Shown here: piece by piece, positions 1 through 64,000 of the stretch
Position numbering within the stretch: the stretch's first letter is position 1
Layout: each line of letters starts with the position of its first letter
Notes under the pieces: generated by a model
Database searches by the model: none
The model's input: only the letters and a program-made list of their open reading frames with translations
What the model was told of the DNA's origin: nothing
Source of the DNA: an uncultured Dehalococcoidales bacterium
GTDB taxonomy: Bacteria; Chloroflexota; Dehalococcoidia; Dehalococcoidales; UBA2162
Assembly: GCA_964453525.1 (NCBI GenBank)
Contig: CAYVOV010000023.1
Coordinates: forward strand, 262-64,261
DNA length: 64,000 nt
Direction: 5' to 3'
Translations under genes and position numbers: made by a program

Positions 1-39
1 AATAGCCTGAAAATGAACGCTTGAACTCAGAAAACAGAC

Positions 40-82
40 GCACACGAAGGGATGTAATAGTCCCTTTTTGTGCGTTTTTTTT
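40..82 (+). terminator. Rho-independent terminator-like hairpin (first of a tandem pair)
   Basis: Stem GCACACGAAGGGA (40-52) / TCCCTTTTTGTGC (61-73), 8-nt loop, then a T8 run at 75-82. Confidence 0.6.
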
Positions 83-93
83 GCCATTTTCCA

Positions 94-133
94 GGGGATA
101 GTTAGAGGGTGACCTGATACTATCCCCTTTTTT
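94..133 (+). terminator. Rho-independent terminator-like hairpin (second of tandem pair)
   Basis: Stem GGGGATAGT (94-102) / ACTATCCCC (119-127) followed by T6 (128-133). Confidence 0.55.
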
Positions 134-179
134 CGTTTCCACAACAGTTCATATCCGGAATACCCTGGACAGGGGGGTA

Positions 180-208
180 TTGACGACCAAGATAGTCGAA
201 TATAGACT
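180..208 (+). promoter_or_regulatory. Candidate sigma70-type promoter of the 231-1925 cassette
   Basis: TTGACG (180-185), 17-nt spacer, TAGACT (203-208), located right after the two terminators and 23 nt upstream of the first start codon. Confidence 0.35.
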
Positions 209-230
209 TAACCATACTAGGAGGTGTATT

Positions 231-422
231 ATGGCAATCATTTTAGGGAGTGGCGCTTTCAGGATATGGGTAGGAAAAGACAAGAGGACTGGAAAGAGTA
301 ATAATATCGGTATTAGATTACAGGAGAAGAAATTTCCCAGCCAGGTAAATTTAGACCAGACTGTCCAGACGTTAGTAGACAAGATAGAGCAGCTAATACG
401 TAAAGAGTGCTCTTGGGTGTGA
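231..422 (+). CDS. Small hypothetical protein (63 aa), first gene of the cassette; possibly a small DNA-binding/antitoxin-like protein
   Basis: Internal ATG of ORF 180..422, preceded by a strong SD (TAGGAGGTGTATTATG). No recognisable motif; a beta-strand-then-helix pattern (NIGIRLQEKKF...LVDKIEQLIRKE) is only suggestive. Confidence 0.4.
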   Translation: MAIILGSGAFRIWVGKDKRTGKSNNIGIRLQEKKFPSQVNLDQTVQTLVDKIEQLIRKECSWV

Positions 423-439
423 TTTGTGGGACATAAAAT

Positions 440-1135
440 ATGAGTAAATTCTTCATACCTGCAAATCGTCCAGAAGACTGGGCGCCTTTGTTAGCCGAAC
501 CTGGCAAGCACTGGAGAACAGGCTACTCAGCAAAAGCACTTGCCTACTGCTGGCAAGAAGCTAAGGGCTTTCCTGCAGAAGTGAAAAAGGTGTTCCGGGA
601 CTCCGGTATTCCCTCGTTCAGGAACGCTAAAATGCTAATGGCTTTCCCCGAATACAAGGTATCGTTGCCAGGTGGGAAGAGAGCCTCACAAAGTGACATC
701 TTCCTTCTGGCCAGGGGAGACGACAAGTTAATCTCTATCACAGTAGAGGGGAAGGTCGATGAACCATTTGGAGAGGTAATATCCGATTGGAAACTAAAAG
801 ACATGGGTGGCAAGAAAGACAGGCTTGCCTTCCTATGTGACCAATTAGGGGTCAATCCCGCTACGGTTGATAACATTCACTATCAACTCCTACACAGAAC
901 GGTATCTGCCATAATTGAAGCACAGAACTTCAATGCCCCAATTGCTTTAATGCTTGTTCACGCCTTCGAGAAGACCACAGAGAAGTATGATGCAAGCTTC
1001 CACGCCTATTGTAACCTCTTAAATTTATTTGGCAAAAGGGGTAGGGAAAATACCATTGTATCATTAGGAAAATCGGGCTCGGTTGATTTGTATGTAGGGT
1101 GGGTCAAAGGTAATGATAAGTACCTAGTATCGTAG
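440..1135 (+). CDS. Hypothetical protein with a PD-(D/E)XK-like nuclease motif (231 aa)
   Basis: SQSD-IFLLARGDDKLISITV-EGK gives a D...(17 aa)...ExK pattern in a strand-like context. The conserved-looking N-terminus is FIPANRPEDWAPLLAEPGKHWRTGYSAKALAYCWQEA. Starts 18 nt after the previous gene. Confidence 0.45.
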   Translation: MSKFFIPANRPEDWAPLLAEPGKHWRTGYSAKALAYCWQEAKGFPAEVKKVFRDSGIPSFRNAKMLMAFPEYKVSLPGGKRASQSDIFLLARGDDKLISITVEGKVDEPFGEVISDWKLKDMGGKKDRLAFLCDQLGVNPATVDNIHYQLLHRTVSAIIEAQNFNAPIALMLVHAFEKTTEKYDASFHAYCNLLNLFGKRGRENTIVSLGKSGSVDLYVGWVKGNDKYLVS

Positions 1136-1198
1136 TAGGCCCCGTCGTTAGCACTCAATATTTTATTTTGTTCTGGATACTGTAAAGGAGGTCATTAA

Positions 1199-1423
1199 AT
1201 GCAAAACGAATCAAATACAGATGAACCAATGGAAATTTTTGATGTTGATAATGTTCGTATAGGTTTTAATCCTTCTGTTGATACTCCTCGAGGGAAGACT
1301 AGAAAGTCCCTTACTATAGATGTTCACGTTACAGATAGGTGGTATAGATTTAGGCTAGAAGATGTAGTCTGCGATCTTTTCAATCGCTTCTATAATGAAC
1401 AGGTAGCTAGTAGATATGAATGA
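1199..1423 (+). CDS. Small hypothetical protein (74 aa)
   Basis: Strong SD (AAGGAGGTCATTAAATG). Its 3' end overlaps the next gene by 8 nt (1416-1423), suggesting translational coupling. Confidence 0.45.
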   Translation: MQNESNTDEPMEIFDVDNVRIGFNPSVDTPRGKTRKSLTIDVHVTDRWYRFRLEDVVCDLFNRFYNEQVASRYE

Positions 1424-1925
1424 TAGTATACAAAGAGGCATTACTGATATTGAAAATCTCTTCAAGTGTGTATGCATCGACTTTGATGATGATATTTGGA
1501 GATATAACATTCCTTCCTCATCCGGCTGGTATTTGATAGAAACAAATACACCAATTGAGATACTGAAATCCATAGGCACTCCACAGCACAAGGCTCATAT
1601 CAACATACCTAAAACTATAGGAAGTGCCGTTAGTTTAATCAATCTTGGTGCTGCCATCCAGCAGTCAGGTGATGACCACTACGTAGTCTATAACGGAGAA
1701 GCCCGAAATTTGAAAGCACGTGCGAGAGAGCATATATGCGGTCATGGTAAAACGTTCTGCCTTGGATTGGCTGAATATCCGATCTTGCGTAAATATAGTT
1801 GGCGGTTCTGCTATGCGCCGGCATCCGAATGTGGAAATTTGCGGGATGCTGACAAAGCAGTGAGAGTGCTTTTTGAACAGGTGTGGAGAGCAAAACATGG
1901 GTGGCCGATTTTATGTAAGAAATAG
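1416..1925 (+). CDS. Hypothetical protein with divergent GIY-YIG-like nuclease motifs (169 aa)
   Basis: SGWYLIE (GIY-like) and YVVYNGEARNLKARAREH (YxG-A-NL-R-H, YIG-like), plus a later LFEQVW...GWPILC. The spacing between the two motifs (~55 aa) is much longer than canonical. Confidence 0.4.
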   Translation: MNDSIQRGITDIENLFKCVCIDFDDDIWRYNIPSSSGWYLIETNTPIEILKSIGTPQHKAHINIPKTIGSAVSLINLGAAIQQSGDDHYVVYNGEARNLKARAREHICGHGKTFCLGLAEYPILRKYSWRFCYAPASECGNLRDADKAVRVLFEQVWRAKHGWPILCKK

Positions 1926-2011
1926 CGTAGGATATTACGCAAGAAAATGGTATAATTATAGTCGTGGAACATGTCCAAATAGTGTCACCTGGGCACAAGT
2001 AGGAGGTTAAT

Positions 2012-2107
2012 ATGTTTGGGATTACAGTGGGTAATAGGCGTGTACGTTTACATATTGATATTGCTGGCTTCGGTACCAATATTTCAAGAAGCAGGTGCAC
2101 AGCTTGA
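2012..2107 (+). CDS. Possible 31-aa basic peptide
   Basis: AGGAGG SD 5 nt before the ATG and an extended -10 (TGgTATAAT, 1948-1956) upstream. Too short to validate. Confidence 0.2.
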   Translation: MFGITVGNRRVRLHIDIAGFGTNISRSRCTA

Positions 2108-2161
2108 CTTAGTCAGGATAATTGCCGAGTTCCTCCAGAGGATACTCTGGTAGAGAGCAAA

Positions 2162-2193
2162 ATGGGGAGTGTGGCGTTCACCATGCTCCCCAT
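2162..2193. terminator. Bidirectional terminator-like hairpin between convergent island genes
   Basis: ATGGGGAG (2162-2169) / CTCCCCAT (2186-2193) with T-rich flanks on both strands. Confidence 0.45.
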
Positions 2194-2265
2194 TATTATT
2201 GTGTTTAAGTGACCTAATCACTAACGGGAACCTAATAACTGCCCTTTGCATTCAGATGTAACTTC

Positions 2266-3807
2266 TCATCCGGTATTCTCATTCATTCGACTTGCTTTCA
2301 GCCTTTCATATTCAGTTTCAACTTCTTGCCATTGAAGATAACCGTATGGGGATTTCTTCTTATATTCAGGGTATTTCTTAATCCATTCATCTCTAATTGA
2401 AAGCCAGAAGTTTTCAACTGCCTTGTAACCTGCTTTATTGTCGGGTGGTCCGCCCTTTTGTTCTACAAGATCAATAAATTCCTGTTCAATTTGTCTCTGC
2501 CGTGTCTCATTGCTGGTCTTCGCCTTGACATCTACGTCTTCTAGGGCTTCTTTGTCATCAAAAGTCTGCTTATCGAGAATAAACCTCTCCCTAGCGTCTG
2601 CTGGCAGAAGATCAAACCCCTCATGCAACGCCTGTAATTCTTTTTCGTGCAACTTTAGCCAGGTTTCCATCTGTTCGGGCGTAACTTCGTACCCGACCAT
2701 TTTCAGGAGGGTAGCGTTGAATGGCGGTGTGGCGTAGCCCGGCCCTTCTACTCTATTCGCAAGCGCCCATGTCTCGATAAGGGAACCCGTTCTCACCGGA
2801 TGAAGCAACACCCGCCTGTCCGAATCCGTTTTTACCCATTCGAGCAGTTTACGTCTAATGCACAGCTGGCGAGAATACATAGAATCGTCAGGAAAAGAAG
2901 ATATTGCGAAACCTCTAGGTTCTGTTTCTAGAACGTGCTTTATTGCTCCCTGTATCTCCGGTTGTTCAGGTAGGTTATTCCATAAAGGCCCCTTGCTTAA
3001 GTAACTAAGCCAATAGGCAGCTACCAAGTCATCCTCTTCTTGCAAGACATCATCAGGAGATGCAAACTCAGCCATAAGTTTCATATCTTCAGGAGGCTTG
3101 CTCCTGACGCTACGCCATACGGCATCTTCCACCGAACTCACGCTAATAGACGGACTCGTAAGTGGTGTGCCAAATTTCTCAATTTTGGTTAACGCTTCTT
3201 GAGAATAATTTAAATGAGATACTTTGCCTAACCTTAATGCTGTTGCACGTTCCCAGTTAAGCATGAATGCTGAGTCTAGATTTGTGGTATCAAAGTACTT
3301 TTCTCCTGTGATGTGAGAGGCACGCTCAAGTAGGCTGTATAACCAACTTTGTCTGATCAGCAATAAGTTCCTGTTGACCTTGTCAGAATATGCACCTTGT
3401 CTGGAGGGTAACAATTCATTCAAACCTGGGGGAAAAGATTGGGGGAAAAGGTTTCGGATATGGATTATCCATTTTGCCTGCCTAATGCTAATCGGACTTC
3501 CCATCGCTAGTGAGGCTCTCCAAATATCAAACAGATCTTTGTTGGCTTCCGGTGGTAACACATATTGCACCGAAGCGCCAATAGACCATGGTTCATCTTC
3601 ATCTGTTAAAGGGAGATTACGACCTTCCGATATTAACTTAATCATTGTTTCTTCGGTAGGAGGGACTTCTCCCATTTCATCTTTTATGAATTTTCTTAAC
3701 TCCACTGCAAGCGCAAGTCTTGGGATGTCTTTATCTCGCAATGCTCTAGTGTATATAAGCTGTTTAATATGAGGTTTTATTGATGGCCGTCCTCTTTTTG
3801 TAGACAT
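2266..3807 (-). CDS. Orphan 513-aa protein, unknown function
   Basis: Long uninterrupted ORF in low-GC DNA. Basic N-terminus (STKRGRPSIKPH), acidic/coiled C-terminal third. No motif I can assign. Confidence 0.6.
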   Translation of the reverse strand: MSTKRGRPSIKPHIKQLIYTRALRDKDIPRLALAVELRKFIKDEMGEVPPTEETMIKLISEGRNLPLTDEDEPWSIGASVQYVLPPEANKDLFDIWRASLAMGSPISIRQAKWIIHIRNLFPQSFPPGLNELLPSRQGAYSDKVNRNLLLIRQSWLYSLLERASHITGEKYFDTTNLDSAFMLNWERATALRLGKVSHLNYSQEALTKIEKFGTPLTSPSISVSSVEDAVWRSVRSKPPEDMKLMAEFASPDDVLQEEDDLVAAYWLSYLSKGPLWNNLPEQPEIQGAIKHVLETEPRGFAISSFPDDSMYSRQLCIRRKLLEWVKTDSDRRVLLHPVRTGSLIETWALANRVEGPGYATPPFNATLLKMVGYEVTPEQMETWLKLHEKELQALHEGFDLLPADARERFILDKQTFDDKEALEDVDVKAKTSNETRQRQIEQEFIDLVEQKGGPPDNKAGYKAVENFWLSIRDEWIKKYPEYKKKSPYGYLQWQEVETEYERLKASRMNENTG

Positions 3808-3945
3808 TCTTTTATTTTTTCCTTAAATTCACAGACTCGTATATAATTATTTCCTTTATGTATATATTATAATCTCTTACAATAATAATATAATTCATAC
3901 AAAACAGCAATGTCAAAAAGGATAGGCTAAGCAAGCGGGTCTCAA

Positions 3946-4329
3946 TTGAAAACTATTAACTATAAAGACACAAACGAAGTTCTTCACATTAATAGATACC
4001 ATCTTCTATTGGCGCTGGAACGATTGGAGAAGAAAAATCCGAAGTTCCCTTTGTTCGAACATACAATGATTCCGTTTGGTATTCTAATTTCCACACTGGT
4101 TGCCCTCTTGACAGCAGATTTTAAGAATTCATTAGGACTGAGCGCTGACGTTTGGCAGATGTTCATATTGGCAGTAATGGTCGTGTCAGCTCTAATTACG
4201 GCAGTCTTCCTCGGATTGTGGATGAGGAATAGAGGACGATATAAATTAAGAACTCCGGATGAAATCGTCGAGGGAATAATCAAGGAAATGGAACATCAGA
4301 AAAGGGCCTTGACAAACTCACAAAAGTAG
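3946..4329 (+). CDS. Small membrane protein (127 aa, two predicted TM helices)
   Basis: TTG start. Hydrophobic stretches MIPFGILISTLVALLTADF and MFILAVMVVSALITAVFLGLWM. Confidence 0.45.
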   Translation: MKTINYKDTNEVLHINRYHLLLALERLEKKNPKFPLFEHTMIPFGILISTLVALLTADFKNSLGLSADVWQMFILAVMVVSALITAVFLGLWMRNRGRYKLRTPDEIVEGIIKEMEHQKRALTNSQK

Positions 4330-4348
4330 TATAGACTTAGTCTATACT
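4328..4348. promoter_or_regulatory. Perfect 9-bp inverted repeat (candidate operator or stem-loop)
   Basis: AGTATAGAC-TTA-GTCTATACT overlaps the stop of the membrane-protein gene and lies 25 nt upstream of the AbrB-like gene start. Confidence 0.35.
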
Positions 4349-4372
4349 ATAGCTGTGCGAGGGGTAATCATA

Positions 4373-4828
4373 ATGGATATGATAGCAACGAGAAGGAAGC
4401 CGTTCGCGACTGGTCAGTCGAAGGGGGTTACGCTGCCGGGTAAGATGACAATATCAGAAGAGGTTTCGATGGCAGCGAGTGATCGACTTATCATCATGGA
4501 TACCACCGGCGAAGTCCCTGAAGACAAGCTGCTCCAGTTCTACCTGCAGTATGTTGAGCCTGCTTTCCAGAACTGGTGGCAGGCCCAGAAACGATCATCT
4601 AGGCAACCTCACGGCTTCAGAGTTATGCAAGAAGATGGACCCGCCCCAGCGCAAGCTATAAAGCCGCCTGAACCAACGGTTGTAAAACCAGAAGCTCAGA
4701 TCCAACCGGTGGTCTGTCCACGATGCGCTGGTCAAATCTCATGGAATCTTGACCTTGGTCTTGAAGGAGTCTGTCCTTACTGCGGCTTGTTCCTTAAGCT
4801 GACACCAGATGAGAAAGGAGGAAAATAA
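4373..4828 (+). CDS. AbrB/SpoVT-like N-terminal domain plus C-terminal zinc-ribbon protein
   Basis: ATG at 4373 with GAGGGG SD 8 nt upstream. N-terminal FATGQSKGVTLPGKM resembles the swapped-hairpin AbrB/MazE fold. C-terminal CPRC...CPYC. Confidence 0.4.
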   Translation: MDMIATRRKPFATGQSKGVTLPGKMTISEEVSMAASDRLIIMDTTGEVPEDKLLQFYLQYVEPAFQNWWQAQKRSSRQPHGFRVMQEDGPAPAQAIKPPEPTVVKPEAQIQPVVCPRCAGQISWNLDLGLEGVCPYCGLFLKLTPDEKGGK

Positions 4829-5300
4829 ATTGACGTTTCGGAGTCAAGAGATGCAATCACAAAACCAAACCGGTGATATCATGAAATGGATACTTGCAAT
4901 AGTAGAAAAAGTTAATCAGGATAGTAGATTAGCGCCTAATAAAGCTATTCTAAAGCGCATGCAAGAAACAATAGACATTTATGGCTCTGCCAAAATTTGG
5001 GAAGTGATTAAGCAGTTTTCTATAAACATTGGTTCGAACAAAGCAATGCTCATGGAAGAACTGTTCCATCAGTGTCCGAATTTTCCTGATTTATTTGAAA
5101 CGGATAAGACTATACCACTCGCCCTTAAGCAGTGGTATGAACATCACTCGGTAGAGGCTAATCGATTTCAAAGAGTTACTTCAGCTATTTTGAGAGCTAA
5201 TCCGGCTGTCGAATGGGAATTCGATACTTCACCTGATGCCGATAGAGATTTAACTCCTATTATGGATATGCTATTTCGTAATACGGAGGTATCAAAATGA
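4809..5300 (+). CDS. Hypothetical protein (up to 163 aa) translationally coupled to the recombinase; candidate accessory or directionality factor
   Basis: Overlaps the upstream gene by 20 nt and the recombinase start by ATGA (5297-5300). No recognisable motif; the start is uncertain (alternative ATGs at 4851 and 4881). Confidence 0.4.
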   Translation: MRKEENKLTFRSQEMQSQNQTGDIMKWILAIVEKVNQDSRLAPNKAILKRMQETIDIYGSAKIWEVIKQFSINIGSNKAMLMEELFHQCPNFPDLFETDKTIPLALKQWYEHHSVEANRFQRVTSAILRANPAVEWEFDTSPDADRDLTPIMDMLFRNTEVSK

Positions 5301-7042
5301 AGGAAAAAGCGGTAACTGCAGAACGATTTGATAGCCTTGTTGATATGGCTGCTAAAGAAGCAAGGTACGAGGAAGGCTTTGGAGTAAAGGGATGTGATCT
5401 TGCCAATTCATGTTGGTGGGTTTCGTATGTCAGACAAAGTTGGGAGGAGCAAGCGAACAACAATCGCTTGCCAGAATACTTACTCACCTGCGCCAGAGAG
5501 GCAAGGAAGCTGGGTGTTGTAGTTCCGATAGAATACATACTCTATGATACTGTTACGGGGGAGCATCTTGAGCGCCCCAATATGATACACCTTCGCAAAT
5601 TATTAACAGAACGGCGTACCTCAGGAGTAATCTTCCCTGCTCTAGACCGCTTGTCCCGGGAGCCATTGCACCAACAAATCTTCGAACTGGAAGCAGCTCA
5701 TTATGAGATTCAAATTCATTACGCTGACGTACCTAACGGAAACGATCCAAACAGCCAATTTACCAGAACAATTTTAGCTCATGCCGCTAAACTGATAAAA
5801 CTGGCAAACCGGCGTAACAATCGCGGTGGTAATATCGGACGGGTGGTAAGCGGAAACGTGCCTGCCGGTAAGCCATCTTATGGTTATATTTATCGCGCAG
5901 AATACCAGTCATTAGAACATGGTAAGCGTAAACTTATCAGGGCTTGGTGGGACATAAACGCACTAGAAATCGATGGTACATATAAAATGGGGTCCGAGGC
6001 CTGGGTAGTGAAACAGATTTTCCGCTGGATTGGACTTGAAGGGAGAAGCACTTTCTGGGTTTCCGAAGAACTTAATCGAATGGGAATCAAACCTCGATAT
6101 GCCGATAAATGGTCTCCAGCTCTGGTTGGTTTCATCTGTAAAAACCGCGCGTATACAGGAAAACATGCCTATAACAAAGCCTGCTATGTCACCAATCCCG
6201 ATAGGCCGCTAAAAGATATTACTGCCGAGATAAAGCGGACACTACGAAAAGCTAAACCGGAAGATGACTGGGCACATTTTGAAGTTCCGTTGTTGGTATC
6301 CGAAGAATTATGGCAGCGAGCAAATGACAATATCCGTGAGCGAGGCAAGGGAAGAGGAAAAGCCGGGAAAACGATTCCAGCACTGTTCAGGGCAAGGGTC
6401 TTTTGCCCAAAGTGCGGTCATATTATGAGGCTTCATAGGGATTCGACCTGCCCCTGGCTTACTTACTATGTCTGCCGTACTCAAGGATGTAGAATGAAGT
6501 TCATCCGTGTTTCCCAGCTTGATGACATAGGATGGGAGAATGTTGTTAACCTTTTACAGAAACGTTCATTTATTGATGCCAAAGCAGAGAATACGAGTAA
6601 AGATGATGGTGGAATTCAGAAACGGATCAGACTAGAGTTGTTTCAAAAGAGGGAAGCAGAGAGGAAAATCGCAAGAATTCAAGATGATCTCCTCAGCGAT
6701 GAACCAGTCATTACCAAACAAGAAGCTCTTACTAAAATAGGAGAACTTCGAAATGTTATTGAAAAAGCCGACAATGAAATTGCCAGACTACAAGGCATAG
6801 TCCAGACAGCAAAGCAGTCTGAAGAAAAAATTGAAGCATTAAAGAAAGCTCTTGAGGAGCTAAGAGATATAAATCTTAATACGGCAACTTTCCAGCAGAA
6901 AGCCGAGTGGATAGCTCGTCTTGGTGTCAAGGTATATCCAGCTAAGGATTTAACCAACTATCACATAAAATGCGGAATAAAGATTACAGAGCCCCAGAAG
7001 GTTTCATGTTACAAAACCAGCATCGCATCACCGAAGCTATAG
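5297..7042 (+). CDS. Large serine recombinase/integrase
   Basis: Resolvase-type catalytic domain (VSYVRQS with catalytic Ser, ERPNM, ALDRLSRE), recombinase domain, Cys-rich zinc ribbon (CPKCGH...YYVCRTQGC), and a long coiled-coil C-terminus. Confidence 0.85.
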   Translation: MKEKAVTAERFDSLVDMAAKEARYEEGFGVKGCDLANSCWWVSYVRQSWEEQANNNRLPEYLLTCAREARKLGVVVPIEYILYDTVTGEHLERPNMIHLRKLLTERRTSGVIFPALDRLSREPLHQQIFELEAAHYEIQIHYADVPNGNDPNSQFTRTILAHAAKLIKLANRRNNRGGNIGRVVSGNVPAGKPSYGYIYRAEYQSLEHGKRKLIRAWWDINALEIDGTYKMGSEAWVVKQIFRWIGLEGRSTFWVSEELNRMGIKPRYADKWSPALVGFICKNRAYTGKHAYNKACYVTNPDRPLKDITAEIKRTLRKAKPEDDWAHFEVPLLVSEELWQRANDNIRERGKGRGKAGKTIPALFRARVFCPKCGHIMRLHRDSTCPWLTYYVCRTQGCRMKFIRVSQLDDIGWENVVNLLQKRSFIDAKAENTSKDDGGIQKRIRLELFQKREAERKIARIQDDLLSDEPVITKQEALTKIGELRNVIEKADNEIARLQGIVQTAKQSEEKIEALKKALEELRDINLNTATFQQKAEWIARLGVKVYPAKDLTNYHIKCGIKITEPQKVSCYKTSIASPKL

Positions 7043-8040
7043 AAGCGGTATTTCTCCGTTATAGCTTCCTGGTATGCCCGTTTTATCAGATCATTGCCGG
7101 CGAAGGCGGAGACAAGCATCAACAGGGTTGACCTCGGCAGGTGGAAGTTCGTTATCATGGCATCTACCACCCGGAACCTGTACCCGGGCAGGATGAAAAG
7201 GTCTATCCAGCCTTCGAACGGCCGTATCTCAGCAGTATTATTCGCCTGAGCTGCCGTCTCGACAAGCCTGACCGAGGTGGTACCGACGCAGATGACACGC
7301 CGTCCCTCCGACCTTGCCAGTGACAGCTCCCCGGCGACTTCCCTGCTCAATACACCGTATTCCCGGTGTATTTGATGCTGCTGCGGGTCTTCCTCACGCA
7401 CCGGGCGGAAGGTGTCCAGTCCGACATGGAGCGTGGTGAAAAGGCATTTTACTCCTTTTGTTCTGATTTGACTCAGGAGTTCCGGCGTGAAGTGAAGCCC
7501 GGCGGTAGGCGCGGCGACGCTGCCGGCAACGTCGGCATAAACGGTTTGATAGCGTTCCGGGTTCTCAAGCGGGACATGGATGTAAGGAGGCAGGGCTATT
7601 TCACCGACCTTAAAGAGCGGCTTTTCATCGGAGAATCGGAGCAGCCGGATTCCCCCTTCGCCAATCCCGATTGCCTCGGCAGTGACTCGTGAATCACTTC
7701 CATCACGGGATATTTCAATTACAGCGCCGGCTTTAACGCGTCTGGCAGGTTTGACAAGGGCTTCCCAGGCATCACGACGCTGCCGGCGCAGCAGCAGGAT
7801 TTCCAGCTTCCCTCCACTCTCAGCCTGTTTCCCTTTAAGGCGGGCGGGAATGACCCGGCTGTTATTGAAGACTAGGACATCACCTTCGCGGAGAAATTCA
7901 ACCACTTCATAGAACCTGCGGTGCTCAAATGACCCATCTGCGCGGTTAATCACCAGTAGCCGTGATTGCGTCCTCGGCTCAACCGGAGTCTGAGCGATAA
8001 GCTCCGGTGGTATAAAATAATCAAAATCGCTGGTTTTCAT
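7009..8040 (-). CDS. queA: S-adenosylmethionine:tRNA ribosyltransferase-isomerase
   Basis: MKTSDFDYFIPPELIAQTPVEPR, ...GLHFTPELL..., C-terminus RFYSFGDAMLVL. The ORF extends to 8049; the ATG at 8040 matches the usual QueA N-terminus. Confidence 0.9.
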   Translation of the reverse strand: MKTSDFDYFIPPELIAQTPVEPRTQSRLLVINRADGSFEHRRFYEVVEFLREGDVLVFNNSRVIPARLKGKQAESGGKLEILLLRRQRRDAWEALVKPARRVKAGAVIEISRDGSDSRVTAEAIGIGEGGIRLLRFSDEKPLFKVGEIALPPYIHVPLENPERYQTVYADVAGSVAAPTAGLHFTPELLSQIRTKGVKCLFTTLHVGLDTFRPVREEDPQQHQIHREYGVLSREVAGELSLARSEGRRVICVGTTSVRLVETAAQANNTAEIRPFEGWIDLFILPGYRFRVVDAMITNFHLPRSTLLMLVSAFAGNDLIKRAYQEAITEKYRFYSFGDAMLVL

Positions 8041-8060
8041 GGGAAGCATCTAATTTCCCG

Positions 8061-8489
8061 TTATGCCGGTCTATTATAATAGAGAGGCGCCATTAAGATA
8101 TCCGAAAATACAATCGGTTTATCTACTCTTTTAAAGTTGAGCGGGCAGTGTACCAGCCCCTTTGGGACGTAGACGAATGTGGTAGTGGTGATTATATGTT
8201 TTTCCCTTTCCTCTCCTAAATACAGTTCTACCTCCGCCCCGAAATCCTTATAGTCCATCGGATTTGCTCCTATAAAACAGAGAATTTCATCCTGGTCATG
8301 CACGTGCCCTTCTTTAGCCATAAGAAAGGGCGAATAAATTGCCTCCATTGTAATACTGAAAGGAGGGCTGCCCCACTCTTCTACCACGGACTCCTGTCCG
8401 ATGCGTATCACCGGCACCTCAATCTCCGGATGGCGGGCTTTTCCCAGCGGCTCTCTAAGGATATATTTGCCATACTTTGTCTCTGCCAT
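8061..8489 (-). CDS. Cupin-fold protein, function unknown
   Basis: ATG at 8489 with AAAGGAGAAGG SD. GHVHDQDEILCF...YVPKGLVHCP resembles cupin motifs. Confidence 0.5.
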   Translation of the reverse strand: MAETKYGKYILREPLGKARHPEIEVPVIRIGQESVVEEWGSPPFSITMEAIYSPFLMAKEGHVHDQDEILCFIGANPMDYKDFGAEVELYLGEEREKHIITTTTFVYVPKGLVHCPLNFKRVDKPIVFSDILMAPLYYNRPA

Positions 8490-8591
8490 TATACTACCTT
8501 CTCCTTTCACTGAACGGTCTGTGGAAATGAGAGGAACCGTCAGGATGAACCGGCTCACGCGTTGATAGTACTTCCCTGATAGACTGGTGTC

Positions 8592-8627
8592 AAGAAAAAG
8601 AAGGGGGCGAGGTTTAACCTCGCCCCC
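8592..8627 (-). terminator. Rho-independent terminator of hsp20
   Basis: GGGGGCGAGG (8603-8612) / CCTCGCCCCC (8618-8627) with a T-rich tract on the minus strand (8592-8602). Confidence 0.6.
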
Positions 8628-8648
8628 TTTCCCGCAGCCACCACACCA

Positions 8649-9116
8649 TCACTTGGCTTTAATTTCTATACGTTTTTTCCCGGCCTCCTCAGCTTTGGGG
8701 AGTCTCATTTCCAGCAGTCCGTTCTTAAAAGTGGCTGAAATGTTTTCCTCATCAACCGGGAAAGGCATTGTCATTCTTCGTACGAACTGCCCGAAGTGAC
8801 GCTCTGAAATATAATGGTCTGAGTCCTCTTTCACTTCTTCCTGTTTTTTCTCAGCCTTAATTGTCAGCACGTCACCTTCAAGACTGATATCCAGGTCTTT
8901 CTTCTTTATTCCCGGCAGCTCCGCCTTGACTACAAGGTCATCCTCCTCCCGGTAAACATCCAGGCTGTGAGCAATGCTGGAATCGAAGGTAGTCCGCCTG
9001 CCATTAAATATCTCTCTGGCCATCTGCTCAACTTCATCAAGGAGACTGAACGGATGCGCCACAGGCTCAAACCGGACCAATGCCCTTGCCGGATTTCTTC
9101 TGATAATTGTCGTCAT
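8649..9116 (-). CDS. Hsp20/alpha-crystallin small heat-shock protein
   Basis: ATG at 9116 with GAAAGGAGG SD. DVYREEDDLVVKAELPGIKKKDLDISLEGDVLTIKAE...GLLEMRLPK is a typical ACD. Confidence 0.85.
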   Translation of the reverse strand: MTTIIRRNPARALVRFEPVAHPFSLLDEVEQMAREIFNGRRTTFDSSIAHSLDVYREEDDLVVKAELPGIKKKDLDISLEGDVLTIKAEKKQEEVKEDSDHYISERHFGQFVRRMTMPFPVDEENISATFKNGLLEMRLPKAEEAGKKRIEIKAK

Positions 9117-9209
9117 TTTGCCTCCTTTCTTTATGTTCATATTTTTGTTTATATTATAAGAAATTTCTCTGTCCGAGTCTGCGACTTATATCACAAATGT
9201 ACAACCAGT

Positions 9210-9404
9210 TTACCCTTCTTCAGTTCCTGGTTCCCTGTTTGGCTGCGTGTCACCGACGATGATCGGTTCCTTATACTCCTTTACGGGCTTCAACTCTTTT
9301 CTAAAAGAACACTGAAGGCACTGCTCATACCAGTTGTCCAGGTCTCTGTCAATGAGCAGGTCACCACCGCATCTTGGACAGCTCTTCAATCTCCATCTCA
9401 CCAT
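9210..9404 (-). CDS. Small zinc-ribbon protein (64 aa)
   Basis: CPRCGG...CLQC; ATG at 9404 with GAGGGGG SD 8 nt upstream. Confidence 0.45.
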   Translation of the reverse strand: MVRWRLKSCPRCGGDLLIDRDLDNWYEQCLQCSFRKELKPVKEYKEPIIVGDTQPNREPGTEEG

Positions 9405-9597
9405 ATCTGTCACCCCCTCTACATCAGGCCTATCTGGTATCAGGTTAATTCATTTTATATGGTGAAAATGGCAGTGTATGTGATTTAGGTCTCACAGTCA
9501 ACAGAACGGAAAACTGGAGAAAGAATAATACCCAAGAGGTTAGGTTTGAGGAAATCTATGGAGTAACTAAGCAGGCAGGTAAAGCGGTTATCGTCTC

Positions 9598-9813
9598 TTA
9601 TTTCTCTTCGATGACTACTTCAAAGGGGCAGGATATAGCCCTGGTCGGGCAGACAACCTCGCACTGGCAGCACCATCTTGTGCAGGCACTGCATTTGCTA
9701 CCTTCTATATAAACTGCAAGGCTATCTTTAATAGCCAGAGCATTACAGGTGCATACTTCCACGCAAAGTCCGCACCCATTACATTTTTGCGGATTTATTA
9801 CGACAAATGACAT
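9598..9813 (-). CDS. 4Fe-4S dicluster ferredoxin-like protein
   Basis: CNGCGLCVEVC and CSACTRWCCQCEVVCP Cys clusters. Confidence 0.7.
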   Translation of the reverse strand: MSFVVINPQKCNGCGLCVEVCTCNALAIKDSLAVYIEGSKCSACTRWCCQCEVVCPTRAISCPFEVVIEEK

Positions 9814-9872
9814 CCTTATTTACTCCATTTCAGTCTAGGCTTAATGTCAACTTTTAGTCTGTGACTTTTGTC

Positions 9873-10550
9873 TCAAAGAGACATCTCCACCCTGTCCCTG
9901 AGCGCCTCCTTATCAGTAATCACGATACGGTTGCGCTCCAGCCTGATTACTCCCTCATCTTCAAGGGTCTTAAGCGACCTGCCGACCACCTCACGGGCAG
10001 TGCCGGCCATAGCCGCCATATCCTGCTGGGTAAGGCGCGGTCCGTTTCCTGTGGAAGCTCCATCGCCGGTCTGCTGCAACAATATCCTGGCTACCCTGCC
10101 GATAACATGCCTGAAAGATAAATCTTCAACAAGTGAAACAAGCTCACGCACCTGCTCAGCCAGTACCTTTATTGTATTGGCTGCTATCTGCGGGTGAGTC
10201 TCCAGAAGGTCTTTCATATCACTTTTTCTCAGCTCATTGAGGATAACAGGCCCCATTGCCTGAACGCTGGCCGGATTGGTGCCGCCATCCAAAACAGGAA
10301 CATCATTAAACGACTCGCCGGGACGGATGATGCTGAGAATCTGTTCCTTACCCTCGGCTGAAGTCTTGAATACTTTCGCCGCTCCTGAGTGGATAAAATA
10401 CAGAGCATCCGCAGGGTCATCTTCATAGATAATTATCTCTCCGCGCTCGGCCTTCTTCTCAATAATGAGCTGCCCGATGGATTCAAGTTCTTCGAGGCCC
10501 AATCCACTAAAATACGGTATGGATTTTATAAAATCTATATCTATTGCCAC
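9873..10550 (-). CDS. Crp/Fnr-family transcriptional regulator
   Basis: cNMP-binding beta-barrel (YFIHSGAAKVFK...GESFND) plus C-terminal HTH (LTQQDMAAMAGTAREVVGRSLKTLEDEG). Confidence 0.85.
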   Translation of the reverse strand: MAIDIDFIKSIPYFSGLGLEELESIGQLIIEKKAERGEIIIYEDDPADALYFIHSGAAKVFKTSAEGKEQILSIIRPGESFNDVPVLDGGTNPASVQAMGPVILNELRKSDMKDLLETHPQIAANTIKVLAEQVRELVSLVEDLSFRHVIGRVARILLQQTGDGASTGNGPRLTQQDMAAMAGTAREVVGRSLKTLEDEGVIRLERNRIVITDKEALRDRVEMSL

Positions 10551-10655
10551 ATTTACTGTTCTTTCCTGGAATTCGATGACATAAGACAGGTGATTTATTG
10601 TATCACGACTTCAAGACATATGCTACTCCTGAGCCTGGAAAAAAATCGTAATCAG

Positions 10656-10673
10656 GTGTAATTTGTCTTACAC
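10656..10673. promoter_or_regulatory. CRP/FNR-like palindrome in a divergent intergenic region
   Basis: GTGTAA-N6-TTACAC (compare TGTGA-N6-TCACA), between the Crp-family gene and the CDF exporter. Confidence 0.3.
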
Positions 10674-10745
10674 CACAAACATTCGGTATTATTATGTTAG
10701 CAGAAGTGAGTATTATTTTAAAAGTTTTCAGAGTGGGACGAGAAA

Positions 10746-11693
10746 ATGCATGACCACAGAAGAGAAGCCGTACATGAGACCCATAACGGTCGCAACAGGT
10801 TGAAGATTGCCATTATCATTGTCGCCGTAATCATGATAGCCGAGGTAGTGGGCGGCATATTAAGCAATAGCTTAGCCCTGCTTGGCGATGCCGGACATAT
10901 GCTTGTGGATACCCTCGCTCTCGGGTTGAGCCTGTTCGCCGTAACCATTGCCGCAAAACCGGCAACTTCAAGTAAAACCTACGGATATCACCGTGTAGAA
11001 ATAATGGCAGCCCTGGCCAATGGCATCCTGCTGACTTTCGTCGCTGCCTATATATTTTATGAAGCTTACCAGAGGTTCTCTGAACAGCCTTCGATTCGCG
11101 TACCGCTGATGCTACTTGTAGCCGGTATCGGACTGGCAGCCAATCTGGCAGGCATTTTCTTGTTGAGAAAAGTAAGCCACGATAACCTTAATATAAAAGC
11201 CGCCTTCTGGCACATTCTAGGTGATTCCATATCTTCATTAGGTGTGATAGTCGGCGGCATACTAATCTCCGTTACCGGTCTGGTTATATTTGACCCGATT
11301 ATTGCCATTCTCATCGGCTGCATAATACTCTGGGGAGCAATACGTCTGGTTAGAGAATCGGTCGATATTCTACTCGAGGCGGTGCCGAAGCATATTAATA
11401 TTGAAGAAGTAATTGGAATGCTGAAGGGCATTAACGGAGTGGAGGAAGTCCACGACGTCCACATCTGGACTATTACCTCAGGCATATATGCCTTGAGCGC
11501 TCACTTGATTATTGAAGACCAGAGCGTCAGCAATAGCGCTGAAATTGTGGAGGCGGTAAATAGAGAGATACGCCAGCGTTTCAGCATCACCCACACGACG
11601 TTACAACTTGAGTGTGAGAGGTGTGAAAGTTGCCCGAGTGGCATTATCTGCCAGGTACAAAGAATTGGCGAGCAAATGGTGGAGCAGCAATAG
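10746..11693 (+). CDS. Cation diffusion facilitator (CzcD/ZitB-like) metal exporter
   Basis: Six TM helices, HMLVDTLAL and HILGDSISS motifs, C-terminal cytoplasmic domain VHDVHIWTITSG. Confidence 0.85.
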   Translation: MHDHRREAVHETHNGRNRLKIAIIIVAVIMIAEVVGGILSNSLALLGDAGHMLVDTLALGLSLFAVTIAAKPATSSKTYGYHRVEIMAALANGILLTFVAAYIFYEAYQRFSEQPSIRVPLMLLVAGIGLAANLAGIFLLRKVSHDNLNIKAAFWHILGDSISSLGVIVGGILISVTGLVIFDPIIAILIGCIILWGAIRLVRESVDILLEAVPKHINIEEVIGMLKGINGVEEVHDVHIWTITSGIYALSAHLIIEDQSVSNSAEIVEAVNREIRQRFSITHTTLQLECERCESCPSGIICQVQRIGEQMVEQQ

Positions 11694-11710
11694 CCTTTCT
11701 TTTTCCTCTT

Positions 11711-12235
11711 TTATCCCCTCATACTGTAGATACAGCCGCAGTAGTTCTGCCGGTATAGAGCCAGCTTTTCAGCAAGCTCTACCGAACGCTGGAACCCCGC
11801 TTTCTTCTTAAAGTCCCTTTCCAGAAATCTGTCTCCGCCGATTTCCTTACCCAACTGGTTAATCACCGCCGCCGGTTTATGGGGGCTTACCGTCAAGCTC
11901 GTGGTAAAAGCGTCCAGGTCTGAGTCAAGAAGGTAGAGCCATGTTTTATTCAGCCGGTGCCTGAAACAGACCTCACATCTCCTGCCGCCTTCAGGCTCGT
12001 CCTTTAATGACTCAGTCTCCTTTAACCATTCTTCTGGAGTATAGGAACCTGTTTCAAGGGGAAAACTCATTTTCTCGGCTACTTTTTGAACCGCTACAAG
12101 TCGCCTTTCGTATTCTTCCCGCGGATGGATGTTCGGATTGTAGAAGTAGCCGGTGACTTCGTGCCCTTCTGAAGTTAACCTCTCCACAACGCCGGCAGCG
12201 CAGACCCCGCAGCAGATATGCAGCAATAGTTTCAT
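11711..12235 (-). CDS. queH: Epoxyqueuosine reductase QueH (DUF208)
   Basis: LLLHICCGVCAAG, RRCEVCF, QNYCGCIYS signature cysteines. Confidence 0.8.
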   Translation of the reverse strand: MKLLLHICCGVCAAGVVERLTSEGHEVTGYFYNPNIHPREEYERRLVAVQKVAEKMSFPLETGSYTPEEWLKETESLKDEPEGGRRCEVCFRHRLNKTWLYLLDSDLDAFTTSLTVSPHKPAAVINQLGKEIGGDRFLERDFKKKAGFQRSVELAEKLALYRQNYCGCIYSMRG

Positions 12236-12888
12236 CAGAATGAAGTCTCCAGAATTCTGGCCGCTTCGGTGAAATCGGTCAGCTCAGTGTAATTAAGCTC
12301 GGGGTGCTGCTGGCAGTATTCAAGCAACTCAGCGGCAGCGAAGATATGGTGGCACTTTATCGCCGAAGCGATGTCCGAGACTCCGTTTCCCATGTATATT
12401 ACCCGATAGCCTTCTTTGAGAAACAGGTCCACGTATGCCTCCTTGAAACCGTCGTCCATCTGTACTCCGCCCGGTCCGATGTACCGGGCATCAAGGCCTC
12501 CGGGCAGAAAGCGGGTCTCGGCGGCGAGCACTTCAACATCTCCAAGGTCGATATTCCTTAAGACGTCCTTTATATAAAAGTCCAGGCCGTTGCTGATGAT
12601 GACAAAACGAAAGTTCTTTCTGCGGCAGGCAGCCACCAGCTCGGGAAGGCCGGGTCTGAGGTCCATAGTTCGGTGAGCAACCTCGAGCAGGCTTTCGCGG
12701 TCGGCTTTTACCATGGCAAAGGCTTGCGTGTTGAATCGACCGACCGATATTTTACCATCCCGGTACTCTTTCAGCATTGTTCGCCAGTCGCCTTCGGCAT
12801 AAGCCTCCAGCATCATAAAACTTACGTCTTTATCGGTAATCGTGCCATCGAAATCACACTGCACCACGGTCTTTATTGCCTCTGCCAA
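12235..12888 (-). CDS. HAD-IB family phosphatase (MtnX-like)
   Basis: DFDGTITDKD motif I, ISNG, GNGVSD; 1-nt overlap with the queH start. Confidence 0.7.
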   Translation of the reverse strand: MAEAIKTVVQCDFDGTITDKDVSFMMLEAYAEGDWRTMLKEYRDGKISVGRFNTQAFAMVKADRESLLEVAHRTMDLRPGLPELVAACRRKNFRFVIISNGLDFYIKDVLRNIDLGDVEVLAAETRFLPGGLDARYIGPGGVQMDDGFKEAYVDLFLKEGYRVIYMGNGVSDIASAIKCHHIFAAAELLEYCQQHPELNYTELTDFTEAARILETSF

Positions 12889-12935
12889 GTTAATAGCTAC
12901 CTCCTGATGCGTTATATTGTGGTTCTTTGCTTATA

Positions 12936-13126
12936 TGTCGTTGCGAGCCACGATGAAATCGTTTTCCTTATTTGTCGTTGCGAGCCCGCCAAAGGCGGGC
13001 GTGGCAATCACCGCGTTCGAAAGAGGAGATTGCCACGTCGTACGCCTCTGGCGTACTCCTCGTAATGACAGTTGTATTTGAGATTGCTTCGTCGTCCCGA
13101 CATAGTCGGGTCTCCTCGCAATGACA
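12936..13126. repeat. Array of hairpin repeat units, family B (GTCATTGCGAG.../...CTCGCAATGACA)
   Basis: Four units with conserved arms and variable palindromic cores. Unit 13026-13070 is 44/45 identical to the reverse complement of 18115-18159. Confidence 0.8.
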
Positions 13127-13134
13127 GTTCGGTT

Positions 13135-14715
13135 CTATTTCTCTCTATCGCGTAGCACTCTCCGCAGCATTTTCCCCACCGGTGTCTTGGGCACTTCATC
13201 AATGAATTCCACTTCCCGGATACGCTTGTATGGAGCGATTCTCCCGGCACAGAATTCTATAAGCTCTTCCTCCGTAACATGCTGTCCCGCCTTGAGCACG
13301 ACACAGGCTTTAGGTATCTCACCGGCCATTTCATCAGGCTTTCCTATCACGGCACACTCGCTGACGGCATCATGTTCGTAGAGAACGGCTTCAACCTCGG
13401 CAGGAGCGATTGTATAGCCCTTGTAATTTATCGTTTCCTTTTTCCTGTCTAGGATATGAAAGTAGCCATCCTCATCCATCATCGCCAGGTCGCCGGTATA
13501 AAGCCAGCCGTCGCGGAGAGCTTCCTGCGTATCTTCGGGGCGGTTGAGATATCCCTTCATTACCTGCGGTCCCCTGATTATGAGCTCACCGGACTGCCCC
13601 GGAGGCAGGTCAATCTCTCCGGTTTCCTCGTCAACGATGCGGGCGTCGGTATCAATGGTAGGTATGCCGATTGTCCCGGACTTTATTCTTTGCAGGGGAG
13701 AGTTATGGGTCTCCGGAGAAGCCTCACTGAGGCCATAACCGAGGACCATTTTTACGCCGGTTATCCGCTCCCATTTATCCCTTATTTCAGGCGGAATTGG
13801 CATTGCCCCATTCTTGACATAACGTAATGATGAAAGGTCATATTTACCCATTATCGGGCTGTTTACCAGCATGGTGAATAATGAGGCGGCACCGTACATT
13901 ACCGTCGCTTTCTCCTTCTCAATCGTTCCCAGCAGCAAATCGGCATCGAAGCGAGGTATTATTATCACCCTGGCACCGCTGTAGACAGGGGAATTAACGC
14001 AGGTGCTGCCTCCCCAGCTATGATAGAAGGGCAGCAGGCCGATAGCAATGTCCCGGTGACTCCAGCTGAACCAAGCGGCGTTCTGCATGGCATTTGCCAC
14101 CAGATTGTAATGGGTAAGCAGCACCCCTTTGGGGAGGCCGGTGGTTCCTCCGGTATAGACGATTGCTGCCACGTCATCCTTCGGTTTCACAGTGAATTCG
14201 GGAGGAGAGGGAGGATAGTCCTCAAGGATTTTCTTCAGAGGAACTATGTTATCTCCCGTTCCGGAATCAGCCAAGACTACTGTTTTAAGCATCGTACCTG
14301 TCCTTACCTCGTTGACAACCGGATATAGCTCGTTACCAGTGATGATAGCGGTGGCTCCGGTATCGGCAATCTGGTGTTTCAGTTCCGCCTGCCGGGAAAG
14401 CGGATTGACGGTGGTAACGGTGGCTCCGGCTTTCAGTATCCCGTAATATCCGATGACGAATTCGAGACTATTGCCCAGGAAGAGCAGCACCTTATCACCA
14501 ACGCTTACCCCGAGGTCATGAAGTCCGGCAGCAAGGCGAGCCGTCATTTCATCGAGCTCCCGGTAACTCAGGTTCCGTTCTCCCAGGCTGAAAGCGGTAC
14601 TGGCAGGCCACTTTTCCGCCGCCCGCGATAGCAGACCGGAAAGCGGTATCTCCAGATAGTCAAGTGTCTTAGGGACACCCTCCGGCCAGAAGTTAAACCA
14701 CGGTCTTTCCTGCAC
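13135..14715 (-). CDS. Long-chain/medium-chain acyl-CoA ligase (AMP-binding, FadD-like)
   Basis: IVYTGGTTGLPKGV AMP-binding motif, GYGLSE, YTGD, PKTPVGKMLRR. Confidence 0.85.
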   Translation of the reverse strand: MQERPWFNFWPEGVPKTLDYLEIPLSGLLSRAAEKWPASTAFSLGERNLSYRELDEMTARLAAGLHDLGVSVGDKVLLFLGNSLEFVIGYYGILKAGATVTTVNPLSRQAELKHQIADTGATAIITGNELYPVVNEVRTGTMLKTVVLADSGTGDNIVPLKKILEDYPPSPPEFTVKPKDDVAAIVYTGGTTGLPKGVLLTHYNLVANAMQNAAWFSWSHRDIAIGLLPFYHSWGGSTCVNSPVYSGARVIIIPRFDADLLLGTIEKEKATVMYGAASLFTMLVNSPIMGKYDLSSLRYVKNGAMPIPPEIRDKWERITGVKMVLGYGLSEASPETHNSPLQRIKSGTIGIPTIDTDARIVDEETGEIDLPPGQSGELIIRGPQVMKGYLNRPEDTQEALRDGWLYTGDLAMMDEDGYFHILDRKKETINYKGYTIAPAEVEAVLYEHDAVSECAVIGKPDEMAGEIPKACVVLKAGQHVTEEELIEFCAGRIAPYKRIREVEFIDEVPKTPVGKMLRRVLRDREK

Positions 14716-14828
14716 GATTTCCTTTCCCTCCGTTCCGATTTAAATCAGGCATCAAGCCCGGTAAGATTGTAGCATAAAGCAGCCTGTGTGTTGAAACTCA
14801 GAAGGGCAACACAGGTGATATTTCAGTA

Positions 14829-15605
14829 TCACCGCGCGGACTGGATACCGAAAAACTCAAGGGCATTGGCCGTAGTTGCTTCGGCAAGCTGAGCTTCATT
14901 AGTTTCCCTTAAGGCGGAAACGCCCTTCAGAACCCTCAGAATATCGGCTGGTCTCGATTCAAACTCGGCTTCGGTACCCTGTCTGTAGACCACCGGGCAG
15001 TCGGTCTCAAGCATCAGTCTTTCCAGGGGAATCTCTTTAATCGCCCGCCTGTGTTCTTCGTGGTATTCAACCGCCGGCGTGGCGGAGAGAAAATAGCCGC
15101 GGTCGATTATATCCCGCAGCACGCTGGAGGTGCCAGTATACCAGTGAAACACCGCTTTGTCAGGCTTCGCCTCGTTAACAAGGTCGAAGGCGTCACGCCA
15201 GGCGTACCGCGAATGTACCATCACCGGCTTTTTATGCTTCGCGGCTATTTCGAGCAACCGCCTGAGTACGTCTGCCTGCAATGGCTTATCCGCCTGCAGC
15301 CTCACCCGTTTATGGTAGTCAAGTCCCACCTCACCAATACCGATGACTTCATCAATATGAGCCTCGATGAACTTAAGGTCATGCTCGATATCAGCGCTTC
15401 CAATGTTCCAGGGATGCAGGCCCAGCGCCGGATAAACAAAACTTTTATACTGTCCGGCCAGTTCCAGTACTCTCTTATTGGACTCATTGTCCTGCCCGAC
15501 GGCGACGATGACAATAAGCCCGGCTTCCTTAGCCCGCGCAATTACGTCATCAATTCCCTCTATCTCATCGAGGTGAGCGTGAGTCTCAACAAGTCTGTAC
15601 ATCAT
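14829..15605 (-). CDS. tatD: TatD-family metal-dependent hydrolase
   Basis: VETHAHLD, GEVGLDYH, VMVHSR, ETDCP. The ATGATG start overlaps the MFS stop. Confidence 0.85.
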   Translation of the reverse strand: MMYRLVETHAHLDEIEGIDDVIARAKEAGLIVIVAVGQDNESNKRVLELAGQYKSFVYPALGLHPWNIGSADIEHDLKFIEAHIDEVIGIGEVGLDYHKRVRLQADKPLQADVLRRLLEIAAKHKKPVMVHSRYAWRDAFDLVNEAKPDKAVFHWYTGTSSVLRDIIDRGYFLSATPAVEYHEEHRRAIKEIPLERLMLETDCPVVYRQGTEAEFESRPADILRVLKGVSALRETNEAQLAEATTANALEFFGIQSAR

Positions 15606-16834
15606 GCCTCCGTTTTCCTCAGGAAGAATGTCAGGACACACGTCAGGATTCCCACGCCCGCCAGAATTGACGCACCCGGTATGAAAGAATCGGTAAAATC
15701 AACCATCACTCCCATCAGCAGGGGGCCGGTGAAGCCGCCAATCTCGGCAACGGAGAAGAATATACCTCCTGCCAGGCCCATGTTTTGCGAACCGACTCCC
15801 GGGTCGTCCATAATAACAAGCATCAGCATCGGTAACAGCACCGGGGTTGCCACTCCATAGAGCACCAGTCCGGCCAGTGTAACCCCATAGGAGGTTGAAG
15901 TCACTGCAATCATCAGGGCAGCCGCAGTAAAAACAACAAGCCCGCCGATGGCACGTCCCCGCAGGTGTCTTTTTATTATCCTCGGTAAAAAGAGGACGGT
16001 CGGGATTGCGGCAAGGACTGGAACCGAAGCCATGAACCCGGCCGTTTCCGGAGAATGTCCGCTGTTTTCGAGTATCTTCGGCAGCCAGTGGGAAAAGCCG
16101 TGTTCGATGAAAAGGGTCAGCAGTCCGGCAATTACAATTATCCTGACATTATGAGCCTTCATTAGTTTTATAAAGGTGTTTTTAAGACTCATCTTTTGCT
16201 CGTCCGCCACCTTTTTGATATCGCGGGCAAAAATTCCCCAGATTAAAGCGAAGGCAAGTACCAGGAGACTATAGCCAAGGAAAGTAAGTTTCCAGCTATA
16301 TCCGGTGAGTGGCATAACCAGACTATTGGTGGCGGCAAGACCAAACAGGCCGCCTATCCAGGGTGCTGTAGTGTAAATGCCCACTGCTATAGCCCGACCG
16401 TTCCCCTTGAACCACTCGGAAACAGTTTTCGGAGCGCCAATCGATATTAGCGGAGCGCCGATGCCGAACAGCGCCACCATTGGCAGCAGTGTAAGGAAGC
16501 CGGTAGCCAGATAGCGCAGTCCCACCGATAATGCCATGATTAACGCCCCGGCTAAAAGTGAGCGGCGTATTCCCCATTTATCGATTGCAGCACCGGCAAA
16601 AACGGCAACAGGTATATAGACAAGCTGCCAGGTGCCGAGTATAAATCCCATCTCCCCGTATGACATGTTCAGGTCCCGCAGCATCGGGGTTACCAGTGGC
16701 GGCATTGACCTCACGCTCAAGCCGAAAGAGGCGTATAAAAGCCAGACGGCAGCCAGAATTATCCAGCGGTAGTGACTCCGCTGAGGTTCCACGGAACCAC
16801 CTTCACCTGAGGGCAATGTGTTGAATGAAAACAT
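15602..16834 (-). CDS. MFS transporter
   Basis: 12 predicted TM helices, DKWGIRR loop motif. Confidence 0.8.
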   Translation of the reverse strand: MFSFNTLPSGEGGSVEPQRSHYRWIILAAVWLLYASFGLSVRSMPPLVTPMLRDLNMSYGEMGFILGTWQLVYIPVAVFAGAAIDKWGIRRSLLAGALIMALSVGLRYLATGFLTLLPMVALFGIGAPLISIGAPKTVSEWFKGNGRAIAVGIYTTAPWIGGLFGLAATNSLVMPLTGYSWKLTFLGYSLLVLAFALIWGIFARDIKKVADEQKMSLKNTFIKLMKAHNVRIIVIAGLLTLFIEHGFSHWLPKILENSGHSPETAGFMASVPVLAAIPTVLFLPRIIKRHLRGRAIGGLVVFTAAALMIAVTSTSYGVTLAGLVLYGVATPVLLPMLMLVIMDDPGVGSQNMGLAGGIFFSVAEIGGFTGPLLMGVMVDFTDSFIPGASILAGVGILTCVLTFFLRKTEA

Positions 16835-16968
16835 AAGTTACGAATATCTATTAATTACTACCGATTGTATCATCGAGACCGAATACCAGCAACAAGCACT
16901 ACCGTGTACCAGTGTATCCTTTTTGTACAACCCTGTCCCCCTGTATTCCCTCTTCTCCTTTAAAGGGA

Positions 16969-17128
16969 CTTGCCTCAAAAGTCATTCTGGAGTCCGCCTC
17001 TGGCGGACGAAGAATCTCAGGGTGGGGAGTCAAGGTAATCCCCTCCTTCCTGAGACCCTTCGCGGAGTTTACACTGAGTGGAGCGAATGTGCTCCAGGGT
17101 GACAGGAACACTCGACTTTTAGGGCGAG
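16969..17128 (+). repeat. Family A MITE-like repeat, copy 1
   Basis: CTTGCCTCAAAAGTCATTCTGGAG...CTCCAGGGTGAC...GACTTTTAGGGCGAG; near-identical to copies at 43016, 53984 and 59501. Confidence 0.85.
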
Positions 17129-17330
17129 CCCTCCTTTAAGGGGAAGGGGGAGGTAAATGGAAGAGGTGGGAGTGACGCTTCAGCGTCACTCCCACCTCTG
17201 AAACTGCGTCCGCTTTCATTTGAGAGGACTCCGCCTTTCTTAAAGTTATGTTTATGTTTAGCTTCACAGTTATTCGACATCCAATTAATAATTAATAAAG
17301 AAACAGGTTCTGTCTGACTGCGTATTTTTC

Positions 17331-17359
17331 TTGATGTCGGTTTGTGTTCAATGTAAAAT
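17331..17359 (+). promoter_or_regulatory. Candidate promoter of the DUF2284 gene
   Basis: TTGATG (17331-17336), 17 nt, TAAAAT (17354-17359), 42 nt upstream of the ATG. Confidence 0.4.
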
Positions 17360-17401
17360 GGACATCACAGTTAAAGGCATTCTAAAGAGGGAGGCAAGAA
17401 A

Positions 17402-18064
17402 ATGACATCAGACGGCAGGAAGGTCCGGACACTTGGTGGCGAAGTCAGCGAGGCGGAATTAAAAAATGACCTGGAGCGCTACTGCCGGTTAGCCCGTGAG
17501 ATGGGAGCCACGGAGGCTGTTATCATGCCCGCCGGTGATGTCATCATCGATGAGCGGGTGCGCCTGAAATGTGTTGTGCCCCGCTGTCTCCGCGCTGGCG
17601 AGACTCCCAACTGCCCGCCGAATGCGCCGGACCTTGACCTGATACGTAAGGCGCTGAGCCGGTTCTCCTGGGCGATACTGCTCAAATACAACGTCGAGCC
17701 GATGGCAGAATACGCTCCGCAAAAAGGAGGGACTGATGCCAGCCAGCGGCGCACTCTTTCCTTTCACAGGAAGAGTGCCGATATCGTGTATGAGCTTGAG
17801 CGCCAGGCTTTTAAAGACGGTTATCATTTAGCGCTGGGGCTGGGCGGCGGCTCCTGCAAAGATTACCTCTGTAATGGACTCGTCTGCCAGTTCCTTGACA
17901 GCGGCCGGTGCCGCTTTCCCCAGCGTTCCCGCCCGGCAATGGAGGCGATGGGCATTGACGTTATTGACCTTATTAACAAGGCTGGCTGGGAATCTTTCGC
18001 ACTGCTGGGCGACCTCAGTGACATACCATGCGCCGTGACTGTAGGAATTGTTTTTATAAAATAG
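17402..18064 (+). CDS. DUF2284-type predicted metal-binding protein
   Basis: KCVVPRCLRAGETPNCPP and GGGSCKDYLC...CRF cysteine patterns. Confidence 0.6.
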   Translation: MTSDGRKVRTLGGEVSEAELKNDLERYCRLAREMGATEAVIMPAGDVIIDERVRLKCVVPRCLRAGETPNCPPNAPDLDLIRKALSRFSWAILLKYNVEPMAEYAPQKGGTDASQRRTLSFHRKSADIVYELERQAFKDGYHLALGLGGGSCKDYLCNGLVCQFLDSGRCRFPQRSRPAMEAMGIDVIDLINKAGWESFALLGDLSDIPCAVTVGIVFIK

Positions 18065-18114
18065 GTTATGAGTCGGCTATATAAAAGTTGCTGTTTGTGC
18101 GTAGTTGATTAAAT

Positions 18115-18213
18115 TGTCATTGCGAGGAGTACGCCAGAGGCGTACGACGTGGCAATCTCCTCTCTCGAACGTGGTGATTGCTTCGCCCCCGATACAATTG
18201 GGGCTCGCAATGA
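18115..18213. repeat. Family B hairpin repeats (two units), inverted relative to 12973-13070
   Basis: TGTCATTGCGAGGAGTACGCCAGAGGCGTACGACGTGGCAATCTC, then a second unit ending CTCGCAATGA. Confidence 0.8.
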
Positions 18214-18254
18214 AATTACTATCAAAAACCGAATAGTCCTATATAAAAAGTGAG

Positions 18255-18440
18255 GTGAAAATGCCGCAGGACATTCTTGAACTTACCGAAGGATACCTCT
18301 CCGAAGACCCCGTCAGGTGGGGCAAACTATCAAGCGATATTCAGTGGCGCCGCCTGCAACTTCTACTGCTGCGGGAAATACTTGTCGAAGTCAGAAAGCT
18401 CAATCACGGGACACAGGAAATCAGGGCAGACGCCGAATAA
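18255..18440 (+). CDS. Hypothetical small protein (about 59-61 aa)
   Basis: ORF only; AGTGAGGTGAAA precedes ATG 18261; no motif. Confidence 0.25.
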   Translation: MKMPQDILELTEGYLSEDPVRWGKLSSDIQWRRLQLLLLREILVEVRKLNHGTQEIRADAE

Positions 18441-18499
18441 CGTTCCGGCATAGTTAACTACCGGTGGTCTTTGGTCCTCCGTACTATTGCCATAGGACC

Positions 18500-19045
18500 C
18501 TAGTCCAGTAATTTAATATTGCTCTTTTCAATATCATCAACGATAATCCCGGTTGCCCACTTGGCCGTCTGCCTGATAACACACCCATCGGTTATACTCA
18601 GGAACTCCTGCGTCATCTCATCGCTGGTAAGGTCCCAGGCTTTGCCGAAGTATTTTCTCATCACATCCTTACAGAGAATGGAACCGTAGGTATCGTAATA
18701 TTTAGCCAGTAGCGTATCCCGGATTCCGATTGCTGCCCTGCCTGACGTTGCCGGGTCATCGGTATGCTGAGGGACCTGACGAGCCATGCCGTACGCCATA
18801 ACGCTGCCGGCTACGGCACCGCAGGTGCCCTCTCCCGTCATGCAGACTCCGGCAGTCAGCAGGCATATCCCGGAATAAAACTGTTCTTCCATCTCTTTCG
18901 GGAAAATATCGAAACCTCCCCACCTCAAAGCATCGGCTACCGCCAGGAAGGTGGCCTGACAGCAGCCTTTGTACTTTGCCTCGTACTCTATTCCCAGCTC
19001 CCACGCTTTATCAGTTAGTTCTTCTTTTGTCTTTTTGAGTTTCAC
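18500..19045 (-). CDS. C_GCAxxG_C_C family redox protein
   Basis: GTG at 19045 with AAGGAGG SD 8 nt upstream. Motifs KGCCQATF and GEGTCGAVAGS. The longer ORF to 19297 would run over the divergent gene start. Confidence 0.65.
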   Translation of the reverse strand: MKLKKTKEELTDKAWELGIEYEAKYKGCCQATFLAVADALRWGGFDIFPKEMEEQFYSGICLLTAGVCMTGEGTCGAVAGSVMAYGMARQVPQHTDDPATSGRAAIGIRDTLLAKYYDTYGSILCKDVMRKYFGKAWDLTSDEMTQEFLSITDGCVIRQTAKWATGIIVDDIEKSNIKLLD

Positions 19046-19207
19046 GGTTTTCGACCTCCTTCCAGGGTTTTCTCTGAGAGGTGTCAGGTCTTGATAAGTA
19101 TAACGAGGATAAGCTAGTATTGTCACATATCCAGGACTCAAGATGCCCGTTCTTCTATATAAGTTGTTGCAGTTTATCTCAAGAATAACCTTCAGGAGCA
19201 GTATATA

Positions 19208-19633
19208 ATGGCACGGATAAAAATTGATTTGCCTGAGAGTTTTGTCTTTTCGACGGAGATTCCTATCCTGATTAACAATATCAACCGAGGTAATCACCTC
19301 AGCTATGATTCGATACTACCGATGATGGAAGAGACCCGCATCCGGTTTGTACGCAGCCTCGGCTATACCCAGGAAAACATCAGCGGAGCGGCATTTATCG
19401 TCACCGATGTCGCCGTGGTTTACAAAAAACAGGGACGCCATGGGCAGATATTGAAACTTGAACTCGCACTCGCCGATTTTACCGGCAAGGGATTCGACAT
19501 CATTTACCGGATATCCGATTCCAGCACCGATGAGGAAATCGCCAGGGCAAAAATGGGCATCCTCTTTTATGATTATCAGCAACAAAAAGTGGTACCAGTA
19601 CCGGATGAGTTCAGAGAAAGATTTGCGGTCTGA
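19208..19633 (+). CDS. Hotdog-fold (4HBT/YbgC-like) acyl-CoA thioesterase
   Basis: Size and pattern (NHLSYDSILPMMEETRIRF...IVTDVAVVYKK). Confidence 0.6.
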   Translation: MARIKIDLPESFVFSTEIPILINNINRGNHLSYDSILPMMEETRIRFVRSLGYTQENISGAAFIVTDVAVVYKKQGRHGQILKLELALADFTGKGFDIIYRISDSSTDEEIARAKMGILFYDYQQQKVVPVPDEFRERFAV

Positions 19634-19723
19634 GTGATACCAGTAAGCCCACCCTAGCCCACAGTTTGCGGCGTGCCTTTGACGGACGCGGCGTTGTGTA
19701 CAGTCCCTTTGCCAGCACTACGG

Positions 19724-20164
19724 TTAAAAATCAATATCCTGGTCAGGCTGTCCTTTCGCAATCTGCCTTTCAACCAGATCGCTGAGGCTTGTGGACTCAA
19801 GGACTTTACTCACTGCATCCCTTATTTCACACCAGATATCACGGGTAGCACAGACGTCCGAACGTGGGCAGATACTCTTATCATCAACACAGTCGGTCGG
19901 AGCAATCGAGCCTTCAAGAAGTTGAATGACATCGCTCATTTTTATTTCTTCAGGAGGTCTGGCAAGTGCGATTCCGCCCCCGGCTCCACGAATACTTCTG
20001 AGAATACCTCCGGCGACAAGGGGCCTGATAACGTGTTCCAGATAACGCTGTGAAATTTCCTGCTTCCTGGCTATATCTTTCAGCAGGACCAGTCCGCCCT
20101 CCTGGTGAAGAGCCAGCTCCAGAAGTGCCCTTGTTCCGTACCTTCCCCTCGTTGAAAGTTTCAC
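19724..20164 (-). CDS. Rrf2-family transcriptional regulator
   Basis: GTG at 20164 gives (V)KLSTRGRYGTRALLELA...; Cys triad CVDDKSICPRSDVCATRDIW suggests an Fe-S sensing type. Confidence 0.8.
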   Translation of the reverse strand: MKLSTRGRYGTRALLELALHQEGGLVLLKDIARKQEISQRYLEHVIRPLVAGGILRSIRGAGGGIALARPPEEIKMSDVIQLLEGSIAPTDCVDDKSICPRSDVCATRDIWCEIRDAVSKVLESTSLSDLVERQIAKGQPDQDIDF

Positions 20165-20545
20165 TATACTATCCCCATAATTACCAATACTATCATTTTG
20201 GTATACATTACCAGACATAAACAACCACTGTCAACTTATTTTTACGATAGTACTAATAGGTTTTGATTGAATGAAGTGCTCCTCATTTTTAATATATGTG
20301 TTCCCGCCCTCCGTCTTTGAGGAAGATATAGAGGGGTCCTTCCTTTTTAGAAATCTCCCTCGCCTGCTAAAACCTTTTACGGCGGGCAGGCCTGCCCCTT
20401 CCCTTTAATAAGAGCCTTGACTCAGATATCATTCTGAGGAATCCGCCAGAGGCGGATGACAAAGAATCCCGGGGCTCGTGTTCAACCTGCTTCAAAGAAG
20501 GAAGGTAGAAGCACAAGTTTGACACCAATCAGCTGTGGCGAACAC

Positions 20546-21748
20546 CTAATCTAACTCGGCTCTTGTCCCATTCCAGGCGTGCAGATAGAGCCCTTTAACC
20601 TCGTCTGCCATTAGCACGAAAAGGCCGGGAACCACGGCCCTGCTGCGTAATTGCTCGGTGCATCTTTCGATTATCAGGTCGAGCATTGCCAGGTACTTAC
20701 TCTCCTCGATACCTGTGTCTTTAATAGCCAGGGGCATGTTTATTTTACGTTTCAGGTTATCCAGACTATCAAGGAGACCGGTAACCCTTGCCTTATCGTC
20801 TCCTTTTTCGATACCAAGTGATGTCGCCAGACTGACAAGGCGTTCTCTATGAGAGCGATAGAGGAAGGCAAAGGAGGGACAGAGCATAAAAGCGCAGGTA
20901 AGACCATGAGGTAGTCCCAGAGTAGAACCGAGCTCGTGGGCCGTTACGTGGACCAGCCATAGCGTGCCGTTGCTGAAAGCCATTCCTGCCTGAAGGGCAG
21001 CCAGGTGCATTTTCTCGCGCGCCTGCATGTTCCTGCCATCAGCCACTGCTTCAGGCAGCCAGTCCAGTATCTGCCGGCTCGCCCCGATTGCCAGGGAATC
21101 GACTATATCTGATGGCTCGGTGAGTACGTAGCACTCCGTAGCGTGAATCAGGGCATCAAAGCCGGTATTCGCCGTCACTGATGGCGGCATAGAAGCCGCC
21201 AGTTCGGCGTCGGAAATAGCAAAGTCAGGCACAAGTTGCAGAGAGTACCAGGATACCTTGACGTGAGGCTCGACAGTGTTATCGGTTACAACGGAGACGC
21301 GGGTTACTTCGGAGCCGGTACCGCTGGTGGTGGGAATAGCAGCATACTTTGCTTTATTGTGCAGCTCACGACTTACAATCTCCGGCTTAACCTCAGAAGC
21401 GGACAACTCGGCAAGGTCCGGGTGTTCATATAGCGCCCAGCCAGCCTTACCGGCATCCATTGAAGAGCCTCCGCCGAGACCGATAAAAAGGTCCGGTTTG
21501 AATTCCTGTGCCAGAGCGAAAATACTCCAGACGGTTGTATTAGATGGGTCAGGCTCCACCTTATCAAAGACTTCAACTGCTGAATTCCTTGAGGACAGAA
21601 TCTTCTTCACCTGCTCAACAAGACCAAGAGAGGCGACTCCGGGGTCGGTAACAATAAGTACCCGCTCTCCCGATACATCTTTCAAAGCCTTGATAGAACC
21701 GGGGCCATAATAAATATTCGGCGGCACGACAAACGGACGGTACGACAT
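20546..21748 (-). CDS. Iron-containing (group III) alcohol dehydrogenase
   Basis: GLGGGSSMDAGKA, DALIHATE, H...H metal ligands. Confidence 0.85.
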   Translation of the reverse strand: MSYRPFVVPPNIYYGPGSIKALKDVSGERVLIVTDPGVASLGLVEQVKKILSSRNSAVEVFDKVEPDPSNTTVWSIFALAQEFKPDLFIGLGGGSSMDAGKAGWALYEHPDLAELSASEVKPEIVSRELHNKAKYAAIPTTSGTGSEVTRVSVVTDNTVEPHVKVSWYSLQLVPDFAISDAELAASMPPSVTANTGFDALIHATECYVLTEPSDIVDSLAIGASRQILDWLPEAVADGRNMQAREKMHLAALQAGMAFSNGTLWLVHVTAHELGSTLGLPHGLTCAFMLCPSFAFLYRSHRERLVSLATSLGIEKGDDKARVTGLLDSLDNLKRKINMPLAIKDTGIEESKYLAMLDLIIERCTEQLRSRAVVPGLFVLMADEVKGLYLHAWNGTRAELD

Positions 21749-21954
21749 TTCACCTCCTGAAAATATGAAGCAGTTTCTTTGTGGCTATATAAACACTATG
21801 CCTGCCAACTGTCAAGAGCTATCACAATATCGCCGTCATTGAGAAATAACCGCACTATAATTTGGGTTGCTTTCGATATGTCTGCCGTGTTAAAACAGTT
21901 TAAGTATTAATAATATCTGTAGACAGATAATAGAGGATTCATACAGGAGGATAT

Positions 21955-22605
21955 ATGGAATTCAACGAGCTTGAAAAACTAATAAAAAGCCGGCGTTCCA
22001 TTCGCAACTGGCAGGACAAAGACGTTCCCAGAGAACTGTTAATGCAGGCACTTGAACTTGCTACCTGGGCACCCAACGGCGGCAACCAGCAGAACTGGCG
22101 CTTCTATGTAATCACAAATAAAGATATCATCAGGGCGATTGCCGGAGCAGTGCAGGCAAGTGCCGAAAAAATAGCTGGCTGGCCGGAAGCGCAGGAACTG
22201 CTTGATACAGCACGAATGGTAGAAAGGTCCGGTTTCTTTAAAGATGTACCGGCGGCAATTGCCGTGGCTGCTTCAAAATACCAGTCGCCTATTGACCAGG
22301 TGCTGGCGGCTCGGGAGCAAACAGACAATCAGGCGGCAACTATCCGGCAGTGGCGTAACACTGCGGACAGCAGGATTCAGTCCGTATCATCAGCTATCGC
22401 CTATCTGCTTCTGATACTGCACCAGATGGGCCTGGGAGCAGTCTGGATGACAGGTCCGATGCAGGCGAAAGAAGAAATAGAGAGAATTCTGAAAGTGCCT
22501 TTGGAGCTTGACGTTGTCGCCTTCATCCCGGTGGGATATCCGGAAGGGTCTCCTCCCTCCGGAGAACGCAAACCCATAGCGGAAGTAACCGAAATCATTG
22601 ACTAG
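21955..22605 (+). CDS. Nitroreductase-family flavoprotein
   Basis: RRSIRNW, APNGGNQQNWRFYV. Confidence 0.8.
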   Translation: MEFNELEKLIKSRRSIRNWQDKDVPRELLMQALELATWAPNGGNQQNWRFYVITNKDIIRAIAGAVQASAEKIAGWPEAQELLDTARMVERSGFFKDVPAAIAVAASKYQSPIDQVLAAREQTDNQAATIRQWRNTADSRIQSVSSAIAYLLLILHQMGLGAVWMTGPMQAKEEIERILKVPLELDVVAFIPVGYPEGSPPSGERKPIAEVTEIID

Positions 22606-22642
22606 GACTGCAAACAACCTATAATTAATGCACCTGAGTGTG

Positions 22643-22671
22643 GGCTCCCCTAATGGGGAGCCTACTTTTTT
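22643..22671 (+). terminator. Rho-independent terminator of the nitroreductase gene
   Basis: GGCTCCCC-TAAT-GGGGAGCC followed by a T6 run. Confidence 0.7.
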
Positions 22672-23328
22672 GATTAAGATGAGTACCTACCCCCGGTTGA
22701 AAAATGACTGCTAACCAAACCGGACTTCCTGCGTTATATAAAGTAGAAAGCGGAGAAGAGAGACAAAATGAGACTCTGGGTATTGATAGTAACAGCGGCT
22801 ATTGCTTCCGTGTTCGTGCTGTGGGTATGCACGACGATGGATGCCACAATACCGGCAGAAGAACTGGCGGCAGAAATCTGCTATGAAGATTACGCAATTT
22901 GAACGCAGTTCAAGAATAGATTCAATAAAATTGACGTTGGCGGTTCGCTCTCCGGGCTAATGGGTAATATGGCAGCTTTACTTCGCTCTCTGGCTTAGAG
23001 TGGCGTTTTCAATCACCCTATATCCTGTTTCCCACTGGTTAATTGATGAAATACTAACGTTCTCTATTCTGCATTTACAGGCCTGTATACCAGACACTTC
23101 AAAATCTATTTTTAATTTATCTATTGCATTTTTATGTTATTCGTGCTATTGTCTACGAGAAAAAAAGCGTCCGAATATCTTTTTTAGTGCTATGAAGGTT
23201 GTCACCTTCGTCTTGTCATCATCTTTAGAATATTTACGGAAAAGAACCTGTTAGTCCGTGTTATGGGGGTGCGAGATGGGATATGACCGGTAGGTTAAGC
23301 ATAGTACTTAACAGATAGGAGGACATAT

Positions 23329-24582
23329 ATGAGAAGGAAATTCTCAACCACTTTAGTCTGTTGCTCTCTTGCCCTGATAATCGCAGTCCTGCCTTTCCTG
23401 GGCGCCTGCGGCGGGGCCGCACCGGAAAAAGATAAAATCGTCATCGGCGCGGCAAGACCCCTCTCCGGTCCGTTAGCTCAAATCGGTGACTTTGCATTTG
23501 GGCCAGTCATGACACTGTGGGCTGAGGAAGTTAATGCCAGAGGTGGGTTGAATGTTGCCGGTAAAAAAATGCCGGTTGAGTTAAAGGTATATGATGATAC
23601 CAGTGATTTGGGCACTTCTACGAGACTGATTGAAAGATTGATATTAGAAGATAAGGTTGACTTCCTGTTTCCCAACTGTTCCACCGCTTTCCTCTATGCT
23701 TCAGCACCTCTTGCCAACAAGTATAAGTATGTCTACCTGGGAGCTGAGGGGGGTTGTACGACCCTCACCGCCATGCTTCCCGACCTGCCCTACGTGTTTG
23801 CGATCTTGAATTATTCCGACCACTACCAGGTACCTGTTCTTGCTGAGGTTCTTAGGGATGAGGGTGTGAAGACAGCAGCGATAATCTACATCAATGACCT
23901 CCACGGCGTAGAGTATTACCATACGGCTCTCAGCGAATTTTTGAAGTATGGCATTCAAATAGTTATGGCTGAAGCCGTTCCGCCTTTCGCTGAGGACATA
24001 GAGCTGGTACTGAAGGCGGCCAGGGATTCCGGGGCTGATGTCCTTTGCTCTTTTACTTATCCTCCAACAAGCCTATCGACTGTTGGTCAGTCAATAGCGC
24101 TTGGCTATAACCCAAAGGCTATGGTAATCGGCCCTGGGGCCTGTTTCCAATTCTTTTATGATGCGTTCGGTCCAGCGACGGAGGGAATAATTGGTTTTGG
24201 TGCCTGGAACGCCAAATCTTCTCCCGCAGCTAAAGAATTCGCTGATAAATTCATCGCCCGCTTTGGTATAGGACAAAGTGATTGGTGGGGAGCTCTACAC
24301 TATTATGCTGGGTTGCAATGTTTTGAGAAGGCTATTGAGAAGGCGGGCACTCTCGACCAGAAGAAGATAAGAGATATATTGGCTACAGAGCATTTTGAGA
24401 CTGTTCTGGGGGATACCTGGTTTGATGTTGCCGCGGGAGGTGAAGGCGGTGGAGTCTTGGCAACTGAATGTTATGCCGGGCAGATTGGCCAGTGGCAAAG
24501 CGGCGTGTTTGAGGTCATCGACCCCGGTGAGAAGCGTACCGCTCCGCCTATCTACCCCAAACCGGCGTGGCCGGCACCATAA
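23329..24582 (+). CDS. ABC transporter substrate-binding lipoprotein (Leu/Ile/Val-binding, type I PBP family)
   Basis: Lipobox LPFLGAC; PBP1 pattern IVIGAARPLSGPLAQIGD. Confidence 0.8.
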   Translation: MRRKFSTTLVCCSLALIIAVLPFLGACGGAAPEKDKIVIGAARPLSGPLAQIGDFAFGPVMTLWAEEVNARGGLNVAGKKMPVELKVYDDTSDLGTSTRLIERLILEDKVDFLFPNCSTAFLYASAPLANKYKYVYLGAEGGCTTLTAMLPDLPYVFAILNYSDHYQVPVLAEVLRDEGVKTAAIIYINDLHGVEYYHTALSEFLKYGIQIVMAEAVPPFAEDIELVLKAARDSGADVLCSFTYPPTSLSTVGQSIALGYNPKAMVIGPGACFQFFYDAFGPATEGIIGFGAWNAKSSPAAKEFADKFIARFGIGQSDWWGALHYYAGLQCFEKAIEKAGTLDQKKIRDILATEHFETVLGDTWFDVAAGGEGGGVLATECYAGQIGQWQSGVFEVIDPGEKRTAPPIYPKPAWPAP

Positions 24583-24633
24583 AAAACGCAGAATCTAGTG
24601 ACAATATTGTTACTGTTATAGCAGGCAGGCTGT

Positions 24634-24661
24634 CTGGCGGGTGTCTTAAGACACCCGCCAG
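24634..24661 (+). terminator. Strong intra-operon hairpin after the binding-protein gene (attenuator/partial terminator)
   Basis: CTGGCGGGTGTC-TTAA-GACACCCGCCAG, 12-bp perfect stem with T-rich downstream sequence. Confidence 0.5.
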
Positions 24662-24743
24662 GGGAGTTTGTTTTCTTCCGAGATTCGTTATGTGTTTTCT
24701 GACAGCCCCCACACATGGCTGCCTGAATTAGAAAGCTATTTCA

Positions 24744-25793
24744 ATGAATTTGGTAACGGTTCTGGATATAGTAATCGGCGGTCTGTTGCTGGGTGGTATT
24801 TATGCCCTGATTGCCATGGGTCTGAGTCTTCAGTACGGAGTTGCCCGGGTTCTTAACATATCCCACGGCGAATTTATTATGCTCGGGGCTTTCGCCACCT
24901 GGGTATTGTATACCACGCTCGGTATTAACCCGCTGATATCTCTGGTCATTGTTGGACCAATTATCTTCGTAATAGGTTTTTTACTGCACAAGACCTTTTT
25001 CAGACACCTCTTGACCTCTTTACCGGTATTAGGTGAAGTTATTATACTCGGAGTAATAATTTCATGGGCAATTTATGAGCTACTTAAAGTAACGAATACC
25101 GGGAATCCTCTGATTGCTATATTTATAGGTATCCCCATTGCCGTTGCCCTGGATTTTATCCTCCACAAAACCCTGTTCAAACGCATTGGAGCATCGCCGC
25201 CATCTCAGGCTGCCTATGAGGGCAGTTCGTTATTAGCCACTTTTGGAATCCTCTATATCATTCAGAATGTAGCAATTATAGTCTGGGGCTCTTCCTCAAG
25301 AGGATACGCCTTTTTAGCATCACCGGTGAATCTCGGGGGAGCGATATTTGCCACCAACCGCCTGGTGACTCTTGGCTTTGCTGTCGTTATAGGTGTAGCC
25401 TTCTATGTCTTTTTAGCCCATACCCGAATGGGAAAAGCGATTCGGGCGGCGGCTCAGGACCCGTCGGCGGCAGAACTTATGGGAGTAAATATTAACCAGG
25501 TGCTGGCTTTATGCTTTGGCTTTGGCGCCCTAATGGCCGGTCTTGCCGGCGCACTTTACAGTATGTGCTTCTCCATTCAAGCAACGATGGGGCTGGGATT
25601 CACAATAATTGCTATCATCGTGGTTGTCCTGGGAGGGCTGGGCAGTATCCCCGGCAGTTTTCTCGGGGGTTTTATACTGGGTATCATCGGTCAAATAGTA
25701 ACCTATTTTGAACCTAGTTTATCACTGGCTGCCTATTATTTAATATTCATTGTCCTGCTATTGGTGAGACCAAAGGGTATTTTTGGAAAGTAA
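24744..25793 (+). CDS. livH: Branched-chain-amino-acid-type ABC permease (LivH family) with an internal duplication
   Basis: LivH-like TM pattern; 349 aa, longer than the lengths I recall for this family; aa 62-92 and 121-151 are paralogous. Confidence 0.75.
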   Translation: MNLVTVLDIVIGGLLLGGIYALIAMGLSLQYGVARVLNISHGEFIMLGAFATWVLYTTLGINPLISLVIVGPIIFVIGFLLHKTFFRHLLTSLPVLGEVIILGVIISWAIYELLKVTNTGNPLIAIFIGIPIAVALDFILHKTLFKRIGASPPSQAAYEGSSLLATFGILYIIQNVAIIVWGSSSRGYAFLASPVNLGGAIFATNRLVTLGFAVVIGVAFYVFLAHTRMGKAIRAAAQDPSAAELMGVNINQVLALCFGFGALMAGLAGALYSMCFSIQATMGLGFTIIAIIVVVLGGLGSIPGSFLGGFILGIIGQIVTYFEPSLSLAAYYLIFIVLLLVRPKGIFGK

Positions 25794-26748
25794 AGAGATG
25801 GATATTACAGGTATTACATCTAGAAAAATATTTTTACCGGTGTTATCCGGCATAATCCTGGTTCTGCTGGCTACTCTACCTCTCTATGCTCCGGGCTATA
25901 CTCCCATACTGCTGACCAGCATCTATATGTATATCATCCTTTCGGTGAGCTGGGATATGTTTTCCGGTCCTACCGGTTATATGTCTCTTGCGACAGCCGC
26001 CTTCTTCGGAGTAGGTATATATCTAGCAGCTTTTCTGGGAGATTTAGTACCCCTGCCGGTCTTTATGGTTGCCGGTGGTCTGGCCAGTTCGGTTGTCGCC
26101 CTCCTTGTCGGTGCTTTAACCCTCAGGTTGAGAGGTATATATTTTGCCATCTTCACCTTCGGACTCGTTATGCTCATTGCACAACTTCTTATGTTCTGGG
26201 AGCTCCACGTAATAGGTATACGCGGTCGCTTTGTTGTCGTCATAGATTACAACACTATTTATTACGCCATGTTCGCTGTTCTTGTGGTGCTGATGATTAC
26301 CGTCTATCTTGTCAGGCGCTCAAGGTGGGGATTAGCCCTGCAGAGTATCGGTGAGAATGAAGAAGCGGCGGCTCACATCGGTATAAACATAACAATGGTA
26401 AAGGTTATCAGCTTTGCGCTGAGTGCATTCTTCATTGGGGCCGCCGGAGCAACTATAGCCACAAGATGGACATATATCGACCCGGGCATAGCATTTAATC
26501 CGCTGTTTTCTTTTCTGCCGGTCCTGATGGCTATCTTTGGAGGTGTGGGAAGGATTTCCGGTCCGGTAATAGGGGCGATTATTTTCGCCTACCTGCAGGA
26601 AATTCTTATTACAAGGTTTTCAGAACTATATATGCTCATTTTCGGTATAATATTGATAATTGCTATCTTATATCTGCCCGGTGGGCTGGTGGGCTTGATA
26701 CAAAAACTTTGGACAGAGGTATCGGGAGAGAAAAATGCCAATACTTGA
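25783..26748 (+). CDS. livM: ABC permease (LivM family)
   Basis: Multi-TM protein; the start may be the ATG at 25798. Confidence 0.75.
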   Translation: MESKEMDITGITSRKIFLPVLSGIILVLLATLPLYAPGYTPILLTSIYMYIILSVSWDMFSGPTGYMSLATAAFFGVGIYLAAFLGDLVPLPVFMVAGGLASSVVALLVGALTLRLRGIYFAIFTFGLVMLIAQLLMFWELHVIGIRGRFVVVIDYNTIYYAMFAVLVVLMITVYLVRRSRWGLALQSIGENEEAAAHIGINITMVKVISFALSAFFIGAAGATIATRWTYIDPGIAFNPLFSFLPVLMAIFGGVGRISGPVIGAIIFAYLQEILITRFSELYMLIFGIILIIAILYLPGGLVGLIQKLWTEVSGEKNANT

Positions 26749-27472
26749 AGGTGAGGGAGTCACCAAATATTTCGGGGGACTGGCTGCGGTACTTGATGTG
26801 GACTTTCATGTCGACCAGGGTGAAGTCGTTGGTCTGATAGGCCCCAATGGAGCCGGAAAGACAACGCTGTTTAATTTGATATCGGCGTCTCTTGTTCCCA
26901 AACCGGGCATTATCAGATTCAAAGGCGAAAATATTACCGGTAAGAAGCCGTATCAAATTTGCCGGATGGGTATTGCCAGGACCTTTCAAACGGTGAAAGT
27001 ATTTGCCAATATGTCAGCTTTCCAGAATGTTCTAGCAGGCTCATTTTTTGGAACAGCCGCCAGAGTATCACCATCGGAAGCTGCCAGAGGAGTTACGGAA
27101 GCGCTTGAATTCGTCGGATTATCCGAAATTGCGGCCACTCCGGCTAAAGACCTTACTCTGGCAAACCAGAAGCGACTTGAAGTCGCCAGGGCGCTGGCAA
27201 CCAGGCCGGAACTATTGCTGCTGGACGAGTTGATGGCAGGGCTAAACGCCGTTGAAACATCCGAGGCGATGGAACTTGTCCAGAAGATTAGAGACCGGGA
27301 TATTACCGTTATTATGGTTGAACATGTCATGAAAGCAATTATGGGGGTATGCAGCCGGATTATGGTACTCCACCACGGTGAGAAAATAGCTGAAGGAACG
27401 CCGCAGGAAATTGCCAGCAGCGAAAGGGTTATTGAAGTATATTTAGGAGAGCAGGTTGATGCTGAATATTGA
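26735..27472 (+). CDS. livG: ABC ATPase (LivG family)
   Basis: Walker A GPNGAGKTT, signature region, LLLDE Walker B. Confidence 0.85.
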   Translation: MPILEGEGVTKYFGGLAAVLDVDFHVDQGEVVGLIGPNGAGKTTLFNLISASLVPKPGIIRFKGENITGKKPYQICRMGIARTFQTVKVFANMSAFQNVLAGSFFGTAARVSPSEAARGVTEALEFVGLSEIAATPAKDLTLANQKRLEVARALATRPELLLLDELMAGLNAVETSEAMELVQKIRDRDITVIMVEHVMKAIMGVCSRIMVLHHGEKIAEGTPQEIASSERVIEVYLGEQVDAEY

Positions 27473-28163
27473 AAACTTATCCACTTTCTACGGCAGGATT
27501 CAGGCGCTATGGGATGTATCATTAACAGTGGAGGAAGGTGAAATATTTGCCCTTGTCGGTGCCAACGGGGCCGGTAAATCGACACTGCTTCGTACCATAT
27601 CCGGTTTGATTCGTCCCGCCTCCGGTAGCATCACGTTCCTCGGACAGAGGATAGATAACTTATCACCGTACACAATTGTAGAACTGGGAATTTCTCACAT
27701 ACCCGAGGGCAGGAGACTTTTTACGGACATGTCAGTGCGTGAAAACCTTGAGATAGGGGCCTATCTCAGCCGGGCCTGGGGCAAGAGACGTCAAACACTT
27801 GAAAAAATATATGATACATTTCCCATATTGAAAGAGAGGGCGGGACAATTAGCCAAGACTTTGAGCGGCGGTGAGCAGCAGATGCTGGCAATGGGCCGGG
27901 GGCTTATGTCACAGCCGAGATTGTGCATTATTGATGAGCCGTCAAATGGTCTGGCACCGAGGCTGGTTTTAGAAGTATTTCAAATAATAAAAACGCTACG
28001 TGACCAGGGAATCACCATCCTGCTGGTCGAGCAAAACGTGCGCCATACCCTTGAGATAGCTGACCGTGCCTGCGTACTGGAAAACGGCCGGGTGGCTCTG
28101 GACGGTACCTGTGATATACTCCTTGAGAGTGACCATGTGAGGAAGTCCTACCTGGGATTATAA
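27456..28163 (+). CDS. livF: ABC ATPase (LivF family)
   Basis: GANGAGKST, LSGGEQQML, IIDEPS. Confidence 0.85.
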   Translation: MMLNIENLSTFYGRIQALWDVSLTVEEGEIFALVGANGAGKSTLLRTISGLIRPASGSITFLGQRIDNLSPYTIVELGISHIPEGRRLFTDMSVRENLEIGAYLSRAWGKRRQTLEKIYDTFPILKERAGQLAKTLSGGEQQMLAMGRGLMSQPRLCIIDEPSNGLAPRLVLEVFQIIKTLRDQGITILLVEQNVRHTLEIADRACVLENGRVALDGTCDILLESDHVRKSYLGL

Positions 28164-28298
28164 CCTGATTGTTACATTACTTGTTTAAGAAAGTGCAGGA
28201 TAATAAGCAGCAGATTTGAGGAGGTGTTGGATGAGACTATGGTACTGGTAAAGTCGTTAGACTAAACAGCCCGACTCGGATTAAGGAGGTATAGTAAT

Positions 28299-28928
28299 AT
28301 GGCTGAAGACCTGGTTAATGTACTGGCTGACTTAAAAGAAGAAGAGGCTCTCCAGATTGTTGAAAAAAGGTTGAGTGCCGGTGAAGACCCGCTTGGTATT
28401 TTGAATGATGCCAGGAAAGCACTGGAAATCGTGGGTAATCGCTTTGCCGATAGTACGTATTTTATCCCGGACCTTGTTTACTCCGGCGAAATACTCAAGG
28501 CAATAACCGAACTGGTGAAACCCAAGATGGCCAAGGACGCAGAGATTAAACGGGTGGGCAAAGTGGTAATCGGCACTGTTGCCGGGGATATACATGATAT
28601 CGGCAAGAACATCGTTGCCTTTATGCTTGATGTTAACGGTTTTGAGGTATACGACCTCGGTGTGGATGTTCCTGCACAGGATTTTGTGAACAAAATAAAG
28701 GAGAGCGATGCCCCTATCGTCGGTTTAAGCGGATTTTTGACCCTGGCATATGAGTCTATGAAACAGACCATCGAGGCGATAAAAGGTGCCGGACTGAGGG
28801 ACAAGGTAAAGGTTATGGTCGGCGGCGGCCAGGTTACCGAGGAGGTAAGGAAATTCACCGGCGCTGATGCCTATGGCAAAGATGCCATGACCGGAGTTAA
28901 CCTGGCCAAAAAATGGATTGGTGCTTAA
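28299..28928 (+). CDS. Cobalamin-binding corrinoid protein (MtmC/MtbC/MtaC-like)
   Basis: B12-binding cap helix bundle plus Rossmann domain with the DxHxxG motif (GDIHDIGKN). Confidence 0.85.
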   Translation: MAEDLVNVLADLKEEEALQIVEKRLSAGEDPLGILNDARKALEIVGNRFADSTYFIPDLVYSGEILKAITELVKPKMAKDAEIKRVGKVVIGTVAGDIHDIGKNIVAFMLDVNGFEVYDLGVDVPAQDFVNKIKESDAPIVGLSGFLTLAYESMKQTIEAIKGAGLRDKVKVMVGGGQVTEEVRKFTGADAYGKDAMTGVNLAKKWIGA

Positions 28929-28966
28929 CAGGCGCCTTCAACTGAAAATTTTCAGGAGGTAATGAA

Positions 28967-30304
28967 ATGGAGAAGCAATGGGAAGAGATGACAGCGGATG
29001 AAAAGCAGGAGGCGCGGTTTGAGAAGTGGCTTTCGCCGGAGGGTGTGGAGTATGCCAGCCCCGAAGTGGAGAAGCTGTATAAGGAGAGGGCAACCAGGAT
29101 AAAAGATGCCATGCAGATGAAGAAAGTGCCGGACCGGGTGCCGGTCTTGCTGATTCCCAGCTTTTTCCCGGCTTTTTATTCCGGGCTGACCCCTCTTGAC
29201 GTAATGTATGACTATGAAAAAGCCAATGCGGCCTGGAAAAAATTCTATGTTGACTTTGAACCGGATGCGCACTTCGGCTGCGTGGCGCCCGGGCCGGGGA
29301 AGTTCTTTGATATTCTTGACTACAAATTATACCGGTATCCCGGTCATGGGGTAGCGCCTGAATCTACTTACCAGTGCATCGAGGGCGAATATATGAAGGC
29401 GGATGAATATGATGCCTTTTTACAGGACCCTTCCTATTTCTTCAACAACACTATTCTGCCGCGTATATTCGGAGCCCTTGAGCCGTTCAGTCAGTTACCT
29501 AACCTCACCACAATTAATGAAATGTACGGGACTGGTATTATTTTCTTCCCCTATGGTCTGCCAGATGTCCAGGCTGCCTTCAAAGCCCTCATGGATGCCG
29601 GGAGTGAAGCCATGAAATGGCTGGGTTATTTCATGGCTTTTAGCAAGGAAATTACAGAAGCAGGATTTCCCTCAGGTCAAGCCGGATATACAAAAGCGCC
29701 TTATGATATACTCGGTGACACCCTCAGAGGTTCCACCGGAATAATGACTGATATGTACCGGCAGCCTGAAAAGCTCATCGAAGCCATGGACAAAATGACG
29801 CCGTTCTGGATTCAGAAAGGCATAATCGAGGCGAACATGAACGCAAATCCTATAATATTCCTCCCGCTGCATAAAGGTGCCGATGGCTTTATGTCCGATG
29901 AGCAGTATAAGACCTTCTACTGGCCCTATCTAAAAAAGATACTCCTCGGCTTGATTGACGATGGAGTTATGCCATTTATGTGGGCTGAGGGAGGCTCTAA
30001 CTCACGGCTGGAGGTTATCAGAGACCTGCCGAAAGGCAAGACGGTCTGGTTGTTCGACGAAGTGGACATGGTCAGAGCCAAAGAAGTACTGGGCGACGTT
30101 GCCTGTATCGCCGGTAACATGCCCATGGACCTGCTGACTATCGGCACTGTTGACCAGGTGAAAGAATACGCCAAGAAGCTTATTGATAACTGCGGCAAAG
30201 GCGGCGGCTATATCATGGCGAACTGCGCCTTCTTTGACGATGTCAAGCCGGAAAATGTCAGGGCTATGGTGGAATTCACCAAGGAATACGGCGTATACAA
30301 GTAA
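28967..30304 (+). CDS. Uroporphyrinogen-decarboxylase-like (MtaA/CmuA superfamily) methyltransferase, 445 aa
   Basis: Position directly after the corrinoid protein, TIM-barrel-like length and pattern. The canonical MtaA H-x-C zinc motif is not evident (LPLHKGADG). Confidence 0.55.
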   Translation: MEKQWEEMTADEKQEARFEKWLSPEGVEYASPEVEKLYKERATRIKDAMQMKKVPDRVPVLLIPSFFPAFYSGLTPLDVMYDYEKANAAWKKFYVDFEPDAHFGCVAPGPGKFFDILDYKLYRYPGHGVAPESTYQCIEGEYMKADEYDAFLQDPSYFFNNTILPRIFGALEPFSQLPNLTTINEMYGTGIIFFPYGLPDVQAAFKALMDAGSEAMKWLGYFMAFSKEITEAGFPSGQAGYTKAPYDILGDTLRGSTGIMTDMYRQPEKLIEAMDKMTPFWIQKGIIEANMNANPIIFLPLHKGADGFMSDEQYKTFYWPYLKKILLGLIDDGVMPFMWAEGGSNSRLEVIRDLPKGKTVWLFDEVDMVRAKEVLGDVACIAGNMPMDLLTIGTVDQVKEYAKKLIDNCGKGGGYIMANCAFFDDVKPENVRAMVEFTKEYGVYK

Positions 30305-30334
30305 ATATTTTTATAAAGGCGGGTGATTATTCCG

Positions 30335-30375
30335 GAGTCAAACAGGGGGAGCAATACGCTCCCCCTGTTTGACTC
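30335..30375. terminator. Bidirectional terminator between convergent genes
   Basis: 16-bp perfect stem GAGTCAAACAGGGGGA / TCCCCCTGTTTGACTC with a 9-nt loop. Confidence 0.65.
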
Positions 30376-30441
30376 CCCCTTTTCCCTCCTTCCACTCTGG
30401 TCGGGGAGAGGATTCGTCATGGCAGTTTAATTACCCATTGG

Positions 30442-31044
30442 CTATCCACGAAGCTTAACCATCAGCTTTTTTACCTGTGGAATACGTACTATCAGTAGTA
30501 GAGCTACTACCCCGCTGAAAACCAGTGGTATACGGATGTCCGCTTTTTCCTGCATGGTAAAATGGATTACTGCCAGCAGAGCTGCCGGATACACCAGCAT
30601 GTGTAACCGGCGCCATTTTCTTCCCAGACGCTGAATCCACCATTTGGTGGATGTTATTGCTAAAGGCAGCAGCAGAAGGAATGTAGCAAGACCTACCAGA
30701 GCGTAAGGCTTCTCCAGGGTATCCTCTCGAATCAAATAGAAATCAAAGCCATAATCGATGGCAATGAAATTAAGAACGTGCAGGCCGGCATATAAAAATG
30801 AGTAAAGACCCAGCGTGCGCCGAAGCTCGTTTATTACTTTTTTCCTGAATATTGCATTAACGGGGGTGACGGCTAAAGTGAGCACCAGTAAAATCAATGC
30901 GTAGAGCCCGGTCCGGAGCTGGATTTCCCTTATCGGGTTTGCAGTCAGCTGGTTCTGGGTAAAATCCCATAACATCACTGCCAGAGGTAACAGTGCCAGA
31001 ATGTGGGTAAGGAGGTGTGGCCAGTACCTCCTCAGTATAGCCAT
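30442..31044 (-). CDS. msrQ: Protein-methionine-sulfoxide reductase heme-binding subunit
   Basis: YedZ-like 6-TM ferric-reductase domain with conserved His; ATGA overlap with msrP. Confidence 0.75.
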   Translation of the reverse strand: MAILRRYWPHLLTHILALLPLAVMLWDFTQNQLTANPIREIQLRTGLYALILLVLTLAVTPVNAIFRKKVINELRRTLGLYSFLYAGLHVLNFIAIDYGFDFYLIREDTLEKPYALVGLATFLLLLPLAITSTKWWIQRLGRKWRRLHMLVYPAALLAVIHFTMQEKADIRIPLVFSGVVALLLIVRIPQVKKLMVKLRG

Positions 31045-31952
31045 CAGAAATTTACCCTCAGGTCCATACCTTCGTACAGGTGAGCCACCTCTTCGGCATA
31101 GCCGTTAAATAAGAGGGTTCTTCGGCGACCGGTTTCTCCGATTCGCCGCTCGCTCGATTGAGACCATCGGGGATGAGGTACATCCGGATTCACATTTGAA
31201 TAAAATCCGTACTCATGCGGGGCAACTGCCATCCAGAGGGAGACAGGCATCTCTTCAACCAGGTCTATCCTGACAATTGATTTTATACCCTTGAAACCAT
31301 ATTTCCAGGGAACAACCAGACGCAGCGGTGCTCCATTTTGAGGTAATATAGGCTTTCCATAAATGCCGGTGGCAAGTATCGTTAGCTCATGCATGGCCTC
31401 ATCCAGACGCAGACCCTCTACATACGGCCAGTTATACAGAGAATCCTTCTGGCCGGGCATCTGCTCCGGGTCATAGAGTGTCTCAAACCGGACGTATTTG
31501 GCTCTGGAGGTCGGTTCCACCTCTTTTAGCAGCCCGGAGAGAGGAAATCCCATCCAGGGGATAACCATAGACCAGGCTTCCACGCAACGCATGCGATATA
31601 TTCGCTCCTCAGGAGGGAATTTTTTCAGCAGGTCGTCTATGTCAAAGGTCTGCGGTTTATTCACCAGTCCGCCCACCTCTACTGTCCAGGGTGAGACTTT
31701 AAAATCGCGGGCGAGGGCGGCTACGCCCTCTTTGCTGGTGGTGAACTCATAGTAGTTATTGTAATTGATTATTGAATCATAGGGTGTCAAATAGTCTTCG
31801 AGTTCTTCCGGTGGAGGAGGAGTAGAGTCGTCCGGGCGGCATGCCCTCAGCAGAAGAGCACTTGCGGCGAGTGCTCCGATACCAAAAATGAATTTACGTC
31901 GGGAAATGTAGAGATGTTCCGGCGTAATTTCAGACGGATCAATATCAACCAT
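31044..31952 (-). CDS. msrP: Protein-methionine-sulfoxide reductase catalytic (molybdopterin) subunit
   Basis: Tat-like [14 protein letters not shown] signal; [14 protein letters not shown]...[14 protein letters not shown]; YGFKGIKSI. Confidence 0.85.
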
Positions 31953-32064
31953 TTGTCTTCCGTCCAGACTCGAAATTTACTGTTAATTTAAGTTTAACCG
32001 AATCAGCATTACTTTACAAACACGTCTGGCGGATGACGCCTTAAAACTACCATGCTATAAAACG

Positions 32065-32141
32065 TGGTCGGGGCGGCCGGATTTGAACCGGCGACCACCT
32101 GAACCCCATTCAGGTGCGCTACCTGGCTGCGCTACGCCCCG
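32065..32141 (-). tRNA. tRNA-Pro (anticodon GGG), CCA encoded
   Basis: Manual cloverleaf: acceptor CGGGGCG/CGCCCCG, D stem GCGC/GCGC, anticodon stem CCTGA/TCAGG with loop AT-GGG-GT, T arm GCCGG-TTCAAAT-CCGGC, 3' ACCA. Confidence 0.9.
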
Positions 32142-32821
32142 TCATTACCAATAACTATTCAGTTTTCCGTGCTATCAGGCATTCTCATTTTCATACATTA
32201 AGGGTGTGCTAGTCAAGCCGACCTTAATATTACGTTCACTCTGATACAGAATTTATCCCCGGACAAGTTGTTACTTCCTATTAAACCCCTCCCCCATTTA
32301 TATCTATACTCGCCCTCCGCCCTATGATGAAGTCTATGAGGGGGCTATGCCCCCTCATAGACTCCCCCGTTCTTATTTGTCCGAAGGTTTCATGTCTGTG
32401 AAACGCTTCATCGTCAACCGAGTTTCGCAATTCTTTCCACATCAGAGTATTCCTGCTCTTTAGCTAAAGCACCTCAGATGGTTCCTGTCGAAGTGCTTTT
32501 AAGACAGGTCTGTATCTTCATCAAAGAAAGATTTCGTCAGCCTAACAGACCTTTTTTGAAGTACCTCCTTTCCTTGCTAAGGAGAAGGGTTCACCCTGAA
32601 GGGGTACTTCGGAACCGGGGATGAGGCTTAAATTGAGAAATAGGCGATGACTTTATGCGATGAGAGTAATAACCAGGGGTGAGGATAAAAGGAAGGATGA
32701 AAAACTCCCCTCCTTCATAAATTTCTATAATGGAAAACTTGCCTGATTATTGATAGAATCTTTAATAAGGAATAGTATTACGTTTCACCTGGATCACCGG
32801 TACTGCAATCTGAAGGCTAAG

Positions 32822-33481
32822 ATGATAAGGCAGAATACCATTGATATATTAAGCGAACTTCCGGAGGGAGTCCAGCTTGTTGCCGCTGCCAAGACGAGGC
32901 AGCCGGAAGAAATCCTGGAGGCAATCGAAGCTGGAGTAAGAATCATCGGTGAGAACTATGTCCAGGAAGCCGAAAAAGCTCGTGAAGTAATAGGCGAGAG
33001 AGCGGAATGGCATATGATAGGTCACCTGCAAAAGAACAAGGTGAAAAAGGCGGTGGCGGTATTCGATATGATTGAAACCGTCGATTCTGCTGAACTCGCC
33101 GCAGAAATCGATAAAAGATGCGCCGGGATTGGTAAAATTATGCCGGCGCTAGTCGAGATTAACAGCGGACGGGAAAAGCAGAAAACAGGCGTCATGCCGG
33201 AGGACGCTGAGCCATTGGTCAGGGAGATTTCAACCCTGCCGAACATCAGGGTAATGGGGCTGATGACAATGGGACCCCGCTCCGGCGACCCCGAAAATTC
33301 CAGGCCCTATTTTGTAGAGACAAGGAAAATATTTGATAGTATCAAGCAACTTAATCTACCCGGCGTCCAAATGAAGTACCTGTCAATGGGAATGACCAAT
33401 TCGTACCGGATTGCCATCGAAGAGGGCGCCAATATGGTGAGACTGGGAAGCAGGATATTCGGCGAGAGGGACAATTCATAG
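32822..33481 (+). CDS. yggS: YggS-family pyridoxal-phosphate homeostasis protein
   Basis: ATG at 32822; LVAAAKTR, IIGENYVQEA, WHMIGHLQKNKVK, LSMGMTNSY. Confidence 0.85.
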   Translation: MIRQNTIDILSELPEGVQLVAAAKTRQPEEILEAIEAGVRIIGENYVQEAEKAREVIGERAEWHMIGHLQKNKVKKAVAVFDMIETVDSAELAAEIDKRCAGIGKIMPALVEINSGREKQKTGVMPEDAEPLVREISTLPNIRVMGLMTMGPRSGDPENSRPYFVETRKIFDSIKQLNLPGVQMKYLSMGMTNSYRIAIEEGANMVRLGSRIFGERDNS

Positions 33482-33543
33482 CCGATAATATCAGATTATG
33501 ATACTGCTTAACATAACGCTTTTTATACCGTGAAGGAGAACAA

Positions 33544-34188
33544 ATGCCGGCCATCATTTCTGTAGTAGGTAATTCAAATTCGGGAAAAACAACCCTGATA
33601 GAAAGGCTTGTTCACGAACTGAAATCGAGGAACTACCGGATTGCCACGGTAAAGCACACCCCGCAGGAAGCGACCCTTGACGCACCGGGCAAGGACAGCT
33701 GGCGCCACCTTCAGGCGGGCAGCGACGCCACGGCTGTCGGCTCGCGGGAAGGAGTAATGCTCATTAAGCCGGTCACCTCGGGCACAATTCTCGATGAGAT
33801 TGTCCAGCTATTCGGAGAGGACTACGATATCGTAATTGTCGAGGGTTTCAAGCAGAGTGACACTCCCAAGATAGAAGTCCACCGCCCGGAGACCGGCCCG
33901 CTGATTAAGGACCTGAAGAATCTGGTAGCCATCGCTTCAAGCGAACCGCTTGAAACCGGGATAAGGCAGTTTTCTCTTGAAGACACGAAGGGAATTGCCG
34001 ATTTCATCGAAGAGGATTTCATCAAACCACAGGGCGACCGCCTTTCCCTGTACGTAAATGGTGAGCCGGTTTCATTAAGCATTTTCCCGAAGGAAATCAT
34101 CACCAATATACTGCTGGCAATGGCGAACTCGCTTAAGGGCGTGGGCAAGATATCCAGCATCAAGGCTTTCCTGAAGAAGAAAGAGTAG
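33544..34188 (+). CDS. mobB: Molybdopterin-guanine dinucleotide biosynthesis adapter MobB with a C-terminal extension
   Basis: VVGNSNSGKTTLIERL P-loop, VKH, IVIVEGFK. Confidence 0.75.
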   Translation: MPAIISVVGNSNSGKTTLIERLVHELKSRNYRIATVKHTPQEATLDAPGKDSWRHLQAGSDATAVGSREGVMLIKPVTSGTILDEIVQLFGEDYDIVIVEGFKQSDTPKIEVHRPETGPLIKDLKNLVAIASSEPLETGIRQFSLEDTKGIADFIEEDFIKPQGDRLSLYVNGEPVSLSIFPKEIITNILLAMANSLKGVGKISSIKAFLKKKE

Positions 34189-34203
34189 TCCGGAGACGTA
34201 ACG

Positions 34204-35190
34204 ATGAACAGAGAAGCCCCCGGACGCAGGTATCTGGTAGAAGAATACCGGTCCAGAATAAACCGGGTAATCGACTATATCGAAGCCAATATTGACAGAA
34301 GCCTGTCTCTTTCGGAACTGGCTGATATCGCCCATTTCTCCCGATTTCACTTCCACCGCATCTTCAGGGCAATGGTGGGAGAGACCCTGAACGGCTTCAT
34401 TCAGAGAATCCGCCTTGAAAAAGCGGCTGCCAGGCTCACTGCCAATCCGAAGAAATCGATTACTGAAATCGCCTTCGAATGCGGGTTCTCCAGTCTCTCT
34501 GTATTTGCCCGGGCATTCAGAGAGACCTTCGGGATGAGCGCCAGCGACTGGCGTTCCGGCGGATACCGGCAGCACAGCAAGAGCGGCAAAGCGGACGGCA
34601 AAGAAAAGCAAGCGGTCGGCAAGAAACCGCAAGACTTCAATATCTACCCGTCCTATACTCAGGGTAAACAGTTATGGAGGGTAGAAATGAAAGACGGAAA
34701 ACTCAAAACGGAAGTGGAAGTCAGGGAAATGCCGGAGATGACCGTCGCTTACGTCAGGCACATCGGTCCCTACAAGGGAAACGAGGAGTTGTTCGGTAAT
34801 ATGTTCAACCGGTTGATGACCTGGGCAGGACCGCGCGGACTGCTGAATTTCCCGGAAACGAAGATACTGACGGTATACTATGACGACCCCGACCTTACCG
34901 ATGAAAGCAAGCACCGGGTGGACGCCTGCATAACGGTACCGGCGGATACCAAAGTGGAGGGGGAAGTAGGGAAAACGACCATCCCGGCGGGCAGGTACGC
35001 CGTAGCCTACTTCGAGATAAGTCCCGACCAGTACCAGGAAGCCTGGGATTCCGTTTTCAGCGGCTGGCTGCCCGACAGCGGCTACCAGCCGGAGGACGGC
35101 CCCTGCTACGAACTTTACCCCGGCAATATGGAAGACTACTCCAAGGGCAGGCACGTGGTGGATATCTGCGTGCCGGTGAAACCCTTTTAA
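34204..35190 (+). CDS. AraC-family regulator fused to a GyrI-like effector-binding domain
   Basis: N-terminal dual HTH (LSELADIAHFSRFHFHRIF..., ITEIAFECGFSSLSVFARAF) plus a GyrI-like C-terminal half. Confidence 0.8.
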   Translation: MNREAPGRRYLVEEYRSRINRVIDYIEANIDRSLSLSELADIAHFSRFHFHRIFRAMVGETLNGFIQRIRLEKAAARLTANPKKSITEIAFECGFSSLSVFARAFRETFGMSASDWRSGGYRQHSKSGKADGKEKQAVGKKPQDFNIYPSYTQGKQLWRVEMKDGKLKTEVEVREMPEMTVAYVRHIGPYKGNEELFGNMFNRLMTWAGPRGLLNFPETKILTVYYDDPDLTDESKHRVDACITVPADTKVEGEVGKTTIPAGRYAVAYFEISPDQYQEAWDSVFSGWLPDSGYQPEDGPCYELYPGNMEDYSKGRHVVDICVPVKPF

Positions 35191-35257
35191 ACAAAATGGA
35201 GCATCAGAAAAGTAATTGTTACCTTTGAGAAAGGGGAGTCTTTACTTAATAATCCAT

Positions 35258-35385
35258 GTCACCCTGAGCACATTCGCTCCGCTCAGTGTAAACTCCGAGA
35301 AGGGTCTCGGGGTGGTGGGAAATATACATTGCCTTCCCAGCTTCGAGATCCTTCGTCACTTAGTTCCTCAGAATGACATTTGAGG
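35258..35385 (-). repeat. Family A-related degenerate repeat (copy 5)
   Basis: GTCACCCTGAGCACATTCGCTCCGCTCAGTGTAAACTCCG.GAAGGGTCTC matches the right half of family A. The second hairpin ends ...CTCAGAATGAC but has a different core. Confidence 0.65.
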
Positions 35386-35403
35386 TAAAGCTAGGCTGTA
35401 ACT

Positions 35404-37140
35404 CTATGTCCGGCGGAACTCCCGCTCCAGTTGAGAAGAGCTGAGCCGGATAATGGTCGGCCTGCCGTGAGGGCAGGTATTCGGGGTCTCTGTCTGCTCA
35501 AGCTGCCGCAGAAGCCCCCGCATCTCGTCATCAGCCAGCACCTGTCCGGCCCTGATGGCGCTGTGGCAGGAAATCGAAATCGAAAGCTTCTCCCGCCAGT
35601 CGCTATCCCTCTCCTCGAGGAGGGAATCGAGCAGTTCGCGGAGGGTTGATGTCCAGTCCCTGCCGCCAAGCACCGCCGGGACCGACCTGACAAGGTAGGT
35701 TCTATCACCGAAAGGCTCCAGGGAAAAGCCGAACTCGGACAGTTCCTGATATCTGGTTTTTAGAATCTCGTCCTGTCCGGGAGCAACCTCCAGTGTTGCC
35801 GGCTCGAGCAGTCCCTGGACCTTGACCTCCCGCCCCGAGCTCTGGCGCTGAATCATTTCAAAAACGATGCGTTCGTGAGCGGCATGCTGGTCGATAACGT
35901 AGAGTCCCTCAGGTCCCTCGGCAACGATGTAACTGCCGGCAAGCTGCCCGAGAAGTCGCAATGCGGGCAGAGAAACAACCGGCGTCGGTTGTGCCGCTGG
36001 CGGGGTGGCGAAGGGAGAAGGAGCATTGCCCGCCGGGGGAGAGGTCCACAGTGTCCGGCCTGGCTGGACCGACTGTTCCGGCTTACCGTAAGCGGCAGCC
36101 ACTTCCTCTATCCCGGGCACCGGCGCCAGTTCAATAAGGGCACGTCGTACTGCCTTCTGCACGGTGCTGAAAACGAGGCGCTCATTCCGGAATTTCACCT
36201 CGGTCTTGGTCGGATGAACGTTCACGTCCACCTCTCCGGGCGGCATCTCTATATTTATCACCGCCACTGGGTGCTTTCCCTGCATCAGCAGTCCGTGGTA
36301 GGCCTCTTCCACCGCCCAGTTGAGGAGTCGACTGTTTATCCAGCGGCGGTTGACAAAAAAGCTGAGGTAGTTGCGGTTGGAACGGCTGACAGCCGGAGAA
36401 CCGACCATACCGGTCACTGTGATAGATGAGGAAGCTGAGCCGCCCTGCCACTGGCCTTCCTCACCGCCGACCGGCAGCATCTTCCTGGCAACCTCCGGAC
36501 CGAAGACCTCGGCAATGCTATCGATAAGTAGCCCGCTGCCCGGCGTCCTCAGTACCGCCCGTCCGTCGACAGAAAGTGAGAACCTGACCTCCGGGTAGGC
36601 GAGGGCATACTGGCTGACGATGTCGGCAATGTGACTGTTTTCGGTAGCCGTCGACTTGAGGAATTTCAGCCTGGCCGGCACGTTGCGGAGCAGGTCGCGC
36701 ACTGTGATTGTCGTCCCCCGGGCACGCCCCTGGCTCCTTTTTCCTGCCCCGACACCCCCTTTCATCTTCAGGTAATTACCGGTCGTTTCGCCCCCGGCAC
36801 AACTGACAACCTCTATCTCCGACACGGCGGCGATGCTGGGCAGGGCTTCACCGCGAAAGCCGAGACTGCTGATGGATTCTAAATCATCAAGACCCGTTAT
36901 CTTGCTGGTGGCATATCTCTGAAAGGCGAGCTCTAGCTCCTCAGGATGAATTCCGGCTCCGTTATCAGTAACCCGGATGAGACTCACCCCTCCACCCCTC
37001 ACTTCGATAGATACCTGGCTGGCCCCGGCATCAAGCGAGTTCTCGACAAGCTCCTTGACCACCGATGCCGGCCTCTCCACAACCTCACCGGCAGCAATCC
37101 GGGATACTACTTCCTGGTCCAGAATTTTGATGGGCATCAA
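35404..37140 (-). CDS. mutL: DNA mismatch repair protein MutL
   Basis: IAAGEVVERPASVVKELVENSLDAGA, GFRGEAL, C-terminal dimerisation domain. Confidence 0.9.
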   Translation of the reverse strand: MMPIKILDQEVVSRIAAGEVVERPASVVKELVENSLDAGASQVSIEVRGGGVSLIRVTDNGAGIHPEELELAFQRYATSKITGLDDLESISSLGFRGEALPSIAAVSEIEVVSCAGGETTGNYLKMKGGVGAGKRSQGRARGTTITVRDLLRNVPARLKFLKSTATENSHIADIVSQYALAYPEVRFSLSVDGRAVLRTPGSGLLIDSIAEVFGPEVARKMLPVGGEEGQWQGGSASSSITVTGMVGSPAVSRSNRNYLSFFVNRRWINSRLLNWAVEEAYHGLLMQGKHPVAVINIEMPPGEVDVNVHPTKTEVKFRNERLVFSTVQKAVRRALIELAPVPGIEEVAAAYGKPEQSVQPGRTLWTSPPAGNAPSPFATPPAAQPTPVVSLPALRLLGQLAGSYIVAEGPEGLYVIDQHAAHERIVFEMIQRQSSGREVKVQGLLEPATLEVAPGQDEILKTRYQELSEFGFSLEPFGDRTYLVRSVPAVLGGRDWTSTLRELLDSLLEERDSDWREKLSISISCHSAIRAGQVLADDEMRGLLRQLEQTETPNTCPHGRPTIIRLSSSQLEREFRRT

Positions 37141-37198
37141 CTCTCTCAGTGAATAAGATACACGTTTCCGTGTAGGTTGTCAATAGGTTTTTTGAAAA

Positions 37199-39379
37199 TT
37201 ATTCGGCTTTTTCCAGGTTGGCGAAGCTGAGAAGGAGTTTTCTAACGCTGCCGTTGAATGCCACCACCACCTCGGCATCGTCTTTGACCGGCTGGTAGCT
37301 GACAACTATCCCGTTGCCGAACTCGGCGTGGCGAACGTGGTCGCCGGCTTTCAACTCCAGAGTGGGAAGACTGGTAACAGAAGGTTTATTCCAGGAATAG
37401 ACGGAAGGTGTTATCCGGCTGTCTCCACCATCCCGCCACTCGTTGCCCGAAATCAGGTGCGGCGGGATGTCGCCAAGGAAACGTGACGGCTCGCTGACCA
37501 TGCTGCGTCCCATCAGGTTGCGGCGAAAAGCACGGACAAGATAGACCTTCTTCTTTGCCCGGGTAATGCCGACATAGCAGAGTCGCCTCTCCTCTTCCAT
37601 CTGGTCGGGGTCGTCAAACGACCTGAAATGGGGTAGGATGCCGTCCTCCATACCGACGATGATGACAACAGGGAACTCAAGCCCCTTTGCCTGGTGCAGG
37701 GTAATCAGGGTTACCGCCGAGGCACTCTCATCAAGTCCGTCAACATCGGAGACAAGGGTTACTGCTTCGAGAAAAGCGGTCAAACTCTCGGACGGTGTTA
37801 AATTGACATAATCCTGAGCCACCGAACGAAGCTCAAGCACATTTTCCCAGCGCTCCTCGCCGTCGGCCATTCCTCCCAGATACTGTTTGTAGCCCGAACG
37901 CTCGACAACGAGGTCGAAGAGGTCGACCAGGTTCAACTCGCGACTTCGGGTGATTAACTCCTCCATGAGGGTCAGGAAAGTACTCAACACCCGCCGGATA
38001 TGGGGACTGAAAAAAGGCTGGGATGCCTGCTCTTCAGAACTATCTCCGGTCATAAGCTTCAAAGCCTCATATTGAGTAACTCCGTTTGATTTAGCCCAGT
38101 CGGACAGCCTGAGTTGAGTCTGCTGCCCGATGCCGCGTTGAGGAACATTGATTATCCTCATCAGGCTGATGCTGTCATTCGGATTCTGGATAAACCGGAG
38201 ATAGGCGATTATATCCTTCACTTCACGTCGCTCATAGAACCGGGTGCCGGCGACAAGCCGGTATGGCGTCCCGTAGCGGATAAAGCTTTCCTCAAGAGCC
38301 CTCGACTGGGCATTGGTGCGGTACATTACTGCGCAATCTCTCAGGCTGAATTCTCCACTCTCGACGAGACGCTCCACCTCACTGACGACAAACTGGGCTT
38401 CTTCCTGCTCGGTATAGGTCTCGGTAACCGTTATCGGCTCGCCTTCCGCATTCTGCGTCCACAGGTTGTTCGGCTTGCGCTGTTGATTTGCCGAGATTAT
38501 GCTGGAGGCCGTCTCCAGGATTTTTTTCGTCGAGCGGTAGTTCTCGTCAAGCATTACAATCCTGGCTTCGGGATAATCTTTCTCAAAACTAAGGATGTTC
38601 CGCAGGTCGGCAAAACGCCAGGAGTAAATCGACTGGTCGGGGTCGCCGACAACGCAGATGTTGCGGTACTTGCCTCCAAGCTGCCTGACAAGCTTGTACT
38701 GGACCAGATTGGTATCCTGGAATTCGTCGACAAGCAGGTGGACGTATCTCGACTGATAGCGGGACAGAGTCTCGGGACTCTTCTCGAAAAGCTGCACTGT
38801 CTTCATCAGCAGGTCGTCGAAGTCGAGGGCACTGCTTTCGTCGAGTAACTGCTGGTAGCGCTCGTAAACCCGGCTTACAACCTCCTCGAAATAGCTGTGG
38901 CCATGCTGTGTATATTCGGCCGGGGTATGCAGACGACTCTTCGCCGCCGAGATTGCCGAGATTATTGCTGCCGGAGCATACTGCTTGGGGTCGAGATTTA
39001 TCTCCTGAAGACCGCGTTTTACCAAGCTTATCTGGTCGTCCCGGTCATAGATTACGAACTGAGAATCAATGCCCAGGATACCCCCGTCACGGCGCAAAAT
39101 ACGGGCGCAGATGGCGTGAAAGGTGCCGACGGTTAAATCCTGAGCGCTGCTGCTGACAAGTTGCTGGAGTCGCTCCTTCATCTCCCTGGCGGCCTTGTTG
39201 GTGAAGGTGACCGCCATGATATTGTGAGGACTGACTCCGCAGACTTTAATCAGGTAGGCTACCCGGTGGGTGATAACCCTTGTTTTGCCACTGCCCGGAC
39301 CGGCCAGAATAAGCACTGGTCCGTCAATTGCCTCTGCTGCCTCTCTTTGTCCCGGATTAAGCTCAGACAGAATGTCCAT
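37199..39379 (-). CDS. pcrA: ATP-dependent DNA helicase PcrA/UvrD
   Basis: LNPGQREA, AGPGSGKT, VDEFQDTN, YRS, VTLITLHQAKGLEF, ERRLCYVGITRAK. Confidence 0.9.
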   Translation of the reverse strand: MDILSELNPGQREAAEAIDGPVLILAGPGSGKTRVITHRVAYLIKVCGVSPHNIMAVTFTNKAAREMKERLQQLVSSSAQDLTVGTFHAICARILRRDGGILGIDSQFVIYDRDDQISLVKRGLQEINLDPKQYAPAAIISAISAAKSRLHTPAEYTQHGHSYFEEVVSRVYERYQQLLDESSALDFDDLLMKTVQLFEKSPETLSRYQSRYVHLLVDEFQDTNLVQYKLVRQLGGKYRNICVVGDPDQSIYSWRFADLRNILSFEKDYPEARIVMLDENYRSTKKILETASSIISANQQRKPNNLWTQNAEGEPITVTETYTEQEEAQFVVSEVERLVESGEFSLRDCAVMYRTNAQSRALEESFIRYGTPYRLVAGTRFYERREVKDIIAYLRFIQNPNDSISLMRIINVPQRGIGQQTQLRLSDWAKSNGVTQYEALKLMTGDSSEEQASQPFFSPHIRRVLSTFLTLMEELITRSRELNLVDLFDLVVERSGYKQYLGGMADGEERWENVLELRSVAQDYVNLTPSESLTAFLEAVTLVSDVDGLDESASAVTLITLHQAKGLEFPVVIIVGMEDGILPHFRSFDDPDQMEEERRLCYVGITRAKKKVYLVRAFRRNLMGRSMVSEPSRFLGDIPPHLISGNEWRDGGDSRITPSVYSWNKPSVTSLPTLELKAGDHVRHAEFGNGIVVSYQPVKDDAEVVVAFNGSVRKLLLSFANLEKAE

Positions 39380-39441
39380 CTGTATCCATTATACCACCCG
39401 CAGCCGACCGGTTGAAAGTCGACATCAGGAGGCTTTCATTA

Positions 39442-39490
39442 TTGACAAGAGGGCAAACATTTAATAAAATATATGTAGATATGCGCATAT
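39442..39490 (+). promoter_or_regulatory. ars promoter with candidate ArsR operator
   Basis: TTGACA (39442-39447), 17 nt, TAAAAT (39465-39470), then the perfect 12-bp palindrome ATATGCGCATAT (39479-39490). Confidence 0.45.
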
Positions 39491-39513
39491 ACAGATAGGT
39501 TAATTCAGAGACA

Positions 39514-39870
39514 ATGCAGGAACTGATTAAGTTAATGAAAGCCCTTTCCGATGAGACCAGACTCAGAATTATGAATATTCTGCTGGAGAAGGAGTGCTGT
39601 GTCTGCGAAGTGATGCAGGCCCTAGATATTTCGCAATCTAGGGCTTCCCGTAACCTGGGTATTATCCAGGAGGCCGGTTTCCTCAAATCAAGACGTGATG
39701 GAACCTGGATACTTTACTCGGTTGACTGGGATACAGCGAATCGTCATGCTGTATTACTTGCCAGGCTGCTCAAAGATATTCCGGTCAGCAGTGAGACGCT
39801 TGTTAAGGATAAAGAGAGACTAAAAACTGCCGTGAGAGTCGGTCCGGGTTGCTCTAAAAGAAAGGGATAA
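39514..39870 (+). CDS. arsR: ArsR/SmtB-family metalloregulator
   Basis: LSDETRLRIMNILLEKECCVCEV (metal-site Cys in helix 3), wHTH. Confidence 0.8.
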   Translation: MQELIKLMKALSDETRLRIMNILLEKECCVCEVMQALDISQSRASRNLGIIQEAGFLKSRRDGTWILYSVDWDTANRHAVLLARLLKDIPVSSETLVKDKERLKTAVRVGPGCSKRKG

Positions 39871-39915
39871 TGGACATTTATAAATATCTCGTGTTGAAAG
39901 ATAAGGTGGACTGAT

Positions 39916-40959
39916 TTGCAGGAAGAACGAAGGCTTGGCATATGGGAAAAGTACCTTACGGTCTGGGTAGCGCTGTGCATCGCTGCCGGAACGCTGCTCG
40001 GCAGAATCTTCCCGCAGATTTCGGACGCCCTCGCCAGGCTGGAGGTTGCCAGTGTATCCATTCCTATCGCCGTCTGCCTATTTGCCATGATATACCCGAT
40101 AATGGTCCAGATAAGCTTTGAGGAAATCAAGCGAGCCGCTCTCAGCCCGAAACCGATTGCCCTGACCCTTATTGCCAACTGGGCGATTAAACCGTTCACC
40201 ATGGCGCTGCTTGCCTGGTTTTTCCTCAGCCTTGTCTTCGGCAATCTCCTGGAGCCTGAGCAGGTCCAGGAGTACCGCGCCGGACTGATACTCCTCGGCA
40301 TTGCTCCCTGTACTGCCATGGTCCTTGTCTGGAGTTACCTGGCGCGGGGCAATATGGGGCACACCCTGGTAATGACGGCGATAAACTCGCTGACAATGGT
40401 GGTGCTGTACGCTCCGCTGGCAGTACTTCTGCTCGGCATTTCAGGTATTCAGGTACCCTGGCAGACAATAGCCCTGTCCGTGGCGATATACATCTGCACG
40501 CCGCTCGTAGCTGGTTACTTCACCCGGAGACAGGTTATAAGGAGAAAGGGCAGGGAGTGGTTTAATACCAGACTGGTCCCGGTGCTCGGCAGAGTATCAA
40601 TCATTGCCCTGCTTGTAACGCTGGTGGTGCTCTTTACCTACCAGGGTTACCTGATTATCGAACTGCCGGCAATTATAGGCATAATTGCTCTGGGGATACT
40701 GGTTAATATACTTGTCGTCTTCGGTATTACCTTCTTTGCCGGCAGATTCATGAAGTTGACTTATGAAGACGCCGCCCCGGCAGCGATAATCGCCGGCAGC
40801 AACCACTTCGAGGTGGCAATAGCGGTTGCCACCACCCTCTTCGGCGTAACCTCCGGAGCCGCCCTGGCAACGGTGGTCGGTGTTCTTACCGAGGTGCCCT
40901 TCATGCTACTGCTGGTGCAACTCTGCAAGGCAACAAAAGGTAGTTTCCGCAATCAATAA
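39916..40959 (+). CDS. acr3: Arsenite efflux permease, ACR3 family
   Basis: LGIWEKYLTVWVALCI, GIAPCTAMV (conserved Cys), about 10 TM helices. Confidence 0.8.
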   Translation: MQEERRLGIWEKYLTVWVALCIAAGTLLGRIFPQISDALARLEVASVSIPIAVCLFAMIYPIMVQISFEEIKRAALSPKPIALTLIANWAIKPFTMALLAWFFLSLVFGNLLEPEQVQEYRAGLILLGIAPCTAMVLVWSYLARGNMGHTLVMTAINSLTMVVLYAPLAVLLLGISGIQVPWQTIALSVAIYICTPLVAGYFTRRQVIRRKGREWFNTRLVPVLGRVSIIALLVTLVVLFTYQGYLIIELPAIIGIIALGILVNILVVFGITFFAGRFMKLTYEDAAPAAIIAGSNHFEVAIAVATTLFGVTSGAALATVVGVLTEVPFMLLLVQLCKATKGSFRNQ

Positions 40960-41243
40960 ACACAACCTTTAGCCTAGGGAAGCAGGTAATCTGGATGACT
41001 TATCCTTTCTTGTGATTCCGGTAAAAGTTAATCAGCGTCTGAAGTGACGAGGCAATGTTCTTGACCTTTGATAGTCCAAGATTCAATCAAAACTCTGTAG
41101 TTATCAAGGCAGCAGCTTTCTAAGTAATCGATAGCCAGTAATACCTGTTTCATAGATTATCACTCCATCCGGGAATTGGGTCGCATCATAATTTACTAAA
41201 TTAATATAAATATACTGGGCTAGCTGACCATAACCGCGAACCA

Positions 41244-42158
41244 TTATTCATTATAGGTATACAGCGGCCGGTCGTCGGTTATGAGTATGGTCTGGCATGA
41301 GAGTCCGTTCTGGATATGTTTGGGTATGGAGAACATTGCCTGGTGGGTCTGCCCGTCATAGCATTTCAGGTCCAGAGCCCTGGTTGAAATTCTGCTATCG
41401 ATTTCGTCGGGCGACTTAGCCGGGTGCTGATTCACCGAGGCAAAGCAGAATCCCCAGGGTCCACCGAAGGACGGAATATCTATATGATAGGGATAGACAA
41501 CAGGGAAAACACTCTTCAACGTATTGTAAACAGCGGAAAAGCAAAGCAGCTCATTCAGGCTCGCCGCCCCCGCCTGGACGCTGATAATCCCGTTGGCAGT
41601 CAGCCGTTCCCGGACAAGCTGATAAAACTCGCGGGTATAGAGCAGATAAGCCGGTCCTTCTTCAATCGGCTCGGTTAAATCAATAATAACTATGTCAAAG
41701 GCTTCCCCACACCTGACCAGGTAATCTCTGGCATCGGTATGGTGAAGCTCGGTTCTTTCATCTTCAAAAGCGCCACGGCTGTAATCGGGGAAATATTTCT
41801 TGCAGGCAGCAATCACTTCTTTGTCAATATCAATCATTACCGCCTTTTTAACGGTATTATGAGATAGTATCTCCCTTAAGGTAGCTCCTTCACCGCCGCC
41901 GGCAATAAATACCGTCTCCGGGCAGGAATGAGTAACCATTGCTGGCTGGACGAGTGCTTCGTGATAGATGAACTCATCAAAATCACTCGATTGTATTTTA
42001 CCGTCCAGCACCAGGCATTTTCCGTAACTGCCGGTACGAATAATTTCGATAGACTGGAACTGTGTCTGCCCGCTATAGAGCACTTCTTTAATGCGGTGCA
42101 ACTGTACCAGATTTTCGCTTATTCTATCGTGAAACCATTTATCGGGGTCTTCTTCCAT
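41244..42158 (-). CDS. speE: Spermidine synthase
   Basis: QSIEI...GKCLVLDG, IAGGGEGATLREIL, DIVIIDLTEP. Confidence 0.85.
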   Translation of the reverse strand: MEEDPDKWFHDRISENLVQLHRIKEVLYSGQTQFQSIEIIRTGSYGKCLVLDGKIQSSDFDEFIYHEALVQPAMVTHSCPETVFIAGGGEGATLREILSHNTVKKAVMIDIDKEVIAACKKYFPDYSRGAFEDERTELHHTDARDYLVRCGEAFDIVIIDLTEPIEEGPAYLLYTREFYQLVRERLTANGIISVQAGAASLNELLCFSAVYNTLKSVFPVVYPYHIDIPSFGGPWGFCFASVNQHPAKSPDEIDSRISTRALDLKCYDGQTHQAMFSIPKHIQNGLSCQTILITDDRPLYTYNE

Positions 42159-42178
42159 AATCTAAATCCGGAACCGTT

Positions 42179-42535
42179 TTAGTCGGCCTCCAGAATGCCT
42201 CTCTGTATCTCCAGAATAGAGTGGTTTTTAGCTCCCAGCTTTTCTACAAGTATCCGTGCCGCTTTCCCGGGTCTCACGGATTCTCCACAGGTGAAAATAT
42301 CGATGGCAGCATAGCCGCACTCCGGCCAGGTATGAATAAATAGATGAGATTCGGCGATTATTACCACTCCACTCACCCCCTGGGGCTCAAACTGGTGAAA
42401 GGATTTACCCAGTACCGTGGCTCCGGCTTCGCTTGCCGCCTCTGGTAGGATACTTTGAAGAAAACTCAGATCATTCAACACCTCCCTATCGCAGTCCTTC
42501 AGCTCCAGTAATAAATGTTTTCCTAATGCATTCAA
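42179..42535 (-). CDS. speD: Pyruvoyl-dependent S-adenosylmethionine decarboxylase proenzyme (small bacterial type)
   Basis: GKHLLLELKDC, AESHLFIHTWPE (ES cleavage site), DIFTCG. Confidence 0.85.
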   Translation of the reverse strand: MNALGKHLLLELKDCDREVLNDLSFLQSILPEAASEAGATVLGKSFHQFEPQGVSGVVIIAESHLFIHTWPECGYAAIDIFTCGESVRPGKAARILVEKLGAKNHSILEIQRGILEAD

Positions 42536-43015
42536 TTACCTACCCTCCTTAGAAGATTTCAGAAATCATGGTCTCTAAGTAGAACCAGGACACAAGCGAG
42601 ATTTTATAATAAATCACTTACTTAATCAACACTTTATATTCATTAATATTTATTTTGACCCCGTCCCCCTCAATCCCCATTCCCCTTAGTAAAGGTCAGT
42701 GGGAAGTGATGGAAAGAGGGTGGACGGCGCCGAGGCGCCGCCCACCCTCTTATACTTTCAGCGTAGATATTTATAATAATTTTGCCTTTTTCAATCCACA
42801 TTAGAGCGTATATACCCTGCAGGGTGAACCCTTATGGAAAATTAACAGGCGCGAAGCCCCTCTTTAAACCCCCTGAATGTCTTTCGTTAAGGTTCCTTTT
42901 TTACTTTACCTTTGGTAAAGTCCCGATTCACTCCGTTCATACGGGATTCCGTATGAAGTCGGAAGGAGAATGGGAGGGATGTATTAATAAAATCCCCTTT
43001 TATCCCCCTTTGAGT

Positions 43016-43174
43016 CTTGCCCTGAAAGTCGTGTGTCCCTGTCACCCCGAGCACATTCGCTCCGCTCAGTGTAAACTCCGCGAAGGGTCTCAGGGAGGAG
43101 GGGATTACCTTGACTCCCCACCCTGAGATTCTTCGTCCGCCAGAGGCGGACTCCAGAATGACTTTTGAGGCAAG
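43016..43174 (-). repeat. Family A MITE-like repeat, copy 2 (inverted)
   Basis: The reverse complement aligns end to end with copies 1, 3 and 4. Confidence 0.85.
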
Positions 43175-43314
43175 GCCCCCCTTTTACAAAGGGGGAGGTT
43201 GGTACCAGATGGGAGGCTTCACCCCTCTTAAACACTCCACTGTGTAAATTTAAAAAGACGGAAGTGGCTGTAATTTTCCACTTCCGTCTTAACGAATTAT
43301 TACGGTTCCGGTGA

Positions 43315-44325
43315 TTATCCGGCCAGGCCCAGACCTTTGTAAACCGCCTGAATGTCGAGGTTTTTCTCGATTACCTCGGCAAGTCTCTCAGCTTTATTCA
43401 GTTGACTTAGCTTGCTGCCTCCTAGGATGCCTTCTATATTCTCAACAACGGTAGCAGCATCATCTTTTGTCAATATAATAGGCATGTCCTTCTCCTCCGC
43501 CCGGTCAAGAACGACCGACTTCAACGGAGTTTCGCCGGTAATAACGAGACACTTTGTCGATGTCTCCATGGCAGCCATCTGCATATCCGGTCGGTCACTC
43601 CTCAGCACCACCATTTTATTGTTCTTGCGCCCGAAATACTCCGGACCGTGGTCGACAGCCAGCGCTCCCATCATGATATTTTCGACAAGTTCTGCCGATT
43701 GCTCAGCGCCCCGCAGTATCTCACCCTGAATATGACCGGCAATTTCACCAATTGTCAGGGCGAAGAGCACCCTGTCTTCAGGTAACACCCCGATGGTACT
43801 TGCTCCTGCCTCGCTGCGTGCCTGTTCTATCCTTATTTTCGGTACTCTGTTTATGACCACTCCCAGCAGCGAATCTCCCGCTGCTTTGTAACTTTCTGCC
43901 TTCTCCCCCGGCACTCCGGAGTAGGTCTCTACAATAAGTGTTCTGGCATCCAGTGCCCTGGCAATATCGCCGCTGACCTGATATTGCTCCGAATCACCCT
44001 CTATTATTATCACGTCTTTACCCCGGGATACTTTGTTAAAAGCTTCTTTGACACTGCCGGCAAGATTGCCTTTGCTGCTAACCACCGGAGAGAGTAGGTT
44101 TACAGCCTCATTCAGAGAAAGAATGTTTTTCATGAATTCGGCATCACTGTCAGCACCGGCTGGTTTTCTGCCGTCGCTGATAACCGGTTTGAAGTAGCCT
44201 ACCTTTTTGCCGGCATTTTGCAGTGATTTACCTATACCGGCACAAACCGCAGTCTTACCGCTCCCTTTCTCCGGGGAAGTTACCAATAAAGCAGCCAAAA
44301 TACACCTCCGTTTCAGAGCAATCAA
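43315..44325 (-). CDS. DRTGG-domain protein with an N-terminal P-loop (Pta N-terminal-like) domain
   Basis: SGKTAVCAGIG P-loop-like; VVLRSDRPDMQMAA / LVITGE resembles a DRTGG region. Confidence 0.55.
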   Translation of the reverse strand: MIALKRRCILAALLVTSPEKGSGKTAVCAGIGKSLQNAGKKVGYFKPVISDGRKPAGADSDAEFMKNILSLNEAVNLLSPVVSSKGNLAGSVKEAFNKVSRGKDVIIIEGDSEQYQVSGDIARALDARTLIVETYSGVPGEKAESYKAAGDSLLGVVINRVPKIRIEQARSEAGASTIGVLPEDRVLFALTIGEIAGHIQGEILRGAEQSAELVENIMMGALAVDHGPEYFGRKNNKMVVLRSDRPDMQMAAMETSTKCLVITGETPLKSVVLDRAEEKDMPIILTKDDAATVVENIEGILGGSKLSQLNKAERLAEVIEKNLDIQAVYKGLGLAG

Positions 44326-44667
44326 GCACGCCAGACTATTATAACTCTACTGATGTTTTTGGTAAAGGGGTAATGAGGCAAGTTCTGTTTGCATCTGGTT
44401 GGCATTTATTTACCTCACCCCTTCCCCTCTCCAGCCAGAACCATTTTAAATGAAAGCAAAATCCCCTGGCTGGAGAGGGATGTAAAAGAGAGAGGGGGCG
44501 GAGCCCCCTCCCATAAAACTCTCGCCCTTTCACACAGGCACATAATTGCACGGGAAATCAGATAACTGTATGAAAGAGGAATAAAGGCCTGCCCGACATA
44601 CAAGACTTTTGTAGGCTGGGGGTGAGTGCTTAATTCAACCAGAATAGAACCATGAGGCAACTGTTTA

Positions 44668-44871
44668 TTAGCCTCCTTGATGGGAACCTATTGATTTAAT
44701 CCGGCGCTCGAAAGTGGTGCGGTCAAGGAGTACCCGGCGCTGGCATTTAAGACACTTGAGACCTATATCGGCGCCAAGCCTGATAACCTGCCACTCATAA
44801 CCGCCGCAGGGGTGCTTCTTCTTGAGGCGGACCACATCACCGAGTTTAATATCCAGGACCATTCTTTCCAC
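44668..44871 (-). CDS. DUF951-family small protein
   Basis: [37 protein letters not shown]. Confidence 0.6.
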
Positions 44872-44873
44872 AT

Positions 44874-45686
44874 TTACCGGTCAGCCAGATGCCGGTTAAT
44901 CTCATCCCGCAGCTTCAGGGCAGCCTGCCGTGCCGCTTCGGCGAAGTCTTTTTCCTTTGAGGCGAATATTATCTGCCGTGAGGAATTAATTACCGCTTTC
45001 TCCCCGTGAGCATCAACGCCGTAGCGGACGGTCTGAGCCAGGTCTCCTCCCTGGGCACCGATGCCCGGTATCAGGAAAGGCATATCGGGTTGAAGCTGCC
45101 TGACTCGCTTCATTTCTTCAGGGTAGGTGGCGCCGACAACCAGTCCGATATTGCCGTGAGTATTCCACTCACCCGCCTTCCGGGCAACGATTTCATAGAG
45201 AGGTCTGCTGTCACTTTCGTCGCTACAGATGAGCGATTGAAAATCAACGGCGCTGGCATTCGAAGTGCGGCACAGGATGAATATCGCCTTATCCTGATAT
45301 TCGATAAAAGGCTCCACTGAATCAAAACCCAGGTAAGGGCTGACGGTGGTGGCATCAAAGTTAAAATGAACAAAAAGAGCCTGAGCGTATGCCTTTGCCG
45401 TACTACCGATATCTCCCCGCTTGGCATCGGCTATTACCGGGATATCTGAGGGTATATAGTTCACTGTTTGTTTCAGGGCATTGAATCCGGCAGCTCCCCA
45501 GGCTTCGTAGAAAGCTACATTGGGTTTATAGGCACATACCAGGTCAGAGGTGGCGTTAATAATTGCTTTGTTAAACTCAAGAACACTTAACCCACCGGGT
45601 ATCTGCGCCGGGTCGGAATCGAGTCCGACGCAGAGAAGGCTCCTGTTTTCCCGGGAGGCATTAACCAGCTTTTCAACAAATTTCAT
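44874..45686 (-). CDS. pyrF: Orotidine-5'-phosphate decarboxylase (type 2)
   Basis: ATG at 45686 (MKFVEKL...); [28 protein letters not shown]. Confidence 0.85.
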
Positions 45687-45994
45687 CTTCACTACTGACA
45701 CGGGTACGGCAGGTTGATGATAGCAGTCGCCGGAGCAGGCGTCAAGTATCACCGTCGGGCAGTCTCTCTATTGCCCCTGGATTTTGTCCCCGGAATTCTC
45801 AGGCAATATATTGTAAAAATAATATGAAACTGCTATGATATCTCAACATAATATCACAGAAGCGTGTTCAGGTTGAAGAACTGCGCTTTTTTATAATCAG
45901 AAACTTACCGGTAGTCACTCAACCTACAGCATGCGGGTAGTTTCATACGCTGAACCAGTTAAGAGCACGGAGAGACTCAGAGTGGAGTGAGTAC

Positions 45995-46531
45995 GTGAAA
46001 TGTAAAATTTGCGGGCATGATAACCTTCCTGAAGCGCGATTCTGCGCCAACTGCGGGGCTGCCCTGGTCACGGAAACGCAGCCTCCGGCAGCGCCGGTAT
46101 CTCCCCCGGGAACAGAAACTGCACCAGCACCGATGGAGATATCCGGTGAATACGCCGGGTTCTGGATACGTCTGGTGGCGGCAATTATCGATGGTGCCAT
46201 ACTTGCTGTTGCCACTTTTTTCACCAGAGGATTCGGTACCATACTTGTCTGGCTATACTTCTGGCTCTTTACCGGACTTACCGGACAGACTCTCGGCAAG
46301 ATGGTAGTTGGTGTCAAGGTTGTCGATGCCAAAGGAGATAGGCCTACGATTGGTATTGCCGCACTGAGAGAAATTCTGGGCAAGACCTTATCTGTTATTG
46401 CATTATTTATTGGCCTACTCTGGATTGCCTGGGACGATAAGAAACAGGGCTGGCATGACAAAATTGCAGGTACTTACGTGGTAAAGGTGGTGAAGACAGA
46501 AAGGAAGGAATCAGAGGAGGGGAGATTATGA
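45995..46531 (+). CDS. Zinc-ribbon plus RDD-family membrane protein
   Basis: GTG start; KCKICGHDNLPEARFCANCG; RDD residues in FWIRLVAAIIDG and GWHDKIAGTYVV. Confidence 0.7.
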   Translation: MKCKICGHDNLPEARFCANCGAALVTETQPPAAPVSPPGTETAPAPMEISGEYAGFWIRLVAAIIDGAILAVATFFTRGFGTILVWLYFWLFTGLTGQTLGKMVVGVKVVDAKGDRPTIGIAALREILGKTLSVIALFIGLLWIAWDDKKQGWHDKIAGTYVVKVVKTERKESEEGRL

Positions 46532-48495
46532 AGTGTCCAAACTGTCAGAGAGAGAATGAACCGACAAGCCATTTCTGTATCTACTGTGGTTCCATCCTGC
46601 AATCATCCGAAACAGGACCCTCCCCGGAACCAGAGCAGAGTTCCGACGAGGTTCCTCTAGAGTACCTGCAAAGTCTTCGCCGCGATATTCAGAGACTGGA
46701 AGGGCTTATCAGTCTGATGAATGAACGCCTTCTTGCTATGGAAAAGTTATCCAACCTACCTTCCGCGGAAGCTCGGCCAGCCGAGCCGGTAACTCCGCCA
46801 CCGGCAGAGCCTGTTCCGGTAAGTGCGGCGGCCGGCGCCGGGGAAGCCCCGGTCGTAGAACGCTGGGAGAGCCCAATCGAGCAGCCGCCTTTACCACCGG
46901 GCACTGAAGCTAAAAAGAGTACCTTTAAAGAACGGGAGTGGGAGCAGATTCTGGGAGGGCACTGGCTGGCAAGAATCGGCGTTATTGCAATCGTTATAGG
47001 CATAGGCTTTTTCCTTAAGTATGCCTTTGACAATAACTGGATTGGTCCCACCGGACGAATCATTCTGGGTATTGTTGCCGGTCTGGCAATGCTCGGCGGC
47101 GGTTACTACTGGCAGAAAAAATACCCGATACTCGCTCAGGCAATCAGCGGCGGCGGCATCGCCGTTCTCTATCTTTCCATCTTTGCCGCCTTTGCGGTAT
47201 ATGACCTGATACACTTTTACGTCGCCTTTGGCTTCCTGTTTCTTGTCAGCATCACGTCGGCAGGTCTAGCCCTTCGCTACAATTCAATGGCTCTGGCAAT
47301 AATCGGTATCCTCGGTGCCTTTTTGGCTCCCTTCATTTTATCGGTCTCCGCTCCATCGGTACCCGGCACCGGCAGTACCGACACTGGCTTCTGGCTTCTC
47401 ATCGGCTATGTAATGGTAGTGGACATCGGAGTCCTGGTTCTATCCACCTTCCGTAACTGGCGCTGGTTTACCCTGTTGGCACTTATAAGTTCGCTCTCGG
47501 TCTATGGCCTGCTGCACATGAATAGCGTCGGCATCCTGGCTTCGATGCTGAGCCTGACCATCATCTTTCTCATCTTTGTCGGAGCGACGACTTTATTCAA
47601 CATTGTCTGGCGCCGTCCTGCCCAGCCTTTTGACGAGGCAGTTATAGTTATCAATGCAGCGGCATATTTCGGGATAAGCTTCGGACTGATGTGGAGTGAT
47701 TTCCGAATCTGGCTCGGCGGCTTCGCTGTACTGCTGGCACTGTTTTATGGCGTTATTGCCTATATTGTCCTCAGGAGAGGCACTGAGAATGTTAGGCTTG
47801 GGTTTTTTGCCCTGAGCATCGCCCTTGTTTTTCTCACCATTGCCATACCGGTCCAGATTGGCGACCGGGCATGGACAACGATAGCCTGGGCTGCCGAAGG
47901 CATAGTTCTACTCTGGCTGTCATTCACCCTGCGTATGCACCAGCTCCGCGGCTACGGATATGCCGTATTGATAATTACCATGCTGCGCCTGCTGTTTTTC
48001 GACCACATAGTGGATATGCGTACCTATCAGCCCATTCTAAATGAGCGATTCCTTGCTTTTGCCGTCAGCATTGCCGCCTTTTACTTTGGCGGTTACCTTC
48101 TCCGGCGGAACAGAGAGACGCTGCGGGAATGGGAGCAGCAAATGCTTTCCATATACCCGGTTCTGTTCGTTGCCGCTAACTTTTTTACAATCTGGCTGCT
48201 CAGCGCCGAGGTTATCGACTACTTCGATACCTCACTTGCCCTCACCATTCTCTGGGCGGTCTATGCCGTGATGCTCCTTGTTATCGGCATGGTCAAGCAG
48301 TGGCGTCCGGTCAGGTTGTGGGCACTGGCTACATTAGTCATTCCCATAGTAAAAGTTTTCGCCTATGACGTATTTACGCTGGACAGGGTATACCGTATCA
48401 TTGCATTTATCGTGCTGGGGCTCCTGCTGGTTGCCAGCGGTTATCTCTATAACCGTTATAACAAATCGATAAGAGGATTTATTGCTAAGAAATAA
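46528..48495 (+). CDS. Zinc-ribbon plus DUF2339-type polytopic membrane protein (655 aa)
   Basis: KCPNCQRENEPTSHFCIYCG, Pro/Ala linker, then about 16 TM helices; ATGA overlap with the RDD gene. Confidence 0.6.
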   Translation: MKCPNCQRENEPTSHFCIYCGSILQSSETGPSPEPEQSSDEVPLEYLQSLRRDIQRLEGLISLMNERLLAMEKLSNLPSAEARPAEPVTPPPAEPVPVSAAAGAGEAPVVERWESPIEQPPLPPGTEAKKSTFKEREWEQILGGHWLARIGVIAIVIGIGFFLKYAFDNNWIGPTGRIILGIVAGLAMLGGGYYWQKKYPILAQAISGGGIAVLYLSIFAAFAVYDLIHFYVAFGFLFLVSITSAGLALRYNSMALAIIGILGAFLAPFILSVSAPSVPGTGSTDTGFWLLIGYVMVVDIGVLVLSTFRNWRWFTLLALISSLSVYGLLHMNSVGILASMLSLTIIFLIFVGATTLFNIVWRRPAQPFDEAVIVINAAAYFGISFGLMWSDFRIWLGGFAVLLALFYGVIAYIVLRRGTENVRLGFFALSIALVFLTIAIPVQIGDRAWTTIAWAAEGIVLLWLSFTLRMHQLRGYGYAVLIITMLRLLFFDHIVDMRTYQPILNERFLAFAVSIAAFYFGGYLLRRNRETLREWEQQMLSIYPVLFVAANFFTIWLLSAEVIDYFDTSLALTILWAVYAVMLLVIGMVKQWRPVRLWALATLVIPIVKVFAYDVFTLDRVYRIIAFIVLGLLLVASGYLYNRYNKSIRGFIAKK

Positions 48496-49789
48496 CAGTT
48501 TGACTATTTCTGGATTACTTCTTTCAGCCATTGTCCTCTTTTCAATGGGTGTTTCCACCGTTTATGCTGCCTTTTCCCTGAGTGACTGGAAATACGTCAA
48601 GCCTATCATCATCCCTGCGAGTCTGAAGGAAGCGGACCTTATAGAATTCTCACCTGATGATGAGGTCTTTGGCGGCGCGGCGTCTGGTCTGGCTGACCTG
48701 CGTATAGTCACTGCCAGCATCACTGAAGTACCTTACAAGCTTGAGGTTAAGGTAGCCGAGAAGAAGCGGACACCAATCGCTGTTACTCTTCGCGATAAAG
48801 GTTATGTTGCCGGAGCCTATACTACATTTATCGCCGACCTGGGAAGGGCAGGGATTCTGCATAACGAGATTGAATTTCAGTCTCCCACCGACAACTTCCG
48901 TCGTACTGCCGTGGTGGAGACCAGCAATAACAGGCAGACCTGGATGAAGGTTGCCGAGCAGACTGTTTATGACTTCACGGTAAAAGAACGCAATTTTACC
49001 ACCAGTGATACCGCAATACGCTATCCGGAAAGCACAGCCCGTTACCTGCGGGTTAAGATTGATGATGAGGAAGGAATGCCGGTCGAGATAACCCGCGCCA
49101 CTTTATTCTATGTTGAAGAGACCGCAGCCGATGAAACGTCAAGGAGGGTAACCGTTCAGGACGTTGTCCAGGATAGAGAGAAGGGTATTACCACAGTCGA
49201 CCTTGATACCGGCGCCGCGGGAATTCCCAGCCACCGCCTGGCTGTCCGGACTGCCGATGTCAATTTCCACCGCCAGGTTACAATTCAGGCAAGCCGGGAC
49301 AGGAAATCATGGAGGACGATACAATCGAACTCGGAAATTTATGCCTACGAGACGCCCAAGTTCACCGGTAAAAACCTGGTCATTAACTATCCGGAGTCCA
49401 CGCTACGCTATCTCCGCATTATTATTCACGACCAGGATAGCCCGCCTCTCGGCATTGATGGCATTGACCTCTGGAGTCTACGCCGCCGTATTGTCTTTCG
49501 TGCCGAACCGCCGCAGTCTTACTTCCTGTATTATGGGAATCCGGATGCCCGCCGACCATCTTATGATATCGAGAAAATATTCCCTTACCTTGAGACCGAG
49601 AATTTGGTGGATGCCAGGCTGGGTACCCAGGCAGACAATCCCGATTTCATTGAGAAGGAACCCCCGGTTACGGAACGCTTTCCCTGGCTCCTTCCTCTGG
49701 TAATAGCTTTGGCCGTGACAGTGGTGGCGCTGATATTGCTTGGCATCACCCGCCAGGCAAAGAAAGTTCTCACGCCTCCGCCGGAATAG
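48482..49789 (+). CDS. DUF3999-type secreted/anchored protein with two discoidin-like repeats
   Basis: Signal peptide, duplicated motif YPESTARYLRVKIDDEEG / YPESTLRYLRIIIHDQDS, C-terminal TM anchor; 14-nt overlap with DUF2339. Confidence 0.55.
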   Translation: MLRNNSLTISGLLLSAIVLFSMGVSTVYAAFSLSDWKYVKPIIIPASLKEADLIEFSPDDEVFGGAASGLADLRIVTASITEVPYKLEVKVAEKKRTPIAVTLRDKGYVAGAYTTFIADLGRAGILHNEIEFQSPTDNFRRTAVVETSNNRQTWMKVAEQTVYDFTVKERNFTTSDTAIRYPESTARYLRVKIDDEEGMPVEITRATLFYVEETAADETSRRVTVQDVVQDREKGITTVDLDTGAAGIPSHRLAVRTADVNFHRQVTIQASRDRKSWRTIQSNSEIYAYETPKFTGKNLVINYPESTLRYLRIIIHDQDSPPLGIDGIDLWSLRRRIVFRAEPPQSYFLYYGNPDARRPSYDIEKIFPYLETENLVDARLGTQADNPDFIEKEPPVTERFPWLLPLVIALAVTVVALILLGITRQAKKVLTPPPE

Positions 49790-49885
49790 CTATCTCACCT
49801 CACTGCCGACTCTTTGGCCGTGCCCGACTGTCCCTTCCGCTGGCTTCTGCGGTGTGTTAATATTGAGGAGAAGGCTGAAAGAGAT

Positions 49886-51202
49886 ATGGTCGAGCAGATT
49901 CGTAAACTACCCCTTTTTCCTTTAACCGCTGAAGTGAATAACCGGGGGCATCTTCTGATTGGCGGTTGTGACACGGTAGAGCTTGCCGCCGAGTTCGGCA
50001 CGCCGCTGTATGTCTTCGATGAGTCAACGTTGCGCAGCCGCTGCGCCGAGTTCAGGACGGAATTCGGCAGTCGTTACCCGCATATCAGGATTAATTATTC
50101 CTGCAAGGCTTTCATAAACAGGGCAGTTTTGCTCCTCTTCATGGAGGAAGGACTTGGACTGGATGTTGTCTCCGGCGGGGAAATCGGCATCGCCCGGTCG
50201 GTCGGCTTCCCGATGGAGAGGGTCGATTTTCCCGGCAACAATAAATCAGCCGAAGAGCTGATTTATGCACTTGAATCAGGCATACACCGGATAGTCGTCG
50301 ACAACTTCCACGAGCTGAAAATGCTTGGGGAAATAGCCGGAGAAAGAGGTTGCAGGCCAGATATTCTATTGCGCATCTCTCCTGGAGTCGACCCGCACAC
50401 CCACAAATATCTGACTACCGGGAATATTGACAGCAAGTTCGGCATTCCGATGGCTCATACTGAGAAAGCAGTGATAAATGCCATGTCCATGCCCGAGGTT
50501 AATCCGGTCGGCCTGCATTTTCACATCGGCTCGCAGATTGATGAGACCGAGTCCTATACAAAGTCAATTGATTATATCCTCGGCTTTGCCGCCGCGATGA
50601 AACAGAAGCACGGTTTCGAATGTAATGAGTTAAGTGTCGGCGGCGGGTTCGCCGTCCAGTATACTCTTGATGCTCCGGTCCCGCCCATCTCAGTCTATGC
50701 CGATGTTTTTACTTCAAGTATTATAGACAACTGCCACAGGCTGGGATTGGATGAACCGCAGCTTATCATCGAGCCGGGAAGGGCAATGGTAGCCCGGGCC
50801 GGGGTGGCATTGTATACAATTGGGGCGATTAAGGACATACCCGAAGTCAGGTGCTATGCCTCGGTGGATGGCGGCATGGCGGATAATATCCGTCCCGCTC
50901 TCTACCAGGCGAAACTGGAAGCGGTAGTGGCTAACAAGATGATGGAGAAAGAGACGCGTGAGTTTACCATTTCCGGTAAATTCTGCGAACCCGGAGACGT
51001 GTTAATCACGGATATCAGCCTGCCGGCGCTGCTTGCCGAGGATATTCTGGCAGTGGCCGGCTGCGGTGCCTACAGTATACCGGAGGCAATGAATTACAAC
51101 GCTTCGTTCAGGCCGGCAATAGTTATGGTCAATGAAGGAAAACCACGCCTCATCCGGCGGCGGGAAACCCTCGAAGACCTGATGAGATGCGATATCGTTT
51201 AA
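49886..51202 (+). CDS. lysA: Diaminopimelate decarboxylase
   Basis: ATG at 49886 with GAGGAGAAGG SD; GTPLYVFDE, YSCKAF, HFHIGSQ, GGGF, EPGR, CGAY. Confidence 0.9.
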   Translation: MVEQIRKLPLFPLTAEVNNRGHLLIGGCDTVELAAEFGTPLYVFDESTLRSRCAEFRTEFGSRYPHIRINYSCKAFINRAVLLLFMEEGLGLDVVSGGEIGIARSVGFPMERVDFPGNNKSAEELIYALESGIHRIVVDNFHELKMLGEIAGERGCRPDILLRISPGVDPHTHKYLTTGNIDSKFGIPMAHTEKAVINAMSMPEVNPVGLHFHIGSQIDETESYTKSIDYILGFAAAMKQKHGFECNELSVGGGFAVQYTLDAPVPPISVYADVFTSSIIDNCHRLGLDEPQLIIEPGRAMVARAGVALYTIGAIKDIPEVRCYASVDGGMADNIRPALYQAKLEAVVANKMMEKETREFTISGKFCEPGDVLITDISLPALLAEDILAVAGCGAYSIPEAMNYNASFRPAIVMVNEGKPRLIRRRETLEDLMRCDIV

Positions 51203-51246
51203 ATGCAGGTACCAAGTATAAACATTGAACACGCAGGACTTTCGGT

Positions 51247-52287
51247 ATGTGGCAGATAATAGGACAGAGTAAGAATGTGGACTTTCTTCAGCGTAGCTTG
51301 GAGACAGGTTCCCTGTCACATGCTTACCTTTTTGTCGGCCCCGCTCACGCCGGTAAGATGACGCTGGCGGTGAACCTGGCCCAGGCGTTAAACTGCGGTG
51401 AGGCGGTCGTTCCCTGCAACCAGTGCGACTCCTGCTTGAAGATAGATGCGGGCAAGCATGCCGATATCATGACCCTGGACCTGAGCCATAACGAAGACCC
51501 GGATGAATCCAGGCAACAAATGGAAATCAGTGTTAAACAAATAGAAGCAGCCCAGCACGCTGCCAGCCTGCCACCATTTGAAGGCAGGTGCAAGGTGTTT
51601 ATTATTGACGGCGCTGAGCTTCTATCTATAGGAGCCGCCAATCGCCTGCTGAAGACCCTTGAAGAGCCGGAAGGGAAAGTGGTCTTTATACTGCTGGCGG
51701 CGGATGAAAAACTTCTACCGGAGACGGTAGTCTCCCGATGCCAGGTCCTGAGACTGCCGCCAACACCGGCAGGAGAGATAGAAAACACCCTCATTAAGGA
51801 CCGGGGCGTTGAGCCGGAAAAGGCAAAACTTCTCGCCCGGCTCTGCCACGGCTGTCCGGGTTGGGCGGTATCGGCTGCCCGCGACGACAGCCTGCTTCAG
51901 CAGAGGAACGAGTGGGTGGACGGATTAATTGACATTATCAACGCCGTAAGCGAGGAGCGTTTTTCTTACGCCGCACAACTGGCAACCCGGTTCGGTCAGA
52001 GTCGGGAAGCTGTCTACGAAAGGCTTGATTTATGGCTCGATTTGTGGCGTGACCTGCTGTTAATCAAAGCAGCCTCAATAGATAATATTGTAAATATCGA
52101 CAGGCTGGGAACTCTTTCAGCCATGGCAGGGAATTACAATCTGTCTCAGATAAGGAGTTTCATAAAAAGTATTCAGGGAGCCAGTGTACAGCTCCGGCAG
52201 AATGCCAATCCGCGTCTGGTACTGGAGGTACTGATGCTCGACATACCGGAAGCGGCAGGATACAATAGAGTTAGATCTGCTACCTGA
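51247..52287 (+). CDS. holB: DNA polymerase III delta' subunit
   Basis: LSHAYLFVGPAHAGKMT, CNQCDSC zinc module, NRLLKTLEEP, SRCQ. Confidence 0.85.
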   Translation: MWQIIGQSKNVDFLQRSLETGSLSHAYLFVGPAHAGKMTLAVNLAQALNCGEAVVPCNQCDSCLKIDAGKHADIMTLDLSHNEDPDESRQQMEISVKQIEAAQHAASLPPFEGRCKVFIIDGAELLSIGAANRLLKTLEEPEGKVVFILLAADEKLLPETVVSRCQVLRLPPTPAGEIENTLIKDRGVEPEKAKLLARLCHGCPGWAVSAARDDSLLQQRNEWVDGLIDIINAVSEERFSYAAQLATRFGQSREAVYERLDLWLDLWRDLLLIKAASIDNIVNIDRLGTLSAMAGNYNLSQIRSFIKSIQGASVQLRQNANPRLVLEVLMLDIPEAAGYNRVRSAT

Positions 52288-52300
52288 TTAGAGGATAATT

Positions 52301-53137
52301 ATGTCTGATAATATAGTTGGAATAAGATTCAGAAGGGCCGGCAAAGTGTACTACTTCGACCCCCAGGATATCGAGCTGGAGGTAAACGACAGGGTGGTTG
52401 TCGAGACAGCCCGTGGCCTGGAACTGGGACAGGTGGCTATTGCCCCCACTCAGGTTATTGTCAGTGAGGTGAATCAACCCCTGAAGTTAGTGGTGCGTAA
52501 AGCGGAAGAAAAGGACATCAAGCGCGTTAAAGAGCTTGATGACAAGGAAAGAGAAGCTCTTATCGAATGCGGTAAGCTGATTGACAAACTTGAATTGCCG
52601 ATGAAGCTGCTGTCCGCCGAGTATAATCTTGAGGGCAATCGCCTTACGTTACGCTTCAGCGCCGCCGAGAGAGTTGATTTCCGGGAGCTTGTCAGGGAGC
52701 TGGCAAGCCGCCTGAAGGTACGCGTGGAGATGCGGCAGACAGGACCGAGAGATGAGGCCAAGCTGATTGGCGGCTGCGGCCGGTGCGGTCGTCCGATGTG
52801 CTGTGGCAGCTTCCTCAGCGAGTTTGCCCCCGTTTCAATGAGAATGGCAAAGGACCAGGGCTTACCCCTCAACCCGATGAAAATATCGGGCGTTTGCGGC
52901 AGGCTTATGTGCTGCCTTGTCTACGAGAACGAGCAGTACCACGAGATGAAAGGGAAACTACCAAAAAACGGTCAGAAGGTATCGACACCCTCCGGCACAG
53001 CCAAGGTACTCGGCACGAATCCTCTCAAACAAACAGTAACGGTTGAGTTTGAGAGTAAAGCAACCCAGGAATTGCCACTCAGCGAGATTAGCGTTGAAGT
53101 CGAAGACAGACAGGCGCAAAAGAAGGCGGGAAAATAA
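52301..53137 (+). CDS. PSP1 domain protein (YaaT/RicT-like)
   Basis: GCGRCGRPMCCGSFL, GVCGRLMCCL; conserved position after holB. Confidence 0.8.
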   Translation: MSDNIVGIRFRRAGKVYYFDPQDIELEVNDRVVVETARGLELGQVAIAPTQVIVSEVNQPLKLVVRKAEEKDIKRVKELDDKEREALIECGKLIDKLELPMKLLSAEYNLEGNRLTLRFSAAERVDFRELVRELASRLKVRVEMRQTGPRDEAKLIGGCGRCGRPMCCGSFLSEFAPVSMRMAKDQGLPLNPMKISGVCGRLMCCLVYENEQYHEMKGKLPKNGQKVSTPSGTAKVLGTNPLKQTVTVEFESKATQELPLSEISVEVEDRQAQKKAGK

Positions 53138-53768
53138 TTCCCGTCCACCTTCTTTAACCGAAGAAAGACTGCTCGAAGCAGAGGGCTACCGGTATATTGC
53201 CGGTATAGATGAGGTCGGGCGGGGTGCTCTCGCCGGGCCGGTAGTAGCCGCCGCCGTTATCCTGCCTCTCAAGATGAAACACCGCTGGTCCAGTCAGGTC
53301 AGAGACAGCAAGCAGTTGACTCCTGCCAGGCGCGAAATCCTCTTTCACCATATCCACGAAACGGCAATATCAATCGGAATCGGCTCCGCCGACCGTGAGA
53401 TAGTAGATACCCGGGGTATAGTCAGGGCAACGCGACTGGCGATGAAGCTTGCCGTGGAGCAGCTTTCGCCCCCACCGGACGCTCTGCTCATTGACTATAT
53501 GCGTCTTCCTGAGGTCAGATTACCCCAGAGGGGGATAATCGACGGTGACAGCCGGTGCTTCTTTATTGCCTGTGCCTCGATTGTCGCCAAGGTCACCAGA
53601 GACCGCTTGATGACAGAGATGGACAGCACCTATCCCGAGTACGGACTCGCCCGCCATAAAGGCTACGGAACCAGAGAGCACCTTTCTTGCCTTTCCCGGC
53701 TGGGACCATCACCCATCCACCGGCAGACCTTCAGGCCGGTAAGGGAAATGCTCCAGCGTTTGTTATAA
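53094..53768 (+). CDS. rnhB: Ribonuclease HII (start uncertain: TTG 53094 or TTG 53043)
   Basis: IAGIDEVGRGALAGPVVAAAV, DSKQL, HKGYGT. Confidence 0.8.
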   Translation: MKSKTDRRKRRRENNSRPPSLTEERLLEAEGYRYIAGIDEVGRGALAGPVVAAAVILPLKMKHRWSSQVRDSKQLTPARREILFHHIHETAISIGIGSADREIVDTRGIVRATRLAMKLAVEQLSPPPDALLIDYMRLPEVRLPQRGIIDGDSRCFFIACASIVAKVTRDRLMTEMDSTYPEYGLARHKGYGTREHLSCLSRLGPSPIHRQTFRPVREMLQRLL

Positions 53769-53983
53769 ATTTCTCTCTGTCTCCCTTTGCCAAGGGGAGA
53801 AGTCAGAATAAACATTATCATAATGACCCACAAATTATGGTAAGAGGAGTATAATGGGGGCGAAGCCACTATATTAACAGAGAGCTTGAGGGAGGCGCAG
53901 TCTCGATATTAATGGGAAGTTAGAGAGGGGCGAAGCCCCTCTCACCATAAATTAGTCCCCCTTCCCCTTTTACAAAGGGGGGC

Positions 53984-54144
53984 CTTGCCTCAAAAGTCAT
54001 TCTGGAGTCCGCCACTGGCGGACGAAGAATCTCAGGGTGGGGAGTCAAGGTAATACCCCTCCTCCCTGAGACCCTTCGCGGAGTTTACACTGACCGGAGC
54101 GAATGTGCTCGGGGTGACAGGGACACACGACTTTTTAGGCAAAG
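53984..54144 (+). repeat. Family A MITE-like repeat, copy 3
   Basis: Same architecture and near-identical sequence to copies 1, 2 and 4. Confidence 0.85.
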
Positions 54145-54199
54145 CTCCTTTAAAAGGGAAAGGGGAATGGGGTTATATAAATAAGGTAGCTAAAACGGA

Positions 54200-54565
54200 A
54201 TGAAACGAAGAAATACCGGTATCCTCGGAGAGAACCTGGCAAAGAATTTCCTGAAAAAAAAGAAATATAAAATTATTGAAACAAACTACCGCTGTCCTCA
54301 GGGCGAAATCGATATTGTAGCCAGGCATAAAGATTATCTCGTCTTTATCGAGGTAAGGAGCAAGACCAGCCTGAATTACGGCAGCCCCGAAGAATCAGTC
54401 ACCCCTATAAAAAAAGAAAGATTGATAAATGCCGCCTATCATTACCGGCAGAGCCACAATGACCTGCCAGAGCTATGGCGTATCGATTTCGTAGCCGTAG
54501 AGATTACCCCGGAAGGCAAACCCTCACGAATCGAGCTTATTGAAAATGCCGTAGGCGGTGACTAG
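54200..54565 (+). CDS. yraN: YraN-family (UPF0102) endonuclease-like protein
   Basis: GENLAKNFL...GEIDIVA...LVFIEVRSK (D-ExK). Confidence 0.8.
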   Translation: MKRRNTGILGENLAKNFLKKKKYKIIETNYRCPQGEIDIVARHKDYLVFIEVRSKTSLNYGSPEESVTPIKKERLINAAYHYRQSHNDLPELWRIDFVAVEITPEGKPSRIELIENAVGGD

Positions 54566-54634
54566 ATAGCACTGGTATTTTTATTAATCTAACCGCTTCC
54601 GTCCTCTTCTATTTTAGGAAGATAGGAGTAAAAA

Positions 54635-54982
54635 ATGAAAGAAGTGGTATCAAGTCCGGCTCTGGTAGCATATTGCGGTCTTTATTGCGGTGCCTGCGGG
54701 TCATATTTAAGAGAGCGCTGTCCCGGCTGTCATGAGAACGAAAAAGCGAAATGGTGCAAGGTCAGGATATGCTGCATTGAAAATGAGTACCTGTCCTGTG
54801 CCGAGTGCAAGGAGTTCGATAATCCAAAGGACTGTAAGAAGTTCGAGAATATATTTGCCAGGCTGGCAAGTTTTTTCTTTCGCTCGGACAGGCTTGCCTG
54901 TATCCGGCAGATTAAAGACCTGGGGATTCAGGGTCACGCCGATAATATGGCCGAACACAGGCGGCAGACAATTAAGAAATAG
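54635..54982 (+). CDS. DUF3795-type Cys-rich protein
   Basis: CGLYCGACGSY...CPGC...CKVRICC...CAEC. Confidence 0.6.
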   Translation: MKEVVSSPALVAYCGLYCGACGSYLRERCPGCHENEKAKWCKVRICCIENEYLSCAECKEFDNPKDCKKFENIFARLASFFFRSDRLACIRQIKDLGIQGHADNMAEHRRQTIKK

Positions 54983-55035
54983 TTCTTTACACAGACAATC
55001 GACCTTGATTTGATGCTATCGATTTTGGCGCGTAG

Positions 55036-55226
55036 TGTCATTGCGAGCCCCGACTCGTTCCGATATGTCAGAGTGGATGAAATCGGGGCGTGTCAATTTC
55101 TTACTTCCTATGTCATTGCGAGCGAAGCGAAGCAATCTCTATTGATATATTTATATAGATTGCCACGTCGTCCCGATTCTATCGGGACTCCTCGCAATGA
55201 CAACTATTGAGATTGCCGCGTCGTCC
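55036..55226. repeat. Family B hairpin repeat array
   Basis: GTCATTGCGAGCCCCGA..., GTCATTGCGAGCGAAGCGAAGCAATCTC, GATTGCCACGTCGTCCCGATTCTATCGGGACTCCTCGCAATGACA, GAGATTGCCGCGTCGTCC. Confidence 0.8.
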
Positions 55227-55394
55227 TCTTTTGAAGGACAGTTACGCGAAATGGCAAATAAATCAACCATATGATAACAGAATCTCGGATTTACCAGCTT
55301 TACCGTTCAGGTTAGCTGTGTTAAAATTAAGCGCCGTGGAAAGAGCTTATGCCGGTCTGAAAATGCCCCGTAATAACCGGGAAGGATTAAGGGC

Positions 55395-56477
55395 ATGACT
55401 TCGCCACATTCAGCCTCGCGTCTGGTTATGCGCATTATTGACGCCAACTTTAACAGAATTGGCGAAGGGCTGCGCCTTCTCGAGGAAATAGCCCGCCTGA
55501 TGCTTGACGATTCTCAATTGACCCAGCAACTGAAGACCCTGAGGCACGACCTTATCCGGAGTGACCCGTCTTTCAACAGGCAGCTTATCCAGTCGCGACA
55601 AGCCGAAAGTGATATCGGCGCTGATATGGATGTCCCCGGGGAAGAAAAGGAAAAAGAGCTGCCGCTGGTGCTGGTCGCTAATGCTAGGAGAGTGCAGGAA
55701 TCGCTGAGAACACTGGAAGAGCTTGCCAAGGTTCCGAATGCCGCTGTCAGGCTGGACTCTGATAAATTCAGGCAGGCACGCTTTAATCTGTACACGATAG
55801 AGCAGGAACTGATGTCAAGACTGCTCGGCAGGGAGAAACTGGTGCACATCTCCGGGCTGTATGTTATTATAGACACCGAAATGCTTAAAGGGCGCAACCA
55901 TGTGGAAATAGCCGACCAGGCAATCCGGGGCGGCGCCAGAACAATTCAACTGCGTGACAAAGTCCAGAGTAAGGGAAAAGTCCTGGCCCTGGCACGGGAA
56001 CTACAGGTACTTTGCACTGAAAAAGACACGCTCTTCATAATGAATGACTATGCCGATATAGCCATGGCTGCCGATGCCGACGGACTGCACCTGGGACAGG
56101 ACGACCTGCCCATTGAAGCAGCCCGTAAATTACTGCCGCTGGGCAAGATTCTCGGCTGCTCGACAACCACTGTCGAACAGGCGGTTGCCGCCGAATCTGG
56201 AGGAGCTGACTATATAGCCGTCGGCGCAATCTACCCGACATCATCGAAAACGTCAACAACCACGCCGGCGAAGGTCGTCGGGCTGGGAACTCTGCGCCGG
56301 GTAAGGCAAGCGGTGAACGTCCCGCTGGTGGCAATCGGCGGCATCACTGCGGAAAATACACCTGAAGCTATAGCCGCCGGGGCCGATTCTGTAGCGGTAA
56401 TCAGTGCCGTACTGGCAGCGGAGTCGCCTGAAGAAGCATCAAGGCAAATAGCGGACAGTTTTGAGGCGGAAAAATGA
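55395..56477 (+). CDS. thiE: Thiamine-phosphate synthase with a ~150-aa N-terminal extension
   Basis: C-terminal ~210 aa: LYVIIDT..., IQLRDK, LHLGQDD, YIAVGAIYPT, VAIGGI. The N-terminal helical domain is unassigned. Confidence 0.8.
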   Translation: MTSPHSASRLVMRIIDANFNRIGEGLRLLEEIARLMLDDSQLTQQLKTLRHDLIRSDPSFNRQLIQSRQAESDIGADMDVPGEEKEKELPLVLVANARRVQESLRTLEELAKVPNAAVRLDSDKFRQARFNLYTIEQELMSRLLGREKLVHISGLYVIIDTEMLKGRNHVEIADQAIRGGARTIQLRDKVQSKGKVLALARELQVLCTEKDTLFIMNDYADIAMAADADGLHLGQDDLPIEAARKLLPLGKILGCSTTTVEQAVAAESGGADYIAVGAIYPTSSKTSTTTPAKVVGLGTLRRVRQAVNVPLVAIGGITAENTPEAIAAGADSVAVISAVLAAESPEEASRQIADSFEAEK

Positions 56478-57115
56478 GCGGACCGACCGACAACCTTGAT
56501 TCCATAGCCGAACAAATAAGACAGAATTTAACGGTCAAGGACAAAGCTAGAGAAAAGATGCTGCCACTGTGCCGGGAAGCGATTCGCTGCTCGAGCGAGG
56601 CTATCCGGGCAATACACCGGCAGGAATTTGAAAAGGCTGAAGGCTCACTTGAGTCAGCCCGGAAGCTGCTCATCGAAGCCGGGCAAGCCCTGGCTGACAG
56701 CAACGAACTGACCAACACCGGATTCTTAAGGGACTCCCAGAAGGAGTTCGTCGAAGCAAATGCCGTTCTTGCTATAGTAACCGGGAAACCACTGTCGACT
56801 CCCGGTGAGCTTGGTGTTGACTCCGCCGCCTACCTGAACGGTCTCGGAGAAGCCGCCAGTGAACTGAGGCGGTACCTCCTGGACAGCATGAGGAAAGGAG
56901 ACCTGTCCAAGGGCGAAGAACTGCTGACAGCTATGGATGATATTTACAGCGTCCTTGTTACCGTGGACTTCCCGGATGCCGTAACCGGCGGACTGCGCCG
57001 GACCACCGATATGCTCCGTGGGGTCCTTGAAAGGACGCGGAGTGACCTGACACTGGGTATCACCCAGCAGAACCTCGGACAGAGGATAGAAAAACTCGAG
57101 AGGAATCTTGAGTAA
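56474..57115 (+). CDS. Translin-family protein
   Basis: All-helical ~210 aa; YLNGLGEAASELRRYLLD matches the translin-type YLxGLxDxxGEL core; ATGA overlap with thiE. Confidence 0.5.
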   Translation: MSGPTDNLDSIAEQIRQNLTVKDKAREKMLPLCREAIRCSSEAIRAIHRQEFEKAEGSLESARKLLIEAGQALADSNELTNTGFLRDSQKEFVEANAVLAIVTGKPLSTPGELGVDSAAYLNGLGEAASELRRYLLDSMRKGDLSKGEELLTAMDDIYSVLVTVDFPDAVTGGLRRTTDMLRGVLERTRSDLTLGITQQNLGQRIEKLERNLE

Positions 57116-57157
57116 CCTGAAATCTTGCTTATTCTTTACTGAAAGGAGCCTGACTAA

Positions 57158-59179
57158 ATGGACTTGATATGGTTTGCCGTCATAGCCGGTGTCATCGGAC
57201 TCGGGTTTGTAGTCTATCTTGCTGCTAACGTGTTAAAGAAAAATAAAGGTAGTGAGCGAATTGTCGAGATAACCTCAGCTATCGAGGAAGGCTCTCTTGC
57301 CTTTCTCAAACGCGAATATCTGACTTTAATAGTATTCGTGATAGTTGTTTTCGTGGTTCTATCCGTGATACCGGATATAGGATGGAAAACAGGAATTGCC
57401 TATCTGGTCGGGACGATAGCCTCCGGTGGTGCCGGTTACATAGGGATGAGGATGGGGGTCAAGGCCAACGGGCGGACTGCCACGGCTGCACAGACAGGTT
57501 TAAATCCCGCATTACGCGTCGCTTTCTCAAGCGGAGCCGTAATGGGCACCACCGTAGTAGCACTCGGCATACTCGGCTTGAGTATAATCTACCTTATCTT
57601 CGGCGGAGATGACCTGGTGAATATTATAGTCGGTTTCAGCTTCGGCGCTTCTTCGATTGCTCTTTTCTCCAGGGTGGGTGGGGGTATTTTTACCAAGGGA
57701 GCCGACGTAGGCTCCGACCTGGTAGGAAAGGTAGAAGCAGGTATTCCCGAGGATGACCCGAGAAATCCGGGAGTTATTGCTGATAATGTGGGAGACAACG
57801 TCGGTGACATCGCCGGTATGGGTGCAGACCTCTTTGAATCGTACGCCGCTTCAATTGTTGCCACGCTGGTGGTAGCGGTAGGCGCCGGCTTTGCCTGGAG
57901 CTCGGATATGGCTGTTCTTCCCTTCATCATAGCCGCTGGCGGGATTCTCTCCGGTATAATAGGTACCTTCTTCGTCAGGACGGGAGAGAAGGCGGAGATG
58001 AAATCGTTGCTCTGGGCACTGCGCCGCGGAATATACATAGCTTCGGTACTTGTTGTCGTTATATCGGGAATCGTTATCTGGGCACTCGACGGAGTGGATT
58101 TCGGAGTATTCTGGGCGGTGGTAGCTGGTCTGGTTGCCGGTATACTGATAGGTCTGAGTGTTGAGTACTACACTTCATATACCTATAAACCCACTCAGAG
58201 GATAGCCGAATCAGCCGAAACCGGCACGGGAACGCTTATCATTAAGGGTTTCGGTACTGCGATGCTGAGTACCCTGATACCCGTCCTGCTGGTAGTAGTT
58301 GCCACCGTGGTTTCTTACCGGGTGGCCGACCTGTACGGTATTGCAATAGCGGCACTTGGTATGCTTTCGACGCTTGGTATCACACTGGCGACGGATGCAT
58401 ACGGACCCGTTGCCGACAACGCCGGCGGAATTGCCGAGCAGGCCCATCTTGACCCTGAAGTCAGAGAGCGGACTGATGCCCTGGACTCTCTCGGGAATAC
58501 CACGGCGGCAACGGGCAAGGGTTTTGCCATCGGCTCGGCTGCTCTGGCCGCTCTGGGTATGACGGCAGCATTCGGTGAGACGATGAAGGTTCAGGGATAT
58601 GAGATGGCAATAAGCCTGAGAGACCCTATAACGATAGTCGGTCTTTTCATCGGGGCGATGATGGTTTTTATCTTCAGCGCTTTAACGATGGACGCTGTTG
58701 GTAAGGCGGCGATGGGTATCGTGAATGAAGTGCGCCGTCAATGGCGTGAGATCGCTGGTCTGATGGAGGGTACTGCCAGACCTGATTATGCCAAGTGTGT
58801 CAGTATCTCAACCGGAGCCGCATTAAAGGCAATGATACTTCCCGGTCTACTGGCGGTAATCACGCCGATACTTGTCGGTCTTGTGTTGGGGGCTAATGCT
58901 CTCGGCGGTATGCTGATAGGGGCTATCGGGGCTGGTTTCCTGGTGGCTGTTACCATGGCAAACGCCGGAGGTGCCTGGGATAATGCCAAGAAATGGATTG
59001 AGACTGGCAAATTCGGCGGTAAGGGTTCAGAGGCTCACAAGGCAGCCGTCGTCGGTGACACCGTCGGAGACCCTTTCAAGGACACTTCCGGACCTTCTCT
59101 TAACATTCTGCTGAAACTGATGTCGATTGTGGCAGTGGTGTTCGCCCCGATATTCACCCTTACCGGATGGCTGGGATAG
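57158..59179 (+). CDS. hppA: Membrane-integral H+(or Na+)-translocating pyrophosphatase
   Basis: [39 protein letters not shown] (Ala form, associated with K+-dependent enzymes), [16 protein letters not shown]. Confidence 0.9.
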
Positions 59180-59500
59180 CTTTAGTTAATGCATCGGCGA
59201 TTACCGTCTTCACCGGACTTACATAGAAGGGAAGTTATTTAAACATCAATAGTCCGGGTAGACTCCAGTTTGTCCGGGCCACTTTTTATAACTATATTCG
59301 CATCCCTTTGACTGTATCAATTTATAAATCATTTGCTGGGATTCTGATGAACCTCACCCCCTTTATCCCCCTCTCCAAACAGTATCATTCTATAAAGAGT
59401 GTGAATATGTATGTTTGGAGAGGGGGAGGAGTTTTTAGAGAGGGGGGCGAAGCCCCCCTCTCTAACTAAATTCCCCCCTTCCCCTTCCTTAAGGAAGAGC

Positions 59501-59660
59501 CTTGCCTCAAAAGTCATTCTGGAGTCCGCCTCTGGCGGACGAAGAATCTCAGGGTGGGGAGTCAAGGTAATCCCCTCCTCCCTGAGACCCTTCGCGGAGT
59601 TTATACTGAGCGGAGTGAATGTGCTCCAGGGTGACAGGGACACACGACTTTTAGGGCAAG
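59501..59660 (+). repeat. Family A MITE-like repeat, copy 4
   Basis: CTTGCCTCAAAAGTCATTCTGGAG...CTCCAGGGTGACAGGGACACACGACTTTTAGGGCAAG. Confidence 0.85.
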
Positions 59661-59755
59661 GCTTTTTTAAGGAGAGGGGGGTTTTCGTAACCGGGGGAGA
59701 GGTTATAATTTCAATAATAATGCGATGAACTTCCGCTGGGACATATACCTTTTAT

Positions 59756-62053
59756 CTAAACGGATTCCACTTTATAGACCTTACACAGCAGCGCTCTCAA
59801 AGCCCACCCTCCGGTGAGGGGGTCGCAGGAGTCGGGGTCATCGAGAGTAAGGACATTGGCATTGGACTGCCATAGTCCGTGCAGCCACGGTTCCTGTGCC
59901 GGCTGTTCGGGAAACCACCAGTGGCTCTCCACGTTGACTACTTTCGGATGAATCGTGGGCGTAACATTCGCTTTCTGTTTTATTACTCCTCGCCTTGTCT
60001 CGATGTATGCCCAGTCGCCATTAGCAATTCCCAGTTCCCGGGCTGTATCAGGGTGGATATCCATTAGCGGTTCAGGATGCTTTTCCCGCATCCCGATGCC
60101 AGGCTGGCGCATCTCGGAATGAAACAGAGGTCTTGACCTTCCTCCGGTAGTCAGTATCAGAGGATAATCTTTTGCAGTATCCGGGGTCCTGACTGGACTC
60201 TCCGGAGGTTCCTCATAGAAGGGCAGGGGGTCATAACCAAGCTCCTTCAGCACATTCGAATAAAGCTCTGCCTTACCTGAAGGCGTGGCAAATCCCGTTG
60301 GCTTTCCCGTATTCGGATTTATCGTCTGGTAAGTCCAGGGTTCATCACTATTTATTATATGTATCTCGGTGGCGGCTTCCTTATGAGTTATTCCCAGCGG
60401 TTCCAGTCGGAAATCAGCCAGTTGCTCCTCGGTCTCCCAGGGGAAATATTCGCCGAAACCCAGCTTAACGGCCAGCCCGCGGAAGAAGTCGAAATCAGAC
60501 CTGCGTTCTCCGAGAGGTTCGATTGCCCTCTCCCCGCACTGGAACGAGGCTGAGAAATCCTCCGCGGTGCTGCACATCGGTTTCTCAAGCTTGCTGGCTA
60601 TCGGCAGGACATAGTCCGCCAGCAGAGCGGTCGGTGTCATGAAATGTTCCAGGACTACGTGAAGCTCAAGATTGGGACTCTTCAACGCCTTATAAACAAG
60701 CTTGGTATTGGCTGCGTTCAGCAGCGGATTCGAGCCCCAGGTAATTATTGCCTTTATGGGATAAGGTTTTTCGTCGAGTATCGCCCGCCATATCGAAGGC
60801 TGATGACTGAGGAAATCATGCCCGCTCATGCAGAGAGGTATGCCATAAAGTTCGCGGTAGTGCCTGGCGGTTGGCTCATAGGAAGCCGACCAGGCCATAA
60901 GCCTGAACCGCTCCGAGGCAATCTGCCTGGTTCTCTGCTCCGGAGGGCATTTGTCTTCAAGCTGCAGCATCGAGTCGCGGATGCCCATTTTTCCATTAAT
61001 TACCGGCCCCGGCCCCAGCGGTGTTTCACCGTCGTCCGCTCCAAGGTTTCCGGTTATGGCACGCAGGCAGGTTTTCGCCTGTTCGACCCGTATTGAATTC
61101 AATCCAATCTCGTCCGGCGCCACACCGAACCAGCCGCCGAAGGAGCCCGGTTTGACTGTTGCGTACATCCTCGCCGATTCCCTTATCTTCTCCGCCGGTA
61201 CCCAGGTTATCTCCGCCACCTTATCCGGAGTATATTCGGCGGCACGCTCCTTCAACCTGTCGAAGCCGAAAGTCCACTTCTTAACGAAGTCCTTATCGTA
61301 GAGGTTCTCTTCAATAATCACGTTTATCCAGGCAAGGAACAAAGCGGCATCGGTGCCGGGCCTGATTTGAAGCCAGATATCAGCCTGCTCGGCAAGTTCC
61401 GTCCGCCTGGGGTCGATTACGATAAGCTTTATATCTTCCCCTTTCCGCATCCGCTCTTTAATGTCCAGCCATTTCTTCCGCCGGGACTGAATTATATTCC
61501 AGCCGGAAAAAACAAGGCACCTGGTAACGCTATAATTATCCCGGAGGGTGACAGTCCCCAGCAAAGCCCGCCGCATTGCCTGCTTGTTACAGGCACAAAC
61601 AGTGCCGGCGCAGCCGATGTTGCCCGGATTGCCGAACAGGTTCAGGAAGCGGGTACGTATTCCATACATATCGCTTCTCATTGTCCCCTCGGTTAGAGCC
61701 AGGCTTTCGGCACCGTAATCGGCCTTGAGCTGTGTTAAATTTGCAGCTATCTCATCCAGTGCCTGGCCCCAGGAAATCCTTTCCCATTTGTTCTCACCGC
61801 GCTCCCCGGCCCTTTTTAGAGGATGCATAAGCTGGTCCGGGTGATGCAGCCACTCCGTGAGATGCGGCAGTCTGTCCGGGCAATTCTGAAAAAGGCGCTC
61901 ACCGTTTACGAGCTTTCTGTTACCCCTGAGCTTAATAATCTGCCCGTCCTTCACTTCCGCCAGAATGGCACACCGGTCATGACAGCCCGGTGATGCCCAG
62001 CACATCAGTTTTTTAACCTCGATGTCCTCTTTACCAGCAACTCTGTCTTTCAT
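59756..62053 (-). CDS. Molybdopterin oxidoreductase (DMSO-reductase/MopB superfamily), cytoplasmic, substrate unknown
   Basis: N-terminal Fe-S Cys motif CWASPGCHDRC...(29 aa)...C, no Tat signal, molybdopterin-binding and C-terminal dinucleotide-binding barrel (GDWAYIETRRG). Confidence 0.75.
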   Translation of the reverse strand: MKDRVAGKEDIEVKKLMCWASPGCHDRCAILAEVKDGQIIKLRGNRKLVNGERLFQNCPDRLPHLTEWLHHPDQLMHPLKRAGERGENKWERISWGQALDEIAANLTQLKADYGAESLALTEGTMRSDMYGIRTRFLNLFGNPGNIGCAGTVCACNKQAMRRALLGTVTLRDNYSVTRCLVFSGWNIIQSRRKKWLDIKERMRKGEDIKLIVIDPRRTELAEQADIWLQIRPGTDAALFLAWINVIIEENLYDKDFVKKWTFGFDRLKERAAEYTPDKVAEITWVPAEKIRESARMYATVKPGSFGGWFGVAPDEIGLNSIRVEQAKTCLRAITGNLGADDGETPLGPGPVINGKMGIRDSMLQLEDKCPPEQRTRQIASERFRLMAWSASYEPTARHYRELYGIPLCMSGHDFLSHQPSIWRAILDEKPYPIKAIITWGSNPLLNAANTKLVYKALKSPNLELHVVLEHFMTPTALLADYVLPIASKLEKPMCSTAEDFSASFQCGERAIEPLGERRSDFDFFRGLAVKLGFGEYFPWETEEQLADFRLEPLGITHKEAATEIHIINSDEPWTYQTINPNTGKPTGFATPSGKAELYSNVLKELGYDPLPFYEEPPESPVRTPDTAKDYPLILTTGGRSRPLFHSEMRQPGIGMREKHPEPLMDIHPDTARELGIANGDWAYIETRRGVIKQKANVTPTIHPKVVNVESHWWFPEQPAQEPWLHGLWQSNANVLTLDDPDSCDPLTGGWALRALLCKVYKVESV

Positions 62054-62079
62054 TTTTCTGTCTTAACCTTTCAATATCG

Positions 62080-62494
62080 TTAAGTTGGAGCCGTTTCCTG
62101 ACCCGGAGGTCTGGGAGGCACGGCAAAAGCCATACATACCGAGGCTATTACAAACAATATCGCCAGCAGTAAAAAGGCATCAATATAACTGCTGGTCCTA
62201 TCATGCACCCCTCCGGCGAAGATAGGACCCATAACTCCCACCGGCGTCATGATAAACCTGGACTACCCATAATAAAACCAAGGGCTTTCCTGCCGAAATA
62301 CCGCCCCGGAAGCGTCCGATGCTGGCAGCAATAGAGGTAGGGGTGCGGTTGAGACCCAGTTCCATGGATAGAGGAATAAACAGGGCAGGCATTCCATTAT
62401 TGTAAAAACCCAGCCCCCAGAGACTCAGAAGGCCGCTGGTGATGACAGTCCACCAGCGAAAAAATATTCTGGAAAACCTGTCCCTGATTTTCAA
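62080..62494 (-). pseudogene. Remnant of an MFS (oxalate/formate-antiporter-like) transporter gene with an internal deletion and frameshift
   Basis: N-terminal TM1-2 (FFRWWTVITSGLLSLWGLGFYNNGMPALFIPLSMELGL) in one frame. The MFS-type C-terminus (MGPIFAGGVHDRTSSYIDAFLLLAILFVIASV) is in another frame. Total length is only ~415 nt. Confidence 0.6.
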
Positions 62495-62619
62495 AATAGG
62501 CCCCGTTTAAAAATGAACCTGCTGTCCGGTTACGATACTAACCGGCGGACGTCACGAAAGATAGTATTTCTGAGTGTAGTTTTATCCCGCTGATTTGTCA
62601 ATTCGGGAGACAGGGAGGA

Positions 62620-63249
62620 TCAGGTACGCAGGAAGGGATTTCCAGAGCGCTCGGCTCCGATAGTGGTGTGAGGTCCGTGTCCGGGATAAACCACGGTGCT
62701 GTCCGGCAGCACCATCAGCTTGGTGTAAATACTATCCATTAGCTGGCGTCCGCTGCTGCCCGGAAAATCGTACCTCCCGATGCCGAAGTTGAAAAGGGTG
62801 TCACCGCTGAAGACCACTCCCTCGCCGATGAGACAGATGCCGCCCGGCGAATGCCCCGGGGTATGAACAACGAGGAAATGCAGGCCTCCGATATCCAGGC
62901 TATCACCGCCTTTCAGCAATAGGTCAGCGGGGGCCGTTTCACCCATAGAAAACCCGAATCCCATCCGTCCCCCGCGGCGGTTCGAGGGGTCAAGTGAACC
63001 GGCTTCATTTTCATGGATGGCAACTTGAGCTCCGGTGGCGTCTTTTACTCCTTTTATCCCGCCGATGTGGTCCGGGTGACTGTGAGTCAGGACTATATAC
63101 TTTATCTTTAGACCTAGTTCCTCAATCCTTTTAACAATCACGCCCGGCTCCTCACCGGGGTCGATTACCATACCTTCCTTAGTATTTTCATCGCCAACAA
63201 TATAGCAATTGGCGGCAATCATTCCCACTTCAAGCTTTTCAATAATCAT
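62620..63249 (-). CDS. Metallo-beta-lactamase-fold hydrolase (GloB-like)
   Basis: LTHSHPDHIGG, HTPGHSPG, GDTLF, PGHG. Confidence 0.85.
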   Translation of the reverse strand: MIIEKLEVGMIAANCYIVGDENTKEGMVIDPGEEPGVIVKRIEELGLKIKYIVLTHSHPDHIGGIKGVKDATGAQVAIHENEAGSLDPSNRRGGRMGFGFSMGETAPADLLLKGGDSLDIGGLHFLVVHTPGHSPGGICLIGEGVVFSGDTLFNFGIGRYDFPGSSGRQLMDSIYTKLMVLPDSTVVYPGHGPHTTIGAERSGNPFLRT

Positions 63250-63736
63250 CTTTTTCCTTTCCTGCTTCGGGTTATTTAATTTACATAATGTTGATAGTAA
63301 GTAAAATTAGCCGTTTAACAAAACATTTTAGCATCAAAACAGGCTGGTCACAAGAAAATTCTTTTATATACGTCCTCCTGATTCATTTCTGATTTCGGTA
63401 ATGTAACCTTAAAGACCAAGGAACATTTATCACGTATCACACTTGTTCTTCACCAGCCTTATCTCAAATGTCATTCTGAGTCCCGATGAAATCAGGATGC
63501 CCCGCCCCTGCTGAGGCCTCGTGCGGCGGGCAGGTATTTATCCCCCTCTGAAACAGTTCCATGCTATGCAATGTGGTTATTCACTTGTTTGAGAGAGGGA
63601 AAGATTGTTGAGAGGGGACGGAGCCCCCTCTTTTCATTTTAGGGTGGCGGGCGGGAATAGATAAATTCTGTATACTCTCTTGACTGCTCCATATTCATCC
63701 TGTATACTTGCCTGTCCAAGTGGAAAATCAGTCAAT

Positions 63737-64000
63737 ATGCGGGGAGGACAAAGATTGATTGATAATAATGCGACTCCCAGACCGATAATCCGTGCTGCTT
63801 CGATTCTTATCGAGAACGGACGGATTTGCCTGGTGAAACAGGAAGTTACCGATACGAGGCACTGGGCGTTACCCGGAGGTAAACTGGAGCTCGGAGAAAC
63901 GCTGTCAGAATGCATAGCGCGTGAGTTTGAAGAAGAAACGGGACTTGTGGTACAGGTCCGGGAGTTGCTGTACGTGACAGATAGAATTACTACAGACCCT
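63737..64000 (+). CDS. NUDIX hydrolase (partial, runs off the window)
   Basis: Nudix box GGKLELGETLSECIAREFEEETGL; not in the ORF track because there is no stop within the window. Confidence 0.75.
   Translation, partial: MRGGQRLIDNNATPRPIIRAASILIENGRICLVKQEVTDTRHWALPGGKLELGETLSECIAREFEEETGLVVQVRELLYVTDRITTDP

Follow-up and report, generated by a model that had tools for sequence, protein, structure and literature searches.

A low-GC stretch beside queA in a Dehalococcoidales genome is very probably the integrase-proximal end of a serine-integrase element of about 22 kb

The first 7,042 nucleotides of a 64,000-nucleotide stretch of DNA on contig C23 of a 3.5-Mb Dehalococcoidales metagenome-assembled genome (MAG; here G000) are very probably the integrase-proximal end of a ~22.1-kb serine-integrase element inserted in the last codons of queA. 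We refer to the whole 64,000-nucleotide stretch as the window. Genome comparison revealed both junctions of this element, its empty site in relatives, a conserved backbone, and variable cargo. The relevant features of the window are as follows.

1-133, plus strand: end of a DnaN-like sliding-clamp gene and two tandem intrinsic terminators (alignment, fold)
134-4279: variable cargo slot 2, flanked by the clamp gene and the integrase module, both conserved (homology breaks)
232-422: open reading frame (ORF), 63 aa
440-1135: DUF6946 ORF (Pfam E 7e-81)
1199-1423: ORF
1416-1925: ORF, weakly GIY-YIG-like
2266-4329: divergent gene pair with an AT-rich gap between its members
2266-3807, minus strand: 513-aa protein of this pair
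3946-4329, plus strand: 127-aa protein of this pair, with two transmembrane segments
4379-4828, plus strand: protein of about 149-157 aa with an AbrB/VagC-like N terminus and a CxxC..CxxC zinc ribbon (conserved backbone)
4809-5300, plus strand: all-alpha protein, 156-163 aa (conserved backbone)
5297-7042, plus strand: large serine recombinase (integrase), 581 aa in the integrated state (Pfam, PHROG)
7009-7032: attR core, 24 nt, TTACAAAACCAGCATCGCATCACC, element derived (attL/attR comparison)
7009-8049, minus strand: queA, S-adenosylmethionine:tRNA ribosyltransferase-isomerase, the host target (Pfam Queuosine_synth E 3e-128, full length)

A sequence-only reading had described this region as a low-GC island of orphan genes. 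GC content was 43.0% in positions 1-7008; the remainder of the window has 50.5% and the genome as a whole 48.1%. The drop is therefore real but modest. Among 7-kb windows of the genome, positions 1-7008 fell in the lowest 6.5% for GC and in the top 10% for tetranucleotide distance. GC3 was 23-49% in the island genes versus 59% in queA, and the shift in composition sits exactly at the integrase/queA border. Over the whole element, GC was 44.6%, versus ~50% in the host flanks. The four single-line GC counts of the sequence-only reading were correct (33.3%, 38.3%, 53.3%, and 58.3% in the lines starting at 4921, 5701, 7081, and 13501). Those four lines are extremes, the island mean being 43.0%.

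The placement of a large serine recombinase next to queA was also confirmed: the integrase ORF converges on queA and overlaps it by 34 nt. The C terminus of the queA product aligns to the last residue of QueA in relatives. The 24 nt of attR form a substitute queA 3' end (..GDAMLVL*) and, in antisense, are integrase codons. The crossover dinucleotide, CC, lies at 7031-7032, 24 nt upstream of the queA stop codon, and host sequence restarts at 7033 (GAAGCT). At the left junction, attL, positions 14310-14333 of the reverse complement of contig C30 hold the displaced native queA end TCACAATAATAACATGGCATCGCC (..GDAMLLL*), followed by the element terminus TATACTGGCTTTTAGACACG. attL and attR differ at -3 (G/A) and +1 (T/G), and therefore only CC is shared. 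If the difference at -3 arose after integration, the shared block is 8 nt. The two host flanks, when joined, encode an in-frame QueA that ends in ..YRFYSFGDAMLLL*, and QueA is kept intact because the element supplies near-synonymous last eight codons. All occupied genomes share the attR junction, and empty sites lack it; no att-like sequence was found near positions 1-133.

An intact or remnant element was located at queA in G000, G011, G004, G034, G046, G030, two further MAGs, and Dehalococcoides mccartyi. Two of the 38 family genomes carry an intact close integrase and 3 carry remnants at queA, and the queA sites of many relatives, including family members, are empty. Between G000 and D. mccartyi, amino acid identity is 91.7% for the integrase, 85.9% for the primase, and 78% for the 163-aa protein but only 58% for QueA; in comparison with other MAGs, it is 76-92% for the integrase and 64-72% for QueA. 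This patchy rather than universal presence, together with an integrase far more conserved than its target, supports the earlier proposal of horizontal acquisition beside queA by a large serine recombinase. A complete, contiguous copy of ~23.6 kb lies at queA on D. mccartyi contig JAYFQN010000003.1; its genes follow the same order and correspond one to one with those of C30 and C23 combined, over a similar length. We reconstructed the 719-nt empty site for this copy and compared it with three complete Dehalococcoides genomes, in which the empty attB is continuous with 97%, 94%, and 82% identity. In G004 and D. mccartyi, a queA-end repeat is likewise followed by the element terminus seen in G000. 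In D. mccartyi, the pseudo-end at attL is of the element type rather than the native type, which a simple single-integration model does not explain. The exact left flank of G000 was found beside queA in no relative of G000, and the empty site of G000 itself rests on the displaced queA end, not on an observed empty locus. A search for the circular attP junction with an exact 21-mer of the left terminus gave no match in JGI metagenome contigs or IMG/VR.

Only 261 nt separate the window from the start of contig C23, which falls within the clamp gene. The last 86 clamp codons lie within these 261 nt, with the stop codons at the window start, and C23:3-260 aligns with residues 338-425 of the D. mccartyi clamp. 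The full-length relative matches PHROG 947, DNA polymerase processivity factor (E 8e-35), and Pfam DNA_pol3_beta_2/3. The N terminus of the clamp is on contig C30, together with the primase, the true left junction, and a NotI-type restriction-modification pair. Because the first clamp residue on C23 is 338 and the last on the reverse complement of C30 is 50, the gap amounts to ~861 nt within one gene. We infer that C30 and C23 join here, with ~0.86 kb of the clamp gene absent from the assembly, so that ~21.3 kb of the ~22.1-kb element is assembled in G000. In the backbone, attL is followed by a primase-like 885-aa protein, four small genes, cargo slot 1, a Cys-rich 267-aa protein, the DnaN-like clamp, cargo slot 2 (134-4279), the AbrB/zinc-ribbon protein, the 163-aa protein, the integrase, and attR/queA. 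The primase and clamp were identified via PHROGs, and the NotI-like enzyme and a D12 methylase were identified via Pfam. The tandem terminators, at ~37-82 and 94-133, have a fold of -50 kcal/mol (z = -6.2), and the region from 1 to 133 is conserved in contig C36 and in G011.

The three genes nearest queA make up the integrase module. The AbrB/zinc-ribbon protein has counterparts with 69-78% identity in D. mccartyi and L020; its 132 homologs all come from Chloroflexota or metagenomes, and one was named VagC by JGI. Across 30 aligned sequences, all four of its cysteines are invariant or almost so, and its structure model is poor (pLDDT 58). It is a candidate regulator of the integrase operon. 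The gene of the 163-aa protein ends with a stop codon that overlaps the start codon of the integrase gene (ATGA). This protein shares 75-78% identity with its L020 and D. mccartyi counterparts and has 13 representative clusters; only 14 representatives were recovered among 1.8 billion proteins. Its model (pLDDT 73, pTM 0.65) had no structural match in PDB or BFVD, and the protein may be a recombination directionality factor or an accessory protein. The integrase contains a Resolvase domain at residues 42-166 (E 1.6e-8, above the Pfam gathering score), PF07508 Recombinase at 234-349 (E 2.9e-14), and PF13408 Zn_ribbon_recom at 363-415 (E 2.2e-6), the latter two also above cutoffs, and it matches PHROG 95, integrase (E 1.9e-48). 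Reading the translation by eye, we assigned S48 as the putative nucleophile in the motif Y44-V-R-Q-S48...Q52. A 92%-identical integrase is present at queA in D. mccartyi and G011, and no sequence match to solved structures was found at E <= 0.001. It is the putative attP x attB recombinase. Across attP, the ORF would run 22 codons further.

Homology to the G011 element ends at C23:394 and restarts at C23:4541, and the content of the intervening slot changes from copy to copy. The same slot holds McrBC in D. mccartyi, a TPR/PRiA4_ORF3 protein and a 1,437-aa sacsin-domain protein in G011, and a metallo-beta-lactamase-fold protein in L020. We searched the cargo-slot ORFs of the window against Pfam, PHROGs, PADLOC, and NCBIfam. 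The description of the island proteins as orphans was only partly correct: it does not fit the 157-aa protein, the 163-aa protein, and the integrase, which are conserved backbone, or the ORF at 440-1135, which is a DUF6946 protein. The DUF6946, 513-aa, 157-aa, and 163-aa proteins have no known function. The 513-aa protein has 36 homologs, all unannotated. Its divergent pairing with the 127-aa membrane protein recurs in two unrelated contigs (L073 and L074), and, in another islet (L075 and L076), a homolog with 47% identity is the immediate upstream neighbor of a tyrosine integrase. A sigma-70-like promoter match (11/12) is present at 3916-3887 on the minus strand. The pair behaves as a portable cassette of two genes, possibly one that regulates mobile elements.

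These findings bear on what kind of element borders queA. The sequence-only reading had proposed a self-contained, minimal islet of ~7 kb with the integrase as its only clear function, and had left open whether the terminators at its left edge belong to a flanking host gene or the island continues upstream. Within the window, low GC is indeed confined to 1-7008, with the terminators at its left edge. However, what precedes the terminators is the tail of an element gene that G011, D. mccartyi, and C36 also conserve, and a left end near 40-133 is refuted by the true attL, located on C30, and by the contiguous D. mccartyi copy. A minimal islet is therefore scarcely credible. The island continues upstream, the terminators follow the clamp gene of the element and not a host gene, and the window holds only the integrase-proximal third of a ~22-kb element whose remainder, on C30, adds the primase-like protein, the clamp, and the restriction-modification pair. 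The claim that the island is not a prophage fared better. In D. mccartyi AP017649.1, an identical integrase module adjoins genes for DNA polymerase A, VapE, HNH, and small and large terminases, and temperate phages commonly have large serine integrases; both points favor a defective or cryptic tailed prophage whose structural genes were deleted or are lacking from the bin. Yet no terminase, portal, capsid, or tail protein was matched in Pfam or PHROGs, nor was any lysis protein, among the scanned proteins (window ORFs and C30 element ORFs of at least 186 aa), although ~21.3 of 22.1 kb is assembled. Moreover, the missing 0.86 kb sits inside the clamp gene, and the contiguous JAYFQN copy also lacks virion genes. 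In AP017649.1, a truncated mcrB borders the large terminase gene, a sign of secondary fusion or deletion, and we consider a prophage origin very unlikely.

A tandem or composite array, in which C30 and C23 are the outer ends of at least two elements accreted at queA and the insert exceeds 22 kb, is a less remote alternative but still an unlikely one. One such element might end in the C36 cargo and another in the window, which would then represent only the inner element, the one next to queA. A second clamp C terminus, 79% identical and with the same terminator, starts C36, and it therefore makes this arrangement possible. Also consistent with an array are attR-like remnants 850 nt apart in G030, a 31.4-kb interval between queA-end repeats in G004, clamp-bearing elements in multiple copies in G044 and G012, and the tandem accretion of Dehalococcoides ssrA islands (PMC3146451). 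On the other hand, C36 continues for 13.9 kb into host-like genes and contains neither an integrase module nor an att-like sequence, no C30 element protein has a paralog elsewhere in the bin, and the contiguous D. mccartyi copy equals C30 plus C23 gene for gene at similar length. A single ~22.1-kb element thus remains the favored reading.

In the mechanism that we propose for this element, the large serine recombinase would have recombined attP, which overlaps the 3' end of its own gene, with attB in the last queA codons, displacing the native 24-nt queA end to the far (left) junction. Excision as a circle would require the integrase and a directionality factor, for which the two coupled upstream genes are candidates. 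The circle might then replicate episomally with the element's own primase and clamp, and the cargo slots may carry anti-phage or restriction genes. Because the element has no capsid or conjugation genes of its own, it would move between cells on a helper. Relaxase, coupling protein, and type IV secretion genes had no Pfam match among the scanned element proteins, and no tmRNA or tRNA was found in positions 1-12000 of the window. The element may nevertheless contain an oriT.

The closest precedent is the ssrA islands (PMC3146451), which are of the same class, with a large serine recombinase at the island edge. Both systems use a short element-borne repeat (20 bp in the ssrA islands, 24 nt at queA) to regenerate the 3' end of a conserved single-copy gene; both also have variable cargo and tandem remnants and lack transfer genes. 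Like that of DsiB, the integrase ORF crosses the att site, and its stop codon therefore depends on the integration state. The target is queA instead of ssrA, and the integrase is not a close DsiB relative: its best match in three Dehalococcoides reference genomes is 24% identical (E 1e-6). The DsiA small recombinase, RecF, ParB, and Mom genes of ssrA islands are replaced by the primase and DnaN-like clamp; no second serine recombinase, ParB, or Mom domain was found in the scanned element proteins, and no reductive dehalogenase cargo was seen. In staphylococci, SCCmec/CcrAB is a serine-recombinase island in the 3' end of orfX/rlmH that does not inactivate the gene and has no transfer genes. It resembles the queA element as a cargo carrier targeting the 3' end of a conserved housekeeping gene but has two recombinases, other cargo, and no such replication module, and its hosts belong to an unrelated phylum. 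The integrases of the temperate phages phiC31, Bxb1, A118, and SPbeta use a 2-nt crossover, as at queA, without long direct repeats and need a directionality factor for excision. They share the catalytic, recombinase, and zinc-ribbon architecture of the queA integrase, whereas the queA element lacks virion genes and, unlike several such phages, preserves its target gene. IME1 of Dehalococcoides, the criteria for which we took from a preprint, has a XerCD-type tyrosine recombinase at a tRNA, a pI-like ATPase, and a terminal Cro/CI repressor (bioRxiv 10.64898/2026.09.15.751708). The queA element is like IME1 in size (21-28 kb), host class, primase-helicase, and lack of tailed-phage hallmarks but differs in its serine recombinase and queA target; it has neither the ATPase, with no Zot/pI match, nor the Cro/CI repressor. 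P4-like satellites also combine an integrase and a primase with no structural genes and with slots for restriction or defense genes. The queA element differs from them in its serine-type integrase, twofold size, and lack of a known helper phage; Psu, Sid, and Delta homologs and small-terminase hijacking genes were not recognized in it. Its likeness to phage satellites is no more than a resemblance.

Dehalococcoidia have tiny genomes, and most of their adaptive genes lie on poorly understood islands. To our knowledge, only ssrA islands, IME1, and a few prophages have been described so far. The queA element is a second serine-integrase island family for the class, with attL, attR, attB, and attP resolved to the base pair. 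The integration site falls within a conserved coding motif (QueA ..YRFYSFGDAML), a location that may account for its wide host range; hosts with QueA proteins only 58% identical have backbones that are 86-92% identical. It is also a clear case of an integrase ORF crossing attP, a feature noted but not explained for DsiB (PMC3146451). Taken together, the observations allow a tentative and, as a whole, rather doubtful reading: a capsid-less, self-replicating hitchhiker, either a phage satellite or a vesicle-borne replicon, would shuttle defense cargo across family-level distances in Dehalococcoidia, its integrase gene split by integration and its uncharacterized cassettes serving as new defense or control modules. 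If so, only the excised circle would encode the full integrase with the conserved 22-residue tail ILAFRHVVSNIETFVELALIDS, and the integration state would set the form of the integrase and perhaps its directionality. The cassettes would be the DUF6946 and GIY-YIG-like set and the 513-aa/127-aa pair. The defined integrase and att pair could be tried as a genetic tool for a clade that lacks genetics, and the two cargo hotspots are sources for mining defense genes.

The window begins only 261 nt from the start of contig C23 (C23:262-64261) in G000, a 3.5-Mb metagenome-assembled genome (MAG) of 60 contigs with 48.1% GC. Sliding GC was below 45% across most of positions 1-7000 and rose to 55 to 58% at 7000-8000; the GC content was 43.0% in 1-7008 versus 50.5% in the remainder. 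Just 6.5% of the 7-kb windows in the genome are as low in GC as 1-7008, and the tetranucleotide distance of this segment is in the top 10%. The four single-line GC counts with which the sequence-only reading had set an island apart were numerically exact but came from the tails of the distributions, for which the means are 7.5 points apart and the per-line standard deviation is 7 to 8 points. A serine recombinase next to queA, also proposed in that reading, was confirmed: the open reading frame (ORF) at 5297-7042 contains Resolvase, Recombinase, and Zn_ribbon_recom domains, matches the PHROG 95 integrase family, and overlaps the convergent queA gene by 34 nt. The features at this end of the window are as follows.

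37-82 and 94-133 (approximate), hairpin terminators
232-422, ORF of 63 aa
440-1135, DUF6946 protein (Pfam)
1416-1925, sub-threshold GIY-YIG signal
2266-4329, divergent genes for 513-aa and 127-aa proteins
4379-4828, backbone gene (157-aa protein)
4809-5300, 163-aa protein
5297-7042, serine integrase
7009-7032, right junction (attR)
7009-8049, minus strand, queA

Close relatives of the integrase occur in database records under the names Dehalococcoidales and Dehalococcoides mccartyi; a phmmer search of the PDB gave no match, and no relatives were found in IMG/VR. A sequence at the queA stop codon, in antisense GAGCCCCAGAAGGTT(T/A)C(A/G)TGTTACAAAACCAGCAT, recurs beside queA in the family genome G011, in two further Dehalococcoidales MAGs (L020 and L021), and in a fourth genome with a right junction but a truncated integrase (L022). 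Remnants of the stretch are present in G004 and G030, and relatives without the integrase have a different queA end followed by unrelated DNA. An intact close integrase occurs in only 2 of the 38 family genomes (G000 and G011), with integrase remnants adjoining queA in three more (G004, G034, and G046). Integrase identity is 76 to 92% between genomes whose QueA proteins are 64 to 72% identical. A contig of G030 (C178; L015) has two attR-like junctions 850 nt apart (2780-2960 and 3620-3760), in both of which the remaining 3' part of an integrase gene runs into a queA end; the second alone adjoins the real queA. This double junction speaks for more than one round of insertion and decay at the queA site.

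The sequence-only reading left the left end undefined, and its suspicion that the island extends beyond the window was correct. A protein C terminus that ends in LFTSPDYELVVMPM and then an acidic tail is encoded by the first bases of the window together with the 261 nt to their left. Full-length relatives of this C terminus are DnaN-like sliding clamps of 425 to 429 aa, which match the PHROG 947 DNA polymerase processivity factor (E value, 8e-35) and Pfam DNA_pol3_beta_2/3. Homology to the G011 element covers the clamp end and the terminators (C23:23-394) and resumes from C23:4541 onward; in place of the 4.1 kb in between (window 134-4279), G011 has other genes. The two hairpin terminators are real, and their owner is the clamp gene of the element, not a flanking host gene as had been considered. 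The N terminus of the clamp (residues 1 to 50; 86% identical to the D. mccartyi clamp) was found at the end of another G000 contig, C30. Because C30 ends at clamp residue 50 and C23 starts at residue 338, the gap within one gene would be about 861 nt; the apparent lower size limit for contigs in the bin is about 1.5 kb, and a piece of this length would fall under it. We infer that C30 and C23 would join within a single clamp gene. In window orientation, C30 reads as follows.

Host genes, up to a CoA-disulfide-reductase-like gene
Left junction (attL)
Primase-like protein, 885 aa, with Toprim domain (PHROG DNA primase families; E values, 1e-24 to 1e-72)
Four small ORFs
NotI-family endonuclease (E value, 1e-63) and D12 adenine methylase
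Six unannotated genes, reverse strand
Cys-rich protein, 267 aa, then the clamp gene start at the contig end

Directly after the reductase-like gene, C30 reads CAGGTTTG TCACAATAATAACATGGCATCGCC and then, across the left junction, TATACTGGCTTTTAGACACGTAG. The 24 nt before the junction are the reverse complement of GGC GAT GCC ATG TTA TTA TTG TGA (GDAMLLL, stop), a native queA end; when the C30 left flank is joined to the window at position 7033, QueA is again in frame and ends in YRFYSFGDAMLLL. The 24 nt of attR, TTACAAAACCAGCATCGCATCACC (GDAMLVL, stop), differ from this displaced native end at 8 of 24 positions and are therefore borne by the element. The two junctions differ at -3 (G versus A) and +1 (T versus G) and have only CC (7031-7032) in common. 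Serine recombinases cross over at 2 nt, the size of CC. Around the crossover, the reconstructed attP reads CATCACC followed by TATACTGGC, and attB reads CATCGCC followed by GAAGCT; dyad symmetry around CC was unconvincing (5 of 28 positions in attP, 4 of 28 in attB). The element thus measures 13,993 + ~861 + 7,293 nt, or about 22.1 kb, so that the minimal islet of about 7 kb was an underestimate of both size and complexity. Its overall GC content is 44.6%, compared with about 50% for the host flanks.

Short-word BLAST and a 24-mer search allowing up to 5 mismatches did not find a second queA end in G000; the displaced end, which differs at those 8 positions, was located only by following the clamp gene to C30. 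An empty site of the G000 type was also sought, and a CoA-disulfide-reductase-like gene flanked queA in none of the 38 family genomes, among which synteny around queA is poorly conserved. An exact attL/attP 21-mer had no match in JGI metagenome contigs or IMG/VR. Primase homologs 83 to 86% identical to that of G000 are present in three JGI metagenome contigs (L078 to L080), which have another layout and no attP: upstream of the primase gene, at the place of attL in the G000 element, they have a divergently oriented clamp gene. They also break at about clamp residue 50, as does C30, which suggests that a conserved stretch near this residue repeatedly collapses assemblies. Separately, just beyond the left junction, with one host gene between, C30 carries an islet of very low GC content (30 to 37%; reverse complement 10685-12451) with a 325-aa EVE-domain protein and three small ORFs.

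The integrase beside queA in several D. mccartyi assemblies is 92% identical to that of the window, and QueA is just 58% identical between G000 and the D. mccartyi host. JAYFQN010000003.1 contains a contiguous copy of about 23.6 kb, arranged from left to right as follows.

Host ABC-transporter gene, then attL (TTACAAAACCAGCATCGCATCGCC, then TATACTGGCTTTTAGACACG)
878-aa primase (86% identical) and the small genes also seen in G000
First cargo: type I restriction-modification system, TIR protein, HEPN/RES protein
172-aa protein and clamp, then McrBC cargo
119-aa and 156-aa proteins, integrase, attR/queA

Three complete Dehalococcoides genomes align over the full length of the 719-nt reconstructed empty site of this strain (97%, 94%, and 82% identity), and their sites are unoccupied attB. 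The native queA end in the empty genomes (L067 to L069) is TTATAAAACCAGCATGGCATCACC. The displaced end at the D. mccartyi attL (L065, 5754-5777; L051, ~11712-11735) is TTACAAAACCAGCATCGCATCGCC, which is of the element type and identical to the substitute end in G011. A single integration event fails to account for this attL, implying an earlier history of the site. In D. mccartyi AP017649.1 (L052/L061), an identical integrase module is fused via a truncated mcrB to a phage segment encoding DNA polymerase A, VapE, SNF2, HNH, small terminase subunit, SAM synthetase, ParB-methylase, and large terminase subunit. The segment stops at the large terminase gene, and a related free phage contig (L062) continues to portal, protease, and capsid genes. 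The integrase module is evidently exchangeable with phages.

The D. mccartyi and G000 copies also bear on how the integrase gene crosses attP. Once integrated, the ORF (581 aa) ends in IASPKL and runs antisense through queA codons; the circle, as reconstructed, would encode a 601-aa form with IASP-ILAFRHVVSNIETFVELALIDS at its end. Between G000 and D. mccartyi, this 22-codon extension differs at three sites, all synonymous third positions. With G004 included, the first 60 nt have 8 variable sites, of which 6 fall at third positions (P of about 0.02 by our own binomial estimate, from very few sequences). This pattern hints that the integrase tail may be translated from the excised form, although the same stretch is also an attP arm and the number of sequences is very small.

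Apart from the DUF6946 and GIY-YIG signals, the other window proteins could not be assigned a function from Pfam, PHROGs, PADLOC, or NCBIfam; PADLOC matched no window protein, the sole NCBIfam match was a sub-threshold XisF, and Rfam and tRNA scans found nothing. Describing these as orphan genes was nonetheless inaccurate: the 513-aa protein has 36 homologs and the 157-aa protein 132, and 13 representative clusters were found for the 163-aa protein. For the 157-aa protein, the predicted structure was of too low quality for a structural search (pLDDT, 58); that of the 163-aa protein was all-alpha and moderately confident (pTM, 0.65), with no structural relative in the PDB or BFVD. From their position and conservation, both are candidates for excision control. 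A conserved divergent pair, the genes for the 513-aa and 127-aa proteins recur together in unrelated contigs (L073 and L074). In another islet (L075 and L076), a homolog lies directly upstream of, and overlaps the start of, a tyrosine integrase gene, with a 63-aa gene and an AAA_25 gene opposite. Such a position in a mobile element is usually occupied by a CI-like regulator, and this placement suggests that the pair is a mobile-element regulator. The 63-aa ORF of the window has a strong Shine-Dalgarno sequence (AGGAGGTG) and directly precedes the DUF6946 gene, with which it probably forms one cassette (232-1925).

Among the scanned proteins there was no match to a capsid, portal, terminase, tail, lysis, relaxase, or secretion family, so that the element counts neither as a tailed prophage nor as conjugative. 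It is integrative, brings its own replication proteins in the form of the primase and the clamp, and has two variable slots. Across the copies that were compared, these slots contain restriction-modification systems, McrBC, TIR, HEPN/RES, a giant protein with a sacsin domain, and a protein with a metallo-beta-lactamase fold. Such genes are typical of defense islands; the unannotated cargo of the window may, by analogy, be a set of defense or addiction genes. A 31.4-kb interval in G004 was considered as an element of the same type and rejected: only the termini are common (170 nt at the left and a 250-nt integrase remnant at the right), and the interior is unrelated. A further G000 contig, C36 (1-13921), has a second clamp C terminus (79% nucleotide identity to the C23 start) with the same terminator. 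By eye, a methyltransferase/endonuclease pair and genes for TIR-like, QueC-like, Tgt/DpdA-like, and Fic-like proteins follow. C36 may be part of a second element with a clamp gene, one that has its upstream half outside the bin; with C36 in G000, a tandem arrangement at queA is an alternative, though an unlikely one.

Among known systems, the ssrA genomic islands of Dehalococcoides come closest; they have the serine recombinase DsiB at the island edge and a 20-bp ssrA repeat at the borders; dsiB always overlaps the att site and has its stop codon outside the island (PMC3146451). The queA element follows the same logic but differs in target and module content, and its integrase belongs to another lineage, the best match in three Dehalococcoides reference genomes being 24% identical. 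IME1 was also considered and was ruled out by its tyrosine recombinase, tRNA gene target, and pI-like ATPase (bioRxiv 10.64898/2026.09.15.751708). In our literature search, queA was not connected with the attB of a serine integrase in any paper. The queA element is a real, well-delimited integrative element and adds to the kind of serine-recombinase island already known in the class.

Follow-up and report, generated by a model that had tools for sequence, protein, structure and literature searches.

A four-gene cassette with two predicted nuclease genes in an uncultured Dehalococcoidales bacterium: probable patchwork of independently travelling units

Do small genes and predicted nuclease genes that are packed together on a recombinase-bearing island constitute one undescribed defence or addiction system, or have they arrived there separately? 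This question is raised by four co-directional open reading frames (ORFs), here designated A to D, near the start of a 64,000-nucleotide stretch of DNA from an uncultured Dehalococcoidales bacterium (contig CAYVOV010000023.1), the whole of which is referred to as the window. A first-pass annotation had read the four ORFs as a single module in which each of two nucleases is accompanied by a tiny partner protein. The ORFs are preceded by two terminators and followed by a third, and in number, length, orientation and tight packing they are as that annotation described (Table 1).

A, B, C and D are genes rather than chance ORFs, since B and D have 674 and 87 homologues, respectively, while A and C show dN/dS values of 0.13 and 0.32 against their copies in locus L170, the closest relative of the cassette. 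None of the four is matched in NCBIfam, PADLOC or PHROGs, and a search of PADLOC-DB v2.0.0 at E ≤ 1 returned no family for A, B, C, D or a neighbouring 513-aa protein, in agreement with the earlier statement that the cassette corresponds to no named system. Furthermore, no toxin-antitoxin (TA) family in Pfam, PADLOC or NCBIfam matches any of the four proteins.

Table 1. Features of the cassette and its surroundings, in window coordinates
Feature	Position	Strand	Description
Terminator 1	36..85	+	Hairpin 36-77 followed by a U-run; ends a unit lying upstream, outside the window
Terminator 2	93..134	+	Hairpin 93-128 followed by T6
Promoter-like element TTGACG-17-TAGACT	180..208	+	Consensus scan 9/12; upstream of A-B
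Gene A	231..422	+	63 aa, ATG start; small family without assigned function
Gene B	440..1135	+	231 aa; DUF6946; predicted PD-(D/E)XK-type nuclease
Gene C	1199..1423	+	74 aa; orphan-like; independent unit
Gene D	1416..1925	+	169 aa; putative divergent GIY-YIG domain protein
Possible fifth small ORF	2012-2107	+	31 aa; AGGAGGT 5 nt upstream; putative coding
Alternative fifth small ORF	2016-2153	+	45 aa, hydrophobic; putative coding
Closing terminator of the co-directional unit	2161..2204	+	14-bp stem with T-rich tail
Large serine recombinase	5297..7042	+	Pfam Resolvase, Recombinase and Zn_ribbon_recom; right end of low-GC island
queA	7009-8049	-	Queuosine_synth (e-value: 3e-128); 3′ end overlaps recombinase 3′ end

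Layout of the cassette and its setting

Both of the tandem terminators annotated upstream of the cassette fold stably. The hairpin of the first has a folding energy of -24.7 kcal/mol (z: -6.4; equally stable shuffles: 0/200) and that of the second -21.7 kcal/mol (z: -4.3 against shuffles). Alignment of the DNA shows that the second hairpin is retained alongside the A-B module in locus L177, where homology with the window starts at window position 65. The hairpin of the closing terminator folds with -25 kcal/mol (z: -4.8). The promoter-like element is likewise present, and both of its hexamers, together with the upstream GACAGGGGGTAT, are kept in L177 and L179, the modules of which show 70-75% nucleotide identity. 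The bare consensus match is, however, no better than chance, with eight sites versus 5.3 ± 2.8 in shuffled sequences, and it is the conservation that points to positions 180-208 as the putative promoter of the A-B module. A possible fifth small gene, for which two alternative reading frames can be drawn, has no homologue in any of the fetched loci.

The low-GC, recombinase-bearing island in which the first-pass annotation had placed the cassette is also evident, with a GC content of 42% in the first 4 kb of the window versus approximately 50% beyond, and with a large serine recombinase that matches a PHROG integrase (e-value: 2e-48). The left end of this island lies outside the window. No flanking repeats or att-like sites were found around the cassette, with the exception of the terminator hairpin.

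The DUF6946 protein and its upstream small gene

The B protein is a full member of the DUF6946 family (PF22187; Bitscore: 271.2 against a cutoff of 27; e-value: 6.8e-81), the match covering profile positions 1-213 of 214. This family goes back to component 6,732, a 'dark' component of the AlphaFold database (Durairaj et al. 2023, PMC10584680). The passages of the full-text literature in which it is named give it no function, while the relevant entry of an automated TA prediction lists it as a HigB-1 partner. An equation of DUF6946 with the TumE toxin was rejected, TumE being DUF6516. Of 185,579 species-level genomes, at least 253 encode DUF6946 proteins; these genomes span many bacterial phyla, and a single archaeal MAG is present among the loci retained. 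At least 120 of the B homologues carry DUF6946 as their single domain and are approximately 231 aa long.

The D...ExK pattern that had been noticed in the 231-aa product is kept family-wide, with D86 conserved in at least 90% of 51 sequences and E103 and K105 invariant. The full pattern, E-x14-D-x16-E-x-K, is carried on a β-hairpin in the AF2 model (pLDDT: 88), where D86 starts strand 87-93 and E103-x-K105 ends strand 96-105, and is followed by a conserved helix with Y148, Q149, H152 and R153. A conserved HW(K/R)TGYSAK motif in the N-terminal helical region matched nothing, and a profile search of PDB sequences found nothing for B. Comparison of the model with the PDB by Foldseek gave HamA (8vx9; e-value: 0.18; TM-score: 0.22) as the top match, which is not significant. 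The best match in BFVD has an e-value of 3e-3 (prob: 0.91; TM-score: 0.34), and the weak matches there include UL24, DUF2726, restriction enzymes, RecU and Cas4, most of the weak fold matches being restriction-endonuclease-like. In the structural comparison that had been recommended, the weak matches of B are rich in PD-(D/E)XK proteins, and neither B nor D has a significant match in the PDB. Because the structure matches are non-significant, the folds of both proteins are assigned from their motifs, from the order of their secondary-structure elements and from weak matches that agree with one another. We propose a Mg2+-dependent endonuclease with the PD-(D/E)XK fold as the most likely identity of B, with E71, D86, E103 and K105 as candidate active-site residues, in line with the PD-(D/E)XK-like signature suggested earlier. 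This reading of DUF6946, and the association of the family with the partner gene A, are new here.

In a minority of loci, B is adjoined by a type I restriction-modification system, or has defence-type neighbours such as DndB, Vsr and Dcm. REase_II, mREase_IV, GmrSD and HNH proteins are also encoded among the B neighbours, and an mREase_II-like gene follows B in L179, while many other neighbours are plainly metabolic. A search of 50,697 phage records found neither B nor D, and 2.9 million viral contigs yielded one match to B and none to D. In plasmid records only hypothetical proteins were found, in uninformative contexts. The patchy, horizontally scattered distribution of B and its occasional restriction and defence neighbours suggest that a restriction-like or anti-mobile-element role is the most likely one for this protein.

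Gene A is preceded by the strong Shine-Dalgarno (SD) sequence previously assigned to it (AGGAGGT at 218-224, 6 nt upstream of the ATG), unlike B, for which the SD sequence is weak. It has five homologues of 64-73 aa (35-61% identity), and no match in Pfam, PHROGs, PADLOC, NCBIfam, the PDB or the viral-contig scans. In L170, L177, L178 and L179, A is located directly upstream of B with a gap of 17-19 nt, and the flanks of the module differ among the last three loci. The promoter, A and B can be traced as a two-gene block in at least five different contexts, all of which belong to one B subclade; at 71-87% B identity, they represent a single closely related lineage. Elsewhere, an A homologue (P0211) that is absent from phage GenBank records lies approximately 80 nt upstream of a RusA gene in the phage-like contigs L173, L174 and L175. 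The gene 3′ of RusA in L173 is unlike that in L174, but the three contigs are counted as one observation because they are 97-99% identical across the module. The L010 locus harbors an intact B (75% identity, with all site residues) without A, and no A homologue was found upstream of B in the other B loci examined. Neither a tRNA nor a known RNA was found in the segment conserved upstream of the module in L179/L010.

These observations bear on whether A and B form a genuine two-component system, be it a TA or addiction pair with A as antitoxin or inhibitor or a two-gene defence system, in which the A family would represent dedicated nuclease partners. The gene order, spacing and promoter have been kept in five contexts that differ in their flanks, purifying selection acts on both genes, and the strong SD sequence of A and weak one of B are also consistent with such a pair, as is the mREase_II-like gene adjoining the module in L179. 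In both of its known contexts, DUF6946 and RusA, A moreover precedes a nuclease gene, although a role as nuclease partner is ranked lower. However, neither protein matches a TA or defence model, the RusA context counts only once, and since the A-B instances are closely related, inherited synteny could be enough to account for the pairing. The intact B without A, and the lack of A at the other B loci examined, furthermore make an obligatory antitoxin unlikely. We consider a genuine two-component system unlikely, and A is more likely a regulator or modulator, as a small accessory protein of one B subclade, than an obligatory antitoxin. A bolder version holds that the promoter, A and B are a self-contained, horizontally mobile two-gene nuclease system for defence or addiction, in which A would gate or target B, and that A proteins are generic partners of unrelated nucleases (DUF6946, RusA); this we view as rather improbable.

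Gene C and the putative divergent GIY-YIG protein

Gene C carries the strong SD sequence that had been reported for it (AAGGAGGT at 1185-1192, 6 nt upstream), and the 8-nt overlap of its ORF with that of D (ATGAATGA) is likewise as annotated. Only two homologues of C were found among 5.8 billion clusters. One is located after B in L170 (81% amino acid identity), while the other, in L171/L172, comes after a gene for an MBL+LTD protein. These two loci carry C alone, and their DNA homology covers no more than window positions 1197-1416. Among the sampled loci, C and D are paired in this window only.

The D protein contains a GIY-type motif (GWY, residues 37-39) and a YIG-type motif (YVVYNG, residues 89-94). 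The two tyrosines are canonically spaced roughly 10-11 residues apart in GIY-YIG proteins; in D, Y39 and Y92 are separated by 53 residues, with an insert of about 50 residues (approximately 44-88). The AF2 model (pLDDT: 93.5) has the element order β1-insert-β2-α1-β3-α2, and three short helices (47-52, 64-70 and 72-76) are placed in the insert. The GIY-YIG-like motifs and long insert recognized in the first-pass annotation are present, and the motifs are conserved across the family, G37-W38-Y39, Y92, G94, E95, R102, E105, H106 and E154 being invariant in 42 sequences. Among these residues, Y39, Y92, R102, H106 and E154 are proposed to form the active site.

None of the 87 D homologues has a precomputed Pfam domain, and the D protein of the window scores below threshold against the Pfam GIY-YIG models (14.5 and 13.7 bits; cutoffs: 22.4 and 22.6). 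Across the family, 34/42 members match PF01541 at E ≤ 1, all of them sub-threshold (best e-value: 1.2e-4), and 18/42 match PF20815. When the insert is removed from the D profile, both motifs align to canonical GIY-YIG proteins. A weak alignment of the profile to the YIG-Arg segment of UvrC was also obtained in the PDB sequence searches, which, for single proteins and profiles alike, otherwise returned noise. Foldseek found no PDB match for D at E ≤ 0.001, and of the 50 PDB matches listed it is T4 EndoII (2wsh_C; 0.31/0.39; e-value: 3.7) that reaches the highest TM-scores, without significance. A recognisable DNA-binding domain was not detected, the protein comprising, beyond the core, the N-terminal 36 residues and the insert. 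Judged by its motifs and modelled element order, D founds a Pfam-less family which we assign to the GIY-YIG superfamily as a putative divergent domain with an insert of approximately 50 residues.

Co-occurrence of the four genes and origin of the cassette

The co-occurrence of the four genes was surveyed at 80 loci from genomes, for B, and another 80 from metagenomes, for D. A tblastn comparison of A to D against 169 loci identified B in 85 and D in 85, with both present in L094 only, whereas A and C were found in none. L170 encodes A (89% amino acid identity), B (82%) and C without D; its DNA homology to the window stops 18 nt into D, and unrelated sequence follows C. The tight co-directional packing, single promoter-like element, single downstream terminator and overlap of C and D would all befit a single integrated system for defence or addiction, in which two nucleases are the effectors and two small proteins their partners, as would the position of B and D 1.3 kb apart in L094, separated by a different gene and flanked by TIR-like and PDC-S11-like genes. 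The set of four is, however, present in no other sampled locus, the closest relative lacks D, C occurs alone, and B and D are each found alone in 80 or more loci, those of D mostly in housekeeping surroundings. The first-pass annotation had stipulated in advance that its single module should be given up if the four genes never co-occurred elsewhere, and such a system is now highly improbable. Two pairs of a small partner and a nuclease are not supported either: A-B recurs, but within one subclade, C-D is found in the window alone, and B is also intact without A. The unit that can be said to recur is thereby reduced from four genes to the A-B pair. A conserved bicistron of the type II TA kind, shared across homologues, is not seen, A-B being restricted to one subclade and C-D to the window.

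No neighbour family recurs in three or more loci for B among 81 non-identical anchors, and the 150 genes immediately neighbouring B fall into 118 Pfam families, none of which occurs more than twice. The neighbours of D are mostly housekeeping genes, encoding tRNA synthetases, kinases, Hfq and the like, with lineage-specific synteny to an APH-like and AAA_33 kinase pair in 6-9 loci. A conserved neighbour was thus rejected for B, and for D comes down to these two kinase-like genes in particular lineages. Small ORFs are common upstream of B and D, but those of B are mutually non-homologous outside the A subclade, and no conserved small upstream ORF was found at the D loci; the idea of small partners conserved in position and not in sequence was dropped, the ORFs being unrelated to one another. 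Beyond a distant serine recombinase, none of the B or D loci was found to share an island gene with the window. As a separate observation, less than 2 kb separates B from D in two independent places, the window and L094. Rare genes without linkage would be expected to meet less often, and a loose link through function or habitat may be hinted at.

We suggest that the cassette is a patchwork of independently travelling units, carried as cargo by an element that a serine recombinase integrated next to queA, an explanation that we hold to be probable, if far from certain. The first unit would comprise the promoter, A and B as a self-contained module; the second, gene C, which is small and is also found where B and D are absent; and the third, D, a putative stand-alone GIY-YIG nuclease that is elsewhere found alone, mostly amid housekeeping genes. 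Brought together in an accessory region, the units are probably co-transcribed here from the promoter of the first unit to the terminator at 2161-2194, and the translational coupling of C and D would merely reflect their chance adjacency at this site. The B and D nucleases most likely act on DNA independently of one another, as accessory cargo that is possibly defence-related.

The solitary occurrence of B, at highly variable sites and in many phyla, and of D between housekeeping genes at many loci, for example by the APH-like and AAA_33 pair, would also be expected if B and/or D were selfish homing-type endonuclease genes, or ordinary repair or structure-specific nucleases, inserted into a permissive island without any role in defence. 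Homing endonucleases and repair enzymes are known from the GIY-YIG as well as the PD-(D/E)XK fold. The recombination joint inside the first codons of D, where it abuts C, is compatible with such an origin, as is the presence of an A homologue with the resolvase RusA, whose place downstream of A would be occupied by B in the window. However, D is a protein of only 169 aa in which no recognisable DNA-binding domain was detected, and the near-absence of B and D from phage records and viral contigs is unusual for homing endonucleases. A homing or repair origin is regarded as quite unlikely, and a patchwork of independent units remains the preferred explanation. The cassette accordingly serves as a caution for annotation, in that small genes and nucleases neatly laid out on an island may have come together by chance, without forming a system. 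For DUF6946, a 'dark' family, it provides an assignment that can be tested, to a solitary restriction-like nuclease whose predicted catalytic residues are specified. The D family represents a GIY-YIG variant, missed by current Pfam models, in which a large insert separates the signature strands. If the A-B module were functional, it would represent a new and very compact type of nuclease system.

By comparison with known systems, B matches Pfam DUF6946 over its full length and has the same architecture. With PD-(D/E)XK nucleases, such as HamA, type II restriction enzymes, RecU and herpesvirus UL24, it shares the ExK motif on a β-hairpin, and its spacing from D to ExK falls in the range of EcoRV and BamHI. 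It differs from them in its N-terminal helical region with the HW(K/R)TGYSAK motif, and its matches to them are non-significant (TM-scores: 0.2-0.34). Unlike HamA, which is accompanied by HamB in Hachiman, B has no partner helicase, and unlike type II restriction enzymes it has no methyltransferase. The A-B module resembles type II TA modules in its small gene with a strong SD sequence, followed by a larger enzyme gene, and in its own promoter-like element, whereas B and D overwhelmingly occur without the small genes A and C, and C occurs without D. Finally, D departs from the GIY-YIG superfamily (PF01541 and PF20815; the N-terminal domain of UvrC, I-TevI, T4 EndoII and small UPF0213-type proteins) in the long insert between its GIY and YIG motifs, its sub-threshold Pfam scores and the lack of an appended DNA-binding domain. 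It shares with these proteins the GWY and YVVYNG strands, the order of strands and helices, Arg102 with His106 four residues further on, as in the R27 and H31 pair of I-TevI, and, on a later helix, the invariant Glu154.

Gene content and genomic setting of the cassette

The four co-directional open reading frames described in the first-pass annotation, here termed A, B, C and D, are present exactly as claimed in both the sequence and the ORF list, and folding bears out the two strong hairpin-plus-U terminators placed 5′ of them, while a third terminator was located downstream by terminator scan and folding. The promoter-like element TTGACG-17-TAGACT fared less evenly. A consensus scan returned eight sites of this type against 5.3 +/- 2.8 in shuffles, so that the bare match is at chance level, but the element and the upstream GACAGGGGGTAT are kept in two relatives whose modules are merely 70-75% identical, and on this conservation it is accepted as a likely promoter. 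A fifth tiny gene may be situated between D and the third terminator, where two overlapping candidates were observed, for which no homologues were found in any fetched locus.

Coordinates of features in the window and in comparison loci
Feature	Sequence	Coordinates	Strand	Details
Upstream terminator 1	window	36-77	+	hairpin, z -6.4
Upstream terminator 2	window	93-128	+	hairpin, z -4.3
Promoter-like element	window	180-208	+	TTGACG-17-TAGACT
A	window	231-422	+	63 aa; AGGAGGT 6 nt upstream
B	window	440-1135	+	231 aa
C	window	1199-1423	+	74 aa; AAGGAGGT 6 nt upstream
D	window	1416-1925	+	169 aa; 8-nt overlap with C
Fifth-gene candidate 1	window	2012-2107	+	ATG start, 31 aa; AGGAGGT 5 nt upstream
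Fifth-gene candidate 2	window	2016-2153	+	TTG start, 45 aa; strongly hydrophobic (GLQWVIGVYVYILILLASVPIF)
Third terminator	window	2161-2194	+	downstream of cassette
513-aa ORF	window	2266-3807	-	converges on cassette
Large serine recombinase	window	5297-7042	+	Resolvase, Recombinase, Zn_ribbon_recom
Recombinase-queA 3′ overlap	window	7009-7042		34 nt
TIR-like, DUF6946, PDC-S11-like, D homologue	L094	322-3847		in a row; 4.6-kb sediment contig
C homologue and upstream gene	L171	59-1823
C homologue and upstream gene	L172	3-1494
149-nt segment	L179	1838-1985		85% identical to L010 copy
149-nt segment	L010	3735-3882
DUF6946 copy	L046	3979-5721		Salirhabdus euzebyi NZ_JACHGH010000001.1
DUF6946 copy	L048	4648-7425		same contig, about 16 kb apart
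P0211-RusA module	L173	3592-4321
P0211-RusA module	L174	322-1051
P0211-RusA module	L175	2162-2897

Homologues number 674 for B and 87 for D, but only two for C among 5.8 billion clusters. When 1.84 billion representatives were scanned exhaustively with HMMER, A yielded five small homologues (64-73 aa; 35-61% identity), two additional matches being discounted as repetitive proteins. Against the syntenic copies in comparison locus L170, dN/dS comes to 0.13 (A), 0.125 (B) and 0.32 (C); all four genes are protein-coding and under purifying selection.

The GC content is 42% in the first 4 kb of the window versus about 50% beyond. A large serine recombinase gene marks the end of this island, its 3′ end overlapping that of queA (product: Queuosine_synth; E 3e-128), and the GC content climbs at this overlap, which is probably the right junction of an element that integrated at, or just inside, the terminus of queA; the left end falls outside the window. 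The island also contains a large unexplained gene, a 513-aa ORF with no match in Pfam, NCBIfam, PADLOC or PHROGs.

Predicted nucleases encoded by B and D

The B protein matches Pfam DUF6946 over its full length (E 6.8e-81). This family was built from a component of the AlphaFold database that is functionally 'dark' (PMC10584680). In the literature searched, DUF6946 appears in just two papers: one names it and assigns no function, and the other has an entry for it in an automated TA table. Identification with the TumE toxin described in the first of these was rejected, TumE being DUF6516. Ten residues do not vary across 51 diverse members (E71, Q84, E103, K105, E108, Y148, Q149, H152, R153, H174), and D86 is conserved in at least 90%. 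In the AlphaFold2 model (pLDDT 88), D86 opens strand 87-93 and E103-G-K105 closes the next (96-105), and then come a helix that is conserved (148-163) and another strand. The E-x14-D-x16-E-x-K arrangement is ordered and spaced like a PD-(D/E)XK site. Foldseek gave no significant match in the PDB or the viral library; the best PDB match was the PD-(D/E)XK nuclease HamA (E 0.18; TM 0.22; not significant), and the weak viral-library matches (top: E 3e-3; prob 0.91) are mostly PD-(D/E)XK proteins, namely UL24, DUF2726, restriction enzymes, RecU and Cas4. With moderate confidence, B is thus predicted, from its motif and model, to be a restriction-endonuclease-like nuclease carrying the PD-(D/E)XK motif.

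No Pfam domains are found in the D homologues, and the window protein scores under the Pfam GIY-YIG thresholds. Weak matches to PF01541 were obtained for 34/42 members of the D family (best E 1.2e-4) and to PF20815 for 18/42, with no recurrent match to other families among the 42. Invariant residues are G37-W38-Y39, Y92, G94, R102, H106 and E154, and the YVVYNGEAKNLKARAREH segment of the family profile aligns with the YIG-Arg segment of UvrC. The model (pLDDT 93.5) runs strand (37-43), three short helices, strand (89-96), helix (99-108), strand (129-135) and helix (147-161), which is the GIY-YIG topology plus an insert. With residues 45-86 cut out of the alignment, the profile matches canonical GIY-YIG proteins at both motifs, and nothing else rose above noise in the small set tested, which included UvrC and I-TevI sequences and two UPF0213-type proteins from fetched loci (PF01541 match 5e-17). 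Of the 50 PDB matches listed, T4 EndoII scored best by TM-score, but not significantly. D is therefore supported as a predicted GIY-YIG protein with a long insert, as the first-pass annotation had proposed from the motifs, and the nuclease assignments of both proteins are supported at the motif and profile level.

Co-occurrence of the four genes

Relatives of B are encoded by 253 stretches in the species-representative genomes. The 80 genome loci fetched for B and the 80 metagenome loci fetched for D do not uphold the reading of the four genes as a single defence or addiction system. A and C were absent by tblastn from all 169 loci then surveyed, and B and D occur together in the sediment contig L094 alone, where they are separated by a 385-aa PDC-S11-like gene and preceded by one that is TIR-like (PADLOC effector match, E 9e-10).

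B relatives occur in bacteria of many phyla, and the loci kept include a single archaeal MAG. No neighbour family is shared by three or more loci among 81 non-identical anchors, the 150 immediate neighbours falling into 118 Pfam families, each seen at most twice; small ORFs upstream of B are frequent and mutually unrelated. No conserved small gene was found upstream of D, which occurs mostly among housekeeping genes (tRNA synthetases, AAA_33/KTI12-like and APH-like kinases, Hfq and diphthamide synthase).

Most can be learned from the closest relatives. In L170, A, B and C stand in window order (89%, 82% and 81% amino acid identity, respectively); its DNA homology to the window ends after the first 18 nt of D, and D itself is missing downstream. 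In L171 and L172, a C homologue (72% amino acid identity) without A, B or D follows the gene for a single 492-aa protein with metallo-beta-lactamase and lamin-tail domains, and only the C gene (1197-1416) resembles the window at the DNA level. Three loci (L177-L179) carry A-B with a 17-19 nt spacer as in the window and different flanks, and in L010 B is intact, at 75% identity and with every site residue kept, but A is absent. Because of this partition, the sequence comparisons identify the cassette as a mosaic of [promoter-A-B], [C] and [D].

A 149-nt segment with no tRNA or Rfam match lies directly upstream of A in L179; in L010 it precedes a PKD-domain gene which replaces A and separates the segment from B. 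The two DUF6946 copies of Salirhabdus euzebyi are 74-84% identical in three blastn segments (about 1.7 kb in total) covering the gene and short flanks, which suggests a small unit that was duplicated or twice acquired.

Searches of Pfam, NCBIfam, PADLOC, PHROGs and the PDB detected no family or solved structure similar to A, and nothing informative resembles C. In three phage-like contigs, a gene for RusA resolvase is preceded, at a distance of about 80 nt, by one for P0211, a 64-aa protein 61% identical to A. These contigs encode dNK, dCTP deaminase or a PHP-domain protein as well and vary downstream of RusA; being 97-99% identical across the module, they count as one observation. As A-B and P0211-RusA are the two known contexts, it is suggestive that A precedes nuclease genes in both, in a sample too small to carry weight.

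Proposed role and relation to known nucleases

We suggest that the region is accessory cargo of a serine-recombinase element, in which the A-B module would supply the promoter, C, D and perhaps the tiny fifth ORF would be read through to the third terminator, and the C-D overlap would represent a local recombination joint, with B and D predicted to be nucleases working independently. An obligatory toxin-antitoxin relation between A and B is unlikely, since B commonly occurs without A. B was found in 7 of 72,556 plasmids and a single IMG/VR contig, and 50,697 phage records contained none; a recurrent minority of its neighbours are of restriction or defence type (type I RM, DndB/Vsr/Dcm, REase_II, mREase_IV, GmrSD, TIR-like, PDC candidates and an mREase_II-like gene). 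Given this sparse, patchy spread, highly variable context and minority of restriction/defence neighbours, our best guess is a restriction-like or anti-mobile-element function for B. For D, a cellular nuclease role is at least as likely as defence, as its context is mainly housekeeping. New here are a concrete functional hypothesis for DUF6946, a small recurrent A-B module and, in D, a long-insert GIY-YIG variant without a Pfam family; the overall outcome is modest.
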